Of a DNA stretch of 64,000 nucleotides, positions 1 to 64,000 are shown piece after piece. The notes under the pieces are model-generated. The model saw only the letters and a list, made by a program, of their open reading frames with translations. It did no database searches and was not told where the DNA came from. The position numbers were made by a program, and so were the translations under genes. Origin of the DNA: Gammaproteobacteria bacterium (GTDB lineage: Bacteria > Pseudomonadota > Gammaproteobacteria > Eutrophobiales > Eutrophobiaceae); the NCBI GenBank assembly GCA_011772965.1, contig WVYN01000050.1:155029-219028 (forward strand). The letters are read 5' to 3'. Position 1 is the first letter of the stretch. Each line of letters starts with the position of its first letter.

Positions 1-157
1 TGATTTTGTCATTCTCCACCGAGGCTTCAAAATTATCAATGTAGATTGACTTTATATTTCTGACAGATTTGCTTGCATTAGTAATTGCCTTTTTTGCAGC
101 ATCTTCCCAGCTGGTATCTGATTCAGCCAGAACTTCTATGACTTTAAGCATGGACAT
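1..157 (-). CDS. Dodecin-family (flavin-binding) small protein, 5'-truncated by window edge (52 codons: MSMLKVIEVLAESDTSWEDAAKKAITNASKSVRNIKSIYIDNFEASVENDKI...)
   Basis: Own reverse-complement translation of 1..157. ATG at 155-157 is preceded on the minus strand by GAGAGG. The K-V-I-E...G-x-S-x-x-S-W-E-D-A pattern matches dodecins from memory. Confidence 0.45.
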   Translation of the reverse strand, partial: MSMLKVIEVLAESDTSWEDAAKKAITNASKSVRNIKSIYIDNFEASVENDKI

Positions 158-610
158 GGTTATTACCTCTCTTTTAACTGTAACTAGTATTTTAAATATT
201 ATTATTTTAATTTTTTATCAGCCAAACGGCTTTGATCTGGATCAATAACTAGGGGATCAGTGCGTTGAGGGGACCCTGGCATGCTGCCAAGTATGCGCAT
301 TTCCCATGAAAACCAACTATATGGTCGGTGCTGGGGTTTTCCTCCCGGGTATGAACAATTTTGAAAAATTAGAAAGATCAATAAAATTAATTAGTTATAG
401 AGTTAAGTTTTGAGATTATGGAATACTCAGTATTAATCACTTGACTTTGGACAATTCAAGGGGCAATATCGCGCCCCCATGAAATTTAACTATATGACAA
501 AACAGGTATTCATTTGGCGTCACACTGCACTGTGTGGCGTTAACGCATACCTGCGCGTCGAGGAATCATTATTGATTTGATTGTCTGAATTTTCTGGCAG
601 TATACCGAAA

Positions 611-643
611 GGCCGCAGGTGACTAACCTGCGGCCTTTTTTTT
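611..643 (+). terminator. Rho-independent terminator: GGCCGCAGG-tgactaa-CCTGCGGCC followed by T8
   Basis: Perfect 9-bp GC-rich stem with 7-nt loop and an 8-T run read directly in the sequence. Oriented for a plus-strand transcript, but no annotated ORF lies upstream. Confidence 0.6.
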
Positions 644-687
644 GGCTGAGATAAACCGGAGGCTCATAGCAATGTAGATGAGAAACG

Positions 688-1074
688 ATGATGAAACTGA
701 TATTTATTATTTCTATTGCAGGATGGTTAATCCCTGTTCAGCCAGCATTGGCACAGGAAACTGATTACACCAATAGAGCATATACAACACATGCCTGTGA
801 GTTATTTGCCGGTGATGCCTATCGCGCGGCCAATAATTACAGCCGTGGTGCGGTGTTGGTAGACCTGCTTGATTTGATGAATACCAGCCCGGTTTCGTCA
901 ACCAGGAAAAACAGGGCCTTTCAGGCGATTCAGTTTGTCTGGAAGAATCAACTGGATAACCCGATACTGGCCTATACGCTTGCCATGGGCTTGTGTCTCA
1001 AACCAAGAGATAAAATGGCACCCATTGATGAACCCTGGGTCGTATCACCCAGGACAATTGGTGGACATTATTAA
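688..1074 (+). CDS. Hypothetical secreted protein (N-terminal signal peptide MMKLIFIISIAGWLIPVQPALA/QE)
   Basis: ORF-track translation. Hydrophobic N-terminus with an AxA-like cleavage motif. No recognisable domain. Confidence 0.45.
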   Translation: MMKLIFIISIAGWLIPVQPALAQETDYTNRAYTTHACELFAGDAYRAANNYSRGAVLVDLLDLMNTSPVSSTRKNRAFQAIQFVWKNQLDNPILAYTLAMGLCLKPRDKMAPIDEPWVVSPRTIGGHY

Positions 1075-1163
1075 TATCTTGTATGTTAATACATATTCGA
1101 CTTTGACAGGTATGATGTTACCTGAATGTGTAATTTTCTGGTGATGCATATGGCTTATAATGA

Positions 1164-1904
1164 TTGCCGATGACAGACAAGAAAAAAAAGGTACTGGTAC
1201 TACAACATCTGGCCATAGAGCATCCCGGCATATTCATGGATTTTTTCAACGCTGATGGTTTCTCTGTTGACATCATTCACCTGGATCAAGGTCAAACAAT
1301 TCCGGATTTGCGTGATTATAATGCCCTCTGGGTTATGGGTGGACCAATGGATGTCTGGGAAGAACAGAAATATCCTTGGTTGAGATCAGAAAAATCTGCT
1401 ATTCGTGAGGCCATTCGTGATTTTAATATACCCTTTGTCGGTATATGCTTGGGACACCAGTTACTCGCAGATGCACTCGGTGGCGAAGTATCCATGAGTA
1501 AAGAACCTGAAGTTGGCGTGATGAATGTTGAGTTAACTCCTCAGGGCAAACTGGATTCACACTTGCTGGGCTTACCTGACCCCCTGATGTGCTTTCAATG
1601 GCATAGTTCATCCATAACCAGAATACCGGAACAGCTGAATGTCCTGGCATCCAGTCAGGCCTGCCCGGTCCAAGCACTGGGAAACGGTCATTCAGTTATT
1701 TCCATTCAATTTCATATTGAGATTACTCACAATACAGTATCAGAGTGGTATTCTGTGCCAGCTTATCAGGCATCACTGGATAAAACTCTAGGACAGGGAT
1801 CAATTTCTGATCTTAAAAAGACGGTAGATGATAATCTGGAAGACCTAAATAATCTGGCAAAAAAATTCTATCAAAACTGGCGAAAACAGGCGTTCGGATT
1901 TTAA
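1164..1904 (+). CDS. Class I glutamine amidotransferase-like protein (GATase1)
   Basis: Nucleophile-elbow motif GICLGHQLL plus downstream His (QFHIE) typical of type-1 GATases; about 240 aa, standalone. Confidence 0.7.
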   Translation: MPMTDKKKKVLVLQHLAIEHPGIFMDFFNADGFSVDIIHLDQGQTIPDLRDYNALWVMGGPMDVWEEQKYPWLRSEKSAIREAIRDFNIPFVGICLGHQLLADALGGEVSMSKEPEVGVMNVELTPQGKLDSHLLGLPDPLMCFQWHSSSITRIPEQLNVLASSQACPVQALGNGHSVISIQFHIEITHNTVSEWYSVPAYQASLDKTLGQGSISDLKKTVDDNLEDLNNLAKKFYQNWRKQAFGF

Positions 1905-2037
1905 TTTTATGGCTTGATTAACATCTAGTTTTTCCTTATAAAAAAACTAGACACTGCCTTGAATTCAGCCATAATTTGTTATTTTTATTATTATACTTAT
2001 AAACTAAAAATCAGATCGAAAGTTTAAATAAATTTAT

Positions 2038-3162
2038 ATGAATGAAAAAATAAAAGCCAGACACCAGGAACTTTTATACTCACAGTTGTCTGTTTCTGTA
2101 TTAACAAGTATCGTCGCTGGCAGTTTCATTACCATCATGTTATGGGATGAGGTAGATCATGTTTTATTCAGTATCTGGCTGGCATTTTTTGTAATTGTGC
2201 TAATTTACCGTTTGTTAATTCTGTTATTTTTTAACAGAAGCAATGACACTTCTTCTCATCTTAATCTTTGGGATAATCTGAATTTTGCTGGCACGCTGAT
2301 GACGGGATTAATTTGGGGTTCTCTGACATTCTTTTATTCAAGTCTCTGGCCACCGGAAGTACAGATTTCCCTATGGGTTCTATTAATAGCATTGATGTCC
2401 GGTGCTAGTGCGAGTATATCGGTTGTATTGAAATATTACATAGCTTACTGCGCTCCTATTATACTTTTTTCATTTTATGTTCAATATGTTAATAAAAGTT
2501 ATTATTTAATCATTATTTTCTTTTTTTATACTCTATTACTTTCAATGACAGCAAGAAATTTCAGAAAACAGAATAATTTTATTATTGAACAGCAAATCAT
2601 GTTAATCGATGCCAATGACAAGCTGGAGGCACTAGCAACAAAAGATGCCTTGACAAACCTGCCAAACAGAAGGGCTTTTGAAAATTTATTCAGAAATGAA
2701 TGGGAGAGACATTTACGTTCAAAGAAGAATCTGTCTTTAATGATGCTTGATGTCGATTATTTCAAGAACTATAATGATCATTATGGACATAGCAAAGGTG
2801 ATGAATGTCTCAGATCAATCGCAAATATAATTCAGAAATCATTACTTCGTCCCTCTGATGTAGCAGCTAGGTATGGAGGTGAAGAATTTATTATCATCCT
2901 CCCTGAAACAAGCAATGAAGGTGCATTAGAGGTAGCTGAAAGGATCCACTATAACCTGAAAGTCATAAATATTCCCCATGAATATCCGAGACCTGATTCG
3001 AGACTTACTGTCAGTATTGGCATTGCAACCTTGATTCCAAAATCCGGAAAGGATTCAAAAGTATTGCAACTGCTTGCTGACAGAGAGTTATACAAAGCAA
3101 AAGCAAATGGAAGAAATTGCACATCCAGCAATGAAGAAATTGAAGAATCGACTAGTTATTAA
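2038..3162 (+). CDS. Membrane-anchored diguanylate cyclase (N-terminal multi-TM sensor region plus GGDEF domain; GGEEF active site and RxxD I-site present)
   Basis: RYGGEEFIIILPET motif with RPSD five residues upstream. Also LTNLPNRRAF and DVDYFKNYNDHYGH, classic GGDEF motifs. At least 5 predicted TM helices in the first 190 aa. Confidence 0.85.
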   Translation: MNEKIKARHQELLYSQLSVSVLTSIVAGSFITIMLWDEVDHVLFSIWLAFFVIVLIYRLLILLFFNRSNDTSSHLNLWDNLNFAGTLMTGLIWGSLTFFYSSLWPPEVQISLWVLLIALMSGASASISVVLKYYIAYCAPIILFSFYVQYVNKSYYLIIIFFFYTLLLSMTARNFRKQNNFIIEQQIMLIDANDKLEALATKDALTNLPNRRAFENLFRNEWERHLRSKKNLSLMMLDVDYFKNYNDHYGHSKGDECLRSIANIIQKSLLRPSDVAARYGGEEFIIILPETSNEGALEVAERIHYNLKVINIPHEYPRPDSRLTVSIGIATLIPKSGKDSKVLQLLADRELYKAKANGRNCTSSNEEIEESTSY

Positions 3163-4447
3163 GTATTTTTACTTCGCGTTGCGGGAATGGAATTTCAATA
3201 TTATTTTTCCTTAACTCTTTCCAGATCATATGAAGTAGATCAGCGCCAACACGATTTACCCCGTCATCAATACCTTCTATCCAGAATTCTACAAGAATAT
3301 TAATTCCTGATTCCCCGAAGTCCAGTATTTCAGCATCTGGCCTCTCTTCTACTGGCAAGTCAGGTCCACTTAGCACTTTGGGATGGCTGGCAACGATGTC
3401 GCGGATTATTGGAAACATCATGTCAAGATCAGTTTTATATGCAACAGAGAACTCCAGTGAATATCTCTGTTTCGTATTTTTATGTGTCCAATTTATATAA
3501 GATGTTGTTATAAACTGCTCATTAGGCACCATTACATCTTTGCCATCAAAAGTTTCCAGAATTGCATGGCGCATGTTTAGCTCGCGCAACGTACCTGATC
3601 GACCATCATCCATCTCAATATAGTCACCAATTGTGATTGATCGATCGAGAAGAATAATAATCCCTGAAATGAAATTGCTGGCAATCTGCTGTAGTCCGAA
3701 TCCCAGTCCAACACCGAGAGCTCCGCCAAAAACTGCAAGAGCAGTTAAGTTTATACCCATGATCTGCAGAAGCAGGATAAAAAATACTATAATAACCGAG
3801 ATCTCAAATAACTTGGCCAGAACTTCACGCGTACTCGCATCAAGATTCTCGCGTTGGCGTATGGCACGGGTACCAATGTTATTTGAAATTCGTCCAAGCC
3901 AGAACAGTATTGCACCAAAGAGGATGGTGCGGATAACACCGTATAGTGTAAGGTCTATGTTGCCGAGATCTATTGAAATAGTATCGAGATAATCTATGAC
4001 ATTATCCAGCCAGCCGAGCACATAAAGTATGGCAATAGGAATACCAATCCATTTGCTAATCAGGTTAATTGTAATATTGTCGATGAATCGTGATATAAAG
4101 GTATAGAGCAGAAAAACAACTGCAAGACTCAGTGCAATCTTGATCATCCAGCTTTGGCCAACAACCTGCTTGGCGATATCTGACGCGATACTCAATAAAA
4201 GAATGATAAGAAGGGAAAATATCAGGTCGCCAATACGATAAAAAAACAGGCGAAATCCATAAAAATTATTTTCCTGTAATGGTTCCTTGCTTAGCAAGGG
4301 AGACTTGTTTTTAAGTATAAAAGTAACGACCCAGGCAATAATGACAGCAGCAATTATTGCCCCAATCTGTGCATAGAAGGGAGGACTGACTGCCCAGTGA
4401 CTGATGATATTCCAGAGTTCATTTAACTTTGCTTTAAGAATATCCAT
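3152..4447 (-). CDS. Mechanosensitive ion channel, MscS family (multi-TM N-terminus plus MscS beta domain)
   Basis: ISGIIILLDRSITIGDYIEMDDGRSGTLRELNMRHAILETFDGKDVMVPNEQF matches the conserved MscS core. N-terminal TM helices. Confidence 0.85.
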   Translation of the reverse strand: MDILKAKLNELWNIISHWAVSPPFYAQIGAIIAAVIIAWVVTFILKNKSPLLSKEPLQENNFYGFRLFFYRIGDLIFSLLIILLLSIASDIAKQVVGQSWMIKIALSLAVVFLLYTFISRFIDNITINLISKWIGIPIAILYVLGWLDNVIDYLDTISIDLGNIDLTLYGVIRTILFGAILFWLGRISNNIGTRAIRQRENLDASTREVLAKLFEISVIIVFFILLLQIMGINLTALAVFGGALGVGLGFGLQQIASNFISGIIILLDRSITIGDYIEMDDGRSGTLRELNMRHAILETFDGKDVMVPNEQFITTSYINWTHKNTKQRYSLEFSVAYKTDLDMMFPIIRDIVASHPKVLSGPDLPVEERPDAEILDFGESGINILVEFWIEGIDDGVNRVGADLLHMIWKELRKNNIEIPFPQREVKILNN

Positions 4448-4568
4448 CTATCAAACATCTCATTTAAAGTGCGTATATATTCTATCAAATGTAAGATTTA
4501 TTACATCTTCTGAAAAACACTATGCCATCCTAGACATGCCCGTCATAGCAAGCCCCAAATGCACCACC

Positions 4569-5999
4569 TCATCCTTTAATACAAAGAACTGGTTGAAGCT
4601 TTGCTACTTTTCTTGCCAGACCAGCGTAATGAGCAGCATTGACCACTGCTTTGACATCCTTGTAAGCACCAGGTGCTTCTTCTGCAACTCCTCTTGAAGT
4701 AGGGCTTCTAATAATAATTCCACGTTCTGCAAGTTCATCAGTTACCTGTCTTCCGTGCCATGTTTTAAATGCTTTACGTCTGCTCATACTACGGCCAGCA
4801 CCGTGACATGCAGATGAAAATGACAACACATCATTACCAGTATTTCCTGCAAGGATGTAAGAAGATGTGCCCATGGATCCGCCAATCAGGACTGGCTGAC
4901 CTGATTGTTTGAATACAGTGGGAAGTTCTTCATGCCCGGGACTGAAAGCACGAGTTGCACCTTTCCTGTGAATGTAAAGTTGTTTTTCTTTGCCGTTAAC
5001 GATATGTTTCTCGAGTTTACAAGTATTATGAGAAACATCGAAAAGAAGATTTAAGTGTATTTCAGGGAAAAAATGCTTAAATACTTTACGGACAAGATGT
5101 GTAATTATCTGACGGTTTGCCAGTGCGCAATTTATAGCTGCACGCATGGCGCCCAGATAAGTTTTACCGACTGCGGATAAGAGGGGAGCGCAAGCCAGCT
5201 CACGATCAGGCAAGATAATCCCATGTTGAGAGGCAGTAATTACCATTCGCTTTAAAAATTCAGTTCCAATTTGATGGCCGAGACCGCGTGAACCACAATG
5301 AATGCTGATTACTATATCACCTTCAGTAATATTGAATACCTTTGAAGTGTTAATATCGTAGACTTTAACCACTTCCTGGACTTCCAGATAATGATTGCCA
5401 GAACCAAGGGTGCCCATTTCATCACGTTGTCTTTTCTTTGCATGATCTGAAACCTCAGAAGGTACTGCACCACTCATTCGTCCATTTTCCTCGATGCGCT
5501 CAAGATCAGCTGGTATACCATAGCCTGATTCGACGGCCCATTGCGCGCCACCTTCAAGCATGGAATCCATTTCTTTCTTGTTCAGATGAATATGACCTGT
5601 GCTGCCCACTCCAGCAGGTATATCACGAAAAAGAGAATCGGCGAGTTTCTTTTTTACTGGTTCTATGTCCTGTAGCGTCAACCCTGTCAGCAGGTTTCTG
5701 ACCCCACAGGATATATCAAACCCTACGCCACCGGCGGATACTATGCCGCCGTTATCCGGGTCGAATGCGGCCACTCCACCGATAGGAAATCCATATCCCC
5801 AGTGGGCATCCGGCATGGCGTACGCCGCCGAAACAATTCCAGGTAATTTGGCAACATTGATAATTTGTTCAGAGACCTTATCGTCCATCTGATCAATCAA
5901 ATCGGCATCTGCATAGATAATTGCAGGGACACGCATCTCACCATATGGTTCGATTTTCCAAGAATATTCAGTCAATTGAGTTAGTTGCTTATTATCCAT
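4569..5999 (-). CDS. rtcB: RNA 3'-phosphate/2',3'-cyclic phosphate RNA ligase RtcB
   Basis: 476 aa. Metal/GMP-binding motifs of the RtcB family are present (HCGSRGLGHQ, AHWGYGFPIGG, SACHGAGRSMSRRKAFK). Confidence 0.9.
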   Translation of the reverse strand: MDNKQLTQLTEYSWKIEPYGEMRVPAIIYADADLIDQMDDKVSEQIINVAKLPGIVSAAYAMPDAHWGYGFPIGGVAAFDPDNGGIVSAGGVGFDISCGVRNLLTGLTLQDIEPVKKKLADSLFRDIPAGVGSTGHIHLNKKEMDSMLEGGAQWAVESGYGIPADLERIEENGRMSGAVPSEVSDHAKKRQRDEMGTLGSGNHYLEVQEVVKVYDINTSKVFNITEGDIVISIHCGSRGLGHQIGTEFLKRMVITASQHGIILPDRELACAPLLSAVGKTYLGAMRAAINCALANRQIITHLVRKVFKHFFPEIHLNLLFDVSHNTCKLEKHIVNGKEKQLYIHRKGATRAFSPGHEELPTVFKQSGQPVLIGGSMGTSSYILAGNTGNDVLSFSSACHGAGRSMSRRKAFKTWHGRQVTDELAERGIIIRSPTSRGVAEEAPGAYKDVKAVVNAAHYAGLARKVAKLQPVLCIKG

Positions 6000-6026
6000 G
6001 AAAGCTTCCCGTTATATTTAACATTT

Positions 6027-6458
6027 CTAGACATCAATGACACATTGAGCCATCCATTTCCCGTTACTGTCCTTGTTCACCTTGAGTTCAGTATAGGTCG
6101 CACCTTTTACTTCCACTGCAGGTTGGTGCCTTGATATGTCAATTGGTTCTCCCCATGCAGTTGCTTTTAAACAAGAATTTTCTATATTTACGTCAAATTG
6201 GCTAAATAGCATATGTCTCACAGCGATTGCATATACCAACTCGTTTAACCAATCGACCAGTAACAGCTCATTATCGGGTGCTTCACAATATATATCCTGA
6301 CGAATCATGGGCTTAACTTTACTTACGTCACATATCGCCGCTATCATGGCAGTGGCTGCTTGGCTAAAAGCCATCTCAATAGTGTTACCATAACCCCTAA
6401 TCCCAATATCAGCTTCGTGGGCAAAATGCTCCCAATAGCATTCTTTTCTGTAGTTCAT
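6027..6458 (-). CDS. Archease (RtcB activator/chaperone)
   Basis: 143 aa. N-terminal (F/W)EHxAD(I/V)G(I/V)R(G/A)xG motif ([23 protein letters not shown]) is typical of archease. Sits immediately downstream of rtcB in the same orientation. Confidence 0.7.
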
Positions 6459-6597
6459 GGTTATCGAAGGAAATTTGCTGAATACAGGGTATCAATAGCT
6501 TGCTTCATATTTAGATGATCCAGATCAATACAGTTAATATTTTATTTGCTAAATATATTCTTTATAGATCATATGAAAAAAAAGAAGTAGTAATGAA

Positions 6598-6987
6598 ATG
6601 CTAGACATAAGTCGCGATATAATCTGTCGCCTGATTATCCTTGCCAGGGAATTTCATGCCCAGGAAGAAGTTGTTATTCCTGAGAATCCAGTCAATCCAA
6701 GTGGTGACTGGGCACAGCAAATCCTGGCATCCCACTTGGACGATTCAACATTTAGTGAATTCAGCGCCATGGTGAGAGATTTGGAACCTGACCAACAACA
6801 TCAACTGGTAGCGCTGATGTGGTTGGGCCGCGGTGATTATTCACTAGATGAGTGGCATGAGGCAGTCTCATATGCCTCCGAAAATGCTTCCAGAAACACA
6901 CCACAGTACCTGATGGCTCATCCCCAGATTGCTGATTTCATGATGGAAGGTCTCGAAATTTTTGGAATTAGCTGTAATGAAGAATAA
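6598..6987 (+). CDS. Hypothetical protein (possibly DUF3775-like), divergent from the rtcB-archease unit
   Basis: ORF-track translation only. No motif I can name with certainty. Confidence 0.4.
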   Translation: MLDISRDIICRLIILAREFHAQEEVVIPENPVNPSGDWAQQILASHLDDSTFSEFSAMVRDLEPDQQHQLVALMWLGRGDYSLDEWHEAVSYASENASRNTPQYLMAHPQIADFMMEGLEIFGISCNEE

Positions 6988-7052
6988 TGATCTGGTAGAA
7001 AATAACCTGCTGATTGTTATATTGCACTCTATTACCGAGATAAAAATATTTC

Positions 7053-7505
7053 TCAGTCTGAGCGCTTCTTGTATTCCTGCATCTGCTCCTTGTAAACAAG
7101 GGAGACCAGGTTGCCTAATTCTTCATAGATAAACCTCAAGAGGTCATCTGTAGCGAGTATGCCCGTCAACTTTCCTAATGAATCAGTAACAGGGAGGCGA
7201 CGGATTCCCTTCTCACGCATAAGATTAATGCTTTCAAAAAAACCATCGTCTTCTCTGATCACTACGGGGGAACGTGTCATTACATCTCCGATGGTGACCG
7301 AGTCTATGGGCACTTCCTCTGCAATAACTTCGATCATAATATCCCTGTCAGTGACAATCCCAACGGGTATTGAACCATCGCTATTCTGGGAAACAACTAC
7401 CAGTGAACCAACATGGTATTTACGCATCAATTTCGAAGCTTCAACGATGCCCATATCGGTGGTTGCCGTGATGACATTTCGAGTACAGTATTTTCCGATA
7501 TTCAC
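7053..7505 (-). CDS. CBS-pair domain protein
   Basis: 150 aa. Two CBS-like repeats (VITATTDMGIVEASKLMRKYHVGSLVVV... and VMTRSPVVIREDDGFFESINLMREKGIRRLPV). Confidence 0.7.
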   Translation of the reverse strand: MNIGKYCTRNVITATTDMGIVEASKLMRKYHVGSLVVVSQNSDGSIPVGIVTDRDIMIEVIAEEVPIDSVTIGDVMTRSPVVIREDDGFFESINLMREKGIRRLPVTDSLGKLTGILATDDLLRFIYEELGNLVSLVYKEQMQEYKKRSD

Positions 7506-7625
7506 AGTCTTTTCATTTTATAAGTGGTTGAATATAATAATATAACCTTTATACATGACCAGGCATACAATTTTATTGATCTAGATCAGTTATTTTCGTT
7601 TTTATTAAACAGTATAATTAAGCCT

Positions 7626-8795
7626 ATGAATAATATAACAAAACGGCTTTTCTGGGGCATTATTGTTTTACTTATCCTGTTTTTATCCATCTGGTATTTT
7701 ACCCGTCCCAAGCCGGTTACTGTTTCTCTTTATACTGTTACAAAAGGCAAGGTTGAAAAAACCGTTGCAAACACCAGGGTAGGAACAGTAAAAGCATGTC
7801 GTCGCTCGATGGTTGCCCCGGGTGTCGGGGGCGAAGTCTCAAATCTTCTTGTAACAGAAGGTAATAGTGTCGAGAAAGGCCAGATACTTATAGAGCTTTG
7901 GAACGATGATCTCAAGGCTAAATTAAAACTTGCCGAGGCAGAGAAGCTTAGCGCAAAGGCCCGTGTGGAAGAACTCTGTCGCATTGCATCCGGGGCCAAG
8001 CGTGAACTTAGAAGGGTTAAACGTCTGTCTAAAGACAATATGATATCCGAAGAACTGGTTGACAAGGCGCAAACTGAATTTGAGGCGACCAGTGCAGCTT
8101 GCGAAGGAGCAAAAGCCCAGATTAATGTCAGTGATGCCCAGATAGAGATGACACGCGCCGCTCTGGAAAGGACTATTATAAGAGCACCATTCAAGGGCAT
8201 CGTTGCGGAAGTCAATGCAGAAATTGGTGAATTTGCAACACCATCTCCCCTTGGTATCCCGACACTACCGACAATTGATCTCATCGACACAAGCTGTATG
8301 TATATCAGTGCACCGATTGATGAAGTTGATGCTCCGCCGATAGCACTGGGTATGAATGCCTGTGTTCATCTGGATGCATTTCCAGAGCGCAGATGTAATG
8401 GTAAAGTACGTCGAATTGCGCCTTATGTACTGGATACCGAAAAACAGGCAAGAACGGTAGAAGTTGAAGTTGTTATTGTAGATCCTGAAGATCTTGAGGG
8501 ATTATTGCCTGGATATAGTGCTGACATTGAAATATATCTTGATGTCAAAACTGATGTTTTGAGGATCCCGACCGAAGCGGTGCTTGAAGGTTACCGCGTT
8601 TATCTTTACAACCCTGAGACAACTAGTATCTCTGAACGCAAGTTTAAACCCGGGATTGCCAACTGGAATTACACGGAGGTTAAATCAGGTCTTGAAGCGG
8701 GTGATAAAATTGTGCTTTCTGTCGGAAGAGAAGATGTCAAACCCGGTATTAAGGTCATACCGGAAATGAATGAGAAAAATTTACCTCTTCTATGA
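7626..8795 (+). CDS. Efflux transporter periplasmic adaptor subunit (HlyD/MacA/RND-MFP family)
   Basis: N-terminal TM anchor, coiled-coil segment, beta-barrel/lipoyl-like motifs (IRAPFKGIVAEV). Start moved to ATG 7626 (MNNITKRLFWGIIVLLILF), inside the longer track ORF that begins at 7524. Confidence 0.8.
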   Translation: MNNITKRLFWGIIVLLILFLSIWYFTRPKPVTVSLYTVTKGKVEKTVANTRVGTVKACRRSMVAPGVGGEVSNLLVTEGNSVEKGQILIELWNDDLKAKLKLAEAEKLSAKARVEELCRIASGAKRELRRVKRLSKDNMISEELVDKAQTEFEATSAACEGAKAQINVSDAQIEMTRAALERTIIRAPFKGIVAEVNAEIGEFATPSPLGIPTLPTIDLIDTSCMYISAPIDEVDAPPIALGMNACVHLDAFPERRCNGKVRRIAPYVLDTEKQARTVEVEVVIVDPEDLEGLLPGYSADIEIYLDVKTDVLRIPTEAVLEGYRVYLYNPETTSISERKFKPGIANWNYTEVKSGLEAGDKIVLSVGREDVKPGIKVIPEMNEKNLPLL

Positions 8796-9466
8796 TCCTG
8801 TTAAACGGGATAAGCCGGGATTTCTTGCTCGGAGATACGACAGTTCATGCTCTCTCGGATATTAATCTCGAGATTGGCCAGGGTGACTATCTGTCCATCA
8901 TGGGCCCCTCGGGTTCCGGTAAATCTACCCTGTTGAATATTATTGCCTTGTTGGATAGGCCTAGTAAAGGCAGCTATCTTCTTAATCAGAAAAATGTTAT
9001 CGGTTTGCATGATGAAGAATTGGCAAAAATTAGGCGCGAAAACATCGGTTTCGTATTCCAGTTTTTCCATCTCATTCACCGTTTGACCGCGGCAGAAAAT
9101 GTCGGGATTCCACTAATACTCTCAGGTATGCCTCCACAGGAAAGGCGTGAGAGGGTAGAAGCGGTGATGGAATCATTCGGGCTTGCAGAGAGAACTCATC
9201 ACAAGCCCGATCAACTGTCAGGCGGTGAGCGACAACGTGTTGCAATTTGCCGAGCTATGATTATGCATCCAACAGTTATTCTCGCGGATGAACCTACAGG
9301 AAACCTGGATCAGGTAACAGGTCGTCAGGTCATAGACTTGCTTGAAGATCTGAACAAGGAAGGCGTGACATTAATTGTTGTCACGCATGATGTAGATATA
9401 GGCAAACGGGCAAGACGCCGTTTACGTCTTGTTGATGGGCGCATTGTTGAGGATATTAGGAACTAG
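8792..9466 (+). CDS. ABC transporter ATP-binding protein (MacB/LolD-like NBD)
   Basis: Walker [10 protein letters not shown], signature [14 protein letters not shown], Walker [13 protein letters not shown]-loop. 4-nt overlap (ATGA) with the adaptor gene. Confidence 0.9.
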
Positions 9467-9470
9467 CTCA

Positions 9471-10676
9471 ATGCGGTACATTGATAATTTAAATCTCGCA
9501 TTTAATGCAATTGGAGCACATCATGTACGAACCTTGCTTATCCTCATAGGAATTTCTATCGGGGTTAGTTCTGTCATTCTTCTAACTGCCCTGGGTGATA
9601 GTGCGCGCCGGTATGTTATTAGTGAATTTGCAGCATTGGGTACAAATCTCATCGTAATTCTACCGGGCCGTTCCGAAACAACAGGTGGGCCACCGCCATT
9701 AATGGGGGAAACACCACGTGATTTGACCGTTGATGATGCCATGTCCTTATTGCGCTCCTATAACATTTCCCGGGTTGCGCCAATAACCGTGGGCTCAACT
9801 CCAGTTAACTATCAGGGCCGCGAAAGAGTAGTTGATGTCATCGGCACTACTGCAGATATGAAAGAAATACGTCATTTGGAAATGGCGCAAGGTGATTTTT
9901 TGCCGAGAACTGATCCACGTGAAGCGTCTCCGGTTTGCGTAGTTGGCGAAAAAATCCGTAAGGAATTATTTGGCCCGGAAAAATCTTTGGGGGAATGGTT
10001 GCGTACTGGGAATCGGCGCTGTCGGGTGATCGGAATAATAAAATCCACGGGAGTATCTATTGGTGTCGATCTGGATGATATTGTTATTATTCCCGTTGCT
10101 TCAGCCCAGATACTGTTTGATTCACCGGGATTGTTTCGGGTATTGGTAGAGGCAAAAAGATCATCATTAATCGGGGCTGCATCAGAAGATGCCCGCCAAA
10201 TAATCAAGGACCGTCATGAAGGTGAAGACGATATCACCATTATTACCCAGGATAGTATTATTGCCACATTCGACAAGATATTAAGCACATTAACCTATGG
10301 CCTAGCCGGTATCGGTACAATTAGTCTTGCAGTCGCCGGCATATTAATCATGAATGTTATGCTGGTCTCGGTGGCACAACGCCGAAATGAAATTGGTTTG
10401 CTCAAAGCAATAGGCGCTCCCAAACATGAAATATTAAAACTCTTTATTAGTGAGGCTTTGTTATTTTCAGTCTCTGGAGCGTTACTGGGATTATTACTTG
10501 GTCTTGGTGCAACAGAAATTATAAAACGCTTATATCCCACTTTCCCGGTTGCTGTCCCTGCCTGGGGAATCATAGCGGCATGTGGTATAGCGATTATTAC
10601 GGGTGTTTTATTTGGCGTACTTCCTGCAAAAAGAGCAGCCGAACTCGATCCAATTCTGGCATTGGAAAAACACTAG
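9471..10676 (+). CDS. ABC transporter permease, FtsX/MacB family (periplasmic MacB-PCD plus 4 TM)
   Basis: N-terminal TM, large periplasmic domain, three C-terminal TM helices characteristic of FtsX-like permeases. Start placed at ATG 9471 (MRYIDNLNLAF...) just after the ATPase stop. Confidence 0.8.
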   Translation: MRYIDNLNLAFNAIGAHHVRTLLILIGISIGVSSVILLTALGDSARRYVISEFAALGTNLIVILPGRSETTGGPPPLMGETPRDLTVDDAMSLLRSYNISRVAPITVGSTPVNYQGRERVVDVIGTTADMKEIRHLEMAQGDFLPRTDPREASPVCVVGEKIRKELFGPEKSLGEWLRTGNRRCRVIGIIKSTGVSIGVDLDDIVIIPVASAQILFDSPGLFRVLVEAKRSSLIGAASEDARQIIKDRHEGEDDITIITQDSIIATFDKILSTLTYGLAGIGTISLAVAGILIMNVMLVSVAQRRNEIGLLKAIGAPKHEILKLFISEALLFSVSGALLGLLLGLGATEIIKRLYPTFPVAVPAWGIIAACGIAIITGVLFGVLPAKRAAELDPILALEKH

Positions 10677-10679
10677 CAT

Positions 10680-11879
10680 ATGACTTTTATCGACCTTGCA
10701 AAATTGTCATTAGGTGCTGTTTTTGCTTATAAATTACGTTCGGCGCTAACCGTTCTTGGAATTCTTGTCGGTATAGGTTCTGTGGTCATACTTACATCGA
10801 TAGGAGAAGGTGTGCGGGTTTATGTTGTGAATGAATTTACCCAGTTTGGCACCAATATTGTTGCAGTTGTGCCTGGGAAAACAGAAACTTTTGGAATTTC
10901 AGGTGCCACCATAAGTACGGTTCGTCCCTTGACAATAGATGATCTTGAATCTTTGAAAAGATTAAATAATGTTATTGCTGTTGTACCCGTAGTCCAGGGA
11001 AATGCGAATGTCGAATTTGGATCCCGTAGTCGTCGCACAATTGTCCTGGGCGTAAACTCCAAGGTCCCCGAAGTCTGGAAGATGCCAGTTAGAAGTGGCC
11101 GTTTTCTGCCGGAGGATAATATGCGCGCATCACGGGCTTTTGCGGTCTTGGGTTCGAAAATGCGGGATGAATTATTTGGCAATACAAACCCGCTTGGCCA
11201 GCGAATTCGTGTTGGTGGAGATCGTTACCGGGTTATTGGTGTAATGGCACCAAAGGGACAGCTCCTAGGATTTGATCTGGATGACACCATTTATCTGCCT
11301 ATTGATAAGGCCCTGGAAATGTTCAATCGGGAAGGACTTATGGAGATTGATGTACTTTATGAAGGAGGCATCTCAGTTGATAAACTTACAGAAAATATCA
11401 AGCGAAATCTGATTGCAAGACATGGCGATGAAGATTTTACCATCATTACCCAGGACAAGATGCTGGACGTACTTGGATCAATTCTTGATATTCTGACACT
11501 CGGTGTTGCAGCAATTGGTGGTATTTCCTTGTTGGTAGGAGCGGTAGGTATTTTGACAATTATGACTATATCCGTAACCGAGAGAATTTCAGAAATTGGG
11601 CTCTTGCGCGCATTGGGAGCGAGACGCTCTCATATTCTGCATTTATTTCTTGGAGAGGCAGTATTTCTCAGTGTCATAGGAGGTTTATTAGGAGTGCTTG
11701 CTGCAATAGTCTCGGTCTTCATGCTGAAGTTTTTTTTACCGTCCTTGCCAATAGAGATTGCATGGATTTATGTCATAACAGCATTGGTTCTGGCTTTACT
11801 CATCGGCGTAATTACAGGGATCATACCAGCCATACGTGCGGCATCCATGCAACCTCTAGAGGCATTAAGAACAGAATAG
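10680..11879 (+). CDS. Second ABC transporter permease, FtsX/MacB family (paralogue of preceding gene)
   Basis: Same architecture as the preceding permease, with a parallel motif GEGVRVYVVNEFTQFGTNIVAVVPGKTE. Confidence 0.8.
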   Translation: MTFIDLAKLSLGAVFAYKLRSALTVLGILVGIGSVVILTSIGEGVRVYVVNEFTQFGTNIVAVVPGKTETFGISGATISTVRPLTIDDLESLKRLNNVIAVVPVVQGNANVEFGSRSRRTIVLGVNSKVPEVWKMPVRSGRFLPEDNMRASRAFAVLGSKMRDELFGNTNPLGQRIRVGGDRYRVIGVMAPKGQLLGFDLDDTIYLPIDKALEMFNREGLMEIDVLYEGGISVDKLTENIKRNLIARHGDEDFTIITQDKMLDVLGSILDILTLGVAAIGGISLLVGAVGILTIMTISVTERISEIGLLRALGARRSHILHLFLGEAVFLSVIGGLLGVLAAIVSVFMLKFFLPSLPIEIAWIYVITALVLALLIGVITGIIPAIRAASMQPLEALRTE

Positions 11880-11892
11880 AACAATAGGAGAA

Positions 11893-12105
11893 GTGATGAG
11901 TATTAAAGCCTATGTAACAATAATTTTAATATTATTGTCAACGATCTTTATTGTACAAAATCTTGAGATAGTTGAAGTGCATTTTTTCTTATGGCAGCTT
12001 AATATTTCCCGTGCCGTATTAGTAATATTATTATTGCTTATCGGTTTTTTAATTGGCTGGTTATTACATGGCTATTTCCAGCACTATAAATCGAGGCAAG
12101 AATGA
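11893..12105 (+). CDS. LapA-family (DUF1049) small inner-membrane protein
   Basis: 70 aa, two TM helices. Good SD (AGGAGA) 6 nt upstream of the ATG. Resembles LPS-assembly LapA/YciS-type proteins. Confidence 0.5.
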   Translation: MMSIKAYVTIILILLSTIFIVQNLEIVEVHFFLWQLNISRAVLVILLLLIGFLIGWLLHGYFQHYKSRQE

Positions 12106-12117
12106 AAGAAATTAGCA

Positions 12118-13008
12118 TCAGATGAATAATCCCGGAAAGTGAGAAGTACATGCCATGACGTGTGTAATGGCATTGGTATCATATTTGTCACCTGATCGGT
12201 AATCCTCAAAAAACTTATTAAGAGTTTTTACCTTGTCCGGCCATTTATCCCAGGACTGCAATCCGAGTGAGATACCATAATTTGTAAAAGCAAATTTTAT
12301 TTCCTGCCATCCTGGTTGCCGACAAAAAAAACCTGGTTTCTCGATCCAGAGCTGCTCAAGTTGTTGAAGACTCCTTTTTTTCTGTATAAGTGACCATTCC
12401 TCATTCGGCAAAAAATGGCAGAGCCAGAGCATCATGCCCAGGCCAAGGTCCTGATCTATAATAAGTTTATTGTAAGTCTGGGATATCAGCTGATACATGT
12501 CATTGATTTCAGAAGCGAGGATATCTTCATCTAGCAGTTTGTAAACAACATAGCCATCATAGGCATCCATCGCCCCAAGACCATAACCGGGATAGGCACC
12601 GGAAAGGTCTTCTTCCATTTTCCAGATTACCCCAAGACCAGGTATTACGAAATGTGAATGTATTTGTTTCACGAGTTTGATGGCTTCACTCTGATAACTG
12701 GATTTTAGCCTGCCCAGGCAGATCAGCGCATAGAGCCACATGGCAAGATAATGATAGTACTGGCCGTCCCGATCCTCCGCTTCGCCGATGCGTAATCCTG
12801 CCTGTCGCCCGAGCACACGGTAAACTTCTGTTACCAGATTTTCCGCCTTGTTGAGCCAGGAAATATCACCTGTATGTTCATAGAGAGAGACATAGAGCAC
12901 CACCCCGAAAGCATCGGTCCATAGGTAACGCAGACCGCTTGGCCAGATTTCATTATCTTCCATCCATTGAAGTTTTCTTGTAATGTATGAAATTTCTTCA
13001 AGCGGCAT
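12118..13008 (-). CDS. Hypothetical protein, 296 aa, Trp/Tyr-rich, no recognisable domain
   Basis: Long clean ORF on the minus strand immediately downstream of the PIMT-Ere fusion gene. Confidence 0.5.
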   Translation of the reverse strand: MPLEEISYITRKLQWMEDNEIWPSGLRYLWTDAFGVVLYVSLYEHTGDISWLNKAENLVTEVYRVLGRQAGLRIGEAEDRDGQYYHYLAMWLYALICLGRLKSSYQSEAIKLVKQIHSHFVIPGLGVIWKMEEDLSGAYPGYGLGAMDAYDGYVVYKLLDEDILASEINDMYQLISQTYNKLIIDQDLGLGMMLWLCHFLPNEEWSLIQKKRSLQQLEQLWIEKPGFFCRQPGWQEIKFAFTNYGISLGLQSWDKWPDKVKTLNKFFEDYRSGDKYDTNAITHVMACTSHFPGLFI

Positions 13009-13042
13009 AGTCTGAACTTTGGTCTAATTCCATTCAGTACAT

Positions 13043-15037
13043 TTATAACCCGAATGGAAATGTTTCTGGCATTCCAATTCCTGCTTCGGGGCCGAGAGCA
13101 TCAACAGCACGAGTTTCATCAAACCAGATATACTCATCGAATTGGCGGGGCAGGGAAGCATTGAAATAATGACTTTGCAATTCGGTCTCGGGACGATATA
13201 TCACGCCAATAGCTCGTTCCAGACGTGGTCGGGAGAGTTCCTTTACAACTCTCTGACTACGGTCCTTTAAAGGCAGCATAAAGGCATTGAGACCGGAATC
13301 ATGACATAACCGTTCGTAACTCTCCGGGTGTGAGGGACGCACTGTCTTGATCTCCATTGGTGCGCCCCAGTCTGAAGCTGCGGCAACCGTTCCTGTGTGG
13401 GTGCCGAAACCGATCAGGTAGGCAGCCTCTGCAAATTCCTTGCGGCAAAGATGACCGACATTTATCTCTCCCCGGACTCCCATGTCCGTTGCTGCCGCAT
13501 CCCCAATATGTGAATTATGTTCCCAGATAACCGCTCTTGCCTCGGGACCGTGAAAATCCAGTAAACTCTTGAGAGTTTCGAACATGTGCTCGTCACGGAA
13601 ATTCCATGATTCACGCGATCCCAGGTACATGATGCGGTAATATTGTTCTGCGTTTTTCACAAGCCGCGCATTTGAAACAGCATCCAGGAACCGTCGTCCG
13701 TCCTGTTCTGCATAGACCAGCCGTTTTTGCATTAATGCATTCAGCATGGCAACAACCTCTTTTTCACAACCCTTGTGTTTACCGGTTAGAGCTGCCGCGC
13801 CATAGGTGGACGGATCTGTCTCCCAGGGTGTCAGGCAACCATAACGGTGACGGGCAACCGCTGCAGTTTCTGCATCGACACCTTCCAGATAATTGATAAC
13901 AGAATTAATAGAGGAATACAGGCTGTAAAGATCCAGTCCATAAAAGCCAACTCTGTCATCAGTATTTGAAAAGCGCTCGTTGTAGTGGCGCAGCCATTTC
14001 ACGAATTCAAGCACCTGAAAGTTAGCCCACATCCAGGTGGGAAAACGGGAAAAGGTGGTTTCTTCAGTTGCTTCCAGCCGCGTATCACGGACAAAATGAT
14101 CAATCTGGGCCGCATCGGGCCAATCAGCCTCTACAGCGACAAAGCGGAAGCCTTTATGCTGTATAAGTTCCTGGGTAATCCGGGCACGCATCTGGTAGAA
14201 CTCCGCAGTCCCGTGTGAAGCCTCGCCCAGCAGGACGAGTCTGGCATCACCAATACGCCTAAGCAAACCAGAGAGGTCAACGCTGTCAATTGAGGGAATA
14301 TGGATTGCAGACATTTCTACCAGTTCAGAGACCGGTTGTGGTTTAGTGACGGGTTCCTTCCTGAGTCTGGGCTTGATTTCTTCCTTGACTTCCTCCCAGC
14401 CTTCTTCCCCGATTAGAGGAACGAAACGGACAGCGCCAAGTTCTTCAATTTCCACCTCTTCCTGATCAGTCCGGGTAATGCGTATCAGTGTCTGCTCTCT
14501 GGTGGAGGGACCGGTCGGGATTACCAGCCGTCCACCAACAGCAAGTTGTTCAATCAGTGAGCGTGGTGCTTCCGGTCCGCCTGCGGCTACAATAATAGCG
14601 TCATAAGGCGCATGTTCAGGCCAGCCAAGGGTTCCGTCACCGCATAAGACGTGGACATTATCGTATTTTAGTTGCTTTAACCGGTTTTCTGACTGGAGGG
14701 CAAGGCTCTGATGGCGTTCAATGGTATACACGTCCCTGGCAATCCGCGACAGAATGGCGGCTGCATAGCCGGACCCTGTTCCGATTTCCAGGACCCTGTC
14801 ATCCGGCCCCAGTTGCAGGGCTTCGGCCATAAGTGCCACGATATAGGGCTGGGATATGGTCTGACCCTCCTCGATAGGCAGGGGCGTATCGTCATAGGCG
14901 AATTCGAGTAGATGGACACCGACAAATTTTTCCCTTGGCACTGTGGCCATGGCTGTCAATACCGCGTTATCCTGAATACCCCTGCTTTTGAGAAGACTGA
15001 TGAAGGCAGCCTTGTCGTATTTAATCAATTTTTCCAC
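13043..15037 (-). CDS. Bifunctional-architecture protein: N-terminal protein-L-isoaspartate O-methyltransferase (PCMT/PIMT) domain fused to C-terminal erythromycin-esterase-like (Ere/ChaN-like) domain
   Basis: N-terminus has SQPYIVALM..VLEIGTGSGYAAAIL..DAIIVAAGGPE, the PCMT SAM-binding motifs. C-terminal ~400 aa has GEASHGTAEFY, FYGLDLYS and IWEHNSHIGD, matching Ere-family motifs. Confidence 0.8.
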   Translation of the reverse strand: MEKLIKYDKAAFISLLKSRGIQDNAVLTAMATVPREKFVGVHLLEFAYDDTPLPIEEGQTISQPYIVALMAEALQLGPDDRVLEIGTGSGYAAAILSRIARDVYTIERHQSLALQSENRLKQLKYDNVHVLCGDGTLGWPEHAPYDAIIVAAGGPEAPRSLIEQLAVGGRLVIPTGPSTREQTLIRITRTDQEEVEIEELGAVRFVPLIGEEGWEEVKEEIKPRLRKEPVTKPQPVSELVEMSAIHIPSIDSVDLSGLLRRIGDARLVLLGEASHGTAEFYQMRARITQELIQHKGFRFVAVEADWPDAAQIDHFVRDTRLEATEETTFSRFPTWMWANFQVLEFVKWLRHYNERFSNTDDRVGFYGLDLYSLYSSINSVINYLEGVDAETAAVARHRYGCLTPWETDPSTYGAAALTGKHKGCEKEVVAMLNALMQKRLVYAEQDGRRFLDAVSNARLVKNAEQYYRIMYLGSRESWNFRDEHMFETLKSLLDFHGPEARAVIWEHNSHIGDAAATDMGVRGEINVGHLCRKEFAEAAYLIGFGTHTGTVAAASDWGAPMEIKTVRPSHPESYERLCHDSGLNAFMLPLKDRSQRVVKELSRPRLERAIGVIYRPETELQSHYFNASLPRQFDEYIWFDETRAVDALGPEAGIGMPETFPFGL

Positions 15038-15260
15038 TACCAGGAACCCCCTGCTTCAAAGCCACCAGAAAGCCTGGTGACAACCATTTCCTGTTTAATA
15101 TTTTTAAAAATCAATTGGTTAAGTGTAACCACTTTACCACAAATTAAATTTGCGAAACCTGATCTAAATCAATAAATATAATGAAAAACATGCGTATGTT
15201 TACAAATGAAAAAACAGTAAATATCTTATCTAAAATCATGTAAACAGGAGTGGAATCAGG

Positions 15261-15731
15261 ATGCTTAAAAAACTGTGTGATTATCTGGACAAGCATAATA
15301 TTCGCTACCTTACCATGCGACATTCTCCTGCAATTACTGCCCAGGAGATTGCCGAAGCAGCACATATCCATGGACAGGAGTTTGCAAAAACCGTGATAGT
15401 AAATCTTGATGGAAATCTGGTTATGGCGGTGTTACCGGCTTCAGAAAAGCTGGATACGGATTTGCTATTAACCGCGGGCCATGGGGAGAAAGCAGAACTG
15501 GCAGGGGAGAGCGAATTTCAGAATCGATTTCCGGAATGCGAGGTAGGCGCAATGCCACCTTTCGGCAATCTTTTTGATATGGATGTCTATATTGAAGAAA
15601 GCATGACTTCAAATAACAACATTACTTTCAATGCGGGCACACACACTGAACTGATTCAAATGTCAATGGAGGATTTTCTAAACCTGCTGCAACCCAGTGT
15701 AGTGCGGATATGCAAATCCTATACTGAATGA
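15261..15731 (+). CDS. YbaK/ProX-like aminoacyl-tRNA deacylase domain protein
   Basis: 156 aa. Weak-to-moderate resemblance to the YbaK/EbsC fold sequence pattern. No strong motif. Confidence 0.5.
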   Translation: MLKKLCDYLDKHNIRYLTMRHSPAITAQEIAEAAHIHGQEFAKTVIVNLDGNLVMAVLPASEKLDTDLLLTAGHGEKAELAGESEFQNRFPECEVGAMPPFGNLFDMDVYIEESMTSNNNITFNAGTHTELIQMSMEDFLNLLQPSVVRICKSYTE

Positions 15732-15870
15732 TTCGTCCCTTGTTTTGCCTATTTTTTAAACCTGGTTTCACAGATTAGCTTTCCCGGTATGGGATATCAT
15801 CTATTGGTTGAAAGATATAAGATATATACAGCCTTAAGTGCTGCAAACTCATATTTGGAGATTTGTCTCA

Positions 15871-18264
15871 ATGAAGGAAAGCACCTCTCATATAATCTGG
15901 TTCGATCAGATTAGCAGGGGTGATGTCTCGCGAGTCGGCGGCAAGAATGCATCTCTCGGGGAGATGATTGTCGCGCTGAAAAAGGAACGAATTCAGGTCC
16001 CGGAAGGTTTTGCTACAACTGCTGATGCTTACTGGATATTTGTCTCGGCAAATAAACTGGAAGTAGTAATCAAGGAAAATCTCTCCAAATTACACTCCAA
16101 TCAAATCGAACTTTCACATGCCGGTCTGTCCATTCGAAATGCCTTCTATCGAAGCAAGTGGCCAGATCAGACTATATCCGAAATTCAGGCCGCCTATGAA
16201 TTGTTATCTGATAAAACTGGTAAAGCAAACGTTGATGTTGCGGTCCGATCAAGCGCAACTGCTGAAGATTTACCTGAGGCAAGTTTTGCCGGACAACAGG
16301 AAAGTTTTTTAAATATTCGCGGTGAAGATGCATTACTTGATGCCTGTCGCAAGTGTTATGCTTCTCTTTTTACTGACAGGGCTATCAGTTACCGGGAAGC
16401 AAAGGGATTTGATCATTTAAAAGTCGCTCTTTCAATTGGTATACAAAAAATGGTCCGTTCTGATCTTGGCAGTGCTGGTGTCATGTTCAGTATCGATACG
16501 GAAACCGGATTTAATAAGGTTGTAGTCATCAATGCAGCATGGGGCCTGGGTGAAAATATTGTCCAGGGAACAGTTGATCCGGATGAGTACCTGGTATTCA
16601 AGTCATTGCTGGGAAATGATAATTTTTATCCAATCATTGAAAGAAAACTCGGCAGCAAGAAACAGAAAATGATATATACATCAAAGGGTGATATACCTAC
16701 ACAAAATATTTCCACCTCTTCATCAGAACGTGATGCTTTTGTACTGGATGATCCGCTAATTCTTCAATTGGCAAAATGGGCCTGCATTATCGAAAAGCAT
16801 TATGGCATACCCATGGATATTGAATGGGCCCGTGATGGAGAAACCGGGGAATTATTTATCGTCCAGGCCCGACCAGAGACGGTACAATCCCAGAAAGCTG
16901 TGTCTTCATTTAGGTCCTGGCAAATTGAATCGGGTGGCAAAAAACTCGGCAAGGGGCTTGCCATCGGGCAGGGCGTGGTGTCTGCACCGGTATGCATAAT
17001 AAATAACTCACAAGATATTGAACATTATGTTGATGGTACGATACTGGTCACAGAGACAACTGATCCTGACTGGGTGCCGGTAATGAAAAATGCGGCAGCC
17101 ATCATTACTGATTATGGTGGTCGTACATCGCATGCTGCTATAGTCAGTCGTGAGCTGGGATTACCGGCCATTGTTAGTGCGGGTAATATGACCAGTATCC
17201 TGAAAAATAATCAGATTATTACCGTTTCCTGCGCTGAGGGTGATGAAGGATATATCTATGATGGCAAGGTGCAATTCAGCGTGGAAGAAATCGAAATTGG
17301 GAGTATTCCTTCCACAAGGACAAAAATCATGCTTAACTTGGCCAACCCGGCTGCTGCATTCAAATGGTGGCGTATTCCGGCAGATGGCATCGGCCTTGCA
17401 CGAATGGAATTTGTCATAAACAACTATGTCAAGGTTCACCCTATGGCACTGGTTCATTTTTCTGATCAGAGAAATGAATTAGTAAAAAGAGATATTGAGA
17501 AATTAACATACGGCTACAAGGTAAAAACTGATTATTTTGTGGATAGATTGTCACTAGGGCTTTCACGCATAGCTGCTGTCTACTATCCAAATCCTGTAAT
17601 CATTCGCATGAGTGATTTCAAGACCAATGAGTATGCAAACCTCATTGGTGGTTCTGATTTTGAACCTCATGAAGAAAATCCAATGCTGGGATTCAGAGGG
17701 GCTTCGCGTTATTACTCGCCATTATATAAGGCCGGCTTTGCACTTGAATGCAAGGCGATACGACGACTTCGTGATGAAATGGGGTTTAAAAATGTGATCG
17801 TAATGATTCCGTTTTGTAGAACAGTTGAGGAAGCAGACCTGGTGTTGAAGGCCATGTCTGAAAATGGATTAACCCGTGGAGAGGACGGAATGGAGGTTTA
17901 TGTCATGTGTGAAATCCCGTCCAATGTAATTTTAGCCAGGGAATTTGCGAAACGTTTTGACGGCTTTTCGATCGGCAGTAATGACTTAACACAGTTAACA
18001 TTGGGAATAGACCGGGATTCGAGTGAGCTTTCTGGAATCTTCGATGACCAGAATGAGGCGGTTCGCTGGATGATCGAACGTGCAATCAAGGAAGCGCATG
18101 CCGGCGGGGCAAAGATAGGCCTGTGTGGTCAGGCACCCAGCGATCATCCCGAGTTTGCAGCTTTCCTTGTAAATTGTGGGATTGATTCCATATCGGTAAC
18201 ACCGGACAGTTTCCTAGAGGTAAAACGTCACGTTGCGACCGCAGAAAAGGCATCAGCCGATTAA
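15871..18264 (+). CDS. ppsA: Phosphoenolpyruvate synthase (pyruvate, water dikinase)
   Basis: DVSRVGGKNASLGEMI N-terminus, phosphohistidine domain (GGRTSHAAIVSRELGLPA), C-terminal PEP-utilising TIM barrel. Start moved to ATG 15871 (MKESTSH). Confidence 0.95.
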   Translation: MKESTSHIIWFDQISRGDVSRVGGKNASLGEMIVALKKERIQVPEGFATTADAYWIFVSANKLEVVIKENLSKLHSNQIELSHAGLSIRNAFYRSKWPDQTISEIQAAYELLSDKTGKANVDVAVRSSATAEDLPEASFAGQQESFLNIRGEDALLDACRKCYASLFTDRAISYREAKGFDHLKVALSIGIQKMVRSDLGSAGVMFSIDTETGFNKVVVINAAWGLGENIVQGTVDPDEYLVFKSLLGNDNFYPIIERKLGSKKQKMIYTSKGDIPTQNISTSSSERDAFVLDDPLILQLAKWACIIEKHYGIPMDIEWARDGETGELFIVQARPETVQSQKAVSSFRSWQIESGGKKLGKGLAIGQGVVSAPVCIINNSQDIEHYVDGTILVTETTDPDWVPVMKNAAAIITDYGGRTSHAAIVSRELGLPAIVSAGNMTSILKNNQIITVSCAEGDEGYIYDGKVQFSVEEIEIGSIPSTRTKIMLNLANPAAAFKWWRIPADGIGLARMEFVINNYVKVHPMALVHFSDQRNELVKRDIEKLTYGYKVKTDYFVDRLSLGLSRIAAVYYPNPVIIRMSDFKTNEYANLIGGSDFEPHEENPMLGFRGASRYYSPLYKAGFALECKAIRRLRDEMGFKNVIVMIPFCRTVEEADLVLKAMSENGLTRGEDGMEVYVMCEIPSNVILAREFAKRFDGFSIGSNDLTQLTLGIDRDSSELSGIFDDQNEAVRWMIERAIKEAHAGGAKIGLCGQAPSDHPEFAAFLVNCGIDSISVTPDSFLEVKRHVATAEKASAD

Positions 18265-18277
18265 TGAATTACAAATA

Positions 18278-18601
18278 ATGAAAAAAAAGAGCACCAGAAA
18301 GAAATCTATCGCCAAACAAAAGAAATGGTCTCAAAAAGTCACTGAGGAAAGTCATGCATTGGAGCTGGAAGAGGGTGTGTTTACACTCAAGGATCCTTCT
18401 GAAATTGCCAAATCTCTCAAGCGTTCAGCCAACCAGAGTAAACAAAGAAAATCTGATCCCTTCCGATCTGCGATGTCGATGCTTACATTTTATATCAACC
18501 GCGCAGGCAAGCAGTTACCCGAGACACAAAGAGCAAAGCTGGAGGCGGCAAAAGATGAACTGAGAACAGTTTTTTGTAAACCACGAAAGAAAACGAAATG
18601 A
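18278..18601 (+). CDS. DUF3175 domain protein
   Basis: About 107 aa from ATG 18278. Pattern WSQKVTEESHALELEEGVF..DPSEIAKSLKRSA..SAMSMLTFYINRAGK matches DUF3175 as I recall it. Confidence 0.5.
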   Translation: MKKKSTRKKSIAKQKKWSQKVTEESHALELEEGVFTLKDPSEIAKSLKRSANQSKQRKSDPFRSAMSMLTFYINRAGKQLPETQRAKLEAAKDELRTVFCKPRKKTK

Positions 18602-18684
18602 TCTTTATGAATTCAATATTCGATATTAGATAAATTAAAAGTAGTTATTACCAGAAAAATAATATTGCACTAATTAATGAGGAA

Positions 18685-19116
18685 TTGATCATGTCACTTT
18701 TATGCGTTGTGGCCGGGCAGAGCCGGGTAAGATTTTTTATTCAGGAAAGCGCCGGGAAACCTTTGGAGGAAATGCCTGGTTTGGAGAATCCAGAAGGTCG
18801 TCTGCATAAACGGGATCTGACCAGTGATCGTCCCGGTCGCACCTTCGATAGCAAAGGTGCAACGCGACATGCAAAAGAACAGAAAACTGATGTTAAAAAA
18901 CAGATCGCCATCAATTTTGCCAAGCAAATCACTTCTTATCTGGAAGACAGAATGAATGAATATAATGAGTTGGTGTTGATTGCACCACCAGCATTTCTTG
19001 GTTTGTTACGTGAAAACCTGCACGAGAACCTGGTGAAACTTGTAGCCAGGGAAATCGACAGGGACATTGTGTCCAGTGATGTAAAAGAGATTCAACAGTA
19101 TTTGGAAAAATTCTGA
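18685..19116 (+). CDS. Host-attachment-protein family protein (PF10116-like)
   Basis: Pattern DRPGR..S.G..RHA.E......FAK.I...L....L.L.APP.FLG.LR is characteristic of this family. Confidence 0.6.
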   Translation: MIMSLLCVVAGQSRVRFFIQESAGKPLEEMPGLENPEGRLHKRDLTSDRPGRTFDSKGATRHAKEQKTDVKKQIAINFAKQITSYLEDRMNEYNELVLIAPPAFLGLLRENLHENLVKLVAREIDRDIVSSDVKEIQQYLEKF

Positions 19117-19185
19117 TCGCTGATAAATTCCCGTATCTCTTTACTACCTCATTGTTTTATATCAGGGCATACTTATACTCTTAAC

Positions 19186-21015
19186 ATGAGAAAATTTGTC
19201 GAATATTACAGTCCTGGTGATATTTCCACCTATATCTGGGATACCAAGTACCGTTATAAAAACGCCGATGAGACAGGTGATAAAAGCATTGAAGATACCT
19301 GGCGAAGAGTAGCCACCGCACTAGCCAGTGTCGAATCTGATCCCGGAAGGTGGCAAAACAGTTTCTATAATGCCTTAAAGGATTTCAGATTCATCCCCGG
19401 GGGGCGTATCCTTGCCGGCGCCGGAACTGACTACAGGGTGACCTTGTTTAACTGTTTTGTGATGGGCAATATTAATGATTCCATTGACGGTATCTTCAAT
19501 GCTCTTAAAGAGGGCGCCATCACCATGCAACAAGGCGGTGGTGTAGGATATGATTTCTCAACTTTACGTCCCCATGGTACACAGGCCCGCCAGGTCAACC
19601 GTATGGCATCCGGACCTGTCTCGTTTATGCGGATCTGGGATTCGATGTGCCAGACTCTGGTCTCATCCGGGCCAAGGCGCGGTGCCATGATGGCGACTCT
19701 GCGCTGTGACCATCCCGATATTGAAAATTTCATCAACAGCAAGCGCGACAGCCTCGAACTACGCAATTTCAATATCTCTGTGCTGGTCACAGATGAATTC
19801 ATGCAGGCCATTCATAACGATCTGGACTGGCCACTGGTATTCCCGACAAGCGGACTAGAACAAGATGAAAAGTGCAACAAGCGCGATATCATTAAAAAGC
19901 AATGGTCCGGCAGATATGAGCCAGTTCCCTGCAGGATATTCCGCATTGTTAAAGCACGCTCTCTATGGGACCAGATAGTCAGCGCCAGTTACCATTCCGC
20001 AGAACCCGGTGTCTTGTTTATTGATCGGATAAATCGCCTAAATAACCTTTGGTACCATGAGAATATTGGTGCGACCAACCCTTGCGGTGAAATCCCCCTG
20101 CCGGCATACGGTGCCTGTGACCTGGGTTCTATAAACCTGACACGATTCATAAAAAATCCATTTACCACGACTGCAAGCCTCGACCTGGACGGAATAAAAA
20201 ATATAGTCCCACTTGCTGTGCGCATGCTGGATAACGTGATAGATGTGTCCCGCTTTCCGTTACCTGAACAGAAACGGCAGGCAAGGAATACACGCCGTGT
20301 TGGCTTGGGACTTACCGGTCTGGCTGACGCCCTTATCATGCTTGGTTTCAGCTATAGTGAGGAAAGCGCCCGTGATCTTGCAGGAACCATAATGCAGACG
20401 ATTAACCATACCGCATACCGTTCATCCATTAAGCTGGCGCAGGAAAAGGGAAGTTTCCCCCTGCTGGACAAGAATAAGCATCTTGAGGGCGAATTCATCA
20501 AAACACTGCCCGCTGATATTTGTAATGCAATCAGCCAGCATGGTATTCGCAACAGCCACCTTACGGCGATTGCTCCTACGGGTACCATCAGCCTGTTGGC
20601 CGGAAACCTCTCCAGTGGTATCGAGCCGGTTTTTGCATTCGAGCAACAGCGCTATATTCTACAAAATGATACTCGCAAGCCTTATCAACTTGAGGATTAT
20701 GCCTGGAGATTATGGCAGCAAACAGGCAATGGAAATCCTCCCAGAAAAACTTTCATTTGCGCACAAGAGCTGGAACCAGAAATGCATCTTCGGATGCAGG
20801 CTGCTATACAGGCACATGTTGACAACAGTATTTCCAAAACAATCAATATTCCGGTTGAATATGATTTTTCAGAGTTCAAGTCGGTGTATGAACTAGCATA
20901 TCAGCTGGGCCTGAAAAGCTGCACGGTATTCCGTCCAAACCCGGTGACTGGAGAAGTATTGCGTTCAAGAAAAGAACCCCTGGAGGGCGAACATTGTTGT
21001 AATGTTTTCCTGTGA
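19186..21015 (+). CDS. nrdJ: Adenosylcobalamin-dependent (class II) ribonucleotide reductase, short ~600-aa form
   Basis: Class II motifs WDTKYR, NPCGEIPLPAYGACDLGSINL and GGGVGYDFSTLRP. C-terminal CC pair. Confidence 0.85.
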   Translation: MRKFVEYYSPGDISTYIWDTKYRYKNADETGDKSIEDTWRRVATALASVESDPGRWQNSFYNALKDFRFIPGGRILAGAGTDYRVTLFNCFVMGNINDSIDGIFNALKEGAITMQQGGGVGYDFSTLRPHGTQARQVNRMASGPVSFMRIWDSMCQTLVSSGPRRGAMMATLRCDHPDIENFINSKRDSLELRNFNISVLVTDEFMQAIHNDLDWPLVFPTSGLEQDEKCNKRDIIKKQWSGRYEPVPCRIFRIVKARSLWDQIVSASYHSAEPGVLFIDRINRLNNLWYHENIGATNPCGEIPLPAYGACDLGSINLTRFIKNPFTTTASLDLDGIKNIVPLAVRMLDNVIDVSRFPLPEQKRQARNTRRVGLGLTGLADALIMLGFSYSEESARDLAGTIMQTINHTAYRSSIKLAQEKGSFPLLDKNKHLEGEFIKTLPADICNAISQHGIRNSHLTAIAPTGTISLLAGNLSSGIEPVFAFEQQRYILQNDTRKPYQLEDYAWRLWQQTGNGNPPRKTFICAQELEPEMHLRMQAAIQAHVDNSISKTINIPVEYDFSEFKSVYELAYQLGLKSCTVFRPNPVTGEVLRSRKEPLEGEHCCNVFL

Positions 21016-21101
21016 AGGGTTTTTATTGGCTATTACTATTTAATCCCTCAATTTGAAGAATATCTGCATAAGACTGATAAAGTCACCATTTTGGTACCAC
21101 A

Positions 21102-24100
21102 TCAGTTTACCTCTTCTGGATCATAGCCGAGGTTAGGTGCCAGCCATTTCTCCATCTTGTGTAATTCAATTCCTTTTCTATGTGCATAATCCCTGACCTG
21201 GTCACGATTAATCTGGCCCACCCCAAAATAGCGTGATTCGGGATGTGAAAAATACAGGCCACTGACAGCAGAAGCGGGTAACATGGCATAGCTTTCCGTC
21301 AAAGTAATACCTGTATTCTTTTCGACATCAAGTAGTTTCCATAATAACGGTTTCTCGGTATGGTCCGGGTAGGCCGGGTATCCAGGGGCCGGGCGTATGC
21401 CACGGTATTTTTCTGCAATTAAATCTTTGTTATCCAGTGATTCATCTTTACCATAAGCCCAGTATTTCTTTCTTACGCGCTGGTGTAGTCGTTCAGCGAA
21501 AGCCTCGGCAAAGCGATCTGTCAGGGCCTTGAGCATGATTACATGATAATCGTCGTGGTCAGATTCAAACTGTCTGATTTTTTCTTCCATACCAAAACCG
21601 GCTGCAACCGTAAAGGCACCAATATAATCTTGCTTGCCGGACTCGCCCGGTGCAATAAAATCTGCCAGGGCATAATTGGCCTGCCCGGGCGGTCTTTTTT
21701 GCTGTTGCCGAAGGGTATGCAATGTCATCAAAAGACCCTCACGTTTCTCATTTGTATAGATTTCGATATCATCATGATAAATGGTGTTTGCTGGAAACAA
21801 ACCCATTACTCCCCTTGCAGTAAACCATTTTTCCTTGATAATCAGGTCCAGCATTTTCTTTGCTTCTTTGTAGAGTTTTGTGGCCTCTTTACCGACCACC
21901 TCATCTTCCAGAATGCGTGGAAATTTGCCGGCCAGTTCCCAGGCGAGAAAGAACGGTGTCCAGTCAAAATACTCTGTTAATTCCGACAATGGGTAATCAT
22001 CAAAAACTTCGATTCCAAGTTTCGAGGGAGTTGGTGGTGTATAGTTATCCCAATCAGTCTTGAAATGATTTTCACGCGCCTGCTCAATTGATAACCAGTT
22101 AATTTTTTTCTGTCTCCCTGTATGACGTTCCCGTACCTGATCGTATTCTTCACGAATTTTATCAACGAAACTGTTGCGGCTAGTTTTACTGACGAGGTTC
22201 TGCGCAACGCCTACGGCACGTGACGCATCTCTGACATGCACAACAGGCTGATCATACTGAGGATCTATTTTTACAGCTGTGTGTGCACGTGAAGTCGTTG
22301 CGCCACCAATCAATAATGGCAAATTGAATTTCTGCCTTTTCATTTCCTTGGCGACATGAACCATTTCGTCAAGTGATGGTGTAATCAGTCCACTGAGACC
22401 TATGATGTGTGCATTATGGTCTTTTGCTGTTTGCAGGATTTTCTCGGCGGGCACCATAACACCAAGGTCGATGATCTCGAAGTTATTACATTGCAGTACG
22501 ACGCCGACGATATTCTTGCCAATGTCATGCACATCACCCTTTACAGTGGCCATGACAATGGTGCCATTATTTTTACCCGTATCACCGCTACGCTTTTTTT
22601 CTTCTTCGATAAAAGGTATCAGGTAGGCCACAGCCTTTTTCATGACACGGGCACTCTTAACGACCTGTGGCAAAAACATCTTCCCTGAGCCAAACAGGTC
22701 GCCGACTACATTCATGCCATCCATCAATGGACCTTCTATTACTTCCAGAGGTTTGTCATATCCCTGGCGCGCTTCTTCAGTATCTTCTTCAATATAATCA
22801 GAGATGCCCTTGACCAGGGCATGGGTCAAACGCTCATTTATTGATCTCTTACGCCAGGCATCATCAACTTTCTTTTCCTTACTGGTTCCGGCCTTCACAG
22901 TTTCTGCGAATTCCACCAATCGATCAGTGGCATCTTCATGCCGGTTCAGAAGCACATCCTCGACATATTCAAGCAGTTCCTTATCAATCTCATCATAAAT
23001 CTCCAGTTGGCCGGCATTGACAATGCCCATGTCCATTCCCGCCTGGATCCCGTGGTAGAGAAATGCAGCATGCATGGCCTCGCGTACCGGATTATTACCC
23101 CTGAAAGAAAACGAGACATTACTGAGACCACCACTTACCAGGGCATAGGGAAGATGCTCCTTGATCAGACGGGTGGCCTCGAAGAAAGAGACGGCATAGT
23201 TATTGTGTTCTTCCATGCCGGTGGCGACCGTGAGGATATTCGGATCAAAAATGATATCCTCGGGCGGGAAGTCGACCTTATTTACTAAAATGTCATAAGA
23301 GCGCTTGCAGACTTCAAAGCGACGTTCTGTAGAGTCGGCCTGGCCTTTTTCATCAAATGCCATCACAATCGCAGCCGCCCCGTAGCGCTTGACCGCCCGA
23401 GCATGCTCAATAAATTTTTCCTCGCCTTCCTTGAGACTGATCGAATTAACGATCCCCTTGCCCTGGATGCAGCGCAGACCGGCTTCGATCACGGTCCACT
23501 TGGATGAGTCAATCATGATAGGTACGCGACTGATGTCCGGTTCTGAGGCGATCAGGTTAAGAAAATCATGCATCAATTCCTCGGATTCCAGCATGCCTTC
23601 GTCCATGCAGACATCAATAATCTGGGCACCGTTTTCCACCTGCTGATGGGCGATTTCCACTGCCCCTTCCAGATCCTGCTCTTCCTTGATGAGACGCAGG
23701 AATTTGGGTGAACCGGAAACGTTGGTTCGTTCCCCGACATTTACGAAGTTGGTGTCCGGGGTAATATTAAATGCCTCCAGTCCACTCAGGCGCTGGTAGC
23801 GTGGCAGTGCCGGAATTGCACGGGGCAATTTACCGGCAACGGCTTCCGCGATCGCCTTGATATGTTCCGGTGTAGTACCACAACAGCCACCGACGATGTT
23901 TACCAAACCACTTGAAGCCCACTCTTCGATATGTTCCGCCATGGGGCCAGGTTCCAGATCATATTCACCAAACTCGTTGGGCAAGCCGGCATTAGGGTGG
24001 GCGCTGACCCAGGTATCGGCAACAATAGACAGGTCTTCAATATATTGACGTAAATCCCCAGGGCCGAGTGCGCAATTAAGACCAATAGACAGTGGCCTGG

Positions 24101-24830
24101 CGTGACGTAACGAATTCCAGAATGCTTCTGTAGTCTGGCCGGTAAGAGTTCGTCCCGAGGCATCGGTGATGGTGCCGGAGATCATGACCGGTAATGATAT
24201 GCCGTGATTTTCAAAGAACTGGTCAATGGCATATAACGCGGCCTTGGCATTGAGAGTGTCGAAGATGGTTTCAACCAGAAGCAGGTCAGTACCACCGTCA
24301 ATCAGGCCGCGCAAGGCCTCGGTATAAGCCCCAACCAGGGTCATGAAATCAATGTTACGGTAGCCCGGGTTATTAACATCCGGGGATATGGAGGCGGTCC
24401 GGTTGGTCGGTCCAAGGACACCGGTGACAAAACACGGCTTGCCCGGAGCTTTCGCTTCAAATTCATCGGCAACGCGGCGCGCCAGAGCCGCACCAGCTTG
24501 GTTCAGTTCATAGACCAGGTCTTCCATGGCGTAATCTGCCATGGCAATCGCGGTGGAATTAAATGTATTGGTTTCAATGATGTCTGCGCCGGCCTCCAGG
24601 TAAGCACGGTGGATCGCCTCGATCACATCTGGCCGGGTAATGGAGAGCAGGTCATTATTGCCTTTTAAATCACAGCGATGATCGGCAAATCGTTTGCCCC
24701 GATAATCATCCTCGTTGAGTTGGTAGGACTGGATCAGGGTCCCCATGCCGCCATCGAGCACAAGGATACGCTGCTCCAGTAATGACTGAAGTTGAGCCAG
24801 GCGATCAGAGCTGGGTGTATGGTTGGACAT
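21102..24830 (-). CDS. metH: Cobalamin-dependent methionine synthase
   Basis: 1242 aa, colinear with E. coli MetH (Hcy-binding, pterin-binding, B12-binding DxHxxG ..GDVHDIGKN.., AdoMet reactivation domain). Confidence 0.95.
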
Positions 24831-24855
24831 AAAATAAAAAGCGCACTTTATCCGG

Positions 24856-24890
24856 TAAAAATGCAGCGCGCATTGTACCCCTTTCGGGGT
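24856..24890 (-). terminator. Candidate gltA terminator: two short hairpins (ACCCC-TTTC-GGGGT; AATGC-gcgct-GCATT) followed by T-run on minus strand
   Basis: Read directly from the sequence. Stems only 5 bp, so weak. Confidence 0.3.
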
Positions 24891-24908
24891 CAGCTATGCC
24901 AAGCGAGA

Positions 24909-26192
24909 TTACTTGCGTTTTCCGATGGGCACGTAGTCCCGCAAGTTAGGGCCGGTATAGATCTGGCGCGGGCGGCCAATCTTGCGATCATTGGATTCCA
25001 TCATTTCTTTCCAGTGGGCAACCCAGCCGGGTAGTCGGCCAATGGCAAACATGACCGTGAACATATTGGTCGGAATCCCCATGGCCTTGTAGAGGATACC
25101 ACTGTAAAAATCCACATTGGGGTAAAGGTTGCGTTCTATAAAGAAATCATCTTCAAGGGCTACGCTTTCCAGCTCCTTGGCGATATCCAGCAGCGGGTCA
25201 TAGATGCCTTTCTTGCTGAGAATGGTGGCAGTCATTTCTCGCAGTATGGTGGCGCGGGGATCATAGTTTTTGTAAACACGGTGCCCAAAACCCATCAGCC
25301 GTGCATTGGCTTTTTTGTCCTTGACCTCCTGGACGAAATCCTGGCAGCTTATCCCGGTTTCCTGGATATGTTGCAGCATGTCGATCACGGCCTCATTGGC
25401 GCCGCCGTGCAATGGCCCTGAAAGGGCAGCAACACCGGCACTGATCGTCGCAAACAGGTTGGGCAGAGAGGAACCCACCAGACGAACTGTGGAAGTGGAA
25501 CAGTTCTGTTCATGATCAGCGTGCAGTATCAGCAACATGTTTAAGGCCCTGACCACGTCTTCATCGATTTGATATTCCTCGGTCGGCATGGCGTACATCA
25601 TCCGCAGGAAATTGGCGCAGTAACTGAGGTTATTTAATGGGTACATCAATGGCCGACCAATACTCTTCTTGTATGAAAAAGCGGCGAGAGTACGCAACTT
25701 TGAAATCAGCCGGGCCGCTGTGACCTCTACGTTTTCAAACGGATTAATAGATTCCGGGTAGTAGGCTGACAAGGTATTGACCATGGATTGCAGGATCGCC
25801 ATGGGATGGGCTGACTGTGGATAGCCATCAAAGAAGTGCTTCATGTCTTCGTGGATCAGGCTATGCGTGGTCAGCAGTTGAGAAAAATGATCCAGCTGCT
25901 GTCTAGTCGGTAACTCTCCGTATATCAATAGATAACTCGTTTCTACAAAAGTTGAATGCTGGGCGAGTTGCTCGATCGGGATCCCCCGGTAACGCAGAAT
26001 GCCATTTTCACCATCCAGGTAGGTAATAGCACTGCGGGTGGCGCCGGTGTTCATGTAACCACTGTCCAGGGTGATGAAGCCAGTGCTGCTCCTTAGCTGG
26101 CTAATATCTATGGCCTTTTCGCCCTCAGAACCGATAACGATAGGCAATTCGTATTCCTTGCCCTCGATAATCAATTTTGCAGTTGAACTCAT
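24909..26192 (-). CDS. gltA: Citrate synthase (type II, hexameric gltA type)
   Basis: 427 aa, colinear with E. coli GltA. Catalytic His/Asp context (GFGHRVYKNYDPRA) conserved. Confidence 0.95.
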   Translation of the reverse strand: MSSTAKLIIEGKEYELPIVIGSEGEKAIDISQLRSSTGFITLDSGYMNTGATRSAITYLDGENGILRYRGIPIEQLAQHSTFVETSYLLIYGELPTRQQLDHFSQLLTTHSLIHEDMKHFFDGYPQSAHPMAILQSMVNTLSAYYPESINPFENVEVTAARLISKLRTLAAFSYKKSIGRPLMYPLNNLSYCANFLRMMYAMPTEEYQIDEDVVRALNMLLILHADHEQNCSTSTVRLVGSSLPNLFATISAGVAALSGPLHGGANEAVIDMLQHIQETGISCQDFVQEVKDKKANARLMGFGHRVYKNYDPRATILREMTATILSKKGIYDPLLDIAKELESVALEDDFFIERNLYPNVDFYSGILYKAMGIPTNMFTVMFAIGRLPGWVAHWKEMMESNDRKIGRPRQIYTGPNLRDYVPIGKRK

Positions 26193-26423
26193 AATATCTA
26201 TCTTATAACAGTTAATTAAAAATTATAGGGAATCCGTGCGCGACTAACGTCGCCACAAATTCCGGAAATTTTGCCCCCAACTGATAAGCTACTGACCCCG
26301 TCAGTGAGCTTCTGTCTGTTTGAATAGATCTTCAGGATTAGTGCGCTGCATTATGCACTATTTTTCACGTCTGTCTAATCTAAAAATAATTCTCCCGCAC
26401 AAACTTAGTGCAAAATTAAAGAC

Positions 26424-27284
26424 TTAGCAGATTTTACAACGAATATAAACAGAGTAAAACAGGATCACCAGAATCAGCCAGATGCAGGCCAGCGTACCCA
26501 GAATCTGGCCGTTACTACTGACCAGCCAGGACAGGCTGGTTTCAGGGTCAACTTCCGTGAGTTTCTTGATGAGTTTGATAGCTATGACCACACCGGCATG
26601 TATACCGATACATTGATAAAGTGTGTTCTTTTGCTGACGTACCAGGGACAAAAACACGCCGAAGGCCATCAGGCTGAAAAACGTACTGATTATGTTGGGG
26701 TCAAGAAAGCGTGAGAAAAGCAACGGCAGCATCTGCAGGCCGGTATGCCATTCAATCGTTGTATGTGACGGCGCTGTATCAAACTGTAGAAAATGAACAG
26801 CCGCGTAGATCAGGCTGCTAACGAGGATCGCAGTCCTCGTACCACTGAGTTTCATTAACGCGCCCTGTAAAGCCCCGCGGTAAAGGGTTTCCTCGATCAG
26901 GCCGACAGTCAGCCCAGTGATCAGAGCCTTAAGCAGGATCAGGGGGATGGAGCCAAACTCCTGTTCAAGCCGATGAATCCCCAGGAGAAATAACACGATT
27001 TCCAGTATCAGCATGATCAGAATGCCAATGGCTAACCCTTTAAGGATATCGTTACGCCAGCCCGGGCTACGTTGATAACCGATAATCTGCCAGGACAGTA
27101 CGTATTTGCAACGAAGATAGGCCAATATCAGTAAAAAACCGCTTAAGCTAGACAGGTGCACCATGATTTTTCCAAATTCGACCGTCGCGAACAGGGAAAT
27201 CAGCCAGTAGGCGGGATAGGCAAACAGGGCACCACAAACCAGGGCCAGTAAACTCAATAGAAACAGGACAATAACCGCACGCAT
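26424..27284 (-). CDS. CPBP family intramembrane glutamic endopeptidase (CAAX protease/Abi-like)
   Basis: Multi-TM protein with EExxxR motif (LIEETLYRGALQG) and downstream FxxxH-like motif (AAVHFLQF). Confidence 0.75.
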   Translation of the reverse strand: MRAVIVLFLLSLLALVCGALFAYPAYWLISLFATVEFGKIMVHLSSLSGFLLILAYLRCKYVLSWQIIGYQRSPGWRNDILKGLAIGILIMLILEIVLFLLGIHRLEQEFGSIPLILLKALITGLTVGLIEETLYRGALQGALMKLSGTRTAILVSSLIYAAVHFLQFDTAPSHTTIEWHTGLQMLPLLFSRFLDPNIISTFFSLMAFGVFLSLVRQQKNTLYQCIGIHAGVVIAIKLIKKLTEVDPETSLSWLVSSNGQILGTLACIWLILVILFYSVYIRCKIC

Positions 27285-27368
27285 GGCGGATAGCGTAACA
27301 GATTATCCTGTTGACTTGATAACACGGACGGATTACCGTTTTCGCCGCTTTCTGACTGACGAAGGAAC

Positions 27369-27929
27369 ATGGGGAAACGTCTGACAAAAATCTATACACG
27401 AACCGGCGATGACGGGACCACTGGACTGGGTAATGGGGAGCGTGCAGATAAGGATTCCCCACGTATCACGGTGCTCGGCGATATTGACGAGCTTAACAGT
27501 TTGCTGGGAACCTTGATTGCCAGTGGCGTGAAAGATGACCTTGCCGGTTATCTTTTAAACATCCAGCATCGCCTGTTTGATATCGGCGCCGAAATTTCGG
27601 TGCCCGGTAATGCGACCACCAGTGCCGCCCATATCACTCGCCTGGAAGAATTAATCGATAATTATAATGAAGACCTCGCGCCGCTGGAGGAATTTATTTT
27701 ACCCGGTGGCACCGTGTCAGCATCTTTATGCCATCTCTGCCGTTCTGTTTGTCGTCGTATGGAGAGACATCTGGTTGGCATGGCACGCAAGGAATTCGTA
27801 AACCAGAACACGCTGATATTTATCAACAGGTTGTCTGATCTGTTATTTGTATTTGCACGGGTAATTAACCAGGAGAAAAAGGGCAAGGAAGTTTATTGGG
27901 ACAAGGATCGTTTGAAACGTTCGGTTTGA
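27369..27929 (+). CDS. ATP:cob(I)alamin adenosyltransferase, PduO/MMAB type
   Basis: N-terminus IYTRTGDDGTTGL...DIDELNSLLG is the hallmark of PduO-type adenosyltransferases; 186 aa. Confidence 0.85.
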   Translation: MGKRLTKIYTRTGDDGTTGLGNGERADKDSPRITVLGDIDELNSLLGTLIASGVKDDLAGYLLNIQHRLFDIGAEISVPGNATTSAAHITRLEELIDNYNEDLAPLEEFILPGGTVSASLCHLCRSVCRRMERHLVGMARKEFVNQNTLIFINRLSDLLFVFARVINQEKKGKEVYWDKDRLKRSV

Positions 27930-27933
27930 ATAC

Positions 27934-28575
27934 TTACTTCTCAAGCAGTAACAGCTGTCCTTCCCGTTTTAACTTGATCTTACTCAGGAAACTGTTACCA
28001 AGAAGGATAATTCGGGGGAAATCATCATCATGCACGACACCCTCAATATCATTTAACACAATATCGCCAACTGATACTTTTTTGAGATTGACGACGTAAA
28101 TCCTGGAATAACCCGCCGCTGTTTCTGAGAGGCCTTCCTGGCCATCCATTCTGAAATTCAGACCCAGACGCTTTGCCGTTTGGCGATTCATGGCGACACT
28201 ACTGGCACCGGTATCAACCAGAAATTGCACCTGGAAATCATTGATACTGCCATTAACCAGGTACATTTCATTTGTCGGTGCAATTGATACAGTCCTTCCT
28301 GGTTCAGTTTCTCTGAATTTTATACTGACCTGGCTTCCCAGGGTATAACTTTTTTGTTCACCATCGACTTCAAGTATCGCCTCATTGCTGTTTGCAGAGA
28401 TTAAGGTGACACCCTCCGGGCTGGTCATATTTTTTCTCAAAACACGCTGTTTGCCGTCAATTATAATGATGGCCTTGTCCTTAAATAGCCCCACAACCTT
28501 GATTTTGTTCATGGCAAGGGAATGACTGCAGACAAAAACCAGCAGTATGAAGAAACCTTGAATTATACGTATCAT
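27934..28575 (-). CDS. Secreted retropepsin-like (clan AA) aspartic protease, TIGR02281-like
   Basis: Signal peptide followed by the catalytic motif FLVDTGASSVAMN. Confidence 0.7.
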   Translation of the reverse strand: MIRIIQGFFILLVFVCSHSLAMNKIKVVGLFKDKAIIIIDGKQRVLRKNMTSPEGVTLISANSNEAILEVDGEQKSYTLGSQVSIKFRETEPGRTVSIAPTNEMYLVNGSINDFQVQFLVDTGASSVAMNRQTAKRLGLNFRMDGQEGLSETAAGYSRIYVVNLKKVSVGDIVLNDIEGVVHDDDFPRIILLGNSFLSKIKLKREGQLLLLEK

Positions 28576-28700
28576 GAGACCAGATAGTATATGAGAATGA
28601 TTTAAATTAAATAAGCAGTTCTGTTAAATTCAGACAATTATTCCTGCTATAGTTCGTTCTAGACTTTAATGATAAAACCAGATATTTAAGAGATTTAATC

Positions 28701-29813
28701 ATGATCATTATCCTGCATCCTGATACCGACCAGTCTGCTGAGCCTTACAAAAAGCTGGTCGAATATCTCGATACATTGCCGGGCATCAGATACCGAACCC
28801 ATGAAGTTCTCGGTGCTCAACAGAGACTGACCGAGCTTTATCTGATAGGTGATACCTCGACCCTCGATTCAGAAATGATGGAGAGCTTTGAGGTGGTCGA
28901 GCGCGTGGTTCGTATTTCCCGCGAGTACCGTGTCCTTGGCCGTCACAAGGATGACCAGCGCTCGGGTGAATTTACCTATAATGGTGTGTGCTTCTCACAG
29001 GATAATCTGCATCTGTTTGCCGGTCTCTGTGCGGTCGACACGCGAGAACATGTCGAACTCATGTTTAAACACCTGCAGGCCCATGATCAGGTTTGCGCAC
29101 GTATGGGCGCTTACAAACCACGGACGAATCCTTACTCATTCCAGGGGCATGGCCAGTCGTGCCTGCCATATGTTTTCGAACTGGCCGGTCAATACGGAAT
29201 CAAGGTTATCGCCATGGAAATCACACACGACGATCAGATCCAGGAAATACGTGATGCACTGGCTGACTCTGGAAATCCAACTGGGGTGATCTTGCAAATC
29301 GGGACACGAAACATCCAGAATTTTGAATTATTGAAAAGCGTCGGGCGGCAGCAGGAGTATCCGGTGCTTCTCAAGCGTGGTTTTGGTATTACCCTCGAAG
29401 AATCATTGAATGCGGCTGAGTACCTCGCCAGCGAAGGCAATCGCAGGGTCATTTTTTGTTTGCGGGGCATGAAGACCAACATGGGTGATCCTCATCGTAA
29501 TCTCGTGGATTTTGCCCATGTACCCGTCATCAAGCGCATGACCCACATGCCGGTTTGTATAGATCCCTCGCATTCTGTCGGCAACCGACTGTCATCCCCG
29601 GACCATCTTATGGACGTCATGCATGTGACGGCACAGGGTATCATTGCCGGCGCCAACATGGTGTTGGTGGATTTCCATCCTGATCCCACCAAGGCTTTGG
29701 TGGATGGTCCTCAGGCATTGCTGCTGGATGAACTGCCATGGTTTATTGAAGATATGCGGATTGCCCGAGAAGCCTATGAAAAGCGTGCATCTCTGGCCAA
29801 TCAGTATGTCTGA
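28701..29813 (+). CDS. 3-deoxy-7-phosphoheptulonate (DAHP) synthase, type I-beta with N-terminal regulatory domain
   Basis: KPRTNPYSFQG and CIDPSHS motifs of the KDO8PS/DAHPS I-beta family, plus a ~90-aa N-terminal extension as in Thermotoga/Bacillus-type enzymes. Confidence 0.8.
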   Translation: MIIILHPDTDQSAEPYKKLVEYLDTLPGIRYRTHEVLGAQQRLTELYLIGDTSTLDSEMMESFEVVERVVRISREYRVLGRHKDDQRSGEFTYNGVCFSQDNLHLFAGLCAVDTREHVELMFKHLQAHDQVCARMGAYKPRTNPYSFQGHGQSCLPYVFELAGQYGIKVIAMEITHDDQIQEIRDALADSGNPTGVILQIGTRNIQNFELLKSVGRQQEYPVLLKRGFGITLEESLNAAEYLASEGNRRVIFCLRGMKTNMGDPHRNLVDFAHVPVIKRMTHMPVCIDPSHSVGNRLSSPDHLMDVMHVTAQGIIAGANMVLVDFHPDPTKALVDGPQALLLDELPWFIEDMRIAREAYEKRASLANQYV

Positions 29814-30697
29814 AGCAATACCCGGTCATTTTCAGGAACGGTATCAATATTCCAGTGCTCTATGCCCCAGTTGAGTATTTCCTGGCAAGAGCCATTACGC
29901 AGTTCCGGATCAGGGGATTGGCCCAGGAACATCAGGGCCTGGAAAAGGGTTTTCGCACCGTCCTTGCTGTTAATAGCGGGCGCATGGTTTTGCTTGCTGA
30001 TTTTTTTCCCCTCCTGGTTCAGGGCTACGGGATGATGAACATAGTCCGGTCGTGAATAACCGAGCAATTGCTGCAAATAGATTTGTCGTAGTGTTGAGTC
30101 GAGTAAATCAGTGCCCCTGATAATTTCGGTCACACCCTGCAACTGATCGTCTATTACGGTGGCAAGATGATAGGCAATATAGCCATCGGAACGCTTGATT
30201 ATGAAGTCACCAGACACCTCTTCAAGGCATTGACTGACGTCACCCTGTATCCGATCGATAAAGCGGATTATGCGATCATCAGTTCGTATCCGGAGAGCAC
30301 AGGATTTCCTGTTTCGCTTGATACCCGTGCGACAGGACCCCGGATATGCCCGGCCCTTGGTCTCGCTCCGTGTGCATGAACAGGGGTAAACCAGTTGTCT
30401 GGATTCAAGGTCTGCGAGAATTTCCCGGTAAATGGATATGCGCCGGCTTTGATAGACGACCTCGTCATCCCAGACCATCCCCAATGCCTCAAGAGTGCAC
30501 AGAATGTGCTCGGCGGCACCAGTTTGATTACGTGGTAAATCAATATCATCTATTCTCAGCAACCATTTGCCATGTTGTTTTCGGCTGTGAAGATAACTGG
30601 CCAGTGCCGCAATGACAGAGCCTGAATGGAGGGGGCCTGTTGGTGAGGGGGCAAACCTGCCTACCGAATATTTATTGGTATGTGTTTTTTCCTGCAT
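29801..30697 (-). CDS. gluQ: Glutamyl-Q tRNA(Asp) synthetase
   Basis: 298 aa. RFAPSPTGPLHSGS (HIGH-class motif), colinear with E. coli GluQ(YadB), no anticodon-binding domain. Confidence 0.85.
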   Translation of the reverse strand: MQEKTHTNKYSVGRFAPSPTGPLHSGSVIAALASYLHSRKQHGKWLLRIDDIDLPRNQTGAAEHILCTLEALGMVWDDEVVYQSRRISIYREILADLESRQLVYPCSCTRSETKGRAYPGSCRTGIKRNRKSCALRIRTDDRIIRFIDRIQGDVSQCLEEVSGDFIIKRSDGYIAYHLATVIDDQLQGVTEIIRGTDLLDSTLRQIYLQQLLGYSRPDYVHHPVALNQEGKKISKQNHAPAINSKDGAKTLFQALMFLGQSPDPELRNGSCQEILNWGIEHWNIDTVPENDRVLLQTY

Positions 30698-30720
30698 TGC
30701 CCGGGAGTGCCCGTGCAGAA

Positions 30721-31416
30721 TCAGCCGAGATGACGTTCCTTGATCTCGTCCAGGGTTTTGCAGTCAATACACAGCGTGGCAGTTGGCCTTGCCTCAAGAC
30801 GACGTATCCCGATTTCCACACCACAGATTTCGCAGTAGCCGTAATCACCATTGTCGAGATCTATCAATGATTCATCGATTTTCTTGATCAGTTTCCTCTC
30901 CCGATCCCTGGTCCTGAGTTCCAGTGCAAATTCTTCTTCTTGGGTAGCACGGTCATTGGGATCCGGGAAATTAGCCGCCTCATCACGCATGTGGTGGACT
31001 GTGCGGTCGACTTCTTCCATTAATTCTCTCTTCCAGTTCAACAACAACTCGCGAAAATGATCGGCCTGATCAGGGCCCATATAGTCTTCACCACTCTTGA
31101 TTTTGTAAGGTTTGAAATCACCCTTTTCAACAGGGCTAGTGGTTGCAGACCGGTTCTTCTTGATACTGGATACCTTGTTCATTTTACCCTTAATGGCTGG
31201 CTGTTTCGGCTTTCTGGAAACCTTCTTTTTTGCTGTCTTTTTCTTGGTTATTTTTTTTCTTTTAGTTGTTTTCTTTTTAGCGGTTCTCTTCTTGGACGCA
31301 GGGGCCTTCTTGGCTGTCTTTTTCTTTTTGGCAGCCTTCTTTTTTGCTGTTTTTTTCTTTACAGCAGCTTTCTTTTTAGCGGTTTTTTTCTTCGCCGATT
31401 TCTTCTTTTTAGGCAT
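30721..31416 (-). CDS. dksA: RNA polymerase-binding transcription factor DksA with an in-frame 78-aa Lys/Ala/Thr-rich histone-H1-like N-terminal extension
   Basis: C-terminal 153 aa colinear with E. coli DksA (DEAANFPDPNDRATQEEEFALELRTRDRERKLIKKIDESL, 4-Cys zinc finger CEICG..CIDC). No stop between the K-rich repeats and the DksA core. ATG 31416 has a GGAG SD 8 nt upstream; internal ATG 31182 has a weaker AAGGG. Confidence 0.85.
   Translation of the reverse strand: MPKKKKSAKKKTAKKKAAVKKKTAKKKAAKKKKTAKKAPASKKRTAKKKTTKRKKITKKKTAKKKVSRKPKQPAIKGKMNKVSSIKKNRSATTSPVEKGDFKPYKIKSGEDYMGPDQADHFRELLLNWKRELMEEVDRTVHHMRDEAANFPDPNDRATQEEEFALELRTRDRERKLIKKIDESLIDLDNGDYGYCEICGVEIGIRRLEARPTATLCIDCKTLDEIKERHLG
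31183..31416 (-). repeat. In-frame coding tandem repeat (about 5-6 imperfect 33-nt units encoding KKKTAKKKAAx) forming the DksA N-terminal extension
   Basis: Periodicity visible in both DNA (ctttttNgcNgNtttcttttt units on the plus strand) and protein. Confidence 0.7.
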
Positions 31417-31486
31417 TCTTAAATCTCCGCCCCTAAAAAATAAGCGTGCATCTATACCAGAAAGAAATTAGAGAGGCAACTGAATT

Positions 31487-32221
31487 TCATGGGGTCTGGG
31501 CTGGTTGTAACTTCTCGACCCAGAGCCTCGTTGCACCACAGACAGCCGCTGGCAGAGCGAGAAAATTTATGACCGGGATTAGGGTCAGCAACATGATGCC
31601 GAGTCCGAACCCATAGACGAGTGATCGCCTTGCTTTTAGGCGGTTTCGCAGTTCATCAAACAGGATGCCATGATTGCCCATGGGGAAGTCCATATATTCC
31701 AATGCCAGCATCCAGGCACCAAAAATAAACCATAGAAACGGCGCGGCAAGATTCACCATGGGAATGAAAAACAGGATGATTAACGGCAGGGCACGAATGA
31801 CAAAATATATGAATTTCCGCAGTTCCGAGACCAGGGCATTTTTAATCTCCTGGAATATCCTGCCGGGACCAGTGCTGTTATTTTCCACCGCACTGCCGAT
31901 AAGCTGAATTTCAACATGCTCAGCCAGAAATCCGTTAAAAGGTGCCGCAATCAAGTTGGCAATAATAGAAAAGCAAAAAAACACAACGGTCAGTGCAATA
32001 ATGATAAAGACAGGCCAGAGTAGCCACTGTAACCATTCCCACCAGCCCGTCAGGGTAGAGTTGATGAAATCACTCAGCATATTGGCGCCAAAAAAGATTG
32101 CCGTCGTGAACAGTGCAATATTGATTAATAGCGGGACCAGGACAAAGAGCCGGATACCTGGTTTGGTCAGCAAGCCAAAGCCACTGAAGGCATATTTAAA
32201 TCCCGTGATGATATCGGTCAT
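31487..32221 (-). CDS. cysZ: Sulfate transporter CysZ
   Basis: 244 aa, colinear with E. coli CysZ ([43 protein letters not shown]). Confidence 0.8.
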
Positions 32222-32609
32222 GGGTCAGGGTAATTGACGGGCTTGCCTGCCAGCCATCTTTGATGTGTTCGACGACCACGTTTGTGTAAAGCCCACCGCG
32301 GACATTAAAGCGCGATGTGAGGCGCATAAAACGGGGATTCGTGGCTGCCACAAGATCTTCCAGTATCCGGTTTGTCACTGCCTCATGAAATGCACCCTCA
32401 TCACGATAGGACCAGATGTACAATTTCAGTGACTTTAATTCCACACATTGCTGATCGGGCACATAATCCAGCTTCAGTACCGCAAAATCCGGTTGTCCGG
32501 TCTTCGGGCACAGACAGGTAAACTCGGGAATTTCGATATGAATCGTGTAATCCCGATCGGGATTCGGGTTTTCAAAAGTTTCCAGCTGTTTTGATGGTTT
32601 GGCTGACAT
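32196..32609 (-). CDS. queF: NADPH-dependent 7-cyano-7-deazaguanine (preQ0) reductase, type I
   Basis: 137 aa. Catalytic Cys in [13 protein letters not shown] and the QueF motif ELKSLKLY. Confidence 0.85.
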
Positions 32610-32813
32610 GGTTTTGATGGTAAAACGAATAAAAAATTACCAATTAACCTTATCACATAACAGACAAAGAGTTAGTTATCTTTTTTCATTTGTATTATTA
32701 ATATGCTAAAATATTAATTTATTTATCATATAGTTATATAATTAAATTAAAGTAAATAGTAGACTTGATAACACGCTTGTCTGTCTTCACTGAACTCTGT
32801 ATTGTTACGCTCC

Positions 32814-35800
32814 ATGCGATTGCGCAAAATAAAACTTTCCGGCTTTAAATCTTTTGTTGATCCTACCACCCTGATTGTCCCGACTAACCTGACTGGAGTC
32901 GTTGGACCTAACGGTTGTGGCAAATCCAACATCATTGATGCCGTTATGTGGGTCATGGGTGAGAGTTCAGCCAAGCATTTACGTGGTGATGCCCTGACGG
33001 ATGTCATTTTTAACGGTTCCAGTGCCCGTAATCCCGTGGGGCAAGCCTCAGTCGAATTGATGTTTGACAACACCGAGAACAAACTGGGTGGTCAGTATGC
33101 CAGTTACGATGAAATTTCCATCAAGCGTCAGATCAATCGTGAGTCCATATCGACCTATTTCCTGAATGGCACCCGCTGCCGGCGCCGGGATATTACCGCT
33201 ATATTCCTTGGAACCGGATTAGGGCCAAGAAGTTATGCCATTATTGAACAAGGCATGATTTCCCGATTGATCGAAGCCAAGCCTGAAGAACTGCGTACCT
33301 TTATAGAAGAAGCAGCAGGTATTTCCAAATACCGGGAACGTCGTCGCGAGACCGAGAACCGTATCCGTAACACCCGCGAAAATATTGCCCGCCTCAATGA
33401 CATTCTCGAAGAACTCGACAAGCAATTGAAACACCTGCAACGCCAGGCCAAAGCTGCCGAGCGATATCAGTTACTCAAAAAGGAGCAAAGGCAACTTGAA
33501 GCGGAGATACAGGCATTAAATTGGAAATCACTTAATGAACTTGCTGGTAAGCAGCTGCAAGAGATTAGAGAGCATGAGAATCGCGTTGAGGCAGCGGTTT
33601 CTGATCAACGCATAGTTGAAAAGGAGATCGTGCAACATCGGGAATCACTGACCACGGCCAATGAAGACTATAACGAGGTTCAGTCAGAATACTATCGAGT
33701 TGGTGGGGAGATCTCGCGGCTTGAGCAAAAGATTCAGCATATCAATGAAAAAATCCAGGATGCGAGGCTGGGTCTCGAGCAAATCAATACGGAACAACAA
33801 CAGCTTACTGAGCAACTCGAACAGGACGAGGAGCAACTGAAACAGCTGGCGACGACCCGGGAAGGGCTTGAGCCACAGCTCAAAGGCTCCCGGGAAGAGA
33901 GTGACAAGGCCTATTCCTGGCTGACGGAGTCAGAACAGGCCATGCAAGCCTGGCAAACCGAATGGGAAGAATTCAATCGCACGGCAAACGGCTATTCCAG
34001 GCGTAGTGAAGTTGCAAGGACTCGGATAGAACACCTGAATGATAGCCTCGAAGAAATACGACAACGCCAGAGGAACCTGAAACAGGAACTGGAAGAGATG
34101 GATACCAGTGACAGTGAAACTGCCATCAAGCAGAATGATACCGAGCTTAAGTCTGCCAGCAAGACCCGAGATGAGATCGAAAAGTCACTGAAACACAAAC
34201 GCGAAACACTGCAGTCAACCCGAAAACTGCACCAGGATCAAACCAGGGCCCTGAACCTCCAGCGCAGTCAGTGCCAGAAATTGGAGGGTAGCCTTGCCTC
34301 ACTGGAGGCATTACAGCGTAATGCCATGACCGGCAGTAATCCGACCTTGAAGAAATGGTTGCAAAAGCACGATCTTGAAAATGCGCCGAGACTCGCCCAG
34401 CGGGTTGTCGTAGAGACTGAATGGGCCTGTGCGGTTGAATCGGTACTGGGCCGTTTCATGCAGGATATCTGCATTGACGATTTGTCTGACTACCTAGATG
34501 AAATTAGCAATTTGAATGGCAGTGAACTGGGTCTTATTGGTACATCAGAACAGGTTGCTGCCGAAAACCAGTCCCGTTTCCCATCACTTGCAGATAAGCT
34601 CAAGGATGATTTTCCGCTGCGTCATCTACTCAGTACGGTATACCTGGCAGACGATATTCAGGCTGCCATAGGCATGCGTTCCAATCTCACCGGCGGAGAA
34701 TCTGTGATCACAGCCGATGGATTCTGGATTGGGCAAAACTGGATACGAGTATGCAGGAGTAATGGACAACAGACCGGGGTAATAAACCGGGAAAAGGAAA
34801 TTCAAAAATTGAAGTTCGAACTGGATAAGGCCCAGGGCAAGCTGGTTGATCTCGAATCCGCGGCCAGTGATACGTTGACCCAGCTTGAATCTCTTGAGCA
34901 GGAGATCCATGAACTTCAGGCTCAACTCAATCGGCAGGAGCAGAAGGTTTCAGAATTAAAGGCTACTCTGACAACTGACAAGGCCGGCGTTGAACAAGCA
35001 CGTTCCCGCAGCGAGCGAATCGAGGATGAACTGGAAGAACTACATGATCAGGAGCAGGAAGAAATCCAGGAAATGGATAACGTCAATGCTGAACTGGAGC
35101 GCATAGAATCTGAGGAATCAGAACTGCAGAAGCAACATGCTGAGCTAGTTGCTTTGAAAGAAAAGCATCAAGACACACTCAGGAAAGCCAGGGAACTGTG
35201 GCAAAAAACCCATGAGGAGAGCCACGGCATAGCTTTGCAACTAGAATCTATCTCATCGCAACGGGCCTCACTGGAACAATCCATCAAGCGCAGCCAAATT
35301 CAATCAGATCACTTGATAAAACGGGGGGATGAACTTGAAAATACTATCTCTGAAAATCAGGCACCTGTCGGGGAAATAAAAATAGAGCTGGAAGAAAAAC
35401 TTACTCAAAAAGTTGAATCAGAGAAAAAACTGTCGGAGGCGCGAGGCAAGGTTCAAAATATTGAATCCGACTTGAGAGAAAAAGAGCAACTACGTATTAC
35501 GCATGAAAATCGCGTCCAGGAATTAAGATCTGGCCTGGAAAGAGCCCGGCTAGATATCCAGGAAACCCGGGTACGTTTGCAGACCATTGAAGAAAAGCTT
35601 GCAGAATCCGGACAAAACATAAAAGACATCCTTGCGATGTTGAGTGAGGAAGCAGAGATTTCCACATGGCGTGATAATCTGGATAAAGTTAGCCAGAAGA
35701 TTCATCGACTGGGTCCAATCAACCTGGCAGCGATTGATGAGTTTACGCAGGTATCAGAACGCAAGAGCTACCTCGACAAGCAGGACAAGGATTTGCACGA

Positions 35801-36326
35801 TGCCCTGCAAACCCTTGAAAGTGCCATTCAGAAGATTGACAAGGAATCCCGCAGTCGCTTCAAGGATACGTTCGACCAGTTGAATGCCAATCTCAAGGAG
35901 CTTTTCCCGCAGTTATTTGGCGGAGGGATGTCTTATCTTGAATTGACAGGCGATGATCTTCTGGAAACCGGCGTCACCGTAATGGCAAGACCTCCGGGCA
36001 AACGTAACAGTACGATTCATCTTCTGTCCGGAGGTGAAAAGGCATTGACAGCCGTTGCCCTTGTATTCTCCATCTTCAAGCTAAACCCTGCGCCATTTTG
36101 CATACTTGATGAGGTTGATGCCCCATTGGATGATGCCAACATTGGCCGTTTTTCAGAATTGGTAGTCTCCATGTCAGATGATATTCAGTTTATTTTTATC
36201 ACGCATAACAAGATCACCATGGAAATAGCCCATCAATTACTCGGTGTCACCATGCATGAGGCCGGTGTTTCCAGACTGGTCAGTGTTGATGTCGATGAAG
36301 CAGTTAAGATGGCGGCAACAGCCTGA
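32814..36326 (+). CDS. smc: Chromosome segregation protein SMC
   Basis: Walker A GPNGCGKSN at N-terminus, long coiled coils, hinge, C-terminal signature LSGGEKALTAVAL and Walker B ILDEVDAPLDD. Start at ATG 32814 (MRLRKIKLSGFKSF). Confidence 0.95.
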   Translation: MRLRKIKLSGFKSFVDPTTLIVPTNLTGVVGPNGCGKSNIIDAVMWVMGESSAKHLRGDALTDVIFNGSSARNPVGQASVELMFDNTENKLGGQYASYDEISIKRQINRESISTYFLNGTRCRRRDITAIFLGTGLGPRSYAIIEQGMISRLIEAKPEELRTFIEEAAGISKYRERRRETENRIRNTRENIARLNDILEELDKQLKHLQRQAKAAERYQLLKKEQRQLEAEIQALNWKSLNELAGKQLQEIREHENRVEAAVSDQRIVEKEIVQHRESLTTANEDYNEVQSEYYRVGGEISRLEQKIQHINEKIQDARLGLEQINTEQQQLTEQLEQDEEQLKQLATTREGLEPQLKGSREESDKAYSWLTESEQAMQAWQTEWEEFNRTANGYSRRSEVARTRIEHLNDSLEEIRQRQRNLKQELEEMDTSDSETAIKQNDTELKSASKTRDEIEKSLKHKRETLQSTRKLHQDQTRALNLQRSQCQKLEGSLASLEALQRNAMTGSNPTLKKWLQKHDLENAPRLAQRVVVETEWACAVESVLGRFMQDICIDDLSDYLDEISNLNGSELGLIGTSEQVAAENQSRFPSLADKLKDDFPLRHLLSTVYLADDIQAAIGMRSNLTGGESVITADGFWIGQNWIRVCRSNGQQTGVINREKEIQKLKFELDKAQGKLVDLESAASDTLTQLESLEQEIHELQAQLNRQEQKVSELKATLTTDKAGVEQARSRSERIEDELEELHDQEQEEIQEMDNVNAELERIESEESELQKQHAELVALKEKHQDTLRKARELWQKTHEESHGIALQLESISSQRASLEQSIKRSQIQSDHLIKRGDELENTISENQAPVGEIKIELEEKLTQKVESEKKLSEARGKVQNIESDLREKEQLRITHENRVQELRSGLERARLDIQETRVRLQTIEEKLAESGQNIKDILAMLSEEAEISTWRDNLDKVSQKIHRLGPINLAAIDEFTQVSERKSYLDKQDKDLHDALQTLESAIQKIDKESRSRFKDTFDQLNANLKELFPQLFGGGMSYLELTGDDLLETGVTVMARPPGKRNSTIHLLSGGEKALTAVALVFSIFKLNPAPFCILDEVDAPLDDANIGRFSELVVSMSDDIQFIFITHNKITMEIAHQLLGVTMHEAGVSRLVSVDVDEAVKMAATA

Positions 36327-36387
36327 CCCTGTTCTGGTTCAATATCCAACACATGCAATAACATTTCAGGTTGTTCATGGTTGAACA

Positions 36388-39124
<2,737 letters not shown>

Positions 39125-39132
39125 TGCCTGGA

Positions 39133-39276
39133 TTACTTATTATGTCCAGGTGCGTTTTCGCTGTTGCCTGGTCCGTCTGGATCATGTCCCGGTGGACGAT
39201 GAAAAATATTATGACAGCCGCTGAGCAGACTTGCCAAAACCAGGACTGCAACGATTAATCTGATAGCTTTATTCAC
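39133..39276 (-). CDS. Candidate small lipoprotein (47 aa: VNKAIRLIVAVLVLASLLSGC | HNIFHRPPGHDPDGPGNSENAPGHNK), not in ORF track (below length cutoff)
   Basis: Own translation of the minus strand. AAGGAG SD 10 nt upstream of a GTG start. Canonical lipoprotein signal peptide with lipobox LSGC. His/Pro/Gly-rich mature part. Fills the ligA-to-GGDEF gap. Confidence 0.35.
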   Translation of the reverse strand: MNKAIRLIVAVLVLASLLSGCHNIFHRPPGHDPDGPGNSENAPGHNK

Positions 39277-39290
39277 TGGATTTTCACTCC

Positions 39291-40535
39291 TTATCGCTGT
39301 TTTGCGACGACGACCCTGTTGCGGCCTCCTTCCTTGGCTTTATACAAGGCATTGTCAGCCGCCTTGATGACATCCTGCGGACTACGATGCTTATCAGTCT
39401 TCTCTGCCAGACCGACGCTGATACTGATATTGATGTCTTTAGCTTTGCCCCTGCGTTTTCTGTTCTGGGGTTTTTTCCGGGGCCTGCCTTGATGACGTAT
39501 GGCCAGTTTTTTGTTGGCGATTTTCTCCCTTAATACATCAAGATACAACGAGGCCTCGGAGGCCTCTGTGTTAGGGAACACAAGGGTAAATTCCTCACCA
39601 CCGTAGCGGAAAGGTCTGCCACCGCCGGCAACAGTACGTAGTTGCATTGCCAGCATTTTCAACACATCATCGCCAACATCGTGACCGTAAGTGTCATTCA
39701 GTTTCTTGAAATGATCGACGTCCACCATTGCAATGGAATAATCCCTGCCCAGAGAAAGCAGCTGTTGTTTCAGTGCACGCCGGGATGGCAGCTGTGTTAA
39801 TTCATCCCTGTAAGCAAGATGATAGGCGTGAATAATAATCGCAGTTATCAATATCAGACTGGATATCACAAAATAGATTGATGTGATAATGGGTTCTCCC
39901 GTGAAGTTAAGGCCGATGATCAAGCCCAGCAATGCTAGACCCCATGCACCCCTCAAAAGTCCGGGATTAATATTCTGATGGATCGCAAAAAGGACGAGAC
40001 TGGCCATCCATACCAGTAACAATGGTGAGCCGGCCAGTTTGTTAATGAAATCAGGTTCAGGAATAAAACCCAGGGCAAGAAAAGAAGCAAGAGCAGCCTG
40101 TTTGGATTTGATTAACCAGAAGCAGGCCAGAAATTCAATGCTCAGTATGAAAAGCTTGTTACCACCGTGGGAATTCAACAAGCCACGTTCTTTCATGAAA
40201 TTAAACAGGACAAAGTTTAATGCCAAGACCAGACCTATCAGGTTATACAGTGTGGTCTTGTTGATGTCCTTAGTTTCCGGCCAGAACAGGGTCTGCAGGA
40301 GGATGTAAATGCAGAGCATGGTCAAAAACAGGCAGAACTCCCGGCTGTTATAGAACACAACACAGAGCATTAACGCCAGCACCATAATCAGGTAGGGCAG
40401 CCAGTTAAGTGAACCGGTCAACCAGGTTGGCAATGACATCCAGTTATTGACCATCAATACAGCGGGGGTCATTAACAGGGTAATGACAATCAGTGCGGGC
40501 AGAAATTGCTGTATTCTTTTAGTTATAAAATACAT
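39291..40535 (-). CDS. Membrane-anchored diguanylate cyclase (multi-TM N-terminus plus GGDEF; GGEEF site, no RxxD I-site)
   Basis: About 7 predicted TM helices, then LTQLPSRRAL.., DVDHFKKLNDTYGHDVGD, RYGGEEFTLVFPNT. Confidence 0.85.
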   Translation of the reverse strand: MYFITKRIQQFLPALIVITLLMTPAVLMVNNWMSLPTWLTGSLNWLPYLIMVLALMLCVVFYNSREFCLFLTMLCIYILLQTLFWPETKDINKTTLYNLIGLVLALNFVLFNFMKERGLLNSHGGNKLFILSIEFLACFWLIKSKQAALASFLALGFIPEPDFINKLAGSPLLLVWMASLVLFAIHQNINPGLLRGAWGLALLGLIIGLNFTGEPIITSIYFVISSLILITAIIIHAYHLAYRDELTQLPSRRALKQQLLSLGRDYSIAMVDVDHFKKLNDTYGHDVGDDVLKMLAMQLRTVAGGGRPFRYGGEEFTLVFPNTEASEASLYLDVLREKIANKKLAIRHQGRPRKKPQNRKRRGKAKDINISISVGLAEKTDKHRSPQDVIKAADNALYKAKEGGRNRVVVAKQR

Positions 40536-40625
40536 TATATTTATTATATATCCATCTGAATTATAATATTATATTATAGAATAATACAGTTTTGATTTGA
40601 CCCCGCCCGGGATCTGCCCAGCGTC

Positions 40626-42254
40626 TCAGGCTGCTTGGTGGTCCCCTTTCAACGTGTGTATCGACATAACGGTATCCCTTGCCGGTCCCCGCTTATCCGG
40701 TTCCGGATAATCCAGAGAATAATGCAGGCCCCGGCTTTCTTTTCGCTGCAGTGCCGACTGGATAATGATCTCGGCAACCGTGGAGACATTGCGCAATTCG
40801 ATCAGATCGTCGGTGATTCGGAAATTACCATAATAATCGTGTATCTCTTGTTGCAATAACTGGATTCTATTCAAGGCCCGCTGCAAGCGCTTGCTGGTCC
40901 GAACGATTCCAACATAGTCCCACATAAAGCGACGGATTTCGTCCCAGTTGTGCGAGACAACGACTTCCTCATCGGAATCTGTGACCTGGCTCTCATCCCA
41001 GTCCGGCAGACCATCTGGCAGACTGACTGATTTCAAACGGTCGTCGATGTCTTTGCAGGCTGAATGGGCATATACCACGCATTCCAGAAGTGAATTGCTG
41101 GCCATACGGTTGGCACCATGCAGGCCGGAACAACTGGCTTCACCAATCGAGTACAGCCCGCAAAGGTTGGTCCTGCCGCGCTTGTCGATGACGATACCGC
41201 CACAGGTATAATGCGCGGCCGGGACCACCGGCACCGGATCCTTGCACAAGTCGAAACCAAATTTCCGGCAACTTTCGTAGATGGTCGGAAAATGCTCAAT
41301 AATAAATTCGTCGGGTTTATGGCTGATGTCCAGGTAAATACAATCATCGCCGCGGCGTTTCATTTCATGGTCGATTGCCCTGGCAACGATGTCTCGAGGC
41401 GCCAATTCACCGCGCGGATCATACTTATTCATGAATGGCTCACCGTTAGACAAAAGCAGGCGTGCTCCCTCACCACGCAGGGCTTCCGAAATGAGGAGGG
41501 ATTTGGCCTGGGGATGATACAGGCAAGTGGGGTGAAACTGGACAAACTCCATGTTGGCGATATCACAGCCGGCACGCCAGGCCATGGCTATGCCATCGCC
41601 GGTGCAGGTGTCCGGATTACTGGTATACAAATAGACCTTGCCGGCACCACCGGTTGCCAGAACGACTAAGCGGGCACTGAAAACACTGATGCAGCCCCGG
41701 CGGCGATCATAAACATAGGCACCCAGGCAACGATTCGGTGTCTGGCCCAGCTTTTCCGCCGTGATCAGGTCAATGGCTGCATGGTGCTCAAACAGTTCGA
41801 TATTCTGATGTTGTTTGACCCGTTGTTCGAGGGTGGTCTCAATAGCCCGGCCCGTGCAATCGGCAGCATGGACAATACGTCTGTGACTGTGGCCGCCTTC
41901 CTGGTTCAAGTGATAATCAAGCTTGCCCTCGGCATCCTTAGTCTTTGTGAAATTAACACCAAGGCCAATTAACCACTGGATACTTTCCCGTCCATGTTCG
42001 ACTACGAAACGGACCACGTCCGGATTGCAGAGACCGGCACCGGAGTCCAGGGTGTCTTGCACATGGGATTCAATGGAATCACAGGTATCCAAAACAGCGG
42101 AAACACCGCCCTGGGCATAATAGGTGGCTCCCTCGACCAGGGCAGACTTCGAGAGGACAGCAACTTGGGCATTTTCAGCCAGTTGCAGGGCGAGACTAAG
42201 CCCGGCAGCTCCGCTGCCGATGATCAGGACATCATGTTGATGTTGGTCAGTCAT
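40626..42254 (-). CDS. nadB: L-aspartate oxidase
   Basis: FAD-binding GSGAAG N-terminus, colinear with E. coli NadB. Divergent from rpoE as in enterics and pseudomonads. Confidence 0.95.
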
Positions 42255-42392
42255 CTTACTTGAGATAATATACTTGCTTTGTATTGTAAGCTATTGATTA
42301 GGACATATTATTAGCAATTCATATTGTAGCCGTTCTGGGACAAGGTCAGGGCACGGCACAGCACGGCATGTTAACACTAGGGGCCAGCCCTG

Positions 42393-42971
42393 ATGGGCAA
42401 TAAGATAACAGATCAACAACTGGTTGAGCGGGTTCAAAATGGGGATAAAAAAGCCTTTGACCTGCTAGTGATGAAATATCAGCAGCGAATTGTGAACCTA
42501 GTCTCCCGGTTTGTACGGAACCAGGCGGATGCCCTTGATGTCACACAAGATGCATTTATCAAGGCCTATCGTGCCTTACCCAATTTCAGAGGAGACAGCG
42601 CATTCTATACCTGGATGTATCGCATAGCGGTGAACACCGCCAAAAACCATCTGGCGGTACAAAATCGCCGGCCCATGGACATTGATCAAGATGTCTCTGA
42701 AATTGAACAAATTGAGGGTGATCATGCTCTAAAGGAGTATGCGACACCTGAGCACATGTTGCTGCGGGATGAAATCGAGGACACGATCATCCAGGCTATC
42801 GAGGGATTGCCTGAAGACTTGCGGATCGCCATCACTTTACGTGAGATTGAGGGCCTGAGTTATGAGGATATCGCCGAGGCAATGGAGTGTCCTATTGGCA
42901 CCGTGCGTTCACGTATTTTTCGTGCCCGGGAAGGTATTGATAAGGAATTGAAACCATTATTGGATAAATGA
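42393..42971 (+). CDS. rpoE: ECF sigma factor sigma-E (RpoE/AlgU)
   Basis: 192 aa, regions 2 and 4 conserved (DLLVMKYQQRIVNLVSRFV..., YEDIAEAMECPIGTVRSRIFRAREGI). Confidence 0.9.
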   Translation: MGNKITDQQLVERVQNGDKKAFDLLVMKYQQRIVNLVSRFVRNQADALDVTQDAFIKAYRALPNFRGDSAFYTWMYRIAVNTAKNHLAVQNRRPMDIDQDVSEIEQIEGDHALKEYATPEHMLLRDEIEDTIIQAIEGLPEDLRIAITLREIEGLSYEDIAEAMECPIGTVRSRIFRAREGIDKELKPLLDK

Positions 42972-42981
42972 GTGAGTGACC

Positions 42982-43572
42982 ATGAGTGATAAAACCCGAG
43001 AACACATATCTGCATTGATGGATGATGAACTGGATAATGGTTCACAGTTTGTCATTAATGCAGTCAAGGATGATGCTGAACACAGGGCAACCTGGCAGCG
43101 TTATCACCTCATCGGCGAAGCCATGCGTGGCAGCTTGCCCGAGAAGATTGATTTGTCGATGAGTGAACGAATCAATGCCACCATCTCCGGTGAAACCGGA
43201 ATGGATAACACCGGAAAACAGACCAAATCAGTTTTCACGAAGCCTGCTGTCGGCTTTGCGATCGCTGCTTCCGTTGCGGTCATGGCAATTCTGGGTGTCA
43301 GGCAAATCGGGGTGGGCCCAAATCCAGCTGGAGTTCCCCAGACCCAGGTAGTCGCATCCAGCCAGGACAGCAAAAGTGTTAGTAATCCCCTGGCGGGCGC
43401 AGCTGTAACGACTGTAACCGTTCATCCTGAAACCCGGATCTATACTCCGCCGGCCGATGCTGAAACTCGGCTAAATCGTTATCTGTTGGATTACAATGAG
43501 TACCGCACCAATGCCGGTGTTCAGGGCATGCTGCCCTATGTCAGAATTGTCACTCATGAAGTGGAACAGTAG
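42982..43572 (+). CDS. rseA: Anti-sigma-E factor RseA/MucA
   Basis: N-terminal sigma-binding domain (HISALMDDELD...TWQRYHLIGEAMRG), central TM segment. ATG 42982 (MSDKTREH) chosen. Confidence 0.8.
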   Translation: MSDKTREHISALMDDELDNGSQFVINAVKDDAEHRATWQRYHLIGEAMRGSLPEKIDLSMSERINATISGETGMDNTGKQTKSVFTKPAVGFAIAASVAVMAILGVRQIGVGPNPAGVPQTQVVASSQDSKSVSNPLAGAAVTTVTVHPETRIYTPPADAETRLNRYLLDYNEYRTNAGVQGMLPYVRIVTHEVEQ

Positions 43573-44554
43573 TCCGGGAAGCAACAGTCCTTCTCCGTGG
43601 GCGGTATACGTCCTGCTGCTGTGTCTGCCGTTCCCTGTCCAGGCAGAAGAAACCTCATCCCGGGCGACCCAACTAATCAACCAGATGTCCCGTGCCAGTA
43701 AGGAGCTGAATTATGATGGCATCTTTGTCTATCGTCGCGGCAATCGCATTGATACTCTCAGACTGATACACAAAAATGATGAGCAGGGTGAAAAAGAGCG
43801 TATGCTCTCTCTCACGGGTCCCGCAAGGGAAGTAATCCGCGACGGTGAGTCCGTTATCTGTATTTTCCCGGATAACCAGGCAGTTATGGTGGAAAGAGGG
43901 CACCCAAAGAAATTGCTTGCCGCCCAGTTGCCGGAACCGGTGGAGACCATTGCCGATCACTATACATTTTCAATAGCAGGGAAAGACCGGGTAGCAGGCC
44001 GAGATGCCTGGGTGATCAACATTGTGCCCAAGGATGATTATCGGTTTGGCTATCAGCTCTGGATTGATGAGCAATTCAGTCTTCTCATGAAATCTGAATT
44101 AAAAGATGGCTCAGGCTGGCCTATTGAACAGATTTTATTTACAAAACTGGATATCCTAGATGAAATTCCAGATAAATTACTGAAACCTGCAATATCCGGT
44201 AAAGATTATACCTGGTATAGCAGCACTGTGGATGCAAAGGTACAGGCGGTTTCTGACAGACAATGGAAAGTTACCTCAATGCCTGCAGGCTTCAGTATGA
44301 GTCAGCATGAAACGCGTGGCGTCGCCAAAAGCGGCATGCCGGTAGAACACATGGTTTACAGCGATGGCCTCGCCATGGTATCCGTGTTTGTCGAAAAAAT
44401 TGAAACCAGGCCTGAAACTTTGAAATCTGCATCCCGGATTGGGGGCGTAAATACCTATGCAATCTATGCTGACGGATATCAGATTACGGCAGTTGGTGAG
44501 GTACCGCAGAAAACCGTACGCTTGTTTGCCGGGTCCGTCCTGCAAAGCAGATAG
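43556..44554 (+). CDS. rseB: Sigma-E regulatory protein RseB/MucB
   Basis: Signal peptide then RseB/MucB-like periplasmic protein. Start at ATG 43556 overlapping the rseA stop, the typical operon junction. Confidence 0.8.
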   Translation: MKWNSSPGSNSPSPWAVYVLLLCLPFPVQAEETSSRATQLINQMSRASKELNYDGIFVYRRGNRIDTLRLIHKNDEQGEKERMLSLTGPAREVIRDGESVICIFPDNQAVMVERGHPKKLLAAQLPEPVETIADHYTFSIAGKDRVAGRDAWVINIVPKDDYRFGYQLWIDEQFSLLMKSELKDGSGWPIEQILFTKLDILDEIPDKLLKPAISGKDYTWYSSTVDAKVQAVSDRQWKVTSMPAGFSMSQHETRGVAKSGMPVEHMVYSDGLAMVSVFVEKIETRPETLKSASRIGGVNTYAIYADGYQITAVGEVPQKTVRLFAGSVLQSR

Positions 44555-44631
44555 CTGGTGTTTTTATTTCCTGCATCTTTCCCCATAGAATTATAATTAA
44601 TCGTGAATCAGCCTGGAGTATTAATAATCCA

Positions 44632-46056
44632 ATGAAGTTTTACCGAAATCTCAATTTATCTGTGTTTGCCGTCCTTTTGTTACTGTCAACATCAGTATTT
44701 GCTTTTTCGCTGCCCGATTTCACACCACTGGTTGAGAAAAATGCCGCGGCTGTGGTTAATATCAGCACCACCCTGAAAAAAACTGACTCGGGTAAAGGAC
44801 TTGAATACCATATGCCGGATATTCCTGAGGACAGTCCGTTTTATGATTTCTTCAGGCGTTTTTTTGATGAAATGCCAGGAGATGGCATGCAGCCTTTCGA
44901 GAAACGTTCTTCCTTGGGGTCAGGATTTATCCTTAGCAAGGACGGTTATGTCATCACCAATAACCATGTGGTCAAAGATGCGGATGAAGTGGTCGTGACC
45001 CTGCAGGACCGCCGTGAATTTATCGCGGAAATGGTGGGAACGGATGGACGCAGCGATATCGCGGTCTTGAAGATAAAAGGCGAAAATCTGCCCACTATCA
45101 AGTTGGGAGATTCAGACGACCTGAAAGTTGGTGAATGGGTGCTGGCCATTGGTTCACCATTTGGTTTTGACCATACAGTGACGGCTGGGATCGTGAGTGC
45201 CATTGGCCGAAGCCTGCCCAATGAAAACTATGTACCATTTATCCAGACCGATGTGGCAATTAACCCGGGTAACTCCGGTGGGCCGTTATTTAATATGGAC
45301 GGCGAGGTCATTGGGGTTAACTCTCAAATTTACAGCCGTACGGGTGGTTTCATGGGCCTTTCATTTGCTGTGCCAATCAATGTTGTCACCAATGTCTATG
45401 AACAATTGAAAACCCAGGGCCACGTTTCACGCGGTTGGCTGGGTGTCCTGATTCAGGATGTCACTCGGGAACTTGCCGAGTCATTTGGCATGAAGCGACC
45501 GCAGGGTGCATTAATTGCGAAAGTTTTATCTGATGGTCCTGCAGAGAAAGCAGGTCTGGAAGTCGGTGACATCGTTTTGAAATTTGATGGCCAGGAGGTT
45601 CGTTATTCATCCGATCTGCCTCCTCTGGTTGGCAGCAGCAAGGTGGGAGAGCGCATACCGCTTGAGATCATCCGCCGGGGTAAATCAAAAACCCTGTATG
45701 TTGTCATTGCAGAATTGCCCAATGAAAAAGACATCGTGATAGCAGATAGCGGCAAAGACAACATCACACGTTCCAATGCCCTGAACATCATCGTTACAAA
45801 CCTGACTGATGAGCAACGCGAAGACCTTGGCATCGAAGATCATGGTGTACTGGTTGCTGAGGTCAGGGACGGGCCGGGAAAGAAAGCCGGAATCAGACGT
45901 GGTGATGTGGTACTTCTGATTAATAATGTCAAAGTTAATTCGTCAGAGCATTTTTCCAAGCTGGTCAAGGAACTGCCAAGAGATAAATCTATCCCTATAC
46001 TTTTGCAACGGCGGGGTGGACCAATTTTTATTGCCCTTAAATTGTCCAACGACTAG
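44632..46056 (+). CDS. Periplasmic serine endoprotease, DegP/DegQ/MucD (HtrA) family, two PDZ domains
   Basis: Signal peptide, catalytic triad context (TNNHVV, DIAVLKI, GNSGGPL), two PDZ-like C-terminal domains. Confidence 0.9.
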   Translation: MKFYRNLNLSVFAVLLLLSTSVFAFSLPDFTPLVEKNAAAVVNISTTLKKTDSGKGLEYHMPDIPEDSPFYDFFRRFFDEMPGDGMQPFEKRSSLGSGFILSKDGYVITNNHVVKDADEVVVTLQDRREFIAEMVGTDGRSDIAVLKIKGENLPTIKLGDSDDLKVGEWVLAIGSPFGFDHTVTAGIVSAIGRSLPNENYVPFIQTDVAINPGNSGGPLFNMDGEVIGVNSQIYSRTGGFMGLSFAVPINVVTNVYEQLKTQGHVSRGWLGVLIQDVTRELAESFGMKRPQGALIAKVLSDGPAEKAGLEVGDIVLKFDGQEVRYSSDLPPLVGSSKVGERIPLEIIRRGKSKTLYVVIAELPNEKDIVIADSGKDNITRSNALNIIVTNLTDEQREDLGIEDHGVLVAEVRDGPGKKAGIRRGDVVLLINNVKVNSSEHFSKLVKELPRDKSIPILLQRRGGPIFIALKLSND

Positions 46057-46319
46057 TGACAGCCCGGTTAATCCTCTATACCAGGCAAGGCTGTCATTTA
46101 TGCGATGATTTACTTGATCAACTAGCCAGCCTGCCTTGCGAGGAACAGCTTGCAATTGAATTGGTCGATATTGATTCAGACCCGGAAATCCAGCGCCTCT
46201 ATGCCCGACGTATCCCCGTCCTGCTTGATGCAGTCACCGGTGAATTGTTATCCGAATACAGGCTCGACCGTAACAGGGTTCTGATACACCTCGGAATTGG
46301 GTCTTCCCCGGACAAATAA
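46056..46319 (+). CDS. Glutaredoxin-like small protein (DUF836/thioredoxin fold, CxxC = CHLC)
   Basis: 87 aa with YTRQGCHLCDD near the N-terminus and a thioredoxin-fold pattern. Confidence 0.55.
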   Translation: MTARLILYTRQGCHLCDDLLDQLASLPCEEQLAIELVDIDSDPEIQRLYARRIPVLLDAVTGELLSEYRLDRNRVLIHLGIGSSPDK

Positions 46320-46425
46320 AAATCAGACCAAGTTGTCCATCTAGTACAGGATAGGCTAGAATCGCGCGCTATTCAGGTGCACACGCCAACTGCCTCATAT
46401 TTACACCGGGAACCGTTTACCATTT

Positions 46426-48222
46426 ATGGAACAAATCAGAAATTTTTCAATCATTGCGCACATTGATCACGGTAAGTCGACCCTGGCAGACCGGTTTATT
46501 CAGTTATGCGGCGCACTGACTGATCGGGAGATGTCTGAGCAGGTGCTGGACTCCATGGACCTGGAGCGGGAACGTGGCATTACTATCAAGGCACAGAGTG
46601 TCACATTGCCATACAAGGCTAGGGACGGTAAAACCTATAAACTCAATATCATTGATACCCCCGGGCATGTTGACTTCAGCTATGAAGTTTCCCGTTCCCT
46701 CGCCGCCTGTGAGGGTGCCCTGCTGATCGTGGATGCGGCGCAGGGAGTCGAGGCCCAGAGTGTGGCTAATTGCCTGACGGCCATCAATCTTAACCTTGAA
46801 GTCCTGCCGGTGCTGAACAAGATCGACCTGCCTTCAGCAGAACCCGAGCGGGTGTTGCAGGAAATCGAGGAGATTATCGGCTTGCCTGCAGACAACACAA
46901 TTCAAATCAGTGCCAAGACCGGACAGGGTGTTGAAGACTTACTGGAACAAATCGTGGCCACAATACCACCACCCAGAGGTAATAAGGATGCTCCCCTGAA
47001 GGCGCTGATCATCGATTCATGGTTTGATAATTACCTGGGTGTGGTATCACTGGTGAAAGTGGTCGATGGATCCCTTGAGCCAGGTAAAAAAATGCGTGTT
47101 ATGTCGACTGGACGTGATTGGTTGGTCGATGAGGTTGGGGTATTTACACCCAAACGCAAGAAATGTGAGCAGCTGGGAACGGGTGATGTTGGCTATGTAA
47201 TCGCCGGGATAAAGAATATCAATGGTGCCCCGGTCGGGGATACCTTGACACTGTCAGAGCGGTCAGCAGAAAAGCCTTTATCAGGGTTCCAGTCAGTACA
47301 ACCACGGGTATTCTCCGGCCTTTATCCCGTAGATTCCTCGGACTATGAGGCGTTTCGTGAAGCCTTGTCAAAACTCAAATTGAATGATTCAGCATTGCAT
47401 TACGAACCGGAAACTTCCCAGGCCCTGGGATTTGGCTTTCGTTGCGGTTTTCTTGGCATGCTGCATATGGAAATTATCCAGGAACGCCTGGAGCGTGAGT
47501 ATGATCTGAACCTGATTACTACAGCACCAACGGTGGTATATGAGGTTAAGACAACAGCAGGCGAAGTGATTAATGTTGATAATCCCTCCAAGCTGCCACC
47601 AATGGACAAGATTAACGAGATTAGGGAACCCATCATTTACGCTGACATTCTTCTGCCCGCAGACTATCTGGGCAATGTAATAGCACTATGCATCGAAAAA
47701 CGTGGTATACAAAAAAAACTTCAGTATCTTGGTAATCAGATTTCACTGGGTTTTGAAATGCCACTGAATGAAGTAGTCCTGGATTTTTTTGACAGACTCA
47801 AATCTGCCAGCCGGGGCTATGCATCATTTGATTATCATTTTATTGGATTCAAGGCGTCGAATCTTGTCAAACTCGATATCCTGATTAATGGCGAGTGCGT
47901 CGACGCACTCTCCTGTATCGTTCATCGATCGCTGGCCGATGTTCGTGGACGAGAACTCGTGGAGAAAATGAAAGAATTTATCCCCAGACAAATGTATGAG
48001 GTCGCTGTACAGGCTGCCATTGGATCAAAGATAGTGGCCAGACAGACAGTAAAAGCGCTGCGTAAAAATGTAACTGCGAAGTGTTATGGCGGAGATATCA
48101 CACGAAAACGCAAATTACTGGAAAAACAAAAAGCCGGTAAGAAACGAATGAAACAATTCGGTTCCATTGAATTACCACAGGAAGCATTTATGGCAATACT
48201 GCATGTGGGGAAAGATTCGTGA
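46426..48222 (+). CDS. lepA: Elongation factor 4
   Basis: 598 aa with GTPase G1-G4 motifs ([18 protein letters not shown]) and LepA-specific C-terminal domain. Confidence 0.95.
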
Positions 48223-49013
48223 ACTTTGATTTTGCTGCAGTACTCGTTTTACTGACATTCGCCAGTGGATTAATCTGGCTCGTTGACGCTCTTGTGTTTG
48301 CTAAAAAAAGGGCCAGACAGCAGGAGAATGGTGTCGAAGAAAAAGCAAACGAACCTGTAATTGTTGATTATGCGCGATCTTTCTTTCCCATTTTCCTGCT
48401 TGTCCTAATCCTGCGTTCTTTTATTGCAGAACCATTTCGAATTCCATCGGCCTCGATGATGCCGACCTTGTTGATAGGGGATTTTATACTGGTAAATAAA
48501 TACGAGTACGGTATCCGCTTGCCGGTTCTGGATCAAAAAGTGATTGATTACGAAACACCTGAAAGAGGCGATATTATAGTTTTTCGCTATCCGGAAAATC
48601 CGGATATTCCCTATATCAAACGAGTTGTCGGTGTGCCCGGCGATCATCTGCTTTATCGTGATAAGGTTCTCTATATTAATGAAGAGCCTATGTCACAAAG
48701 GGTGCTTGGGCGCTATGATGCTGTTGGTTCTGGTAGAGTCATGAATGGCGTAACTTTACTGGAAGAAGAACTTGGAGATGTTGAGCACTTGATTTTAATT
48801 GACCCTGACGATTACTCCCGAACAGTCGAGGCCATAGTGCCACTCGGGCATTATTTTGTCATGGGTGATAACCGCGATAATAGCAAGGACAGTAGATTCT
48901 GGGGTTTTGTCCCGGATGAGAATCTTATGGGCAGGGCCTTTATGATCTGGATGAATTGGGACAGCAGAAATGGTGGTATTGACTGGAAAAGAATTGGTAC
49001 GATACTACACTAA
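48219..49013 (+). CDS. lepB: Signal peptidase I
   Basis: Box motifs [10 protein letters not shown] (catalytic Ser), VNKYEYGIR.., [16 protein letters not shown]. Confidence 0.9.
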
Positions 49014-49044
49014 TATCAATCAACTAATTTCAAAAGGCAAGATC

Positions 49045-49458
49045 ATGAAAAATATGCTTAATAACCAACGTGGGGTAACATTCATTGGCTGGGTTATTAT
49101 TCTGGCCCTGATTGGATTTTTTGTACTGCTGACCTTGCGGCTGATCCCCTTATATAATGAAAAAATGGGTGTGATAACGGCCATGAATGCTGTTGCCGAT
49201 CGAACAGACTCAGGGAAACTATCTGCTTTTGAAGTGCGGAAGTATTTTCTAAGAAATGCAGACATCAATGGGATTAGACGCTTCATGGATCGGAATGTAC
49301 GCGAACATGTCACCATAGAACCAGGTCCTAAAAGAGGTGATCCAAAACGTATGCGGGTCCAGTATGAGTCCAGAAACAAGTTTCTCTATGACCTCGAATT
49401 TGTCCTGGTTTTTGATCGCTCCGTGCCTTTGACCGGTGAGGGGACCGGTGAAAACTGA
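49045..49458 (+). CDS. DUF4845 domain membrane protein (conserved lepB-rnc spacer gene)
   Basis: N-terminal TM then small periplasmic domain. Same position as the hypothetical gene between lepB and rnc in pseudomonads. Start at ATG 49045 with AAGG SD. Confidence 0.55.
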   Translation: MKNMLNNQRGVTFIGWVIILALIGFFVLLTLRLIPLYNEKMGVITAMNAVADRTDSGKLSAFEVRKYFLRNADINGIRRFMDRNVREHVTIEPGPKRGDPKRMRVQYESRNKFLYDLEFVLVFDRSVPLTGEGTGEN

Positions 49459-50128
49459 CCAGGTCACCAGGCTTGAAACCTGTCTTGATTATCATTTTAA
49501 AAATAAATCATTTCTGGAAGAGGCACTGACACATCGTAGTATTGGACAGGTAAACAACGAAAGACTCGAATATTTGGGCGACGCTCTACTGGGCTTCATA
49601 ATTGCCGAGGCTCTATATAAACTATATCCCGATACCAGTGAAGGAGAATTGACCAGACTGCGATCGGTTCTGGTCAAGGGTGACACCCTTGCCAAACTAG
49701 CCAGACAATTAGACCTCGGAAATTACATCAAGCTAGGTACCAGCGAATTGAAGTCCGGGGGATGGCGCAGAAAGTCTATTTTGGCAAATGCAATGGAGGC
49801 GTTGATTGGTGCAATTTATCTGGATTCCAGCCTTGAATCCTGTCGCAAAACAGTGCTTACGTTATATCAAGACCTGTTAAGACAGCATACCCCTGATAAT
49901 CTGGTAAAGGATCCCAAGACTCGCTTACAGGAACTGTTACAGTCAAGACAACTCCCACTACCGAAATATACAATAATTAAAGAAGAGGGTGAGGCGCATC
50001 AAAAAGTATTCACCGTGCGCTGTAATATTCCTGAAGTAGATATCTCAGTGCAATCAGATGGCTTCAGTAAACGGAATGCAGAACAATCCGCTGCACAGAT
50101 TGCGCTGGAACAGCTGAATTTCTCCTGA
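49436..50128 (+). CDS. rnc: Ribonuclease III
   Basis: RNase III signature ERLEYLGDALLG and C-terminal dsRBD. Confidence 0.9.
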   Translation: MRGPVKTDQVTRLETCLDYHFKNKSFLEEALTHRSIGQVNNERLEYLGDALLGFIIAEALYKLYPDTSEGELTRLRSVLVKGDTLAKLARQLDLGNYIKLGTSELKSGGWRRKSILANAMEALIGAIYLDSSLESCRKTVLTLYQDLLRQHTPDNLVKDPKTRLQELLQSRQLPLPKYTIIKEEGEAHQKVFTVRCNIPEVDISVQSDGFSKRNAEQSAAQIALEQLNFS

Positions 50129-50142
50129 CGCCGAACGAAAAA

Positions 50143-51030
50143 ATGTTAGAGCACTGTGGTTTTGTGACGCTTGTAGGCCGTTCCAATGTGGGCAAATCTA
50201 CCTTGTTGAACCGATTAATTGGCCAGAAGATTAGTATCACTTCACGTAAACCACAAACAACACGCTCACATTTACTGGGAATAAAATCTAATGACAATTC
50301 CCAGATACTTTATATTGATACGCCTGGTTTACAGAAAAAATCTTCCAACCTAATAAGTCGTTACATGAACCGGGAGATATTCAATGCACTTGTGGATGTA
50401 GATGTGGTTGTTCATGTCATAGAGGCCATGAAATGGAAGCAAACTGATCATGAAATTATGACGCGAATTCAAAATACTGGAAAGCCACTGATTCTCGCTA
50501 TTAATAAAATAGATAAAATTGATCAAAAGTCTGATTTATTGACATTCATCGGTAAAATTGAAGCAGCAAGCAATTATGTTGATATCATCCCGCTTTCAGC
50601 TAAAACAGGAAAAAATATAGATTTGCTGGAGGCGCAGATCACCAGGCAATTGCCCCCGGGGGAAAAACAATATCCGGACGATCAAATCAGTAACCGCAAC
50701 GAGCGTTATTTCGCAGCTGAATTTATAAGGGAAAAATTGACACGGCAACTTGGTGACGAGGTCCCATATAATATTTCGGTCGTGATTGATCAATTTAGCG
50801 AGGATGAAAGAATCATTACTATTCATGCAACCATCTGGGTAGCAACATCCGGACAAAAAAGAATAGTGATAGGAAAAGATGGCGAAATTCTCAAAAAGAT
50901 CGGCATTCAAGCCAGGAAGGATATGGAACAAATGTTCGGCAAAAAAGTTTTTCTTGAGACTTGGGTAAAAATCAAGAAAAAATGGATCACAAACCCAAGT
51001 GCATTAAAGCAGTTTGGCTATGAAAATTGA
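50143..51030 (+). CDS. era: GTPase Era
   Basis: GRSNVGKSTLLN, DTPG, NKID motifs plus C-terminal KH domain. Confidence 0.95.
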   Translation: MLEHCGFVTLVGRSNVGKSTLLNRLIGQKISITSRKPQTTRSHLLGIKSNDNSQILYIDTPGLQKKSSNLISRYMNREIFNALVDVDVVVHVIEAMKWKQTDHEIMTRIQNTGKPLILAINKIDKIDQKSDLLTFIGKIEAASNYVDIIPLSAKTGKNIDLLEAQITRQLPPGEKQYPDDQISNRNERYFAAEFIREKLTRQLGDEVPYNISVVIDQFSEDERIITIHATIWVATSGQKRIVIGKDGEILKKIGIQARKDMEQMFGKKVFLETWVKIKKKWITNPSALKQFGYEN

Positions 51031-51739
51031 ACTTAGTCCATCATTCATATTGCATCGGCGGCTCTACCGGGAGACCAGTCTGTTGCTTGATGTCTTCTCA
51101 AGAGAACATGGCAGAATCAGCCTTGTTGCAAATGGTGTTAGGAAAAAAAGCAGTAATAAGTCTGAATTATTGCAGATCCATCAGCCATTACTGCTGACAT
51201 GGAGCGGGAAAGGTGAATTAATGAATCTCGTTGCAGTGGAAGCAGATGGCTTGGCCTATCGTCTTGCTGGAAACTGGTTGATTGCAGGGTTTTATATCAA
51301 TGAGCTTATTATCAGGTTATTACATTCACATGAGGCCCATCCTGAATTGTTTGATATATACAGGCAGACACTTGAATCATTAAGTAACCATGAAATGAGT
51401 GAACAGGTAATTTTGAGAGTATTCGAGAAAAGATTGATGGAGTCTGTGGGTTATGGCATGAGTATTGTACATGAAGCAGGTTCGGTGAAAGATATCGAAC
51501 CGGGAATAATTTATTATTACCAGACTGAAAAGGGTGCTTCAAGTTCGGTGCCGGCTATGGGAGATTATATAAAGGTCAGTGGTAATGCGCTCATATCCCT
51601 TGCGAATGAAAGTTTCGAGACACAAGAGGTATTGACTGAAATCAAGAAACTGATGCGATATGTATTAAACAAGCATCTTGACGGAAAACAATTGGCAAGC
51701 AGAAATCTCTATAAATCGTTCATTAACCAGTCCAGATAA
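51014..51739 (+). CDS. recO: DNA repair protein RecO
   Basis: 241 aa. Position between era and pdxJ, with an N-terminal OB-fold pattern. Confidence 0.8.
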
Positions 51740-51747
51740 TCATTATC

Positions 51748-52485
51748 GTGAGTAAAAAAAAGATATTACTTGGTGTCAATATTGATCATGTTGCAACTTT
51801 GCGGCAGGCCAGGCTTACCAGCTACCCTGATCCTGTTGCAGCTGCCTTGCTTGCAGAAAAAGCCGGAGCTGATTCAATTACACTTCATTTACGTGAGGAT
51901 CGAAGGCATATTCAGGACGATGACTTGTTCAGGCTGAAAACTGTCATGCAAACCGGCATGAATCTGGAAATGGCAGTAACTGATAAAATGATCTCAATAG
52001 CAGAAAAAGTCAAGCCAGAGTATTGTTGCTTGGTTCCTGAAAAGCGCCAGGAATTAACTACAGAAGGTGGGCTGGATGTTGCAGGTAATAAGAAAACTAT
52101 ATCTAGGAAAATTCAAGAGCTTCATGATGCAGGAATCCGGGTTTCACTTTTCATTGATGCTGATGAAAGACAAATTCTGGCTGCAGCAGAGGTTGGAGCA
52201 AAGGTAATTGAAATCCATACCGGTCATTATGCAAATGCCCTCGATCAATTCGAAATTCAACTACAGTTGCAGCGAATCATCAAGTCAACGGAACTGGCCT
52301 CGACATATGGACTTCAGGTCAATGCAGGGCATGGCCTGACTATTAATAACGTATCCGGAATTGCAGCAATAGATGATATTGTTGAGTTGAACATCGGACA
52401 TAGTATCATTGCCCGTTCTGTATTTCTGGGTATTGAAAACGCAGTAAGGGAAATCAAAACTATTATGTTAAAAGCCCGCTCATGA
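51748..52485 (+). CDS. pdxJ: Pyridoxine 5'-phosphate synthase
   Basis: [28 protein letters not shown] motifs; 245 aa. Confidence 0.9.
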
Positions 52486-52862
52486 TCCAAGGTATTGGCA
52501 TTGATATTGTCTCTGTGATCCGTATGGAGGAAAATCTGTCACGCCATGGTCATAAATTTCCTGAAAAAATATTGTCAGATTCAGAGCTCGGGGAATATAA
52601 ATTATGCAATATCCCCGCACATTTTCTTGCCAAGCGTTTTGCTGCCAAGGAAGCACTTGTGAAGGCACTCGGGACCGGATTCAGGGATGGGATATTTCTT
52701 AAGCATATCAGTGTCACACATGATCCAGATGGATGCCCAAAACTGCTCTTTATCGGCAAGCTCAGGGAAGTCATCCAGTCTAGAATGATCAGTAGCCACT
52801 TGAGCCTTTCAGATGAAAAGGACTATGCCTGTGCCGTTGTTGTCCTGGAATCAAGACCTTAA
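52482..52862 (+). CDS. acpS: Holo-[acyl-carrier-protein] synthase
   Basis: 126 aa, GIGIDIV start and [14 protein letters not shown] motif. Confidence 0.85.
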
Positions 52863-52895
52863 AAAAATAATCAAATACTGACTCACCATTTTTTT

Positions 52896-54476
52896 ATGCC
52901 GGATTTATCCAAAGAAATCGAAAGACGCCGGACTTTTGCCATCATTTCCCACCCTGATGCAGGCAAGACCACTGTCACCGAGCAGCTGTTACTATATGGC
53001 GGGGCTATCCAGATGGCCGGTACTGTTAAAGCCCGAAAATCCTCACGTCATGCCACTTCTGACTGGATGAAAATGGAGAAAGAAAGAGGCATTTCCATTA
53101 CCAGTTCGGTTATGCAGTTCCTTTATAACAACAAGGTTATTAATCTACTCGATACACCGGGGCATGCTGATTTTTCCGAGGATACCTATCGGACATTGAC
53201 TGCTGTAGATTCAGCATTAATGGTGATCGATGTCGCCAAAGGTGTTGAGGATCGCACTAGAAAACTAATGGAAGTGTGTCGGTTACGCAATACTCCTATC
53301 ATAACGTTCATTAATAAACTGGATCGTGAAGGGAAAGAGGCAATAGAACTACTCGACGAAATTGAATCGGAGTTGGAAATCAATTGCGTACCGATAACAT
53401 GGCCAATCGGCATGGGTAGTCGGTTACAGGGAATTTACCACCTGGCAAATAATTATCTCAGAAAGTATGACAAGCATAGAGATAATCATGGAAAGGAAAT
53501 AATCAAGGATTTTCTGGCTGCTGATATGGGACCAGAATTGAATTCTATCCGTGATCAATTGGCTGAAGAAATAGAACTGGTTCAGGGTGCATGTGAAATA
53601 TTCGACAAGTCACGCTTTCTGGATGGCCGACAAACGCTGGTATTTTTCGGATCGGCACTACAAAATTTCGGCATTGCTGAGTTTCTGGATTGCCTGACAG
53701 AGTACGCGCCAGGCCCTGTGCACAGGGAAACTCTCGAGAGACTTGTGGAGCCGAACGAAGAAAAATTTACCGGCTTCGTGTTCAAGATTCAGGCAAACAT
53801 GGACCCTGCACACAGGGACCGGATTGCTTTCCTCAGGATTTGTTCTGGTAAATTTCAGCAGGGAATGAAAATGTATCATGTGCGGATTGGCAAGGAGATA
53901 CAACCGTCGAACGTGCTGACATTCATGGCGGGTCAACGTGAACATACGGAGCAGGCATGGCCGGGCGATATTATTGGTTTGCATAATCATGGCACAATCC
54001 AGGTCGGCGATTCTTTTACTCAGGGAGAAAAACTTTCTTTCACTGGAATACCTTTCTTTGCACCGGAATTATTCAGAAGAGTACGTTTACAGGACCCGTT
54101 AAAATCCAAGGCGTTGTTGAAGGGCCTGATTCAATTGGGAGAGGAGGGAGCCACCCAGGTTTTCCGTCCACTAAACACTAATGACCTGATACTGGGAGCT
54201 GTTGGAATCCTTCAGTTTGATGTCGTTGCCTGGCGTTTGCATGAAGAATATGGTGTTAAATGCAGTTACGAAAATGTGCCTGTTGCCACAGTACGCTGGA
54301 TTGAGTCAAAGGATCTGAAACAACTGAAGGAATTCAAGGAAAAGGCAATCAATAACCTGGCGCTCGACGGTGGTGAGCGGCTAACTTATCTGGCACCTTC
54401 CATGGTCAATCTGAACTTAACTATGGAACGTTGGCCGGATATCACTTTCTCTGCAACACGCGAACACTCTATCTAG
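52896..54476 (+). CDS. prfC: Peptide chain release factor 3
   Basis: [29 protein letters not shown] GTPase motifs; 526 aa. Confidence 0.95.
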
Positions 54477-54492
54477 CAATCAGTAAGAGAGA

Positions 54493-56739
54493 CTAGTCGA
54501 TATTATCCAGGGCCTTGTTTCTGTCATTGGAGATTCCATTTTCAGGAACTGAAGCTTGCTGCGAAGACTGGTCATTTTGCTGGATTTCCACATTTTGTCC
54601 CGGAGTATTAATGGATTCATCCTGATTGATCTGCGCACTAGCATTCCCCTGCAGTTCCCGTTCCGTGACGGCATTTTCAGCTGCTGGATTATTGCCCTGA
54701 TCGGGAATGGCTGTGGTTGTCTCCTGTGCCTGATTTGTAGTCTGCTTATTTTCATTGTCAGCAGGATTAGTGCCAGATGATTTACTGCTCTGCTTGGTCT
54801 GTTTGTCGCGACCACGGCTGGTATTTTCATTATTACGATTACGCCGTCTGCCTCCACGGCGTCCACGTCTTTGTGATTGACCACTGCTATCATCTCCCGT
54901 GTTACTGGCTTTACTTCCGCGTTTACGGGAACGGCCACTGGATTTCTGGTTACGGCCGGGTCGTTTACTATCGCTGGACTTTGTTCTTTTGGAATCAGCC
55001 CTCTTTGTGGTAGTGGTAGTTCTACCTGAACTTATTGTCTCCTGTTTCTCTTCTTCAGGGACGCCAAACAGGCTGCCAAATAATCGGTTGATTAATCCAC
55101 GCGAACTTGTCCGTTTTGGTACAGGTACAGGATGGTCAGGAATGATCTGCTTGATAGCAGGTTCTTCAATACGCCGTTTTTTCTGTTGTTCGATGGACTC
55201 AAGTATAGTGTCTTTTTCTTCCGGTTGTATATCGTAACTGGGACGGGCGTATTCCTTGCTTGCCGCCTCGGACAGCTTGACACGTTGAATCAGGTATTGT
55301 GGAGTTTCCAGGGCAGGTGAGGGGACCAGAATGATGTCAACGTCATGCCGATGTTCAATATTACTGATAGTGGTGCGCTTTTCATTCAGAAGAAAGGTGG
55401 CTGCATCAGTGGGTAACTGTGCTATGACCTTGGCCGTCAGGTCTTTCATTGCTTCTTCTTCAATAATTCGCAAAACGGACAGCGCCAGGGATTCCGTGCC
55501 ACGAATCGTGCCCTGACCCTGGCAGCGCGGACAAAGGATATTACTGGATTCCCCCAACGATGGCCGCAGACGTTGCCGGGACATTTCCAGCAAGCCAAAC
55601 CGGGAAATTTTGCCAATCTGGACCCTGGCCCGGTCCATTTTCAGATTTTCCCGAAGACAATTTTCAACCTCACGTTGGTTCTGGTGACTTATCATGTCGA
55701 TGAAATCTATGACAATCAGGCCACCGAGATCGCGTAATCTGAGCTGACGGGCTATTTCCTCGGCAGCTTCAAGATTGGTATTGAGCGCAGTCTCTTCGAT
55801 ATCACCTCCTGCAGTTGAACGCGAGGAATTGATGTCAATGGTTAAAAGTGCTTCTGTGTGATCGAATACCAGTGCTCCTCCCGACGGCAATCTGACTCCT
55901 CGTGAAAAAGCAGATTCAATCTGACTTTCAATCTGATAACGGTTAAACAGGGGATCCGGCTCATCATAAAGCTTCAGCTTGTGCAGGTTCTGCGGCATGA
56001 CCTGTTGCATGAATTCATAACCTCGCTGATAGACTTCCTTGCTGTCTATCCATATCTCCGATATGTCCTTGCGCAGGTAATCACGTATTGCACGAATAAT
56101 GACTTCACTTTCCTGGTAGATAAGAAAAGGCGCCTTTCGCTCGTTAGCTGCCTTGGTAATGGCATCCCAGAGACTCAGCAGATAATCGAGATCCCATTGC
56201 AATTCGTCGCTGGATTTTCCAACACCGGCTGTTCGCAGAATGATACCCATACCCTGTGGAACATTGAGCTTGCTCATGGCATCCCGAGCTTCATTACGAT
56301 CACTGCCTTCTATCTGTCGGGATACACCTCCGGCACGGGGATTGTTTGGCATCAGAACCAGATAGCGACCTGCCAGACTGACAAAAGTGGTCAGTGCAGC
56401 GCCCTTGTTTCCCCGTTCCTCTTTTTCAACCTGGATGATAAATTCCTGGTCCTGCTTGATAGCTTCACGAACGTTGATTCGACCACCATCTTCAGCAGTA
56501 TCTTTGAACAGGGAGTGGGCTATTTCCTTGAAAGGCAGGAAACCATGGCGCTCGGCACCATAGTCGACAAAAGCGGCCTCGAGACTTGGTTCGATTCGGA
56601 CGATCCGGCCTTTATAGATATTGGATTTTTTCTGTTCCCTGGAGGTTGACTCGATGTCGAGGTCATAAAGTTTCTGACCATCGACCAGAGCCACACGCAA
56701 CTCTTCCTGCTGAGTCGCATTGATAAGCATTCTCTTCAT
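54493..56739 (-). CDS. rne: Ribonuclease E (catalytic N-terminal half plus short Arg/Ser/Asn-rich low-complexity C-terminal scaffold region)
   Basis: N-terminal ~510 aa colinear with the E. coli RNase E catalytic domain (S1 domain, DNase I-like, Zn-link CPRCQGQG). C-terminal ~230 aa low complexity with [13 protein letters not shown] segment. Confidence 0.9.
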
Positions 56740-57115
56740 TGTAATATTGTTCCTGTTCTGCGCTCATTACCGCCAGCCTGTATCGGTCAATATTGCGGGA
56801 GCGCGCTGACAACTCATTCACAGGGTAGAGCTGTCATTAAACCCTGTTTCTATCGGGGCCCGGCCTGGTTGTATCTTCTATATTCTGGGCGACGGGCGCC
56901 ATATCTGTTATTTCAAGATTGAATTCGGGCATTCTACTGGAGTGGCGGGATGGATAATGCGCATGTCATAATTTTCAACATCACCCACGCGAATAACCGG
57001 CACCGACTCAGCAGGAGGATGCAGTAGATTTTTTCTCATCCGCAAATGAGATAATTCCCGCGAATATCTCCTGAAATCAGGGTGATAATATAGCAATCTT
57101 AACAAATCCCGGCAA
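56740..57115 (-). promoter_or_regulatory. Long (~375 nt) rne upstream/5'-leader region shared with divergent rluC; candidate autoregulatory rne 5' UTR
   Basis: Unusually long non-coding spacer between divergent rne and rluC. In E. coli the equivalent ~360-nt 5' UTR mediates RNase E autoregulation. Confidence 0.45.
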
Positions 57116-58078
57116 TTGCAATTGAATAAAAAACCGCAGGAATACACGAGGAAATCCGGGGTCAGCTACGTTGTAATCACGGCTGACCAGTCAGGCAGGC
57201 GTATTGACAATTATCTTCTGTCATACCTGAAGGATGTCCCCAAGACCCGTATTTATAAAATGCTGAGAAAAGGCGAAGTTCGGGTCAATCGGTCGCGGGT
57301 GAAGCAGGATTATAAACTTCAACAACAGGATGTGGTCAGGATTCCACCGGTCTACCAGTCTGCTCAGCATAAGCGCCGACCAGAACCGTCACCCTCGCTA
57401 CAGGGCCTGATATACCGTCATATAATCCATGAGGATGAACAGCTGCTGGTTATCAATAAACCGCCTGGACTGGCCGTGCATTCCGGGACAAACGATGCAT
57501 TTGGTCTGATAGAAATACTGCGCGCGATGCGACCCGAGGATTCTTTTCTTGAACTGGTCCACCGGCTGGATAAATCGACATCGGGTTGTTTGATGATCGC
57601 TCGTAACCATCAGCTTTTACGCGACTTGCATGAGCTTTTGAAGCAAAACAGGGTGAGCAAGACCTATCAGACACTACTAAAAGGGAAAATTTCCCGATCG
57701 CAAGTCGTGGATGCGCCACTTTCCAGGCGAGCGGGGGGTCATGGCAAAAAGCATATCCAGATTAATGAGTCAGGCAAGCCTTCAATATCAAGGTTTACAC
57801 CCGTGAAGGTTTTCTCCGGGGCGACCCTGGCCAGGGTTGAAATCGACACCGGGCGTACGCATCAGATTCGGGTTCATGCTGCTTCAATAGGCCACCCGGT
57901 TGCGGGTGATAAAAAATACGGTGACAGCGAGTTTAATCGATCTCTTAGAAAACGGGGCCTGAAGCGGATGTTTCTTCACGCAGACACACTTTCTCTTGAG
58001 TTACCTTACACTAGGGAAAGGGTAAGCTTCAGAGCCCCGTTACCGGAAGATTTACAATCATTGCTGGTTAAAATCTGA
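57116..58078 (+). CDS. rluC: 23S rRNA pseudouridine synthase RluC (RluA family with N-terminal S4 domain)
   Basis: S4 domain (RIDNYLLSYL...) and RluA-family catalytic motif HRLDKSTSGCLMIA. Confidence 0.85.
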   Translation: MQLNKKPQEYTRKSGVSYVVITADQSGRRIDNYLLSYLKDVPKTRIYKMLRKGEVRVNRSRVKQDYKLQQQDVVRIPPVYQSAQHKRRPEPSPSLQGLIYRHIIHEDEQLLVINKPPGLAVHSGTNDAFGLIEILRAMRPEDSFLELVHRLDKSTSGCLMIARNHQLLRDLHELLKQNRVSKTYQTLLKGKISRSQVVDAPLSRRAGGHGKKHIQINESGKPSISRFTPVKVFSGATLARVEIDTGRTHQIRVHAASIGHPVAGDKKYGDSEFNRSLRKRGLKRMFLHADTLSLELPYTRERVSFRAPLPEDLQSLLVKI

Positions 58079-58085
58079 ATTCCAT

Positions 58086-58751
58086 ATGTATACTCAGGAT
58101 ATTCGTCTGGTGGTTTTTGACTGGGATGGCACGCTGGCCGATACCACTGCCGCGATCGTATTTACTATGCAATCGGCGATCACCGAGTGCGAATTTGAAC
58201 GAAGAGATGATATCAGTATTCGTAAAATCATCGGCTTGGGCCTGGAAGAAGCTGCCCGGCAACTCTACCCTGAGCTTTCCCGGGATGATCATCTGCTGTT
58301 AAATCAGGTTTATCGTCGTCTCTATGTGGAACAGAACCGCGGTAATATCCGTTTATTTCCTGGGGTAAAGGAACTGCTGGACCGCTTGTTGCAGGCGGGG
58401 ATGTTACTGGCTATTGCCACTGGTAAAAGCCGCAGGGGACTGGACAATTCACTGAATGAGACGGGATTGAATTCCTGTTTTCATGCCTCCCGTTGTGCTG
58501 ACGAGACTCTCTCCAAGCCTCATCCTTTAATGTTGTTGGAAATTATGAAGGAATTATCCGTAAAACCTGAAAACACGCTGATGGTCGGTGACAGCGATCA
58601 TGATATGCAGTTGGCTGAGAATGCCGGGGTGTACGCCATTGCGGTCAGCTATGGCGCACAAAAGATACCGGATTTGCTAAAATATGAACCAGTTGCATGC
58701 TTGCAATGTCCGAATCAATTATTGTCCTGGCTGGAAGGCATGCTGGAATGA
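58086..58751 (+). CDS. HAD-IA family hydrolase (phosphoglycolate phosphatase-like)
   Basis: Motif I VVFDWDGTLAD, motif III K (ATGKSRR), motif IV GDSDHD. Confidence 0.75.
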   Translation: MYTQDIRLVVFDWDGTLADTTAAIVFTMQSAITECEFERRDDISIRKIIGLGLEEAARQLYPELSRDDHLLLNQVYRRLYVEQNRGNIRLFPGVKELLDRLLQAGMLLAIATGKSRRGLDNSLNETGLNSCFHASRCADETLSKPHPLMLLEIMKELSVKPENTLMVGDSDHDMQLAENAGVYAIAVSYGAQKIPDLLKYEPVACLQCPNQLLSWLEGMLE

Positions 58752-58764
58752 GGTAAAGTAAGCT

Positions 58765-59712
58765 ATGGAAAATTCGTCATCTAACAATGATCAGAAGCAG
58801 ATGGAACAGGCAATCGTCAACCGTATTGCCCAGGAAGCAATCGCTGAACAACGGCGCGCACGCCGTTGGGGAATATTCTTCAAATTCTTTTTTGCCGCGT
58901 ACCTGGTTGCCTTTCTGATTATTTACTTACCTACTGACATCGGTGGTGCCAAGATTAGTGGCGGTAAGCATACTGCTCTCGTGGACATTGAGGGGATTAT
59001 CTCTAATGATGCAATAGCCAATGCTGATCATATTGTCAGTGGTTTGAGGGCAGCATTTGAAGATTCCAGTACGGCCGGAATAATTTTACGGATTAATAGT
59101 CCCGGTGGCAGCCCGGTACAGGCTGCTTACGTCAATGATGAAATCAGGCGCCTCAAGGGACTTTATCCTGACATGCCTCTCTATGCAGTGATCTCTGATA
59201 TTTGTGCCTCCGGTGGATACTATATCGCAGCAGCGGCAGATGAGATCTATGCCAATGAATCGAGCATTGTCGGTTCAATTGGTGTGGTTATGTCCGGTTT
59301 CGGTTTCGTAGAAGCCATAAAAAAACTAGGCATCGAGCGCCGCCTGTTGCATGCAGGAGAAAGCAAGGGATTCCTGGATCCATTCTCACCCCTTAAAGAG
59401 GAAGACCTGGAGCATATCGATACCTTGCTGACAGATGTTCATGAACAATTTATCAGTGTTGTCAGGGAGGGTCGTGGTGATCGCTTGAGTGATGACGAGA
59501 ATCTCTTTACTGGCCTGATCTGGACCGGCAAACAGTCCCTGGATCTGGGCCTGATTGACGGGATTGGAAGTGCAGGTTATGTAGCCAGGGAACTGGTTGG
59601 AGAAGAAGACATCGTTGATTACACCCGGAGGGAAACCTTCCTTGATACCTTTGCAAAACAAATTGGTACGACGGTGGCAGAGATACTCGAAAAGAGGCTT
59701 CAGTTACAGTAA
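58765..59712 (+). CDS. sppA: Signal peptide peptidase SppA, 36K type (S49 family)
   Basis: N-terminal TM. Catalytic Ser context (DICASGGYYIAAAAD) and Lys of S49 peptidases. Confidence 0.8.
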   Translation: MENSSSNNDQKQMEQAIVNRIAQEAIAEQRRARRWGIFFKFFFAAYLVAFLIIYLPTDIGGAKISGGKHTALVDIEGIISNDAIANADHIVSGLRAAFEDSSTAGIILRINSPGGSPVQAAYVNDEIRRLKGLYPDMPLYAVISDICASGGYYIAAAADEIYANESSIVGSIGVVMSGFGFVEAIKKLGIERRLLHAGESKGFLDPFSPLKEEDLEHIDTLLTDVHEQFISVVREGRGDRLSDDENLFTGLIWTGKQSLDLGLIDGIGSAGYVARELVGEEDIVDYTRRETFLDTFAKQIGTTVAEILEKRLQLQ

Positions 59713-59725
59713 CTTGTCTGTTTCA

Positions 59726-60325
59726 TCAAGGGATTGGCAGTCCCTGAGCCCGTAGCATCTCTGATAACCTGATTAAGGGCAGGCCAACCAGGGCCGTCGG
59801 ATCTGTGCATTCTAGTTTTTCCAGTAAACTGATACCCAGGCATTCTGATTTGAAACTTCCTGCACATTGGTACGGTTTCTCTATTTCCAGGTAACGGCCA
59901 ATCTCATCTCGGGTCAGGCGACGAAAGGTAACCCGGCAGGGTATACAATCGGTCCTCGCCACCCCGGTGGCACTGTTGACAACACACAAGCCGGTATAAA
60001 ATATTACCATCTGGCCACTCAGCTTCTCGAGCTGACCCATAGCAGCCTGGTGAGAGCCCGGTTTTCCCAGGATTTCATTATTGAGAGACAGGCACTGGTC
60101 CGAACCGATCACGATTGCAGCATCCCTGTTTTTTGCAACTGCCTCCGCCTTGGTCCTGGCTAGACGCTTCACCAATTCGTCAGCCGGTTCCCCGGGCAGG
60201 GGAGTTTCATCAACTGCGGGGGCTTCGCAAATAAAACCCACCGCTAGGCGTTCCAGGAGATCTCGCCGGAAAGGGGAGGAAGACGCCAGGATCAGTTTCA
60301 GTGAGTCCGGTCTTATTTTTGTCAT
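59726..60325 (-). CDS. maf: Maf-like nucleoside triphosphate pyrophosphatase (septum formation protein Maf)
   Basis: 199 aa, LILASSSPFRRDLLERL N-terminus. Divergent from yceD-rpmF as in E. coli yceF. Confidence 0.85.
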   Translation of the reverse strand: MTKIRPDSLKLILASSSPFRRDLLERLAVGFICEAPAVDETPLPGEPADELVKRLARTKAEAVAKNRDAAIVIGSDQCLSLNNEILGKPGSHQAAMGQLEKLSGQMVIFYTGLCVVNSATGVARTDCIPCRVTFRRLTRDEIGRYLEIEKPYQCAGSFKSECLGISLLEKLECTDPTALVGLPLIRLSEMLRAQGLPIP

Positions 60326-60401
60326 AATTATCGAATAAAGATGCAGGCGCGGTAATAAAATTCTTTTATTACAATAGGTTAAGTATTATTTCAGCGGTAT
60401 T

Positions 60402-60956
60402 TTGACAGTCGCACTCCGCATAGCTAAACTTTGCCGCCTGATGCGCCCCGACTTGCCGCAAACCATTGAACCGACTCGACTTGCCATGAGCGGTGAAAAA
60501 CTTGCCGGGCAGTATGCAATAGATGAAATGTCCCGGCTAGTAGAGAGGTTGCATGACCAATCGGGTATTGTCTATTTCCATCTGGCGTTCAAGCGGGATG
60601 AAGATCAGAAACTGACCCTCATCACCGGTGACGTTTCCACAGAAGTCTGTCTGATCTGCCAGAGATGTCTGGAACCCATGAGTTTATCTATGAAGAGCCA
60701 GGTAAACCTGGGCGTAATCAGAAAGTCTGTTGATTTGTCGATATTGCCACGTGGATGTGAACCGCTCTATGAAGAGGATGCTCCGTTTGTATTGCGGGAG
60801 CTGATAGAAGATGAGTTGATACTGGCGTTACCCCTGGCCGTAATGCATGAGCAGAACGAATGTGAAGCTTCAAAATTACTGGAGGAGTTTAATAAATCAG
60901 TTAGAAGGAACCCGTTTTCTGTTCTCGAAAAACTGTCAACGAAATCGAATGAATAA
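60402..60956 (+). CDS. yceD: YceD family (DUF177) large-subunit rRNA accumulation protein
   Basis: Conserved position upstream of rpmF. Cys pairs CLICQRC...C typical of DUF177. Confidence 0.75.
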   Translation: MTVALRIAKLCRLMRPDLPQTIEPTRLAMSGEKLAGQYAIDEMSRLVERLHDQSGIVYFHLAFKRDEDQKLTLITGDVSTEVCLICQRCLEPMSLSMKSQVNLGVIRKSVDLSILPRGCEPLYEEDAPFVLRELIEDELILALPLAVMHEQNECEASKLLEEFNKSVRRNPFSVLEKLSTKSNE

Positions 60957-60977
60957 AATACCGGAGAAATAGATACT

Positions 60978-61166
60978 ATGGCTGTTCAAAAATCTAAAAA
61001 ATCAAATTCCCGTCGTGGCATGCGTCGGTCTCATGATGCGTTAAAATCACCGACTCTTTCCATTGAATCTACAACCGGCGAGGTTCATAGAAGGCATCAT
61101 ATCAGTGCAGACGGTTATTACCTGGGCCGCAAGGTCATTGCGAGTAAGGAAGAAGACACTGAATAA
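60978..61166 (+). CDS. rpmF: 50S ribosomal protein L32
   Basis: [23 protein letters not shown] is the canonical bL32 N-terminus. Confidence 0.9.
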
Positions 61167-61240
61167 TCCTGCCTGGTGTCTTTGATGGCGCTTTTTTTTG
61201 CCCGGCAGCAAGTCTGTTAATACGACATTAAGAGTCAGTC

Positions 61241-62254
61241 TTGAAAATCAAGCTTGCCCTAGACGCCATGGGGGGTGACCACGGTCCGGACGCAATTGTC
61301 CCGGCAGCCCTTTATGTCCTCGATAAGCATGAAAACCTGGAACTGATTCTGGTCGGTATCCAGGATCAACTGGAATCAATTCTTCAGCGTCACAAGGCCC
61401 TAAACCATCCACGTCTTTTTGTTCATCATGCGTCTGAAGTCGTTGGTATGCATGAACTGCCATCCCAAGTTTTGCGTAACAAGAAAGATTCTTCCATGCG
61501 CGTCGCTATTGATCTGGTACAGGAAGGGGTCGCACAGGCCTGTGTGAGTGCCGGGAATACCGGTGCCTTGATGGCAACGGCCAGATTTGTACTGAAAATG
61601 TTGCCTGGTATCGACCGTCCTGCCATCTGCTCTACCATGCCGGGAATTGAAGGCTCATCACATTTGCTGGACCTCGGGGCAAATGTTGATTCGACTTCGG
61701 AGCAATTGTTCCAGTTTGCAGCAATGGGAGCTGAGTTAACGAGTGCGGTGAATAATATTCCTGAACCAACTGTGGCCTTGCTTAATGTCGGCGAAGAGGA
61801 AATCAAGGGTAATGACCGTGTAAAACAGGCTGCTTCCCTGTTATCTCAAAGTCATCTGAACTACATAGGATTCGTTGAGGGTAATGATATATATTCCGGA
61901 AAGGCGGACGTGATCGTGTGTGATGGTTTCGTAGGTAATATTGCGTTGAAGGCGAGCGAGGGTGTTGCAGCTTTCCTGATGTATCATGTGAAACAGGATT
62001 TCAGCAGTTCACTTTATGGTAAATTTGCTGCGCTGGTGAGTATGCCCATCCTGAAGTCTATTAGGAAAAGAATTGACCCCAGAAGATATAATGGTGCCAG
62101 CCTACTTGGTTTGCGTGGTATTGTAATCAAAAGTCATGGTAGTGCAGACAAGATATCGTTTGCACATGCGATTGAAGAAGCCATGGTAGAGGTTGAAAAA
62201 GATATACCTAACCGGATATCAAAAGAACTGGAAAGACTATTCCCTGAGGGTTAA
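61241..62254 (+). CDS. plsX: Phosphate acyltransferase PlsX
   Basis: 337 aa, [12 protein letters not shown] start. Conserved rpmF-plsX-fabH order. Confidence 0.9.
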
Positions 62255-62259
62255 CTACA

Positions 62260-63228
62260 TTGATTTATTCAAGAATCACAGGCACTGGCAGTTACTTACC
62301 AAAGAGGATAATGACCAATGCTGAACTTGAGCAGATGGTGGATACTTCCGATGAATGGATCAAGGCTCGGACAGGGATCAGTGAGCGGCATATTGCGGCA
62401 GAAGGTGAAACTACTTGTGATATGGCTGAGAAAGCAGCAATTGAAGCAATCAAGGCGGCCAATATCAAACCGGATGATATTGATCTGATTATTGTTGCAA
62501 CGACCACACCTGATGTTATTTTTCCAAGCACAGCCTGCCTGCTACAAAAAAAACTGGATATTCACGGCTGTCCGGCATTTGACGTCCAGGCAGTTTGTAC
62601 AGGTTTCATCTATGCACTTAGCATTGCCGATAAATTTATAAAAACCGGATCCGCGACTACAGTTCTGGTTGTAGGCTCTGAAACCCTATCCAGGATAATT
62701 GACTGGACCGATCGCAGTACCTGCGTCTTGTTTGCTGACGGTGCTGGGGCAGTTGTACTTCAAAATAGTAAAGAACCCGGTATCCTTTCTACACATATAC
62801 ATGCTGATGGTGAGTATGAGGGTTTGCTGAATGTCCCGGCTGGCATTTCCCATAATCCTGAGCAATTAAAGGAAGGTACTGCCTTTATCGAGATGCAGGG
62901 CAATGAAGTATTCAAGGTTGCCGTTAACACACTGGGCAGAATCGTTGATGAGACCCTCACTTATAATCAAATGGAAAAAAAGGACATTGACTGGCTGGTA
63001 CCTCACCAAGCTAATACCCGCATCATTACAGCAACAGCCAAAAAACTTGATATGCCTATGGACCGGGTTGTTTTGACGGTTGACAAACACGGTAATACAT
63101 CGGCTGCATCAGTACCGCTGGCGCTGGATACTGCTGTCCGTGATGGCCGTATCAAGAAGAAAGACACATTATTACTTGAAGCTTTCGGTGGCGGATTTAC
63201 CTGGGGCTCCGCGCTTGTTAATTACTAG
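62260..63228 (+). CDS. fabH: 3-oxoacyl-ACP synthase III
   Basis: Catalytic Cys ([15 protein letters not shown]), His (VPHQANTRI) and Asn (NTSAASVP); 322 aa. Confidence 0.95.
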
Positions 63229-63249
63229 AGCAAAATTACAGGCAGGTTT

Positions 63250-64000
63250 ATGACATTTTCAATTGTATTCCCCGGACAGGGTTCACAATCTGTCGGCATG
63301 TTATCCGCACTTTCCGAAAGTTTTCCCCTGGTGAGGGAAACATTTACAGAAGCATCCACGGTACTGGATTTTGATCTCTGGGAAATGACCCAGAGCGGAC
63401 CAGAAGAAGCCTTAAATAATACAGTCAATACCCAGCCAGCCTTGTTGACAGCCGGTGTGGCTACCTGGCAGGTATGGCTTTCAGAGAGTGGGCCTGTCCC
63501 TGATATCCTGGCAGGCCATAGCCTGGGAGAGTACACGGCGCTGGTTTGTTCCGGAGCCATGCAGTTTTCTGATGCGGTGTCACTGGTAGCGGATCGGGGA
63601 CGTTACATGCAGGAAGCGGTGCCTGAGGGCACAGGCAGTATGGCTGCGATCTTGGGCATGGATAATGCAGCACTTGAATCCTTATGTAATGAACTGGCGC
63701 AGGGACAGGTAGTCGCACCGGCTAATTTCAATTCTGAAGGCCAGGTAGTGATTGCGGGTCACAAGGAAGCCGTCAGCCGTGTTGTTGCTGCAGCAGCAGA
63801 TGCCGGTGCCAGGCGTTCAGTGATCTTGCCCGTCAGTGTCCCATCGCACTGTGCCTTGATGCGGAAGGCTGCCGATCGACTTGCCCAGCGCCTCGAATCA
63901 ATTGAACTCGTCTGTGGGCGTATTCCGGTAATACACAATGTCGATGTCAGCAGCAAATCCGATCCGGCCGCCATCAAACAGGCCTTGGTTGAGCAATTGT
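63250..64000 (+). CDS. fabD: Malonyl CoA-ACP transacylase, 3'-truncated by window edge
   Basis: Own translation from ATG 63250: MTFSIVFPGQGSQSVGML... with the GHSLGEYTA catalytic Ser motif. No stop before the window end, so this is not in the ORF track. Confidence 0.85.
   Translation, partial: MTFSIVFPGQGSQSVGMLSALSESFPLVRETFTEASTVLDFDLWEMTQSGPEEALNNTVNTQPALLTAGVATWQVWLSESGPVPDILAGHSLGEYTALVCSGAMQFSDAVSLVADRGRYMQEAVPEGTGSMAAILGMDNAALESLCNELAQGQVVAPANFNSEGQVVIAGHKEAVSRVVAAAADAGARRSVILPVSVPSHCALMRKAADRLAQRLESIELVCGRIPVIHNVDVSSKSDPAAIKQALVEQL

Follow-up and report, generated by a model that had tools for sequence, protein, structure and literature searches.

A 664-aa open reading frame (ORF) in the 64-kb stretch of DNA analysed here (the window) encodes a genuine, in-frame fusion of two complete domains, an N-terminal protein-L-isoaspartate O-methyltransferase (PCMT/PIMT) and a C-terminal hydrolase of the erythromycin-esterase (Ere) family, with catalytic and substrate-binding motifs kept (Table 1). 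From sequence comparison we tentatively propose, at slightly less than even confidence, that its product is a cytoplasmic two-headed damage-control enzyme for stress or non-growth, in which the hydrolase would process the products of the methyltransferase.

Table 1. Coordinates of the PCMT-Ere fusion gene, its domains and motifs, and flanking features in the window.
Feature	Position	Strand	Remarks
PCMT-Ere fusion ORF, complete	13043..15037	(-)	664 aa, GTG start, stop codon 13043-13045
PCMT/PIMT domain, residues 10-212	14402..15010	(-)	PF01135, NF001453, E. coli Pcm identity
SAM motif I VLEIGTGSGY, residues 82-91	14765-14794	(-)	within PCMT domain
TISQP, residues 60-64	14846-14860	(-)	within PCMT domain
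Inter-domain linker, residues 213-247	14297..14401	(-)	conserved GEEGW start, then variable mixed-charge Pro-rich stretch
Erythromycin-esterase-family domain, residues 248-664	13046..14296	(-)	PF05139; alignments to 2rad/2qgm, EreC 6xcq
GEASHG (E272, H275)	14210-14227	(-)	within Ere domain
E303	14129-14131	(-)	within Ere domain
WEHNSH, residues 505-510	13508-13525	(-)	within Ere domain
296-aa partner gene, predicted (alpha/alpha)6 barrel	12118..13008	(-)	34 nt past fusion stop codon, same strand
Candidate promoter, weak, sigma-70-like	15175..15202	(-)	9/12 consensus; upstream of fusion, divergent intergenic region shared with YbaK-like gene

The initial annotation had described a single ORF joining complete PCMT and Ere-like domains, and this description held throughout. 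The ORF listing gave no internal stops, homologues of the same length aligned at 100% coverage, PF01135 and PF05139 were both matched in Pfam, the fusion was found across many phyla, and the motifs originally quoted are all in place (VLEIGTGSGY at residues 82–91, DAIIVAAGGPE at 146–156, GEASHGTAEFY at 271–281, FYGLDLYS at 365–372 and IWEHNSHIGD at 504–513). A 98%-identical full-length copy lies on an independent MAG contig (L007), all of the 120 best protein clusters share the 660–670-aa architecture, and hundreds of independent assemblies contain a protein of matching length and architecture. We therefore reject an assembly or frameshift artefact merging two separate genes as practically negligible: no point in its support was found, this architecture is seen again in independent assemblies, across the best 80 species-genome loci and in complete plasmid/chromid sequences of cultured strains, and the ORF does not stand out in GC3 (z = 0.49). 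Recent horizontal transfer of the gene, considered on account of its raised GC (0.51 vs 0.46), was without support since the same GC3 value is no outlier. A phmmer search against six-frame ORFs detected no further copy of pcm or ere in the window, and an exact-sequence look-up found no record of the 664-aa protein itself.

Full-length homologues of the fusion comprised >100 protein clusters and 77 non-redundant species-genome loci from many phyla, with the full-length fusion also present on 130 plasmid/chromid records, including pSymB of Sinorhizobium meliloti 1021. Among the best 80 loci, full-length matches at ~60% identity extended across Gamma-, Beta-, Alpha- and Deltaproteobacteria, Nitrospira, Binatia, Chloroflexota, Gemmatimonadota, Acidobacteriota and Sulfurovum, and among representatives of clusters at 50% identity the full-length fusion was found down to ~36% identity. 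In two Nitrospirales loci a stand-alone PCMT lies ~5 kb from the fusion gene, so that in at least these two genomes the fusion represents an additional, specialised paralogue. Databases name the homologues only as ‘protein-L-isoaspartate O-methyltransferase’, and annotation by the N-terminal domain alone conceals the hydrolase domain. Literature searches returned no relevant paper on the PCMT-Ere fusion or the S. meliloti gene, nor on a protein succinimide hydrolase; the sole paper in which ‘erythromycin esterase’ and ‘isoaspartate’ occur together deals with graspetide loci and has no bearing on the fusion.

By its sequence, the N-terminal head appears to be an ordinary protein-L-isoaspartate O-methyltransferase. 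PF01135 matched residues 10–212 over nearly the whole profile (positions 4–209 of 210; E = 6.2e-65; 219 bits against a cut-off of 20.3), the cut-offs of the NCBIfam Pcm equivalog NF001453 (256 bits vs 188) and of TIGR00080 (223 bits vs 159) were both exceeded, and identity to E. coli Pcm (PDB 3lbf) is 50% over the first 212 residues. Across 47 fusion homologues, motif I residues E84, G86, G88, S89, G90 and Y91 are invariant, as is E107, which corresponds to the acidic residue previously noted after motif I. Alignment with 3lbf showed identical or nearly identical segments at QTISQPYIVA (59–68) and AVRFVPLI (202–209); we take TISQP(Y) to be the substrate-carboxyl-binding segment, and VRFVPL the C-terminal segment, of PIMT structures.

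The C-terminal head is a putative active hydrolase. PF05139 (Erythro_esteras) matched residues 292–642 over its whole length (1–358 of 358; E = 1.2e-132; 443 bits), and profile searches matched 2rad (1e-28), 2qgm (4e-28) and EreC (6xcq; 8.8e-6), the single-sequence match to EreC being marginal (E = 1.6e-3, ~100 residues covered). The catalytic residues of Ere proteins are E47, H50, E78 and H289 in EreC numbering (PMC7979712), the first three of which align directly with E272, H275 and E303 of the fusion, while WEHNSH (505–510) aligns with WGHNGH of 2rad, leaving H507 or H510 as the equivalent of H289. All five of these fusion residues are invariant among the 47 homologues, together with R481, which sits 26–29 residues before the HNSH motif, outside the EreC alignment; in EreC, the basic residue R261 stabilises the transition state. 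Residues 401–457, the minor-lobe region, were poorly predicted by AlphaFold2.

Judged by its Pfam family name and its conserved catalytic residues, the protein could be a macrolide-resistance erythromycin esterase fused to Pcm by chance, an explanation that we consider very improbable. The NCBIfam EreB model (NF000209/NF000516 set) scored 30.3 bits against 750 and EreD 17.1 bits against 800, the match to EreC is the marginal one given above, and the closest solved relatives, BcR135 and BcR136 of Bacillus cereus, are only distantly related to macrolide-hydrolysing Eres and are credited only with esterase activity on small substrates, e.g. p-nitrophenyl butyrate, their natural substrate being unknown (PMC7979712). 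In the window the fusion is surrounded by chromosomal genes for housekeeping and stress functions, and neither resistance genes nor mobile-element genes occur around it.

Between the two heads runs a disordered linker of ~30 residues (AlphaFold2 pLDDT <50 for residues 206–232). The initial annotation had called it acidic, which is true of its opening GEEGWEEVKEE; the variable Lys/Arg/Pro-rich stretch that follows makes it mixed in charge overall, with 9 D/E, 6 K/R and 6 P in residues 206–250. No column between L208 and R261 is invariant in the 47 homologues. The AlphaFold2 model (pTM 0.58) showed no confident docking that would indicate a fixed PCMT-Ere interface and, given that score and the disordered linker, is uninformative on this point. 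A flexible tether of this kind would bring a single polypeptide within range of both heads.

Members of the Ere subfamily to which the C-terminal domain belongs (45–63% identical) frequently occur stand-alone or fused to phosphoribosyltransferase (PRTase), dienelactone-hydrolase-like (DLH, alpha/beta-hydrolase) or PRTase-DLH domains. Among the top 150 cluster representatives, 43 are PCMT-fused and 98 stand-alone (some of the latter being fragments), and in a crude NJ tree the stand-alone and PRTase/DLH-fused forms are interleaved with those fused to PCMT. Because the subfamily is so often alone or on unrelated partners, its substrate need not be a PIMT product, and the commonness of these other forms together with their interleaving suggests that the hydrolase probably has a function independent of such products. 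A split arrangement, with pcm and ere as neighbouring separate genes, was also considered and rejected, as no pcm gene adjoins P0132, a stand-alone Ere relative with 63% identity. PRTase (PF00156) is present in relatives P0197, P0201, P0202, P0213 and P0251, and the Pfam search found none in the 664-aa fusion. The Ere domains of PRTase-Ere representatives are 38–50% identical to that of the fusion over ~410–430 residues, and their genes adjoin BON, FtsH and Usp genes. A PRTase plus Ere architecture has been reported for Rv2030c of M. tuberculosis, which belongs to the DosR dormancy regulon and the hspX operon (PMC4410610, PMC3110807).

The fusion could accordingly comprise two independent, merely co-expressed activities, joined only because the same stress conditions call for both, with the Ere-like domain hydrolysing a small-molecule ester or lactone, or a damaged metabolite of non-growing cells. 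We regard this as quite possible and, on balance, doubtful. The variety of Ere architectures, the activity of BcR135/136 on small esters (PMC7979712), the lack of domain docking in the AlphaFold2 prediction and a partner gene with a carbohydrate-enzyme fold are all consistent with it. However, the fusion is intact and highly identical over very large phylogenetic distances and accounts for 43 of the 150 top cluster representatives, more than loose co-regulation usually yields, and the GEEGW start of the linker is conserved.

This partner gene, encoding the predicted (alpha/alpha)6 barrel, lies directly downstream of the fusion in about half of the loci. Sequence searches of Pfam, NCBIfam and the PDB gave nothing significant for its 296-aa product, and only its fold was informative: a fold search indicated one typical of carbohydrate-acting enzymes, which has no obvious fit with a role in protein repair. 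Past the partner gene no conserved operon was found, the distant homologues in Pseudohongiella, Marinobacter and S. meliloti having unrelated neighbours. Across 80 loci, genes near the fusion included those for Usp (18), HSP20 (10), class II RNR (6), DksA/TraR (6) and FtsH (5). The sigma-70-like match upstream of the fusion is a candidate only, because promoter and terminator scans gave no excess of such matches over shuffled expectation.

Genes for FtsH and other proteases recur near both PCMT-Ere and PRTase-Ere genes, which would suit damage triage, with the Ere-fold domain, whose wider fold group may include the TIKI/TraB proteases, a peptidase that removes isoaspartyl (isoAsp) proteins recognised by the PIMT head instead of repairing them. 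Human PCMTD1 provides a precedent, its PCMT-like domain being reported to recognise isoAsp so that the protein is degraded (PMC12590147). Triage nevertheless seems to us distinctly improbable, as the domain scores as PF05139 with esterase-type E/H/E/H residues, no peptidase family was matched in Pfam or NCBIfam, and the PIMT head, unlike a degenerate recognition module, retains every catalytic motif.

Under our preferred reading of a two-headed damage-control enzyme, the PIMT head would catalyse SAM-dependent methylation of the alpha-carboxyl on L-isoaspartyl residues of aged proteins, and the ~30-residue tether would hold the hydrolase beside the polypeptide just marked. The Ere-fold head would be metal-independent, with water activated by His275, Glu303 and His507/510 and with Glu272 orienting His275, and would then act on the methyltransferase product, either opening the succinimide ring or removing non-cyclising methyl esters; the fusion may often work with the co-transcribed (alpha/alpha)6-barrel protein. 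Action of the hydrolase on these ester or succinimide products is plausible; the two enzymatic activities and, above all, the coupling of both heads on one substrate are what we infer. The self-contained methylation/demethylation or damage-processing cycle suggested by the initial annotation may exist, and the ~60% identity across phyla, the invariant Ere residues and the flexible tether speak for it. Isoaspartyl methyl esters turn to succinimide spontaneously within minutes, and because they decay unaided a demethylase would be unneeded and would make the cycle futile. Further points against coupled heads are the frequent occurrence of Ere without PCMT, the lack of a predicted interface, the carbohydrate-type partner fold and a neighbourhood unconserved beyond the partner.

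Repair by PIMT is inefficient in that the succinimide opens spontaneously, mostly back to isoAsp, and to our knowledge no enzyme has been described for the succinimide-opening step after PIMT. A hydrolase that stays tethered to PIMT and is retained in many phyla is a testable candidate for helping this step, and its carriers include the genetically tractable S. meliloti (strain 1021, pSymB 96557–98530) as well as the cultured Marinobacter vulgaris F01, Pseudomaricurvus hydrocarbonicus JCM 30134 and Bradyrhizobium. A bolder version, which we consider unlikely, would make the Ere-like head the enzymatic second step of isoAsp repair (a succinimide/aspartimide hydrolase or a processor of the isoAsp methyl ester, either of which would steer the PIMT product to normal Asp in place of slow and mostly unproductive spontaneous opening) and the barrel a third component, within a dormancy proteome-maintenance module shared modularly with mycobacterial Rv2030c-type proteins. 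Even if the heads are independent, these genes point to recurrent, uncharacterised stress/dormancy modules of bacteria that join an Ere-like hydrolase to a PIMT, PRTase or alpha/beta-hydrolase domain, in many cases accompanied by an (alpha/alpha)6-barrel protein, and that include the reported architecture of the M. tuberculosis dormancy gene Rv2030c.

Compared with known systems, the fusion keeps the SAM- and isoAsp-binding motifs of bacterial Pcm (EC 2.1.1.77), but Pcm is a single domain of ~210 aa, whereas the fusion adds a hydrolase domain of 450 residues; the ORFs scanned in the window included no surE/nlpD-type genes. Similarly, it matches the full profile of the PF05139 family and keeps the equivalents of E47/H50/E78/H289 (EreC numbering), yet is very distant from EreA-D (17–30 bits vs 750–800) and nearer BcR135/BcR136 (PDB 2rad/3b55, 2qgm). 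With the aspartimide-installing PIMT homologues of RiPP pathways it shares the methyltransferase fold and the chemistry from methyl ester to succinimide, but scores only 104 against 380 for TIGR04188 (graspetide) and 119 against 320 for TIGR04364 (FxLD), and no ATP-grasp, lanthipeptide or precursor genes were found near the fusion. The closest conceptual parallel among known systems for a protein carboxyl methyltransferase paired with a methylesterase, as the initial annotation proposed, is CheR/CheB, from which the fusion differs in having no CheR/CheB homology (Pfam, NCBIfam), in uniting both parts in a single polypeptide where CheR/CheB are two regulated proteins, in its isoAsp rather than Glu target, and in having no chemotaxis context. 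In Rv2030c-type proteins the N-terminal partner is PRTase instead of PCMT, the comparison with Rv2030c itself being one of reported architecture; the Ere domain of the fusion belongs to the same subfamily as those of the PRTase-Ere proteins recovered, which are 44–50% identical to it by query-to-hit identity, and genes for CBS, HSP20, Usp and class II RNR proteins likewise occur in the window and at related loci.

Each motif that the initial annotation quoted for a protein-L-isoaspartate O-methyltransferase (PCMT, also PIMT or Pcm) fused to an erythromycin-esterase-family (Ere) hydrolase was found where expected in one uninterrupted ORF, which begins with GTG and has a G-rich stretch 5' of it. 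Pfam profile searches recovered both domains complete, PF01135 over residues 10–212 (E 6e-65) and Erythro_esteras PF05139 over residues 292–642 (all 358 profile positions, E 1e-132); PDB alignments set the start of the Ere fold near residue 248, which brings GEASHG (271–276) inside the Ere domain. The protein passed the NCBIfam Pcm equivalogs (256 bits vs a cut-off of 188) and widely missed the macrolide esterases (EreB, 30 vs 750; EreD, 17 vs 800). Together, the single ORF, the motifs, the Pfam domains and the NCBIfam scores confirm the fusion. By every sequence test, though not by architecture, the N-terminal half belongs to the Pcm family, and the C-terminal half is a PF05139 member outside the EreA–D resistance enzymes; we regard macrolide resistance as a very improbable function. 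The linker, previously described as acidic, does start so (GEEGWEEVKEE), but continues into a basic, Pro-rich, variable stretch and is not uniformly acidic.

As for phyletic spread, the PCMT–Ere architecture recurs in many phyla and on plasmids and chromids. Both Pfam domains were present in all of the best 120 protein clusters, which share 62–98% identity with the fusion and are nearly all 660–670 aa long, and full-length fusions reached down to ~36% identity in a library of 50%-identity representatives. Scanning a single genome for each species yielded at least 572 stretches encoding a relative, the best 80 of which were mostly ~60% identical, full-length wherever the contig permitted, and drawn from Gamma-, Beta-, Alpha- and Deltaproteobacteria, Nitrospira, Binatia, Chloroflexota, Gemmatimonadota, Acidobacteriota and Sulfurovum. 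The closest among the matches listed, at 98% identity, came from a gammaproteobacterial MAG obtained from mud (L007), presumably the lineage to which the window itself belongs. That the gene is an assembly or frameshift merger is hardly conceivable. In one Candidatus Binatus locus (L067, 11911–12018), a 36-residue stretch that matches the C-terminal 35 residues of the fusion at 67% identity lies ~4 kb downstream of an intact fusion gene and may be a gene remnant.

Full-length copies occurred on 130 plasmid or chromid records, including pSymB of Sinorhizobium meliloti 1021 (NC_003078.1, 96557–98530; 54% identity), alongside a copy on CP073680.1 (99254–101230). Annotated copies bear no other product name than ‘protein-L-isoaspartate(D-aspartate) O-methyltransferase’; the fusion is present in public databases, masked by a one-domain name, and cannot count as a new sequence family. 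Our search of the literature found no description of a PCMT–Ere fusion, a protein succinimide hydrolase or the S. meliloti gene, and we see in the fusion a variation on PIMT repair, extended by a hydrolase and a partner gene.

Features of the window around the PCMT–Ere gene
Feature	Position	Strand	Remarks
GGDEF diguanylate cyclase	2038-3162	+	
RtcB RNA ligase and archease	4569-6458	-	RNA-repair module
DUF3775 gene	6598-6987	+	adjoins RtcB-archease pair
CBS-pair protein	7053-7505	-	adjoins RtcB-archease pair
MacAB-type efflux operon	7524-11879	+	HlyD-like adaptor, ABC ATPase, two paralogous MacB/FtsX permeases
Barrel protein (predicted (alpha/alpha)6 fold)	12118-13008	-	296 aa; directly downstream of fusion, 34-nt gap
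PCMT-Ere fusion	13043-15037	-	664 codons, uninterrupted
YbaK/EbsC-like aminoacyl-tRNA editing protein (deacylase)	15261-15731	+	divergent from fusion
PEP-synthase-like enzyme, DUF3175, baeRF12/Host_attach protein, class II ribonucleotide reductase (RNR)	15838-21015	+	

Judged from sequence, both catalytic domains are intact. The PCMT head shares 50% identity with E. coli Pcm over 199 residues and keeps QTISQPY, motif I, E107 and VRFVPL. In EreC, the catalytic set of this metal-independent, water-activating hydrolase is E47, H50, E78, R261 and H289 (PMC7979712). Direct alignment equated the first three with E272, H275 and E303 of the fusion, whose WEHNSH (505–510) pairs with WGHNGH of Bacillus cereus protein 2rad; E272, H275, E303, R481, H507 and H510 were invariant in 47 of 47 homologues. 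Both halves and the architecture are under strong purifying selection. An AlphaFold2 model built on the 47-homologue alignment predicted the domain cores well, with linker residues 206–232 disordered (pLDDT < 50), the Ere minor lobe (401–457) at low confidence and no confident interface between the heads (pTM 0.58), modelling them as beads on a string joined by a flexible tether.

The methyl ester formed on isoAsp by PIMT decays spontaneously to a succinimide, whose slow hydrolysis mainly regenerates isoAsp. An enzyme doing no more than demethylation would therefore be superfluous or futile; one that hydrolysed the succinimide, or non-cyclising esters, would contribute something. We tentatively suggest, as quite possible if short of probable, that the PIMT head marks residues and the tethered Ere head processes them. 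A peptidase or triage role is a minor reading and unlikely.

The window is ordinary chromosome (MetH, citrate synthase, SMC, LigA, NadB-like, DegP-like, LepA, RF3, RNase E/G, PlsX), and no second pcm or ere gene was found in its 64 kb. The GGDEF ORF (GC 0.35, z = -3.1 vs other window ORFs) may have been acquired from elsewhere. The efflux operon ends, convergently, ~240 nt from the barrel gene, and conservation of the YbaK-like gene at this place is confined to the closest relatives (L001, L007, L008). The arrangement of DUF3175, baeRF12 and class II RNR is retained in a close relative (L001/L002), and tblastn found all four genes of the PEP-synthase-like to RNR run in L007; the gene content of this run recalls hypoxia and dormancy regulons. 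Clustering all ORFs from 80 fusion loci placed the fusion in a setting of stress genes, with Usp (18 loci), HSP20 (10), class II RNR, baeRF12 and DksA/TraR (6 each), FtsH and APH-AAA_33 kinase (5 each) as neighbours, and BON, polyphosphate kinase, dodecin and CBS genes in individual loci. PEBP (PF01161, phosphatidylethanolamine-binding protein) occurred in seven; the copy in L075 (2262–2735, +) sits between the fusion and a distant barrel homologue. The fusion has a stand-alone PCMT ~5 kb away in two Nitrospirales loci (L061, 12942–13775, -; L054, 9828–10607, -), where it is thus an additional paralogue; between the two genes in L061 lie, among others, a Usp gene, a distant barrel homologue and a member of the alpha-amylase family.

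The barrel protein matched nothing in Pfam or NCBIfam, and its 3788 detectable relatives are all ‘hypothetical’ where named. Of the 76 non-redundant fusion loci with enough downstream sequence, a close homologue (≥50% identity) lay on the same strand within 200 nt of the fusion in 28, a distant one (26–35% identity) downstream in 13 and one elsewhere in the locus in 6, with none within 6 kb in 29. Many fusion and barrel-homologue clusters have longest contigs of equal size, which agrees with partnership. The pSymB fusion is without this partner and neighbours small DUF1328, PepSY and hypothetical genes. AlphaFold2 predicted the protein confidently (pLDDT 91.6, pTM 0.91), and this frequent partner has a putative (alpha/alpha)6, carbohydrate-enzyme fold. 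That fold favours the main rival to processing of PIMT-marked residues, in which the Ere head acts on a substrate of its own, a small molecule or otherwise, and the fusion mirrors joint use of the two activities in the stress phase, a reading we consider only slightly less likely.

Promiscuous partnering within the Ere subfamily also speaks for a substrate of its own. Domain assignment by phmmer of the top 150 representatives gave 98 Ere alone (fragments among them), 43 PCMT–Ere, 5 with a phosphoribosyltransferase (PRTase–Ere), 2 with a dienelactone-hydrolase-like domain (DLH–Ere) and 2 PRTase–DLH–Ere; representatives with these alternative fusions are P0140, P0197, P0201, P0202, P0213, P0218, P0251, P0135 and P0263. 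In a crude neighbour-joining tree of the Ere domain, only suggestive because it is without support values, stand-alone, DLH-fused and PRTase–DLH-fused members were mixed among PCMT-fused ones. PRTase–Ere genes adjoin BON, FtsH and Usp genes (L088, L089). Fusion function is directly testable in model bacteria, S. meliloti being genetically tractable, and a link to dormancy proteins of the Rv2030c type adds to its interest: M. tuberculosis Rv2030c, DosR-controlled and in the hspX operon, combines PRTase and Ere (PMC4410610, PMC3110807), and in reported architecture, the basis of comparison rather than sequence, it resembles the PRTase–Ere relatives described here.

Follow-up and report, generated by a model that had tools for sequence, protein, structure and literature searches.

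The coiled coil of DksA enters RNA polymerase's secondary channel, and DksA forms ppGpp site 2; its N-terminus is part of the globular domain, which stays outside the channel on the rim. Almost all mechanistic work on DksA has been done with the tail-less E. coli protein.

Longer forms have been described, however. In Xanthomonas euvesicatoria, DksA (XCV2556) was re-annotated by proteogenomics from 147 to 256 aa: the upstream peptide AAPAAAKPAAKPVASK was detected by mass spectrometry, start-codon mutagenesis pointed to the first GTG, and deletion of a spurious gene annotated antisense to the extension was proposed (PMC5559785). The paper gives the DksA extension no functional reading (PMC5559785), and in a functional study of X. 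citri DksA the word "N-terminal" is absent (PMC6804348). In Streptomyces coelicolor, the N-terminal half of DdbA (SCO2075) on its own shifts DNA in EMSA and condenses DNA, whereas the DksA-like half causes no shift; overexpression of DdbA suppresses relA phenotypes, and the authors called the N-terminal half streptomycete-specific (PMC3643593). Basic tails also occur on other proteins. AlgP, which has a Lys/Ala/Pro tail, is found at polyphosphate (polyP) granules, the tail is needed for granule spacing, and KPAA peptides of AlgP bind DNA (PMC9239181). CarD of Anaeromyxobacter combines an RNAP-binding module with an H1-like domain (PMC2919716).

Here, we analysed a dksA gene with a lysine-rich N-terminal extension in a 64,000-nucleotide stretch of gammaproteobacterial DNA (the window). 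Judged from its homologues, tailed DksA is a large class of proteins, already annotated and functionally neglected, and the 231-aa protein of this locus is one member of it.

The dksA locus and its lysine-rich extension

The gene and its core features are as follows.

30721..31416, minus strand: dksA open reading frame, 231 aa (ORF list and sequence)
30721..31179, minus strand: DksA core, residues 80-231, plus stop codon (Pfam, TIGR02420, alignment to E. coli DksA, AF2 helices)
30946-30963, minus strand: coiled-coil tip DPNDRA, residues 152-157 (alignment to E. coli DksA)
30760-30834, minus strand: four-Cys zinc finger (Cys 195, 198, 216, and 219)
29801..30697, minus strand: gluQ, a glutamyl-Q tRNA(Asp) synthetase-like gene (Pfam tRNA-synt_1c)

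By its domains and its neighborhood, 30721..31416 is the housekeeping dksA, which occupies its conserved place beside gluQ, and the last 150 residues of the product make up a standard DksA. The gluQ gene lies downstream on the same strand after a gap of 23 nt, and the gene order queF-cysZ-dksA-gluQ was also found in relatives. In Pfam, PF21157 (DksA_N) matches residues 117-184 (E = 2.2e-33) and PF01258 (zf-dskA_traR) residues 190-221 (E = 1.4e-11). The preliminary description of this DNA had called the C-terminal part a canonical DksA, which is confirmed by these matches, by the DPNDRA tip and the four Cys residues, and by the score of 171.3 bits with the NCBIfam dksA equivalog TIGR02420 (cutoff 115.5). 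The narrower enterobacterial-type DksA model NF008045 (PRK10778) reached 204.3 bits, below its cutoff of 289, consistent with the 60-70% identity to E. coli DksA.

Residues 92-230 align to residues 11-149 of E. coli DksA (E = 8.5e-56), the numbering being shifted by +81 throughout; the E. coli DksA structures in the alignment were 1TJL and, as RNAP complexes, 5VSW, 5W1T, 7KHE, and 7KHI. The E. coli residues D71, D74, and A76 as well as C114, C117, C135, and C138 are all kept. R172, K179, and K220 are invariant across a 50-sequence alignment and correspond to E. coli R91, K98, and K139, the residues of ppGpp site 2. AF2, run with the 50-sequence alignment, predicted the long coiled-coil helices 115-148 and 153-189 and a C-terminal helix.

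Upstream of this core, the reading frame continues into the tail.

31183..31416, minus strand: tail-coding region, codons 1-78, beginning with the ATG 31416-31414 (composition, disorder prediction, in-frame indels, tailed homologues)
31306..31392, minus strand: 33-nt (11-codon) tandem repeat encoding KKKTAKKKAAx (Tandem Repeats Finder: 2.6 copies, 83% matches, score 111)
31180..31182, minus strand: internal ATG (Met79) at the canonical DksA start position (E. coli residue n is residue n+81 here)

The tail (residues 1-78) carries a net charge of +43 and consists of Lys (51%), Ala (17%), Thr (10%), and Pro (5%). It had initially been described as about 60% Lys and as made of pure KKKTAKKKAAx repeats, and both statements went too far: even residues 1-66 contain only 55% Lys, and the 33-nt repeat with its 2.6 copies spans only about 87 of the 234 tail nucleotides, the remainder being degenerate. 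Overlapping periods of 14-18 nt were also reported by Tandem Repeats Finder in the tail DNA. In the AF2 model, residues 1-100 have a pLDDT below 50 and lack secondary structure, and the 78-residue tail is accordingly predicted to be disordered.

The tail belongs to a composition class that may be termed H1-like or AKP-type, i.e., disordered, Lys/Ala-rich, strongly positive, and repeat-encoded. The earlier comparison with histone H1 is therefore correct with regard to composition. It does not extend to homology, since the tail alone gave zero Pfam matches at E<=10, HC2 (PF07382) included; "H1-like" denotes a likeness of composition. The HC2 scores of the tailed homologues P0093 and P0103 (39.1 and 35.7 bits) also lie under the cutoff of 40. 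KPAA units of the AlgP/PhaF type do not occur in the tail, in which Pro makes up 5%. Other very basic segments of the window lie near 55008, in the RNase E ORF 54493..56739 (C-terminal region of the protein), and near 39539, in a GGDEF protein (ORF 39291..40535); both are unrelated to the tail.

Probable translation of the tail and its spread among relatives

The frame stays open for 78 codons upstream of Met79, so that the proposed 231-aa reading frame on the minus strand, open from the internal ATG at 31182 to the ATG at 31416, is borne out by the sequence. As the tail DNA is 54% A and only 8% T, three of its six frames are free of stops, and 3.3% of mononucleotide shuffles of the tail DNA have no in-frame stop. 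We therefore rejected the open frame as sufficient proof of coding. Because the open frame by itself is weak, the case for coding rests on comparative data.

More than 100 homologues of DksA with lengths of 216-285 aa and K/A-rich N-termini that begin with M-[PA]-x-KKK were found in a word-indexed search. Since the words of the tail itself bias such a search, a second one used only the core as query, against 1.84 billion cluster representatives. Of the best 124 representatives with a recognisable tip motif, N-terminal extensions of 40 aa or more occur in 74, and at least 55 of these 74 extensions are basic tails (K+R at least 20%, D+E at most 8%) of 44-300 aa. Whether orthologues carry the tail had been posed as a check, and both searches answer that most of the nearest DksA relatives do. 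Alcanivorax and Alloalcanivorax DksA have Ala/Lys/Pro-rich tails of 200-300 aa, and tails are also present on DksA of Methylohalomonas lacus and of many uncultured Gammaproteobacteria. DksA is without a tail in Pseudomonas, Aeromonas, Thiothrix, Halorhodospira, Salinisphaera, and Nitrococcus; the cores of the tail-less Halorhodospira, Nitrococcus, Salinisphaera, and Pseudomonas proteins are about 64-76% identical. Frame, composition, and the M-[PA]-x-KKK start of the tail are conserved across genomes of 34-71% G+C.

The placement of Lys codons also bears on this question. The A runs, at most 6-8 nt long in any one tail, stay below the length expected from random placement of AAA and AAG Lys codons in six out of nine tails; for the tail of the 231-aa gene itself, this comparison gave P = 0.12. 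By this analysis, the short A runs are a frame-dependent signature of selection against slippery runs. G+C content by codon position was set aside as coding evidence: in high-G+C genomes, some tails (L009, L018) have an elevated GC3, but not consistently so, because Ala and Pro codons raise GC1 and GC2.

Length variation follows the reading frame. The nearest relatives, with cores about 98% identical, encode versions of 232 and 237 aa that differ only by 3- and 15-nt indels, and the suggestion that tail length could vary is thus borne out for close relatives (231, 232, and 237 aa). The MAG SZUA-592 (L001) has a core that is 91% identical and a tail of 100 aa. In comparison to L001, the 153 core codons of the 231-aa gene show 76 synonymous and 13 non-synonymous codon differences, and the 78 tail codons show 19 synonymous and 25 non-synonymous ones. 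The tail evolves faster, yet its first approximately 45 residues and its composition are kept. The tail is probably kept for composition and charge, not for exact sequence, and grows and shrinks by in-frame indels in repetitive DNA.

Putative signals for expression precede the long start.

31425..31428, minus strand: GGAG resembling a Shine-Dalgarno sequence, 8 nt before the ATG of the long form (kept in L001, L006, and L082-L087)
31451..31479, minus strand: promoter-like element with TTGCCT (31479-31474), a 17-nt spacer, and an extended -10-like TGgTATAGA (31459-31451) (conservation)

The GGAG at 31428-31425 is the one that the preliminary description had noted as a Shine-Dalgarno sequence. 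The whole cysZ-dksA spacer is 70 nt long and contains the promoter-like element, followed by a G+C-rich tgcacgc and then a short leader with the GGAG. The element is invariant in close relatives and is also present in the more distant L001, L006, and L091. The block cctttctggtatagatgcacgc is identical in L001 and in L006, the latter having a core of 69% identity and a genome of 39% G+C, and L091 differs at one base just upstream of this block. A layout of TTGCnn, about 17 nt, and TGGTAnAnA precedes the long start in L002, L003, L005, L007, and L014. A consensus promoter/terminator scan gave no promoter-like site upstream of either start and none inside the tail; it missed TTGCCT-17-TGgTATAGA because the second hexamer ends in A instead of T. 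From its conservation, we infer that this element acts as a promoter. An Rfam scan of the whole window yielded no known RNA family, and the conserved leader corresponds to no described RNA element.

Two apparent short alleles were examined and rejected as such. With P0020, the contig ends inside the tail, and the tail is in frame up to the contig edge. P0075 is not a clean short gene but a rearranged variant that is found on two contigs of about 1 kb from different samples (L089 and L090). These encode a close relative of the 237-aa P0022, with unrelated sequence in place of the promoter and the first approximately 15 tail codons and with a further internal gap; stops are present, and there is no in-frame start ahead of the internal Met. 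Its junction is found 43-55 nt from where the contigs end, as would fit the insertion of a repeated element or some other rearrangement. If the variant is real, a population can live with a DksA that is started at the internal Met, and on this basis the tail may be dispensable.

Taken together, the comparative data indicate that the long 231-aa form starting at ATG 31416 is very probably made.

Possible binding partners of the tail and the question of a second product

The reading that we favor, and that we regard as fairly probable, is that the gene product is translated from ATG 31416 as a 231-aa DksA with a lineage-wide disordered polycation tail that would bind polyanions non-specifically, above all DNA, and so concentrate DksA on the nucleoid or contact DNA beside the polymerase. 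The +43 tail would leave the globular domain of DksA outside the secondary channel and could thereby reach DNA or another polyanion nearby. Non-specific binding to DNA would concentrate DksA on the nucleoid, and such tethering, as proposed initially, is plausible by analogy with DdbA, AlgP, and H1. The tail could also let channel-bound DksA touch the DNA next to the polymerase, by which the complex with promoter-bound RNAP would be stabilised or modulated. That DNA in particular is the main partner of the tail we consider only slightly better than an even call.

Another reading is that one gene gives two proteins, the tailed long DksA and, through internal initiation or proteolytic removal of the tail, a canonical short DksA that begins at Met79, so that the cell would hold one tethered and one free DksA pool. 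We regard this as possible, though rather doubtful. Of 118 tailed homologues, 86 have a Met where canonical DksA starts, in comparison to a Met content of 0.37% elsewhere in the tails, and a TAAGG lies 5 nt upstream of the internal ATG at 31182. In Xanthomonas, a shorter "processed variant" was observed beside full-length DksA (PMC5559785), and in the L089/L090 variant the internal Met is the sole possible start. However, the 86 homologues that keep the Met are phylogenetically clustered, and as M-[SN]-K-V-[ST]-S-I is conserved from this Met onward, the Met may be just a part of a conserved peptide. In at least 24 of these 118 homologues, the region of the canonical start lacks a Met, and an upstream start is therefore needed in those. 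No Shine-Dalgarno-like sequence at a usable distance precedes the internal Met in L001, L006, or L007: AAGAG in L001 and GAAGGA in L006 directly abut the internal ATG, and L007 has neither kind. The consensus scan, which found no promoter-like site inside the tail, also speaks against a separately produced short form.

Unlikely, in our view, is that the tail is made and has a main partner other than DNA, namely polyP or RNA/ribosomes, or serves as a stability or translation-rate element. DksA would then be linked to polyP granules or lysine supply, not to the nucleoid. A Lys-rich tail would bind to polyP or RNA just as easily as to DNA. The Lys/Ala/Pro tail of AlgP with its role in polyP granule localisation and spacing (PMC9239181) is a precedent. 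Strong polyP binding was described for stretches with at least 9 Lys per 20 residues that include 4 consecutive Lys (PMC12077175), a Lys density that the tail of the 231-aa protein far exceeds, and the reference list of the same paper includes a study in which DksA was reported to regulate polyP accumulation in E. coli (PMC12077175). For a role in translation rate, the short A runs imply that slippage or stalling at Lys codons is important. Against these points stands that DNA is by far the commonest polyanion beside RNA polymerase, and that the sole tested H1-like tail on a DksA-like protein, that of DdbA, bound DNA (PMC3643593).

A further reading is a two-state regulator: the +43 tail would keep the long form on the nucleoid or on polyphosphate, a free short form would come from the conserved internal Met or from cleavage, and starvation would set the ratio of both, e.g., through slower ribosomes on the 40 Lys codons or through polyP accumulation. 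In a large part of the Gammaproteobacteria, the stringent response would thereby have a second input in addition to ppGpp, and we consider this quite improbable.

That only the short form is made from ATG 31182, the upstream frame being an accident of A-rich, T-poor leader DNA, is extremely unlikely: three of six frames are indeed stop-free over the tail, 3.3% of the shuffles stay open, and the same genes are called short in some entries (P0121, with 154 aa, shares a cluster with the 247-aa P0046), but the frame, composition, and M-[PA]-x-KKK start of the tail are conserved in genomes of 34-71% G+C, every indel is a multiple of three, many tailed orthologues have no internal Met, the promoter-like element and the Shine-Dalgarno-like sequence sit upstream of the long start, the short entry P0020 is a contig that ends inside the tail, and the long form has been experimentally proven in Xanthomonas (PMC5559785).

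Significance and comparison with known systems

The nearest relatives with long polycationic tails come from many lineages of Gammaproteobacteria and make up dozens of 50%-identity clusters. If the tail of the 231-aa protein binds DNA or polyP, this would change the amount of free DksA that competes with Gre factors for the secondary channel, the chromosomal site of DksA action, and possibly the way in which DksA is coupled to starvation. NCBI names long forms "RNA polymerase-binding protein DksA", e.g., with 277 aa in Methylohalomonas and with 242 aa in a MAG. The annotation is uneven, as the cluster of the 247-aa protein also holds the member called at 154 aa. Spurious antisense ORFs are open opposite the tail. 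The novelty implied in the preliminary description was overestimated, as tails are the rule among the nearest DksA relatives and precedents exist in Xanthomonas (PMC5559785) and Streptomyces (PMC3643593).

Among the known systems, CarD resembles the 231-aa protein in that an RNA-polymerase-binding module is joined to an H1-like basic DNA-binding tail, but the module is unrelated (CarD_TRCF family, binding the beta subunit and not the secondary channel), and the tail is C-terminal. The tails of AlgP/PhaF, the C-terminal tails of histone H1, and chlamydial Hc2 are disordered, Lys/Ala-rich, and of low complexity with variable tandem repeats, just like the tail described here. DNA is bound by such tails, and that of AlgP is also associated with polyP granules. 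They are, however, C-terminal and attached to another functional module, whereas the 231-aa protein has an N-terminal tail on DksA.

Xanthomonas DksA is likewise gammaproteobacterial and has an N-terminal extension that is translated from an upstream start, as is very probably the case for the 231-aa protein. The Xanthomonas extension of about 109 aa is Ala/Lys/Pro-rich, as judged from the peptide AAPAAAKPAAKPVASK and primer-encoded segments. It is of the Ala/Pro-rich high-G+C type and has a GTG start, whereas the tail of the 231-aa protein contains 51% Lys, Thr, and little Pro. An antisense ORF opposite the tail was annotated in Xanthomonas, and at the present locus the antisense ORFs 31057..31422 and 31112..31471 are open.

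DdbA shares the architecture: its N-terminal half is H1-like and rich in Lys, and its C-terminal half is DksA-like and has both tip Asp residues and a four-Cys finger. In contrast to the 231-aa protein, it is actinobacterial, its repeats are (S/T)(A/T)AKK pentapeptides, and its DksA-like domain is far from E. coli DksA (reported BLAST E = 8e-11, as compared to 8.5e-56 for the 231-aa protein). Judged from the lineage and from the distance of the DksA-like domain, the DdbA fusion is probably independent of the gammaproteobacterial tailed DksA.

Conserved sequence upstream of the tailed dksA genes

A block of ~30 nt, consisting of cctttctggtatagatgcacgc and a T-rich stretch, is nearly unchanged 5' of the tailed dksA genes of the window and of three related loci (L001, L006, and L091), the proteins of which are only ~69-91% identical and which come from genomes of 39-49% G+C. 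Comparison of the regions upstream of the dksA starts placed it as follows:

31441-31479, minus strand: conserved upstream block

It had no match among the Rfam families. The block resembles a promoter of the extended -10 type whose discriminator is rich in G+C, an arrangement that would suit stringent or autoregulated control of dksA.

In seven homologues (P0031, P0033, P0039, P0046, P0050, P0091, and P0108), the gene caller placed the start 6-13 codons farther upstream (MHAYFL... or MHADFL...), because the conserved leader, tATGCACGC, contains an ATG that is in frame by chance. The longer N-termini that result are probably artefactual; for the window, the same reading runs into a TAA ahead of the real dksA start.

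Tail variant and other basic sequence

In L089 (1-143) and L090 (1-182), loci from two independent metagenome assemblies and relatives of P0022/L091, unrelated sequence near the contig ends stands in place of the promoter and the first ~15 tail codons, and an in-frame start before the internal Met is absent. This variant may reflect a mobile-element insertion or a rearrangement within the tail.

Apart from the tail, the window has just one strongly basic segment of such a size, the long, low-complexity, Arg/Ser/Lys/Asn-rich C-terminal region of this ORF:

54493..56739, minus strand: RNase E-like ORF, 748 aa

Neighboring and antisense reading frames

Downstream of dksA, the stop codon is separated from the gluQ start codon by only a short gap:

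30698-30720: dksA-gluQ gap, 23 nt

Given this spacing and the lack of any reported terminator-like site in the gap, gluQ is probably co-transcribed with dksA.

Two Phe/Leu-rich frames are open opposite the tail-coding DNA:

31057..31422, plus strand: antisense ORF, 121 aa
31112..31471, plus strand: antisense ORF, 119 aa

Both are artefacts, open purely because the sense strand contains 8% T. The same kind of antisense artefact was annotated as a gene in Xanthomonas (XCV2557), and its deletion was later proposed (PMC5559785).
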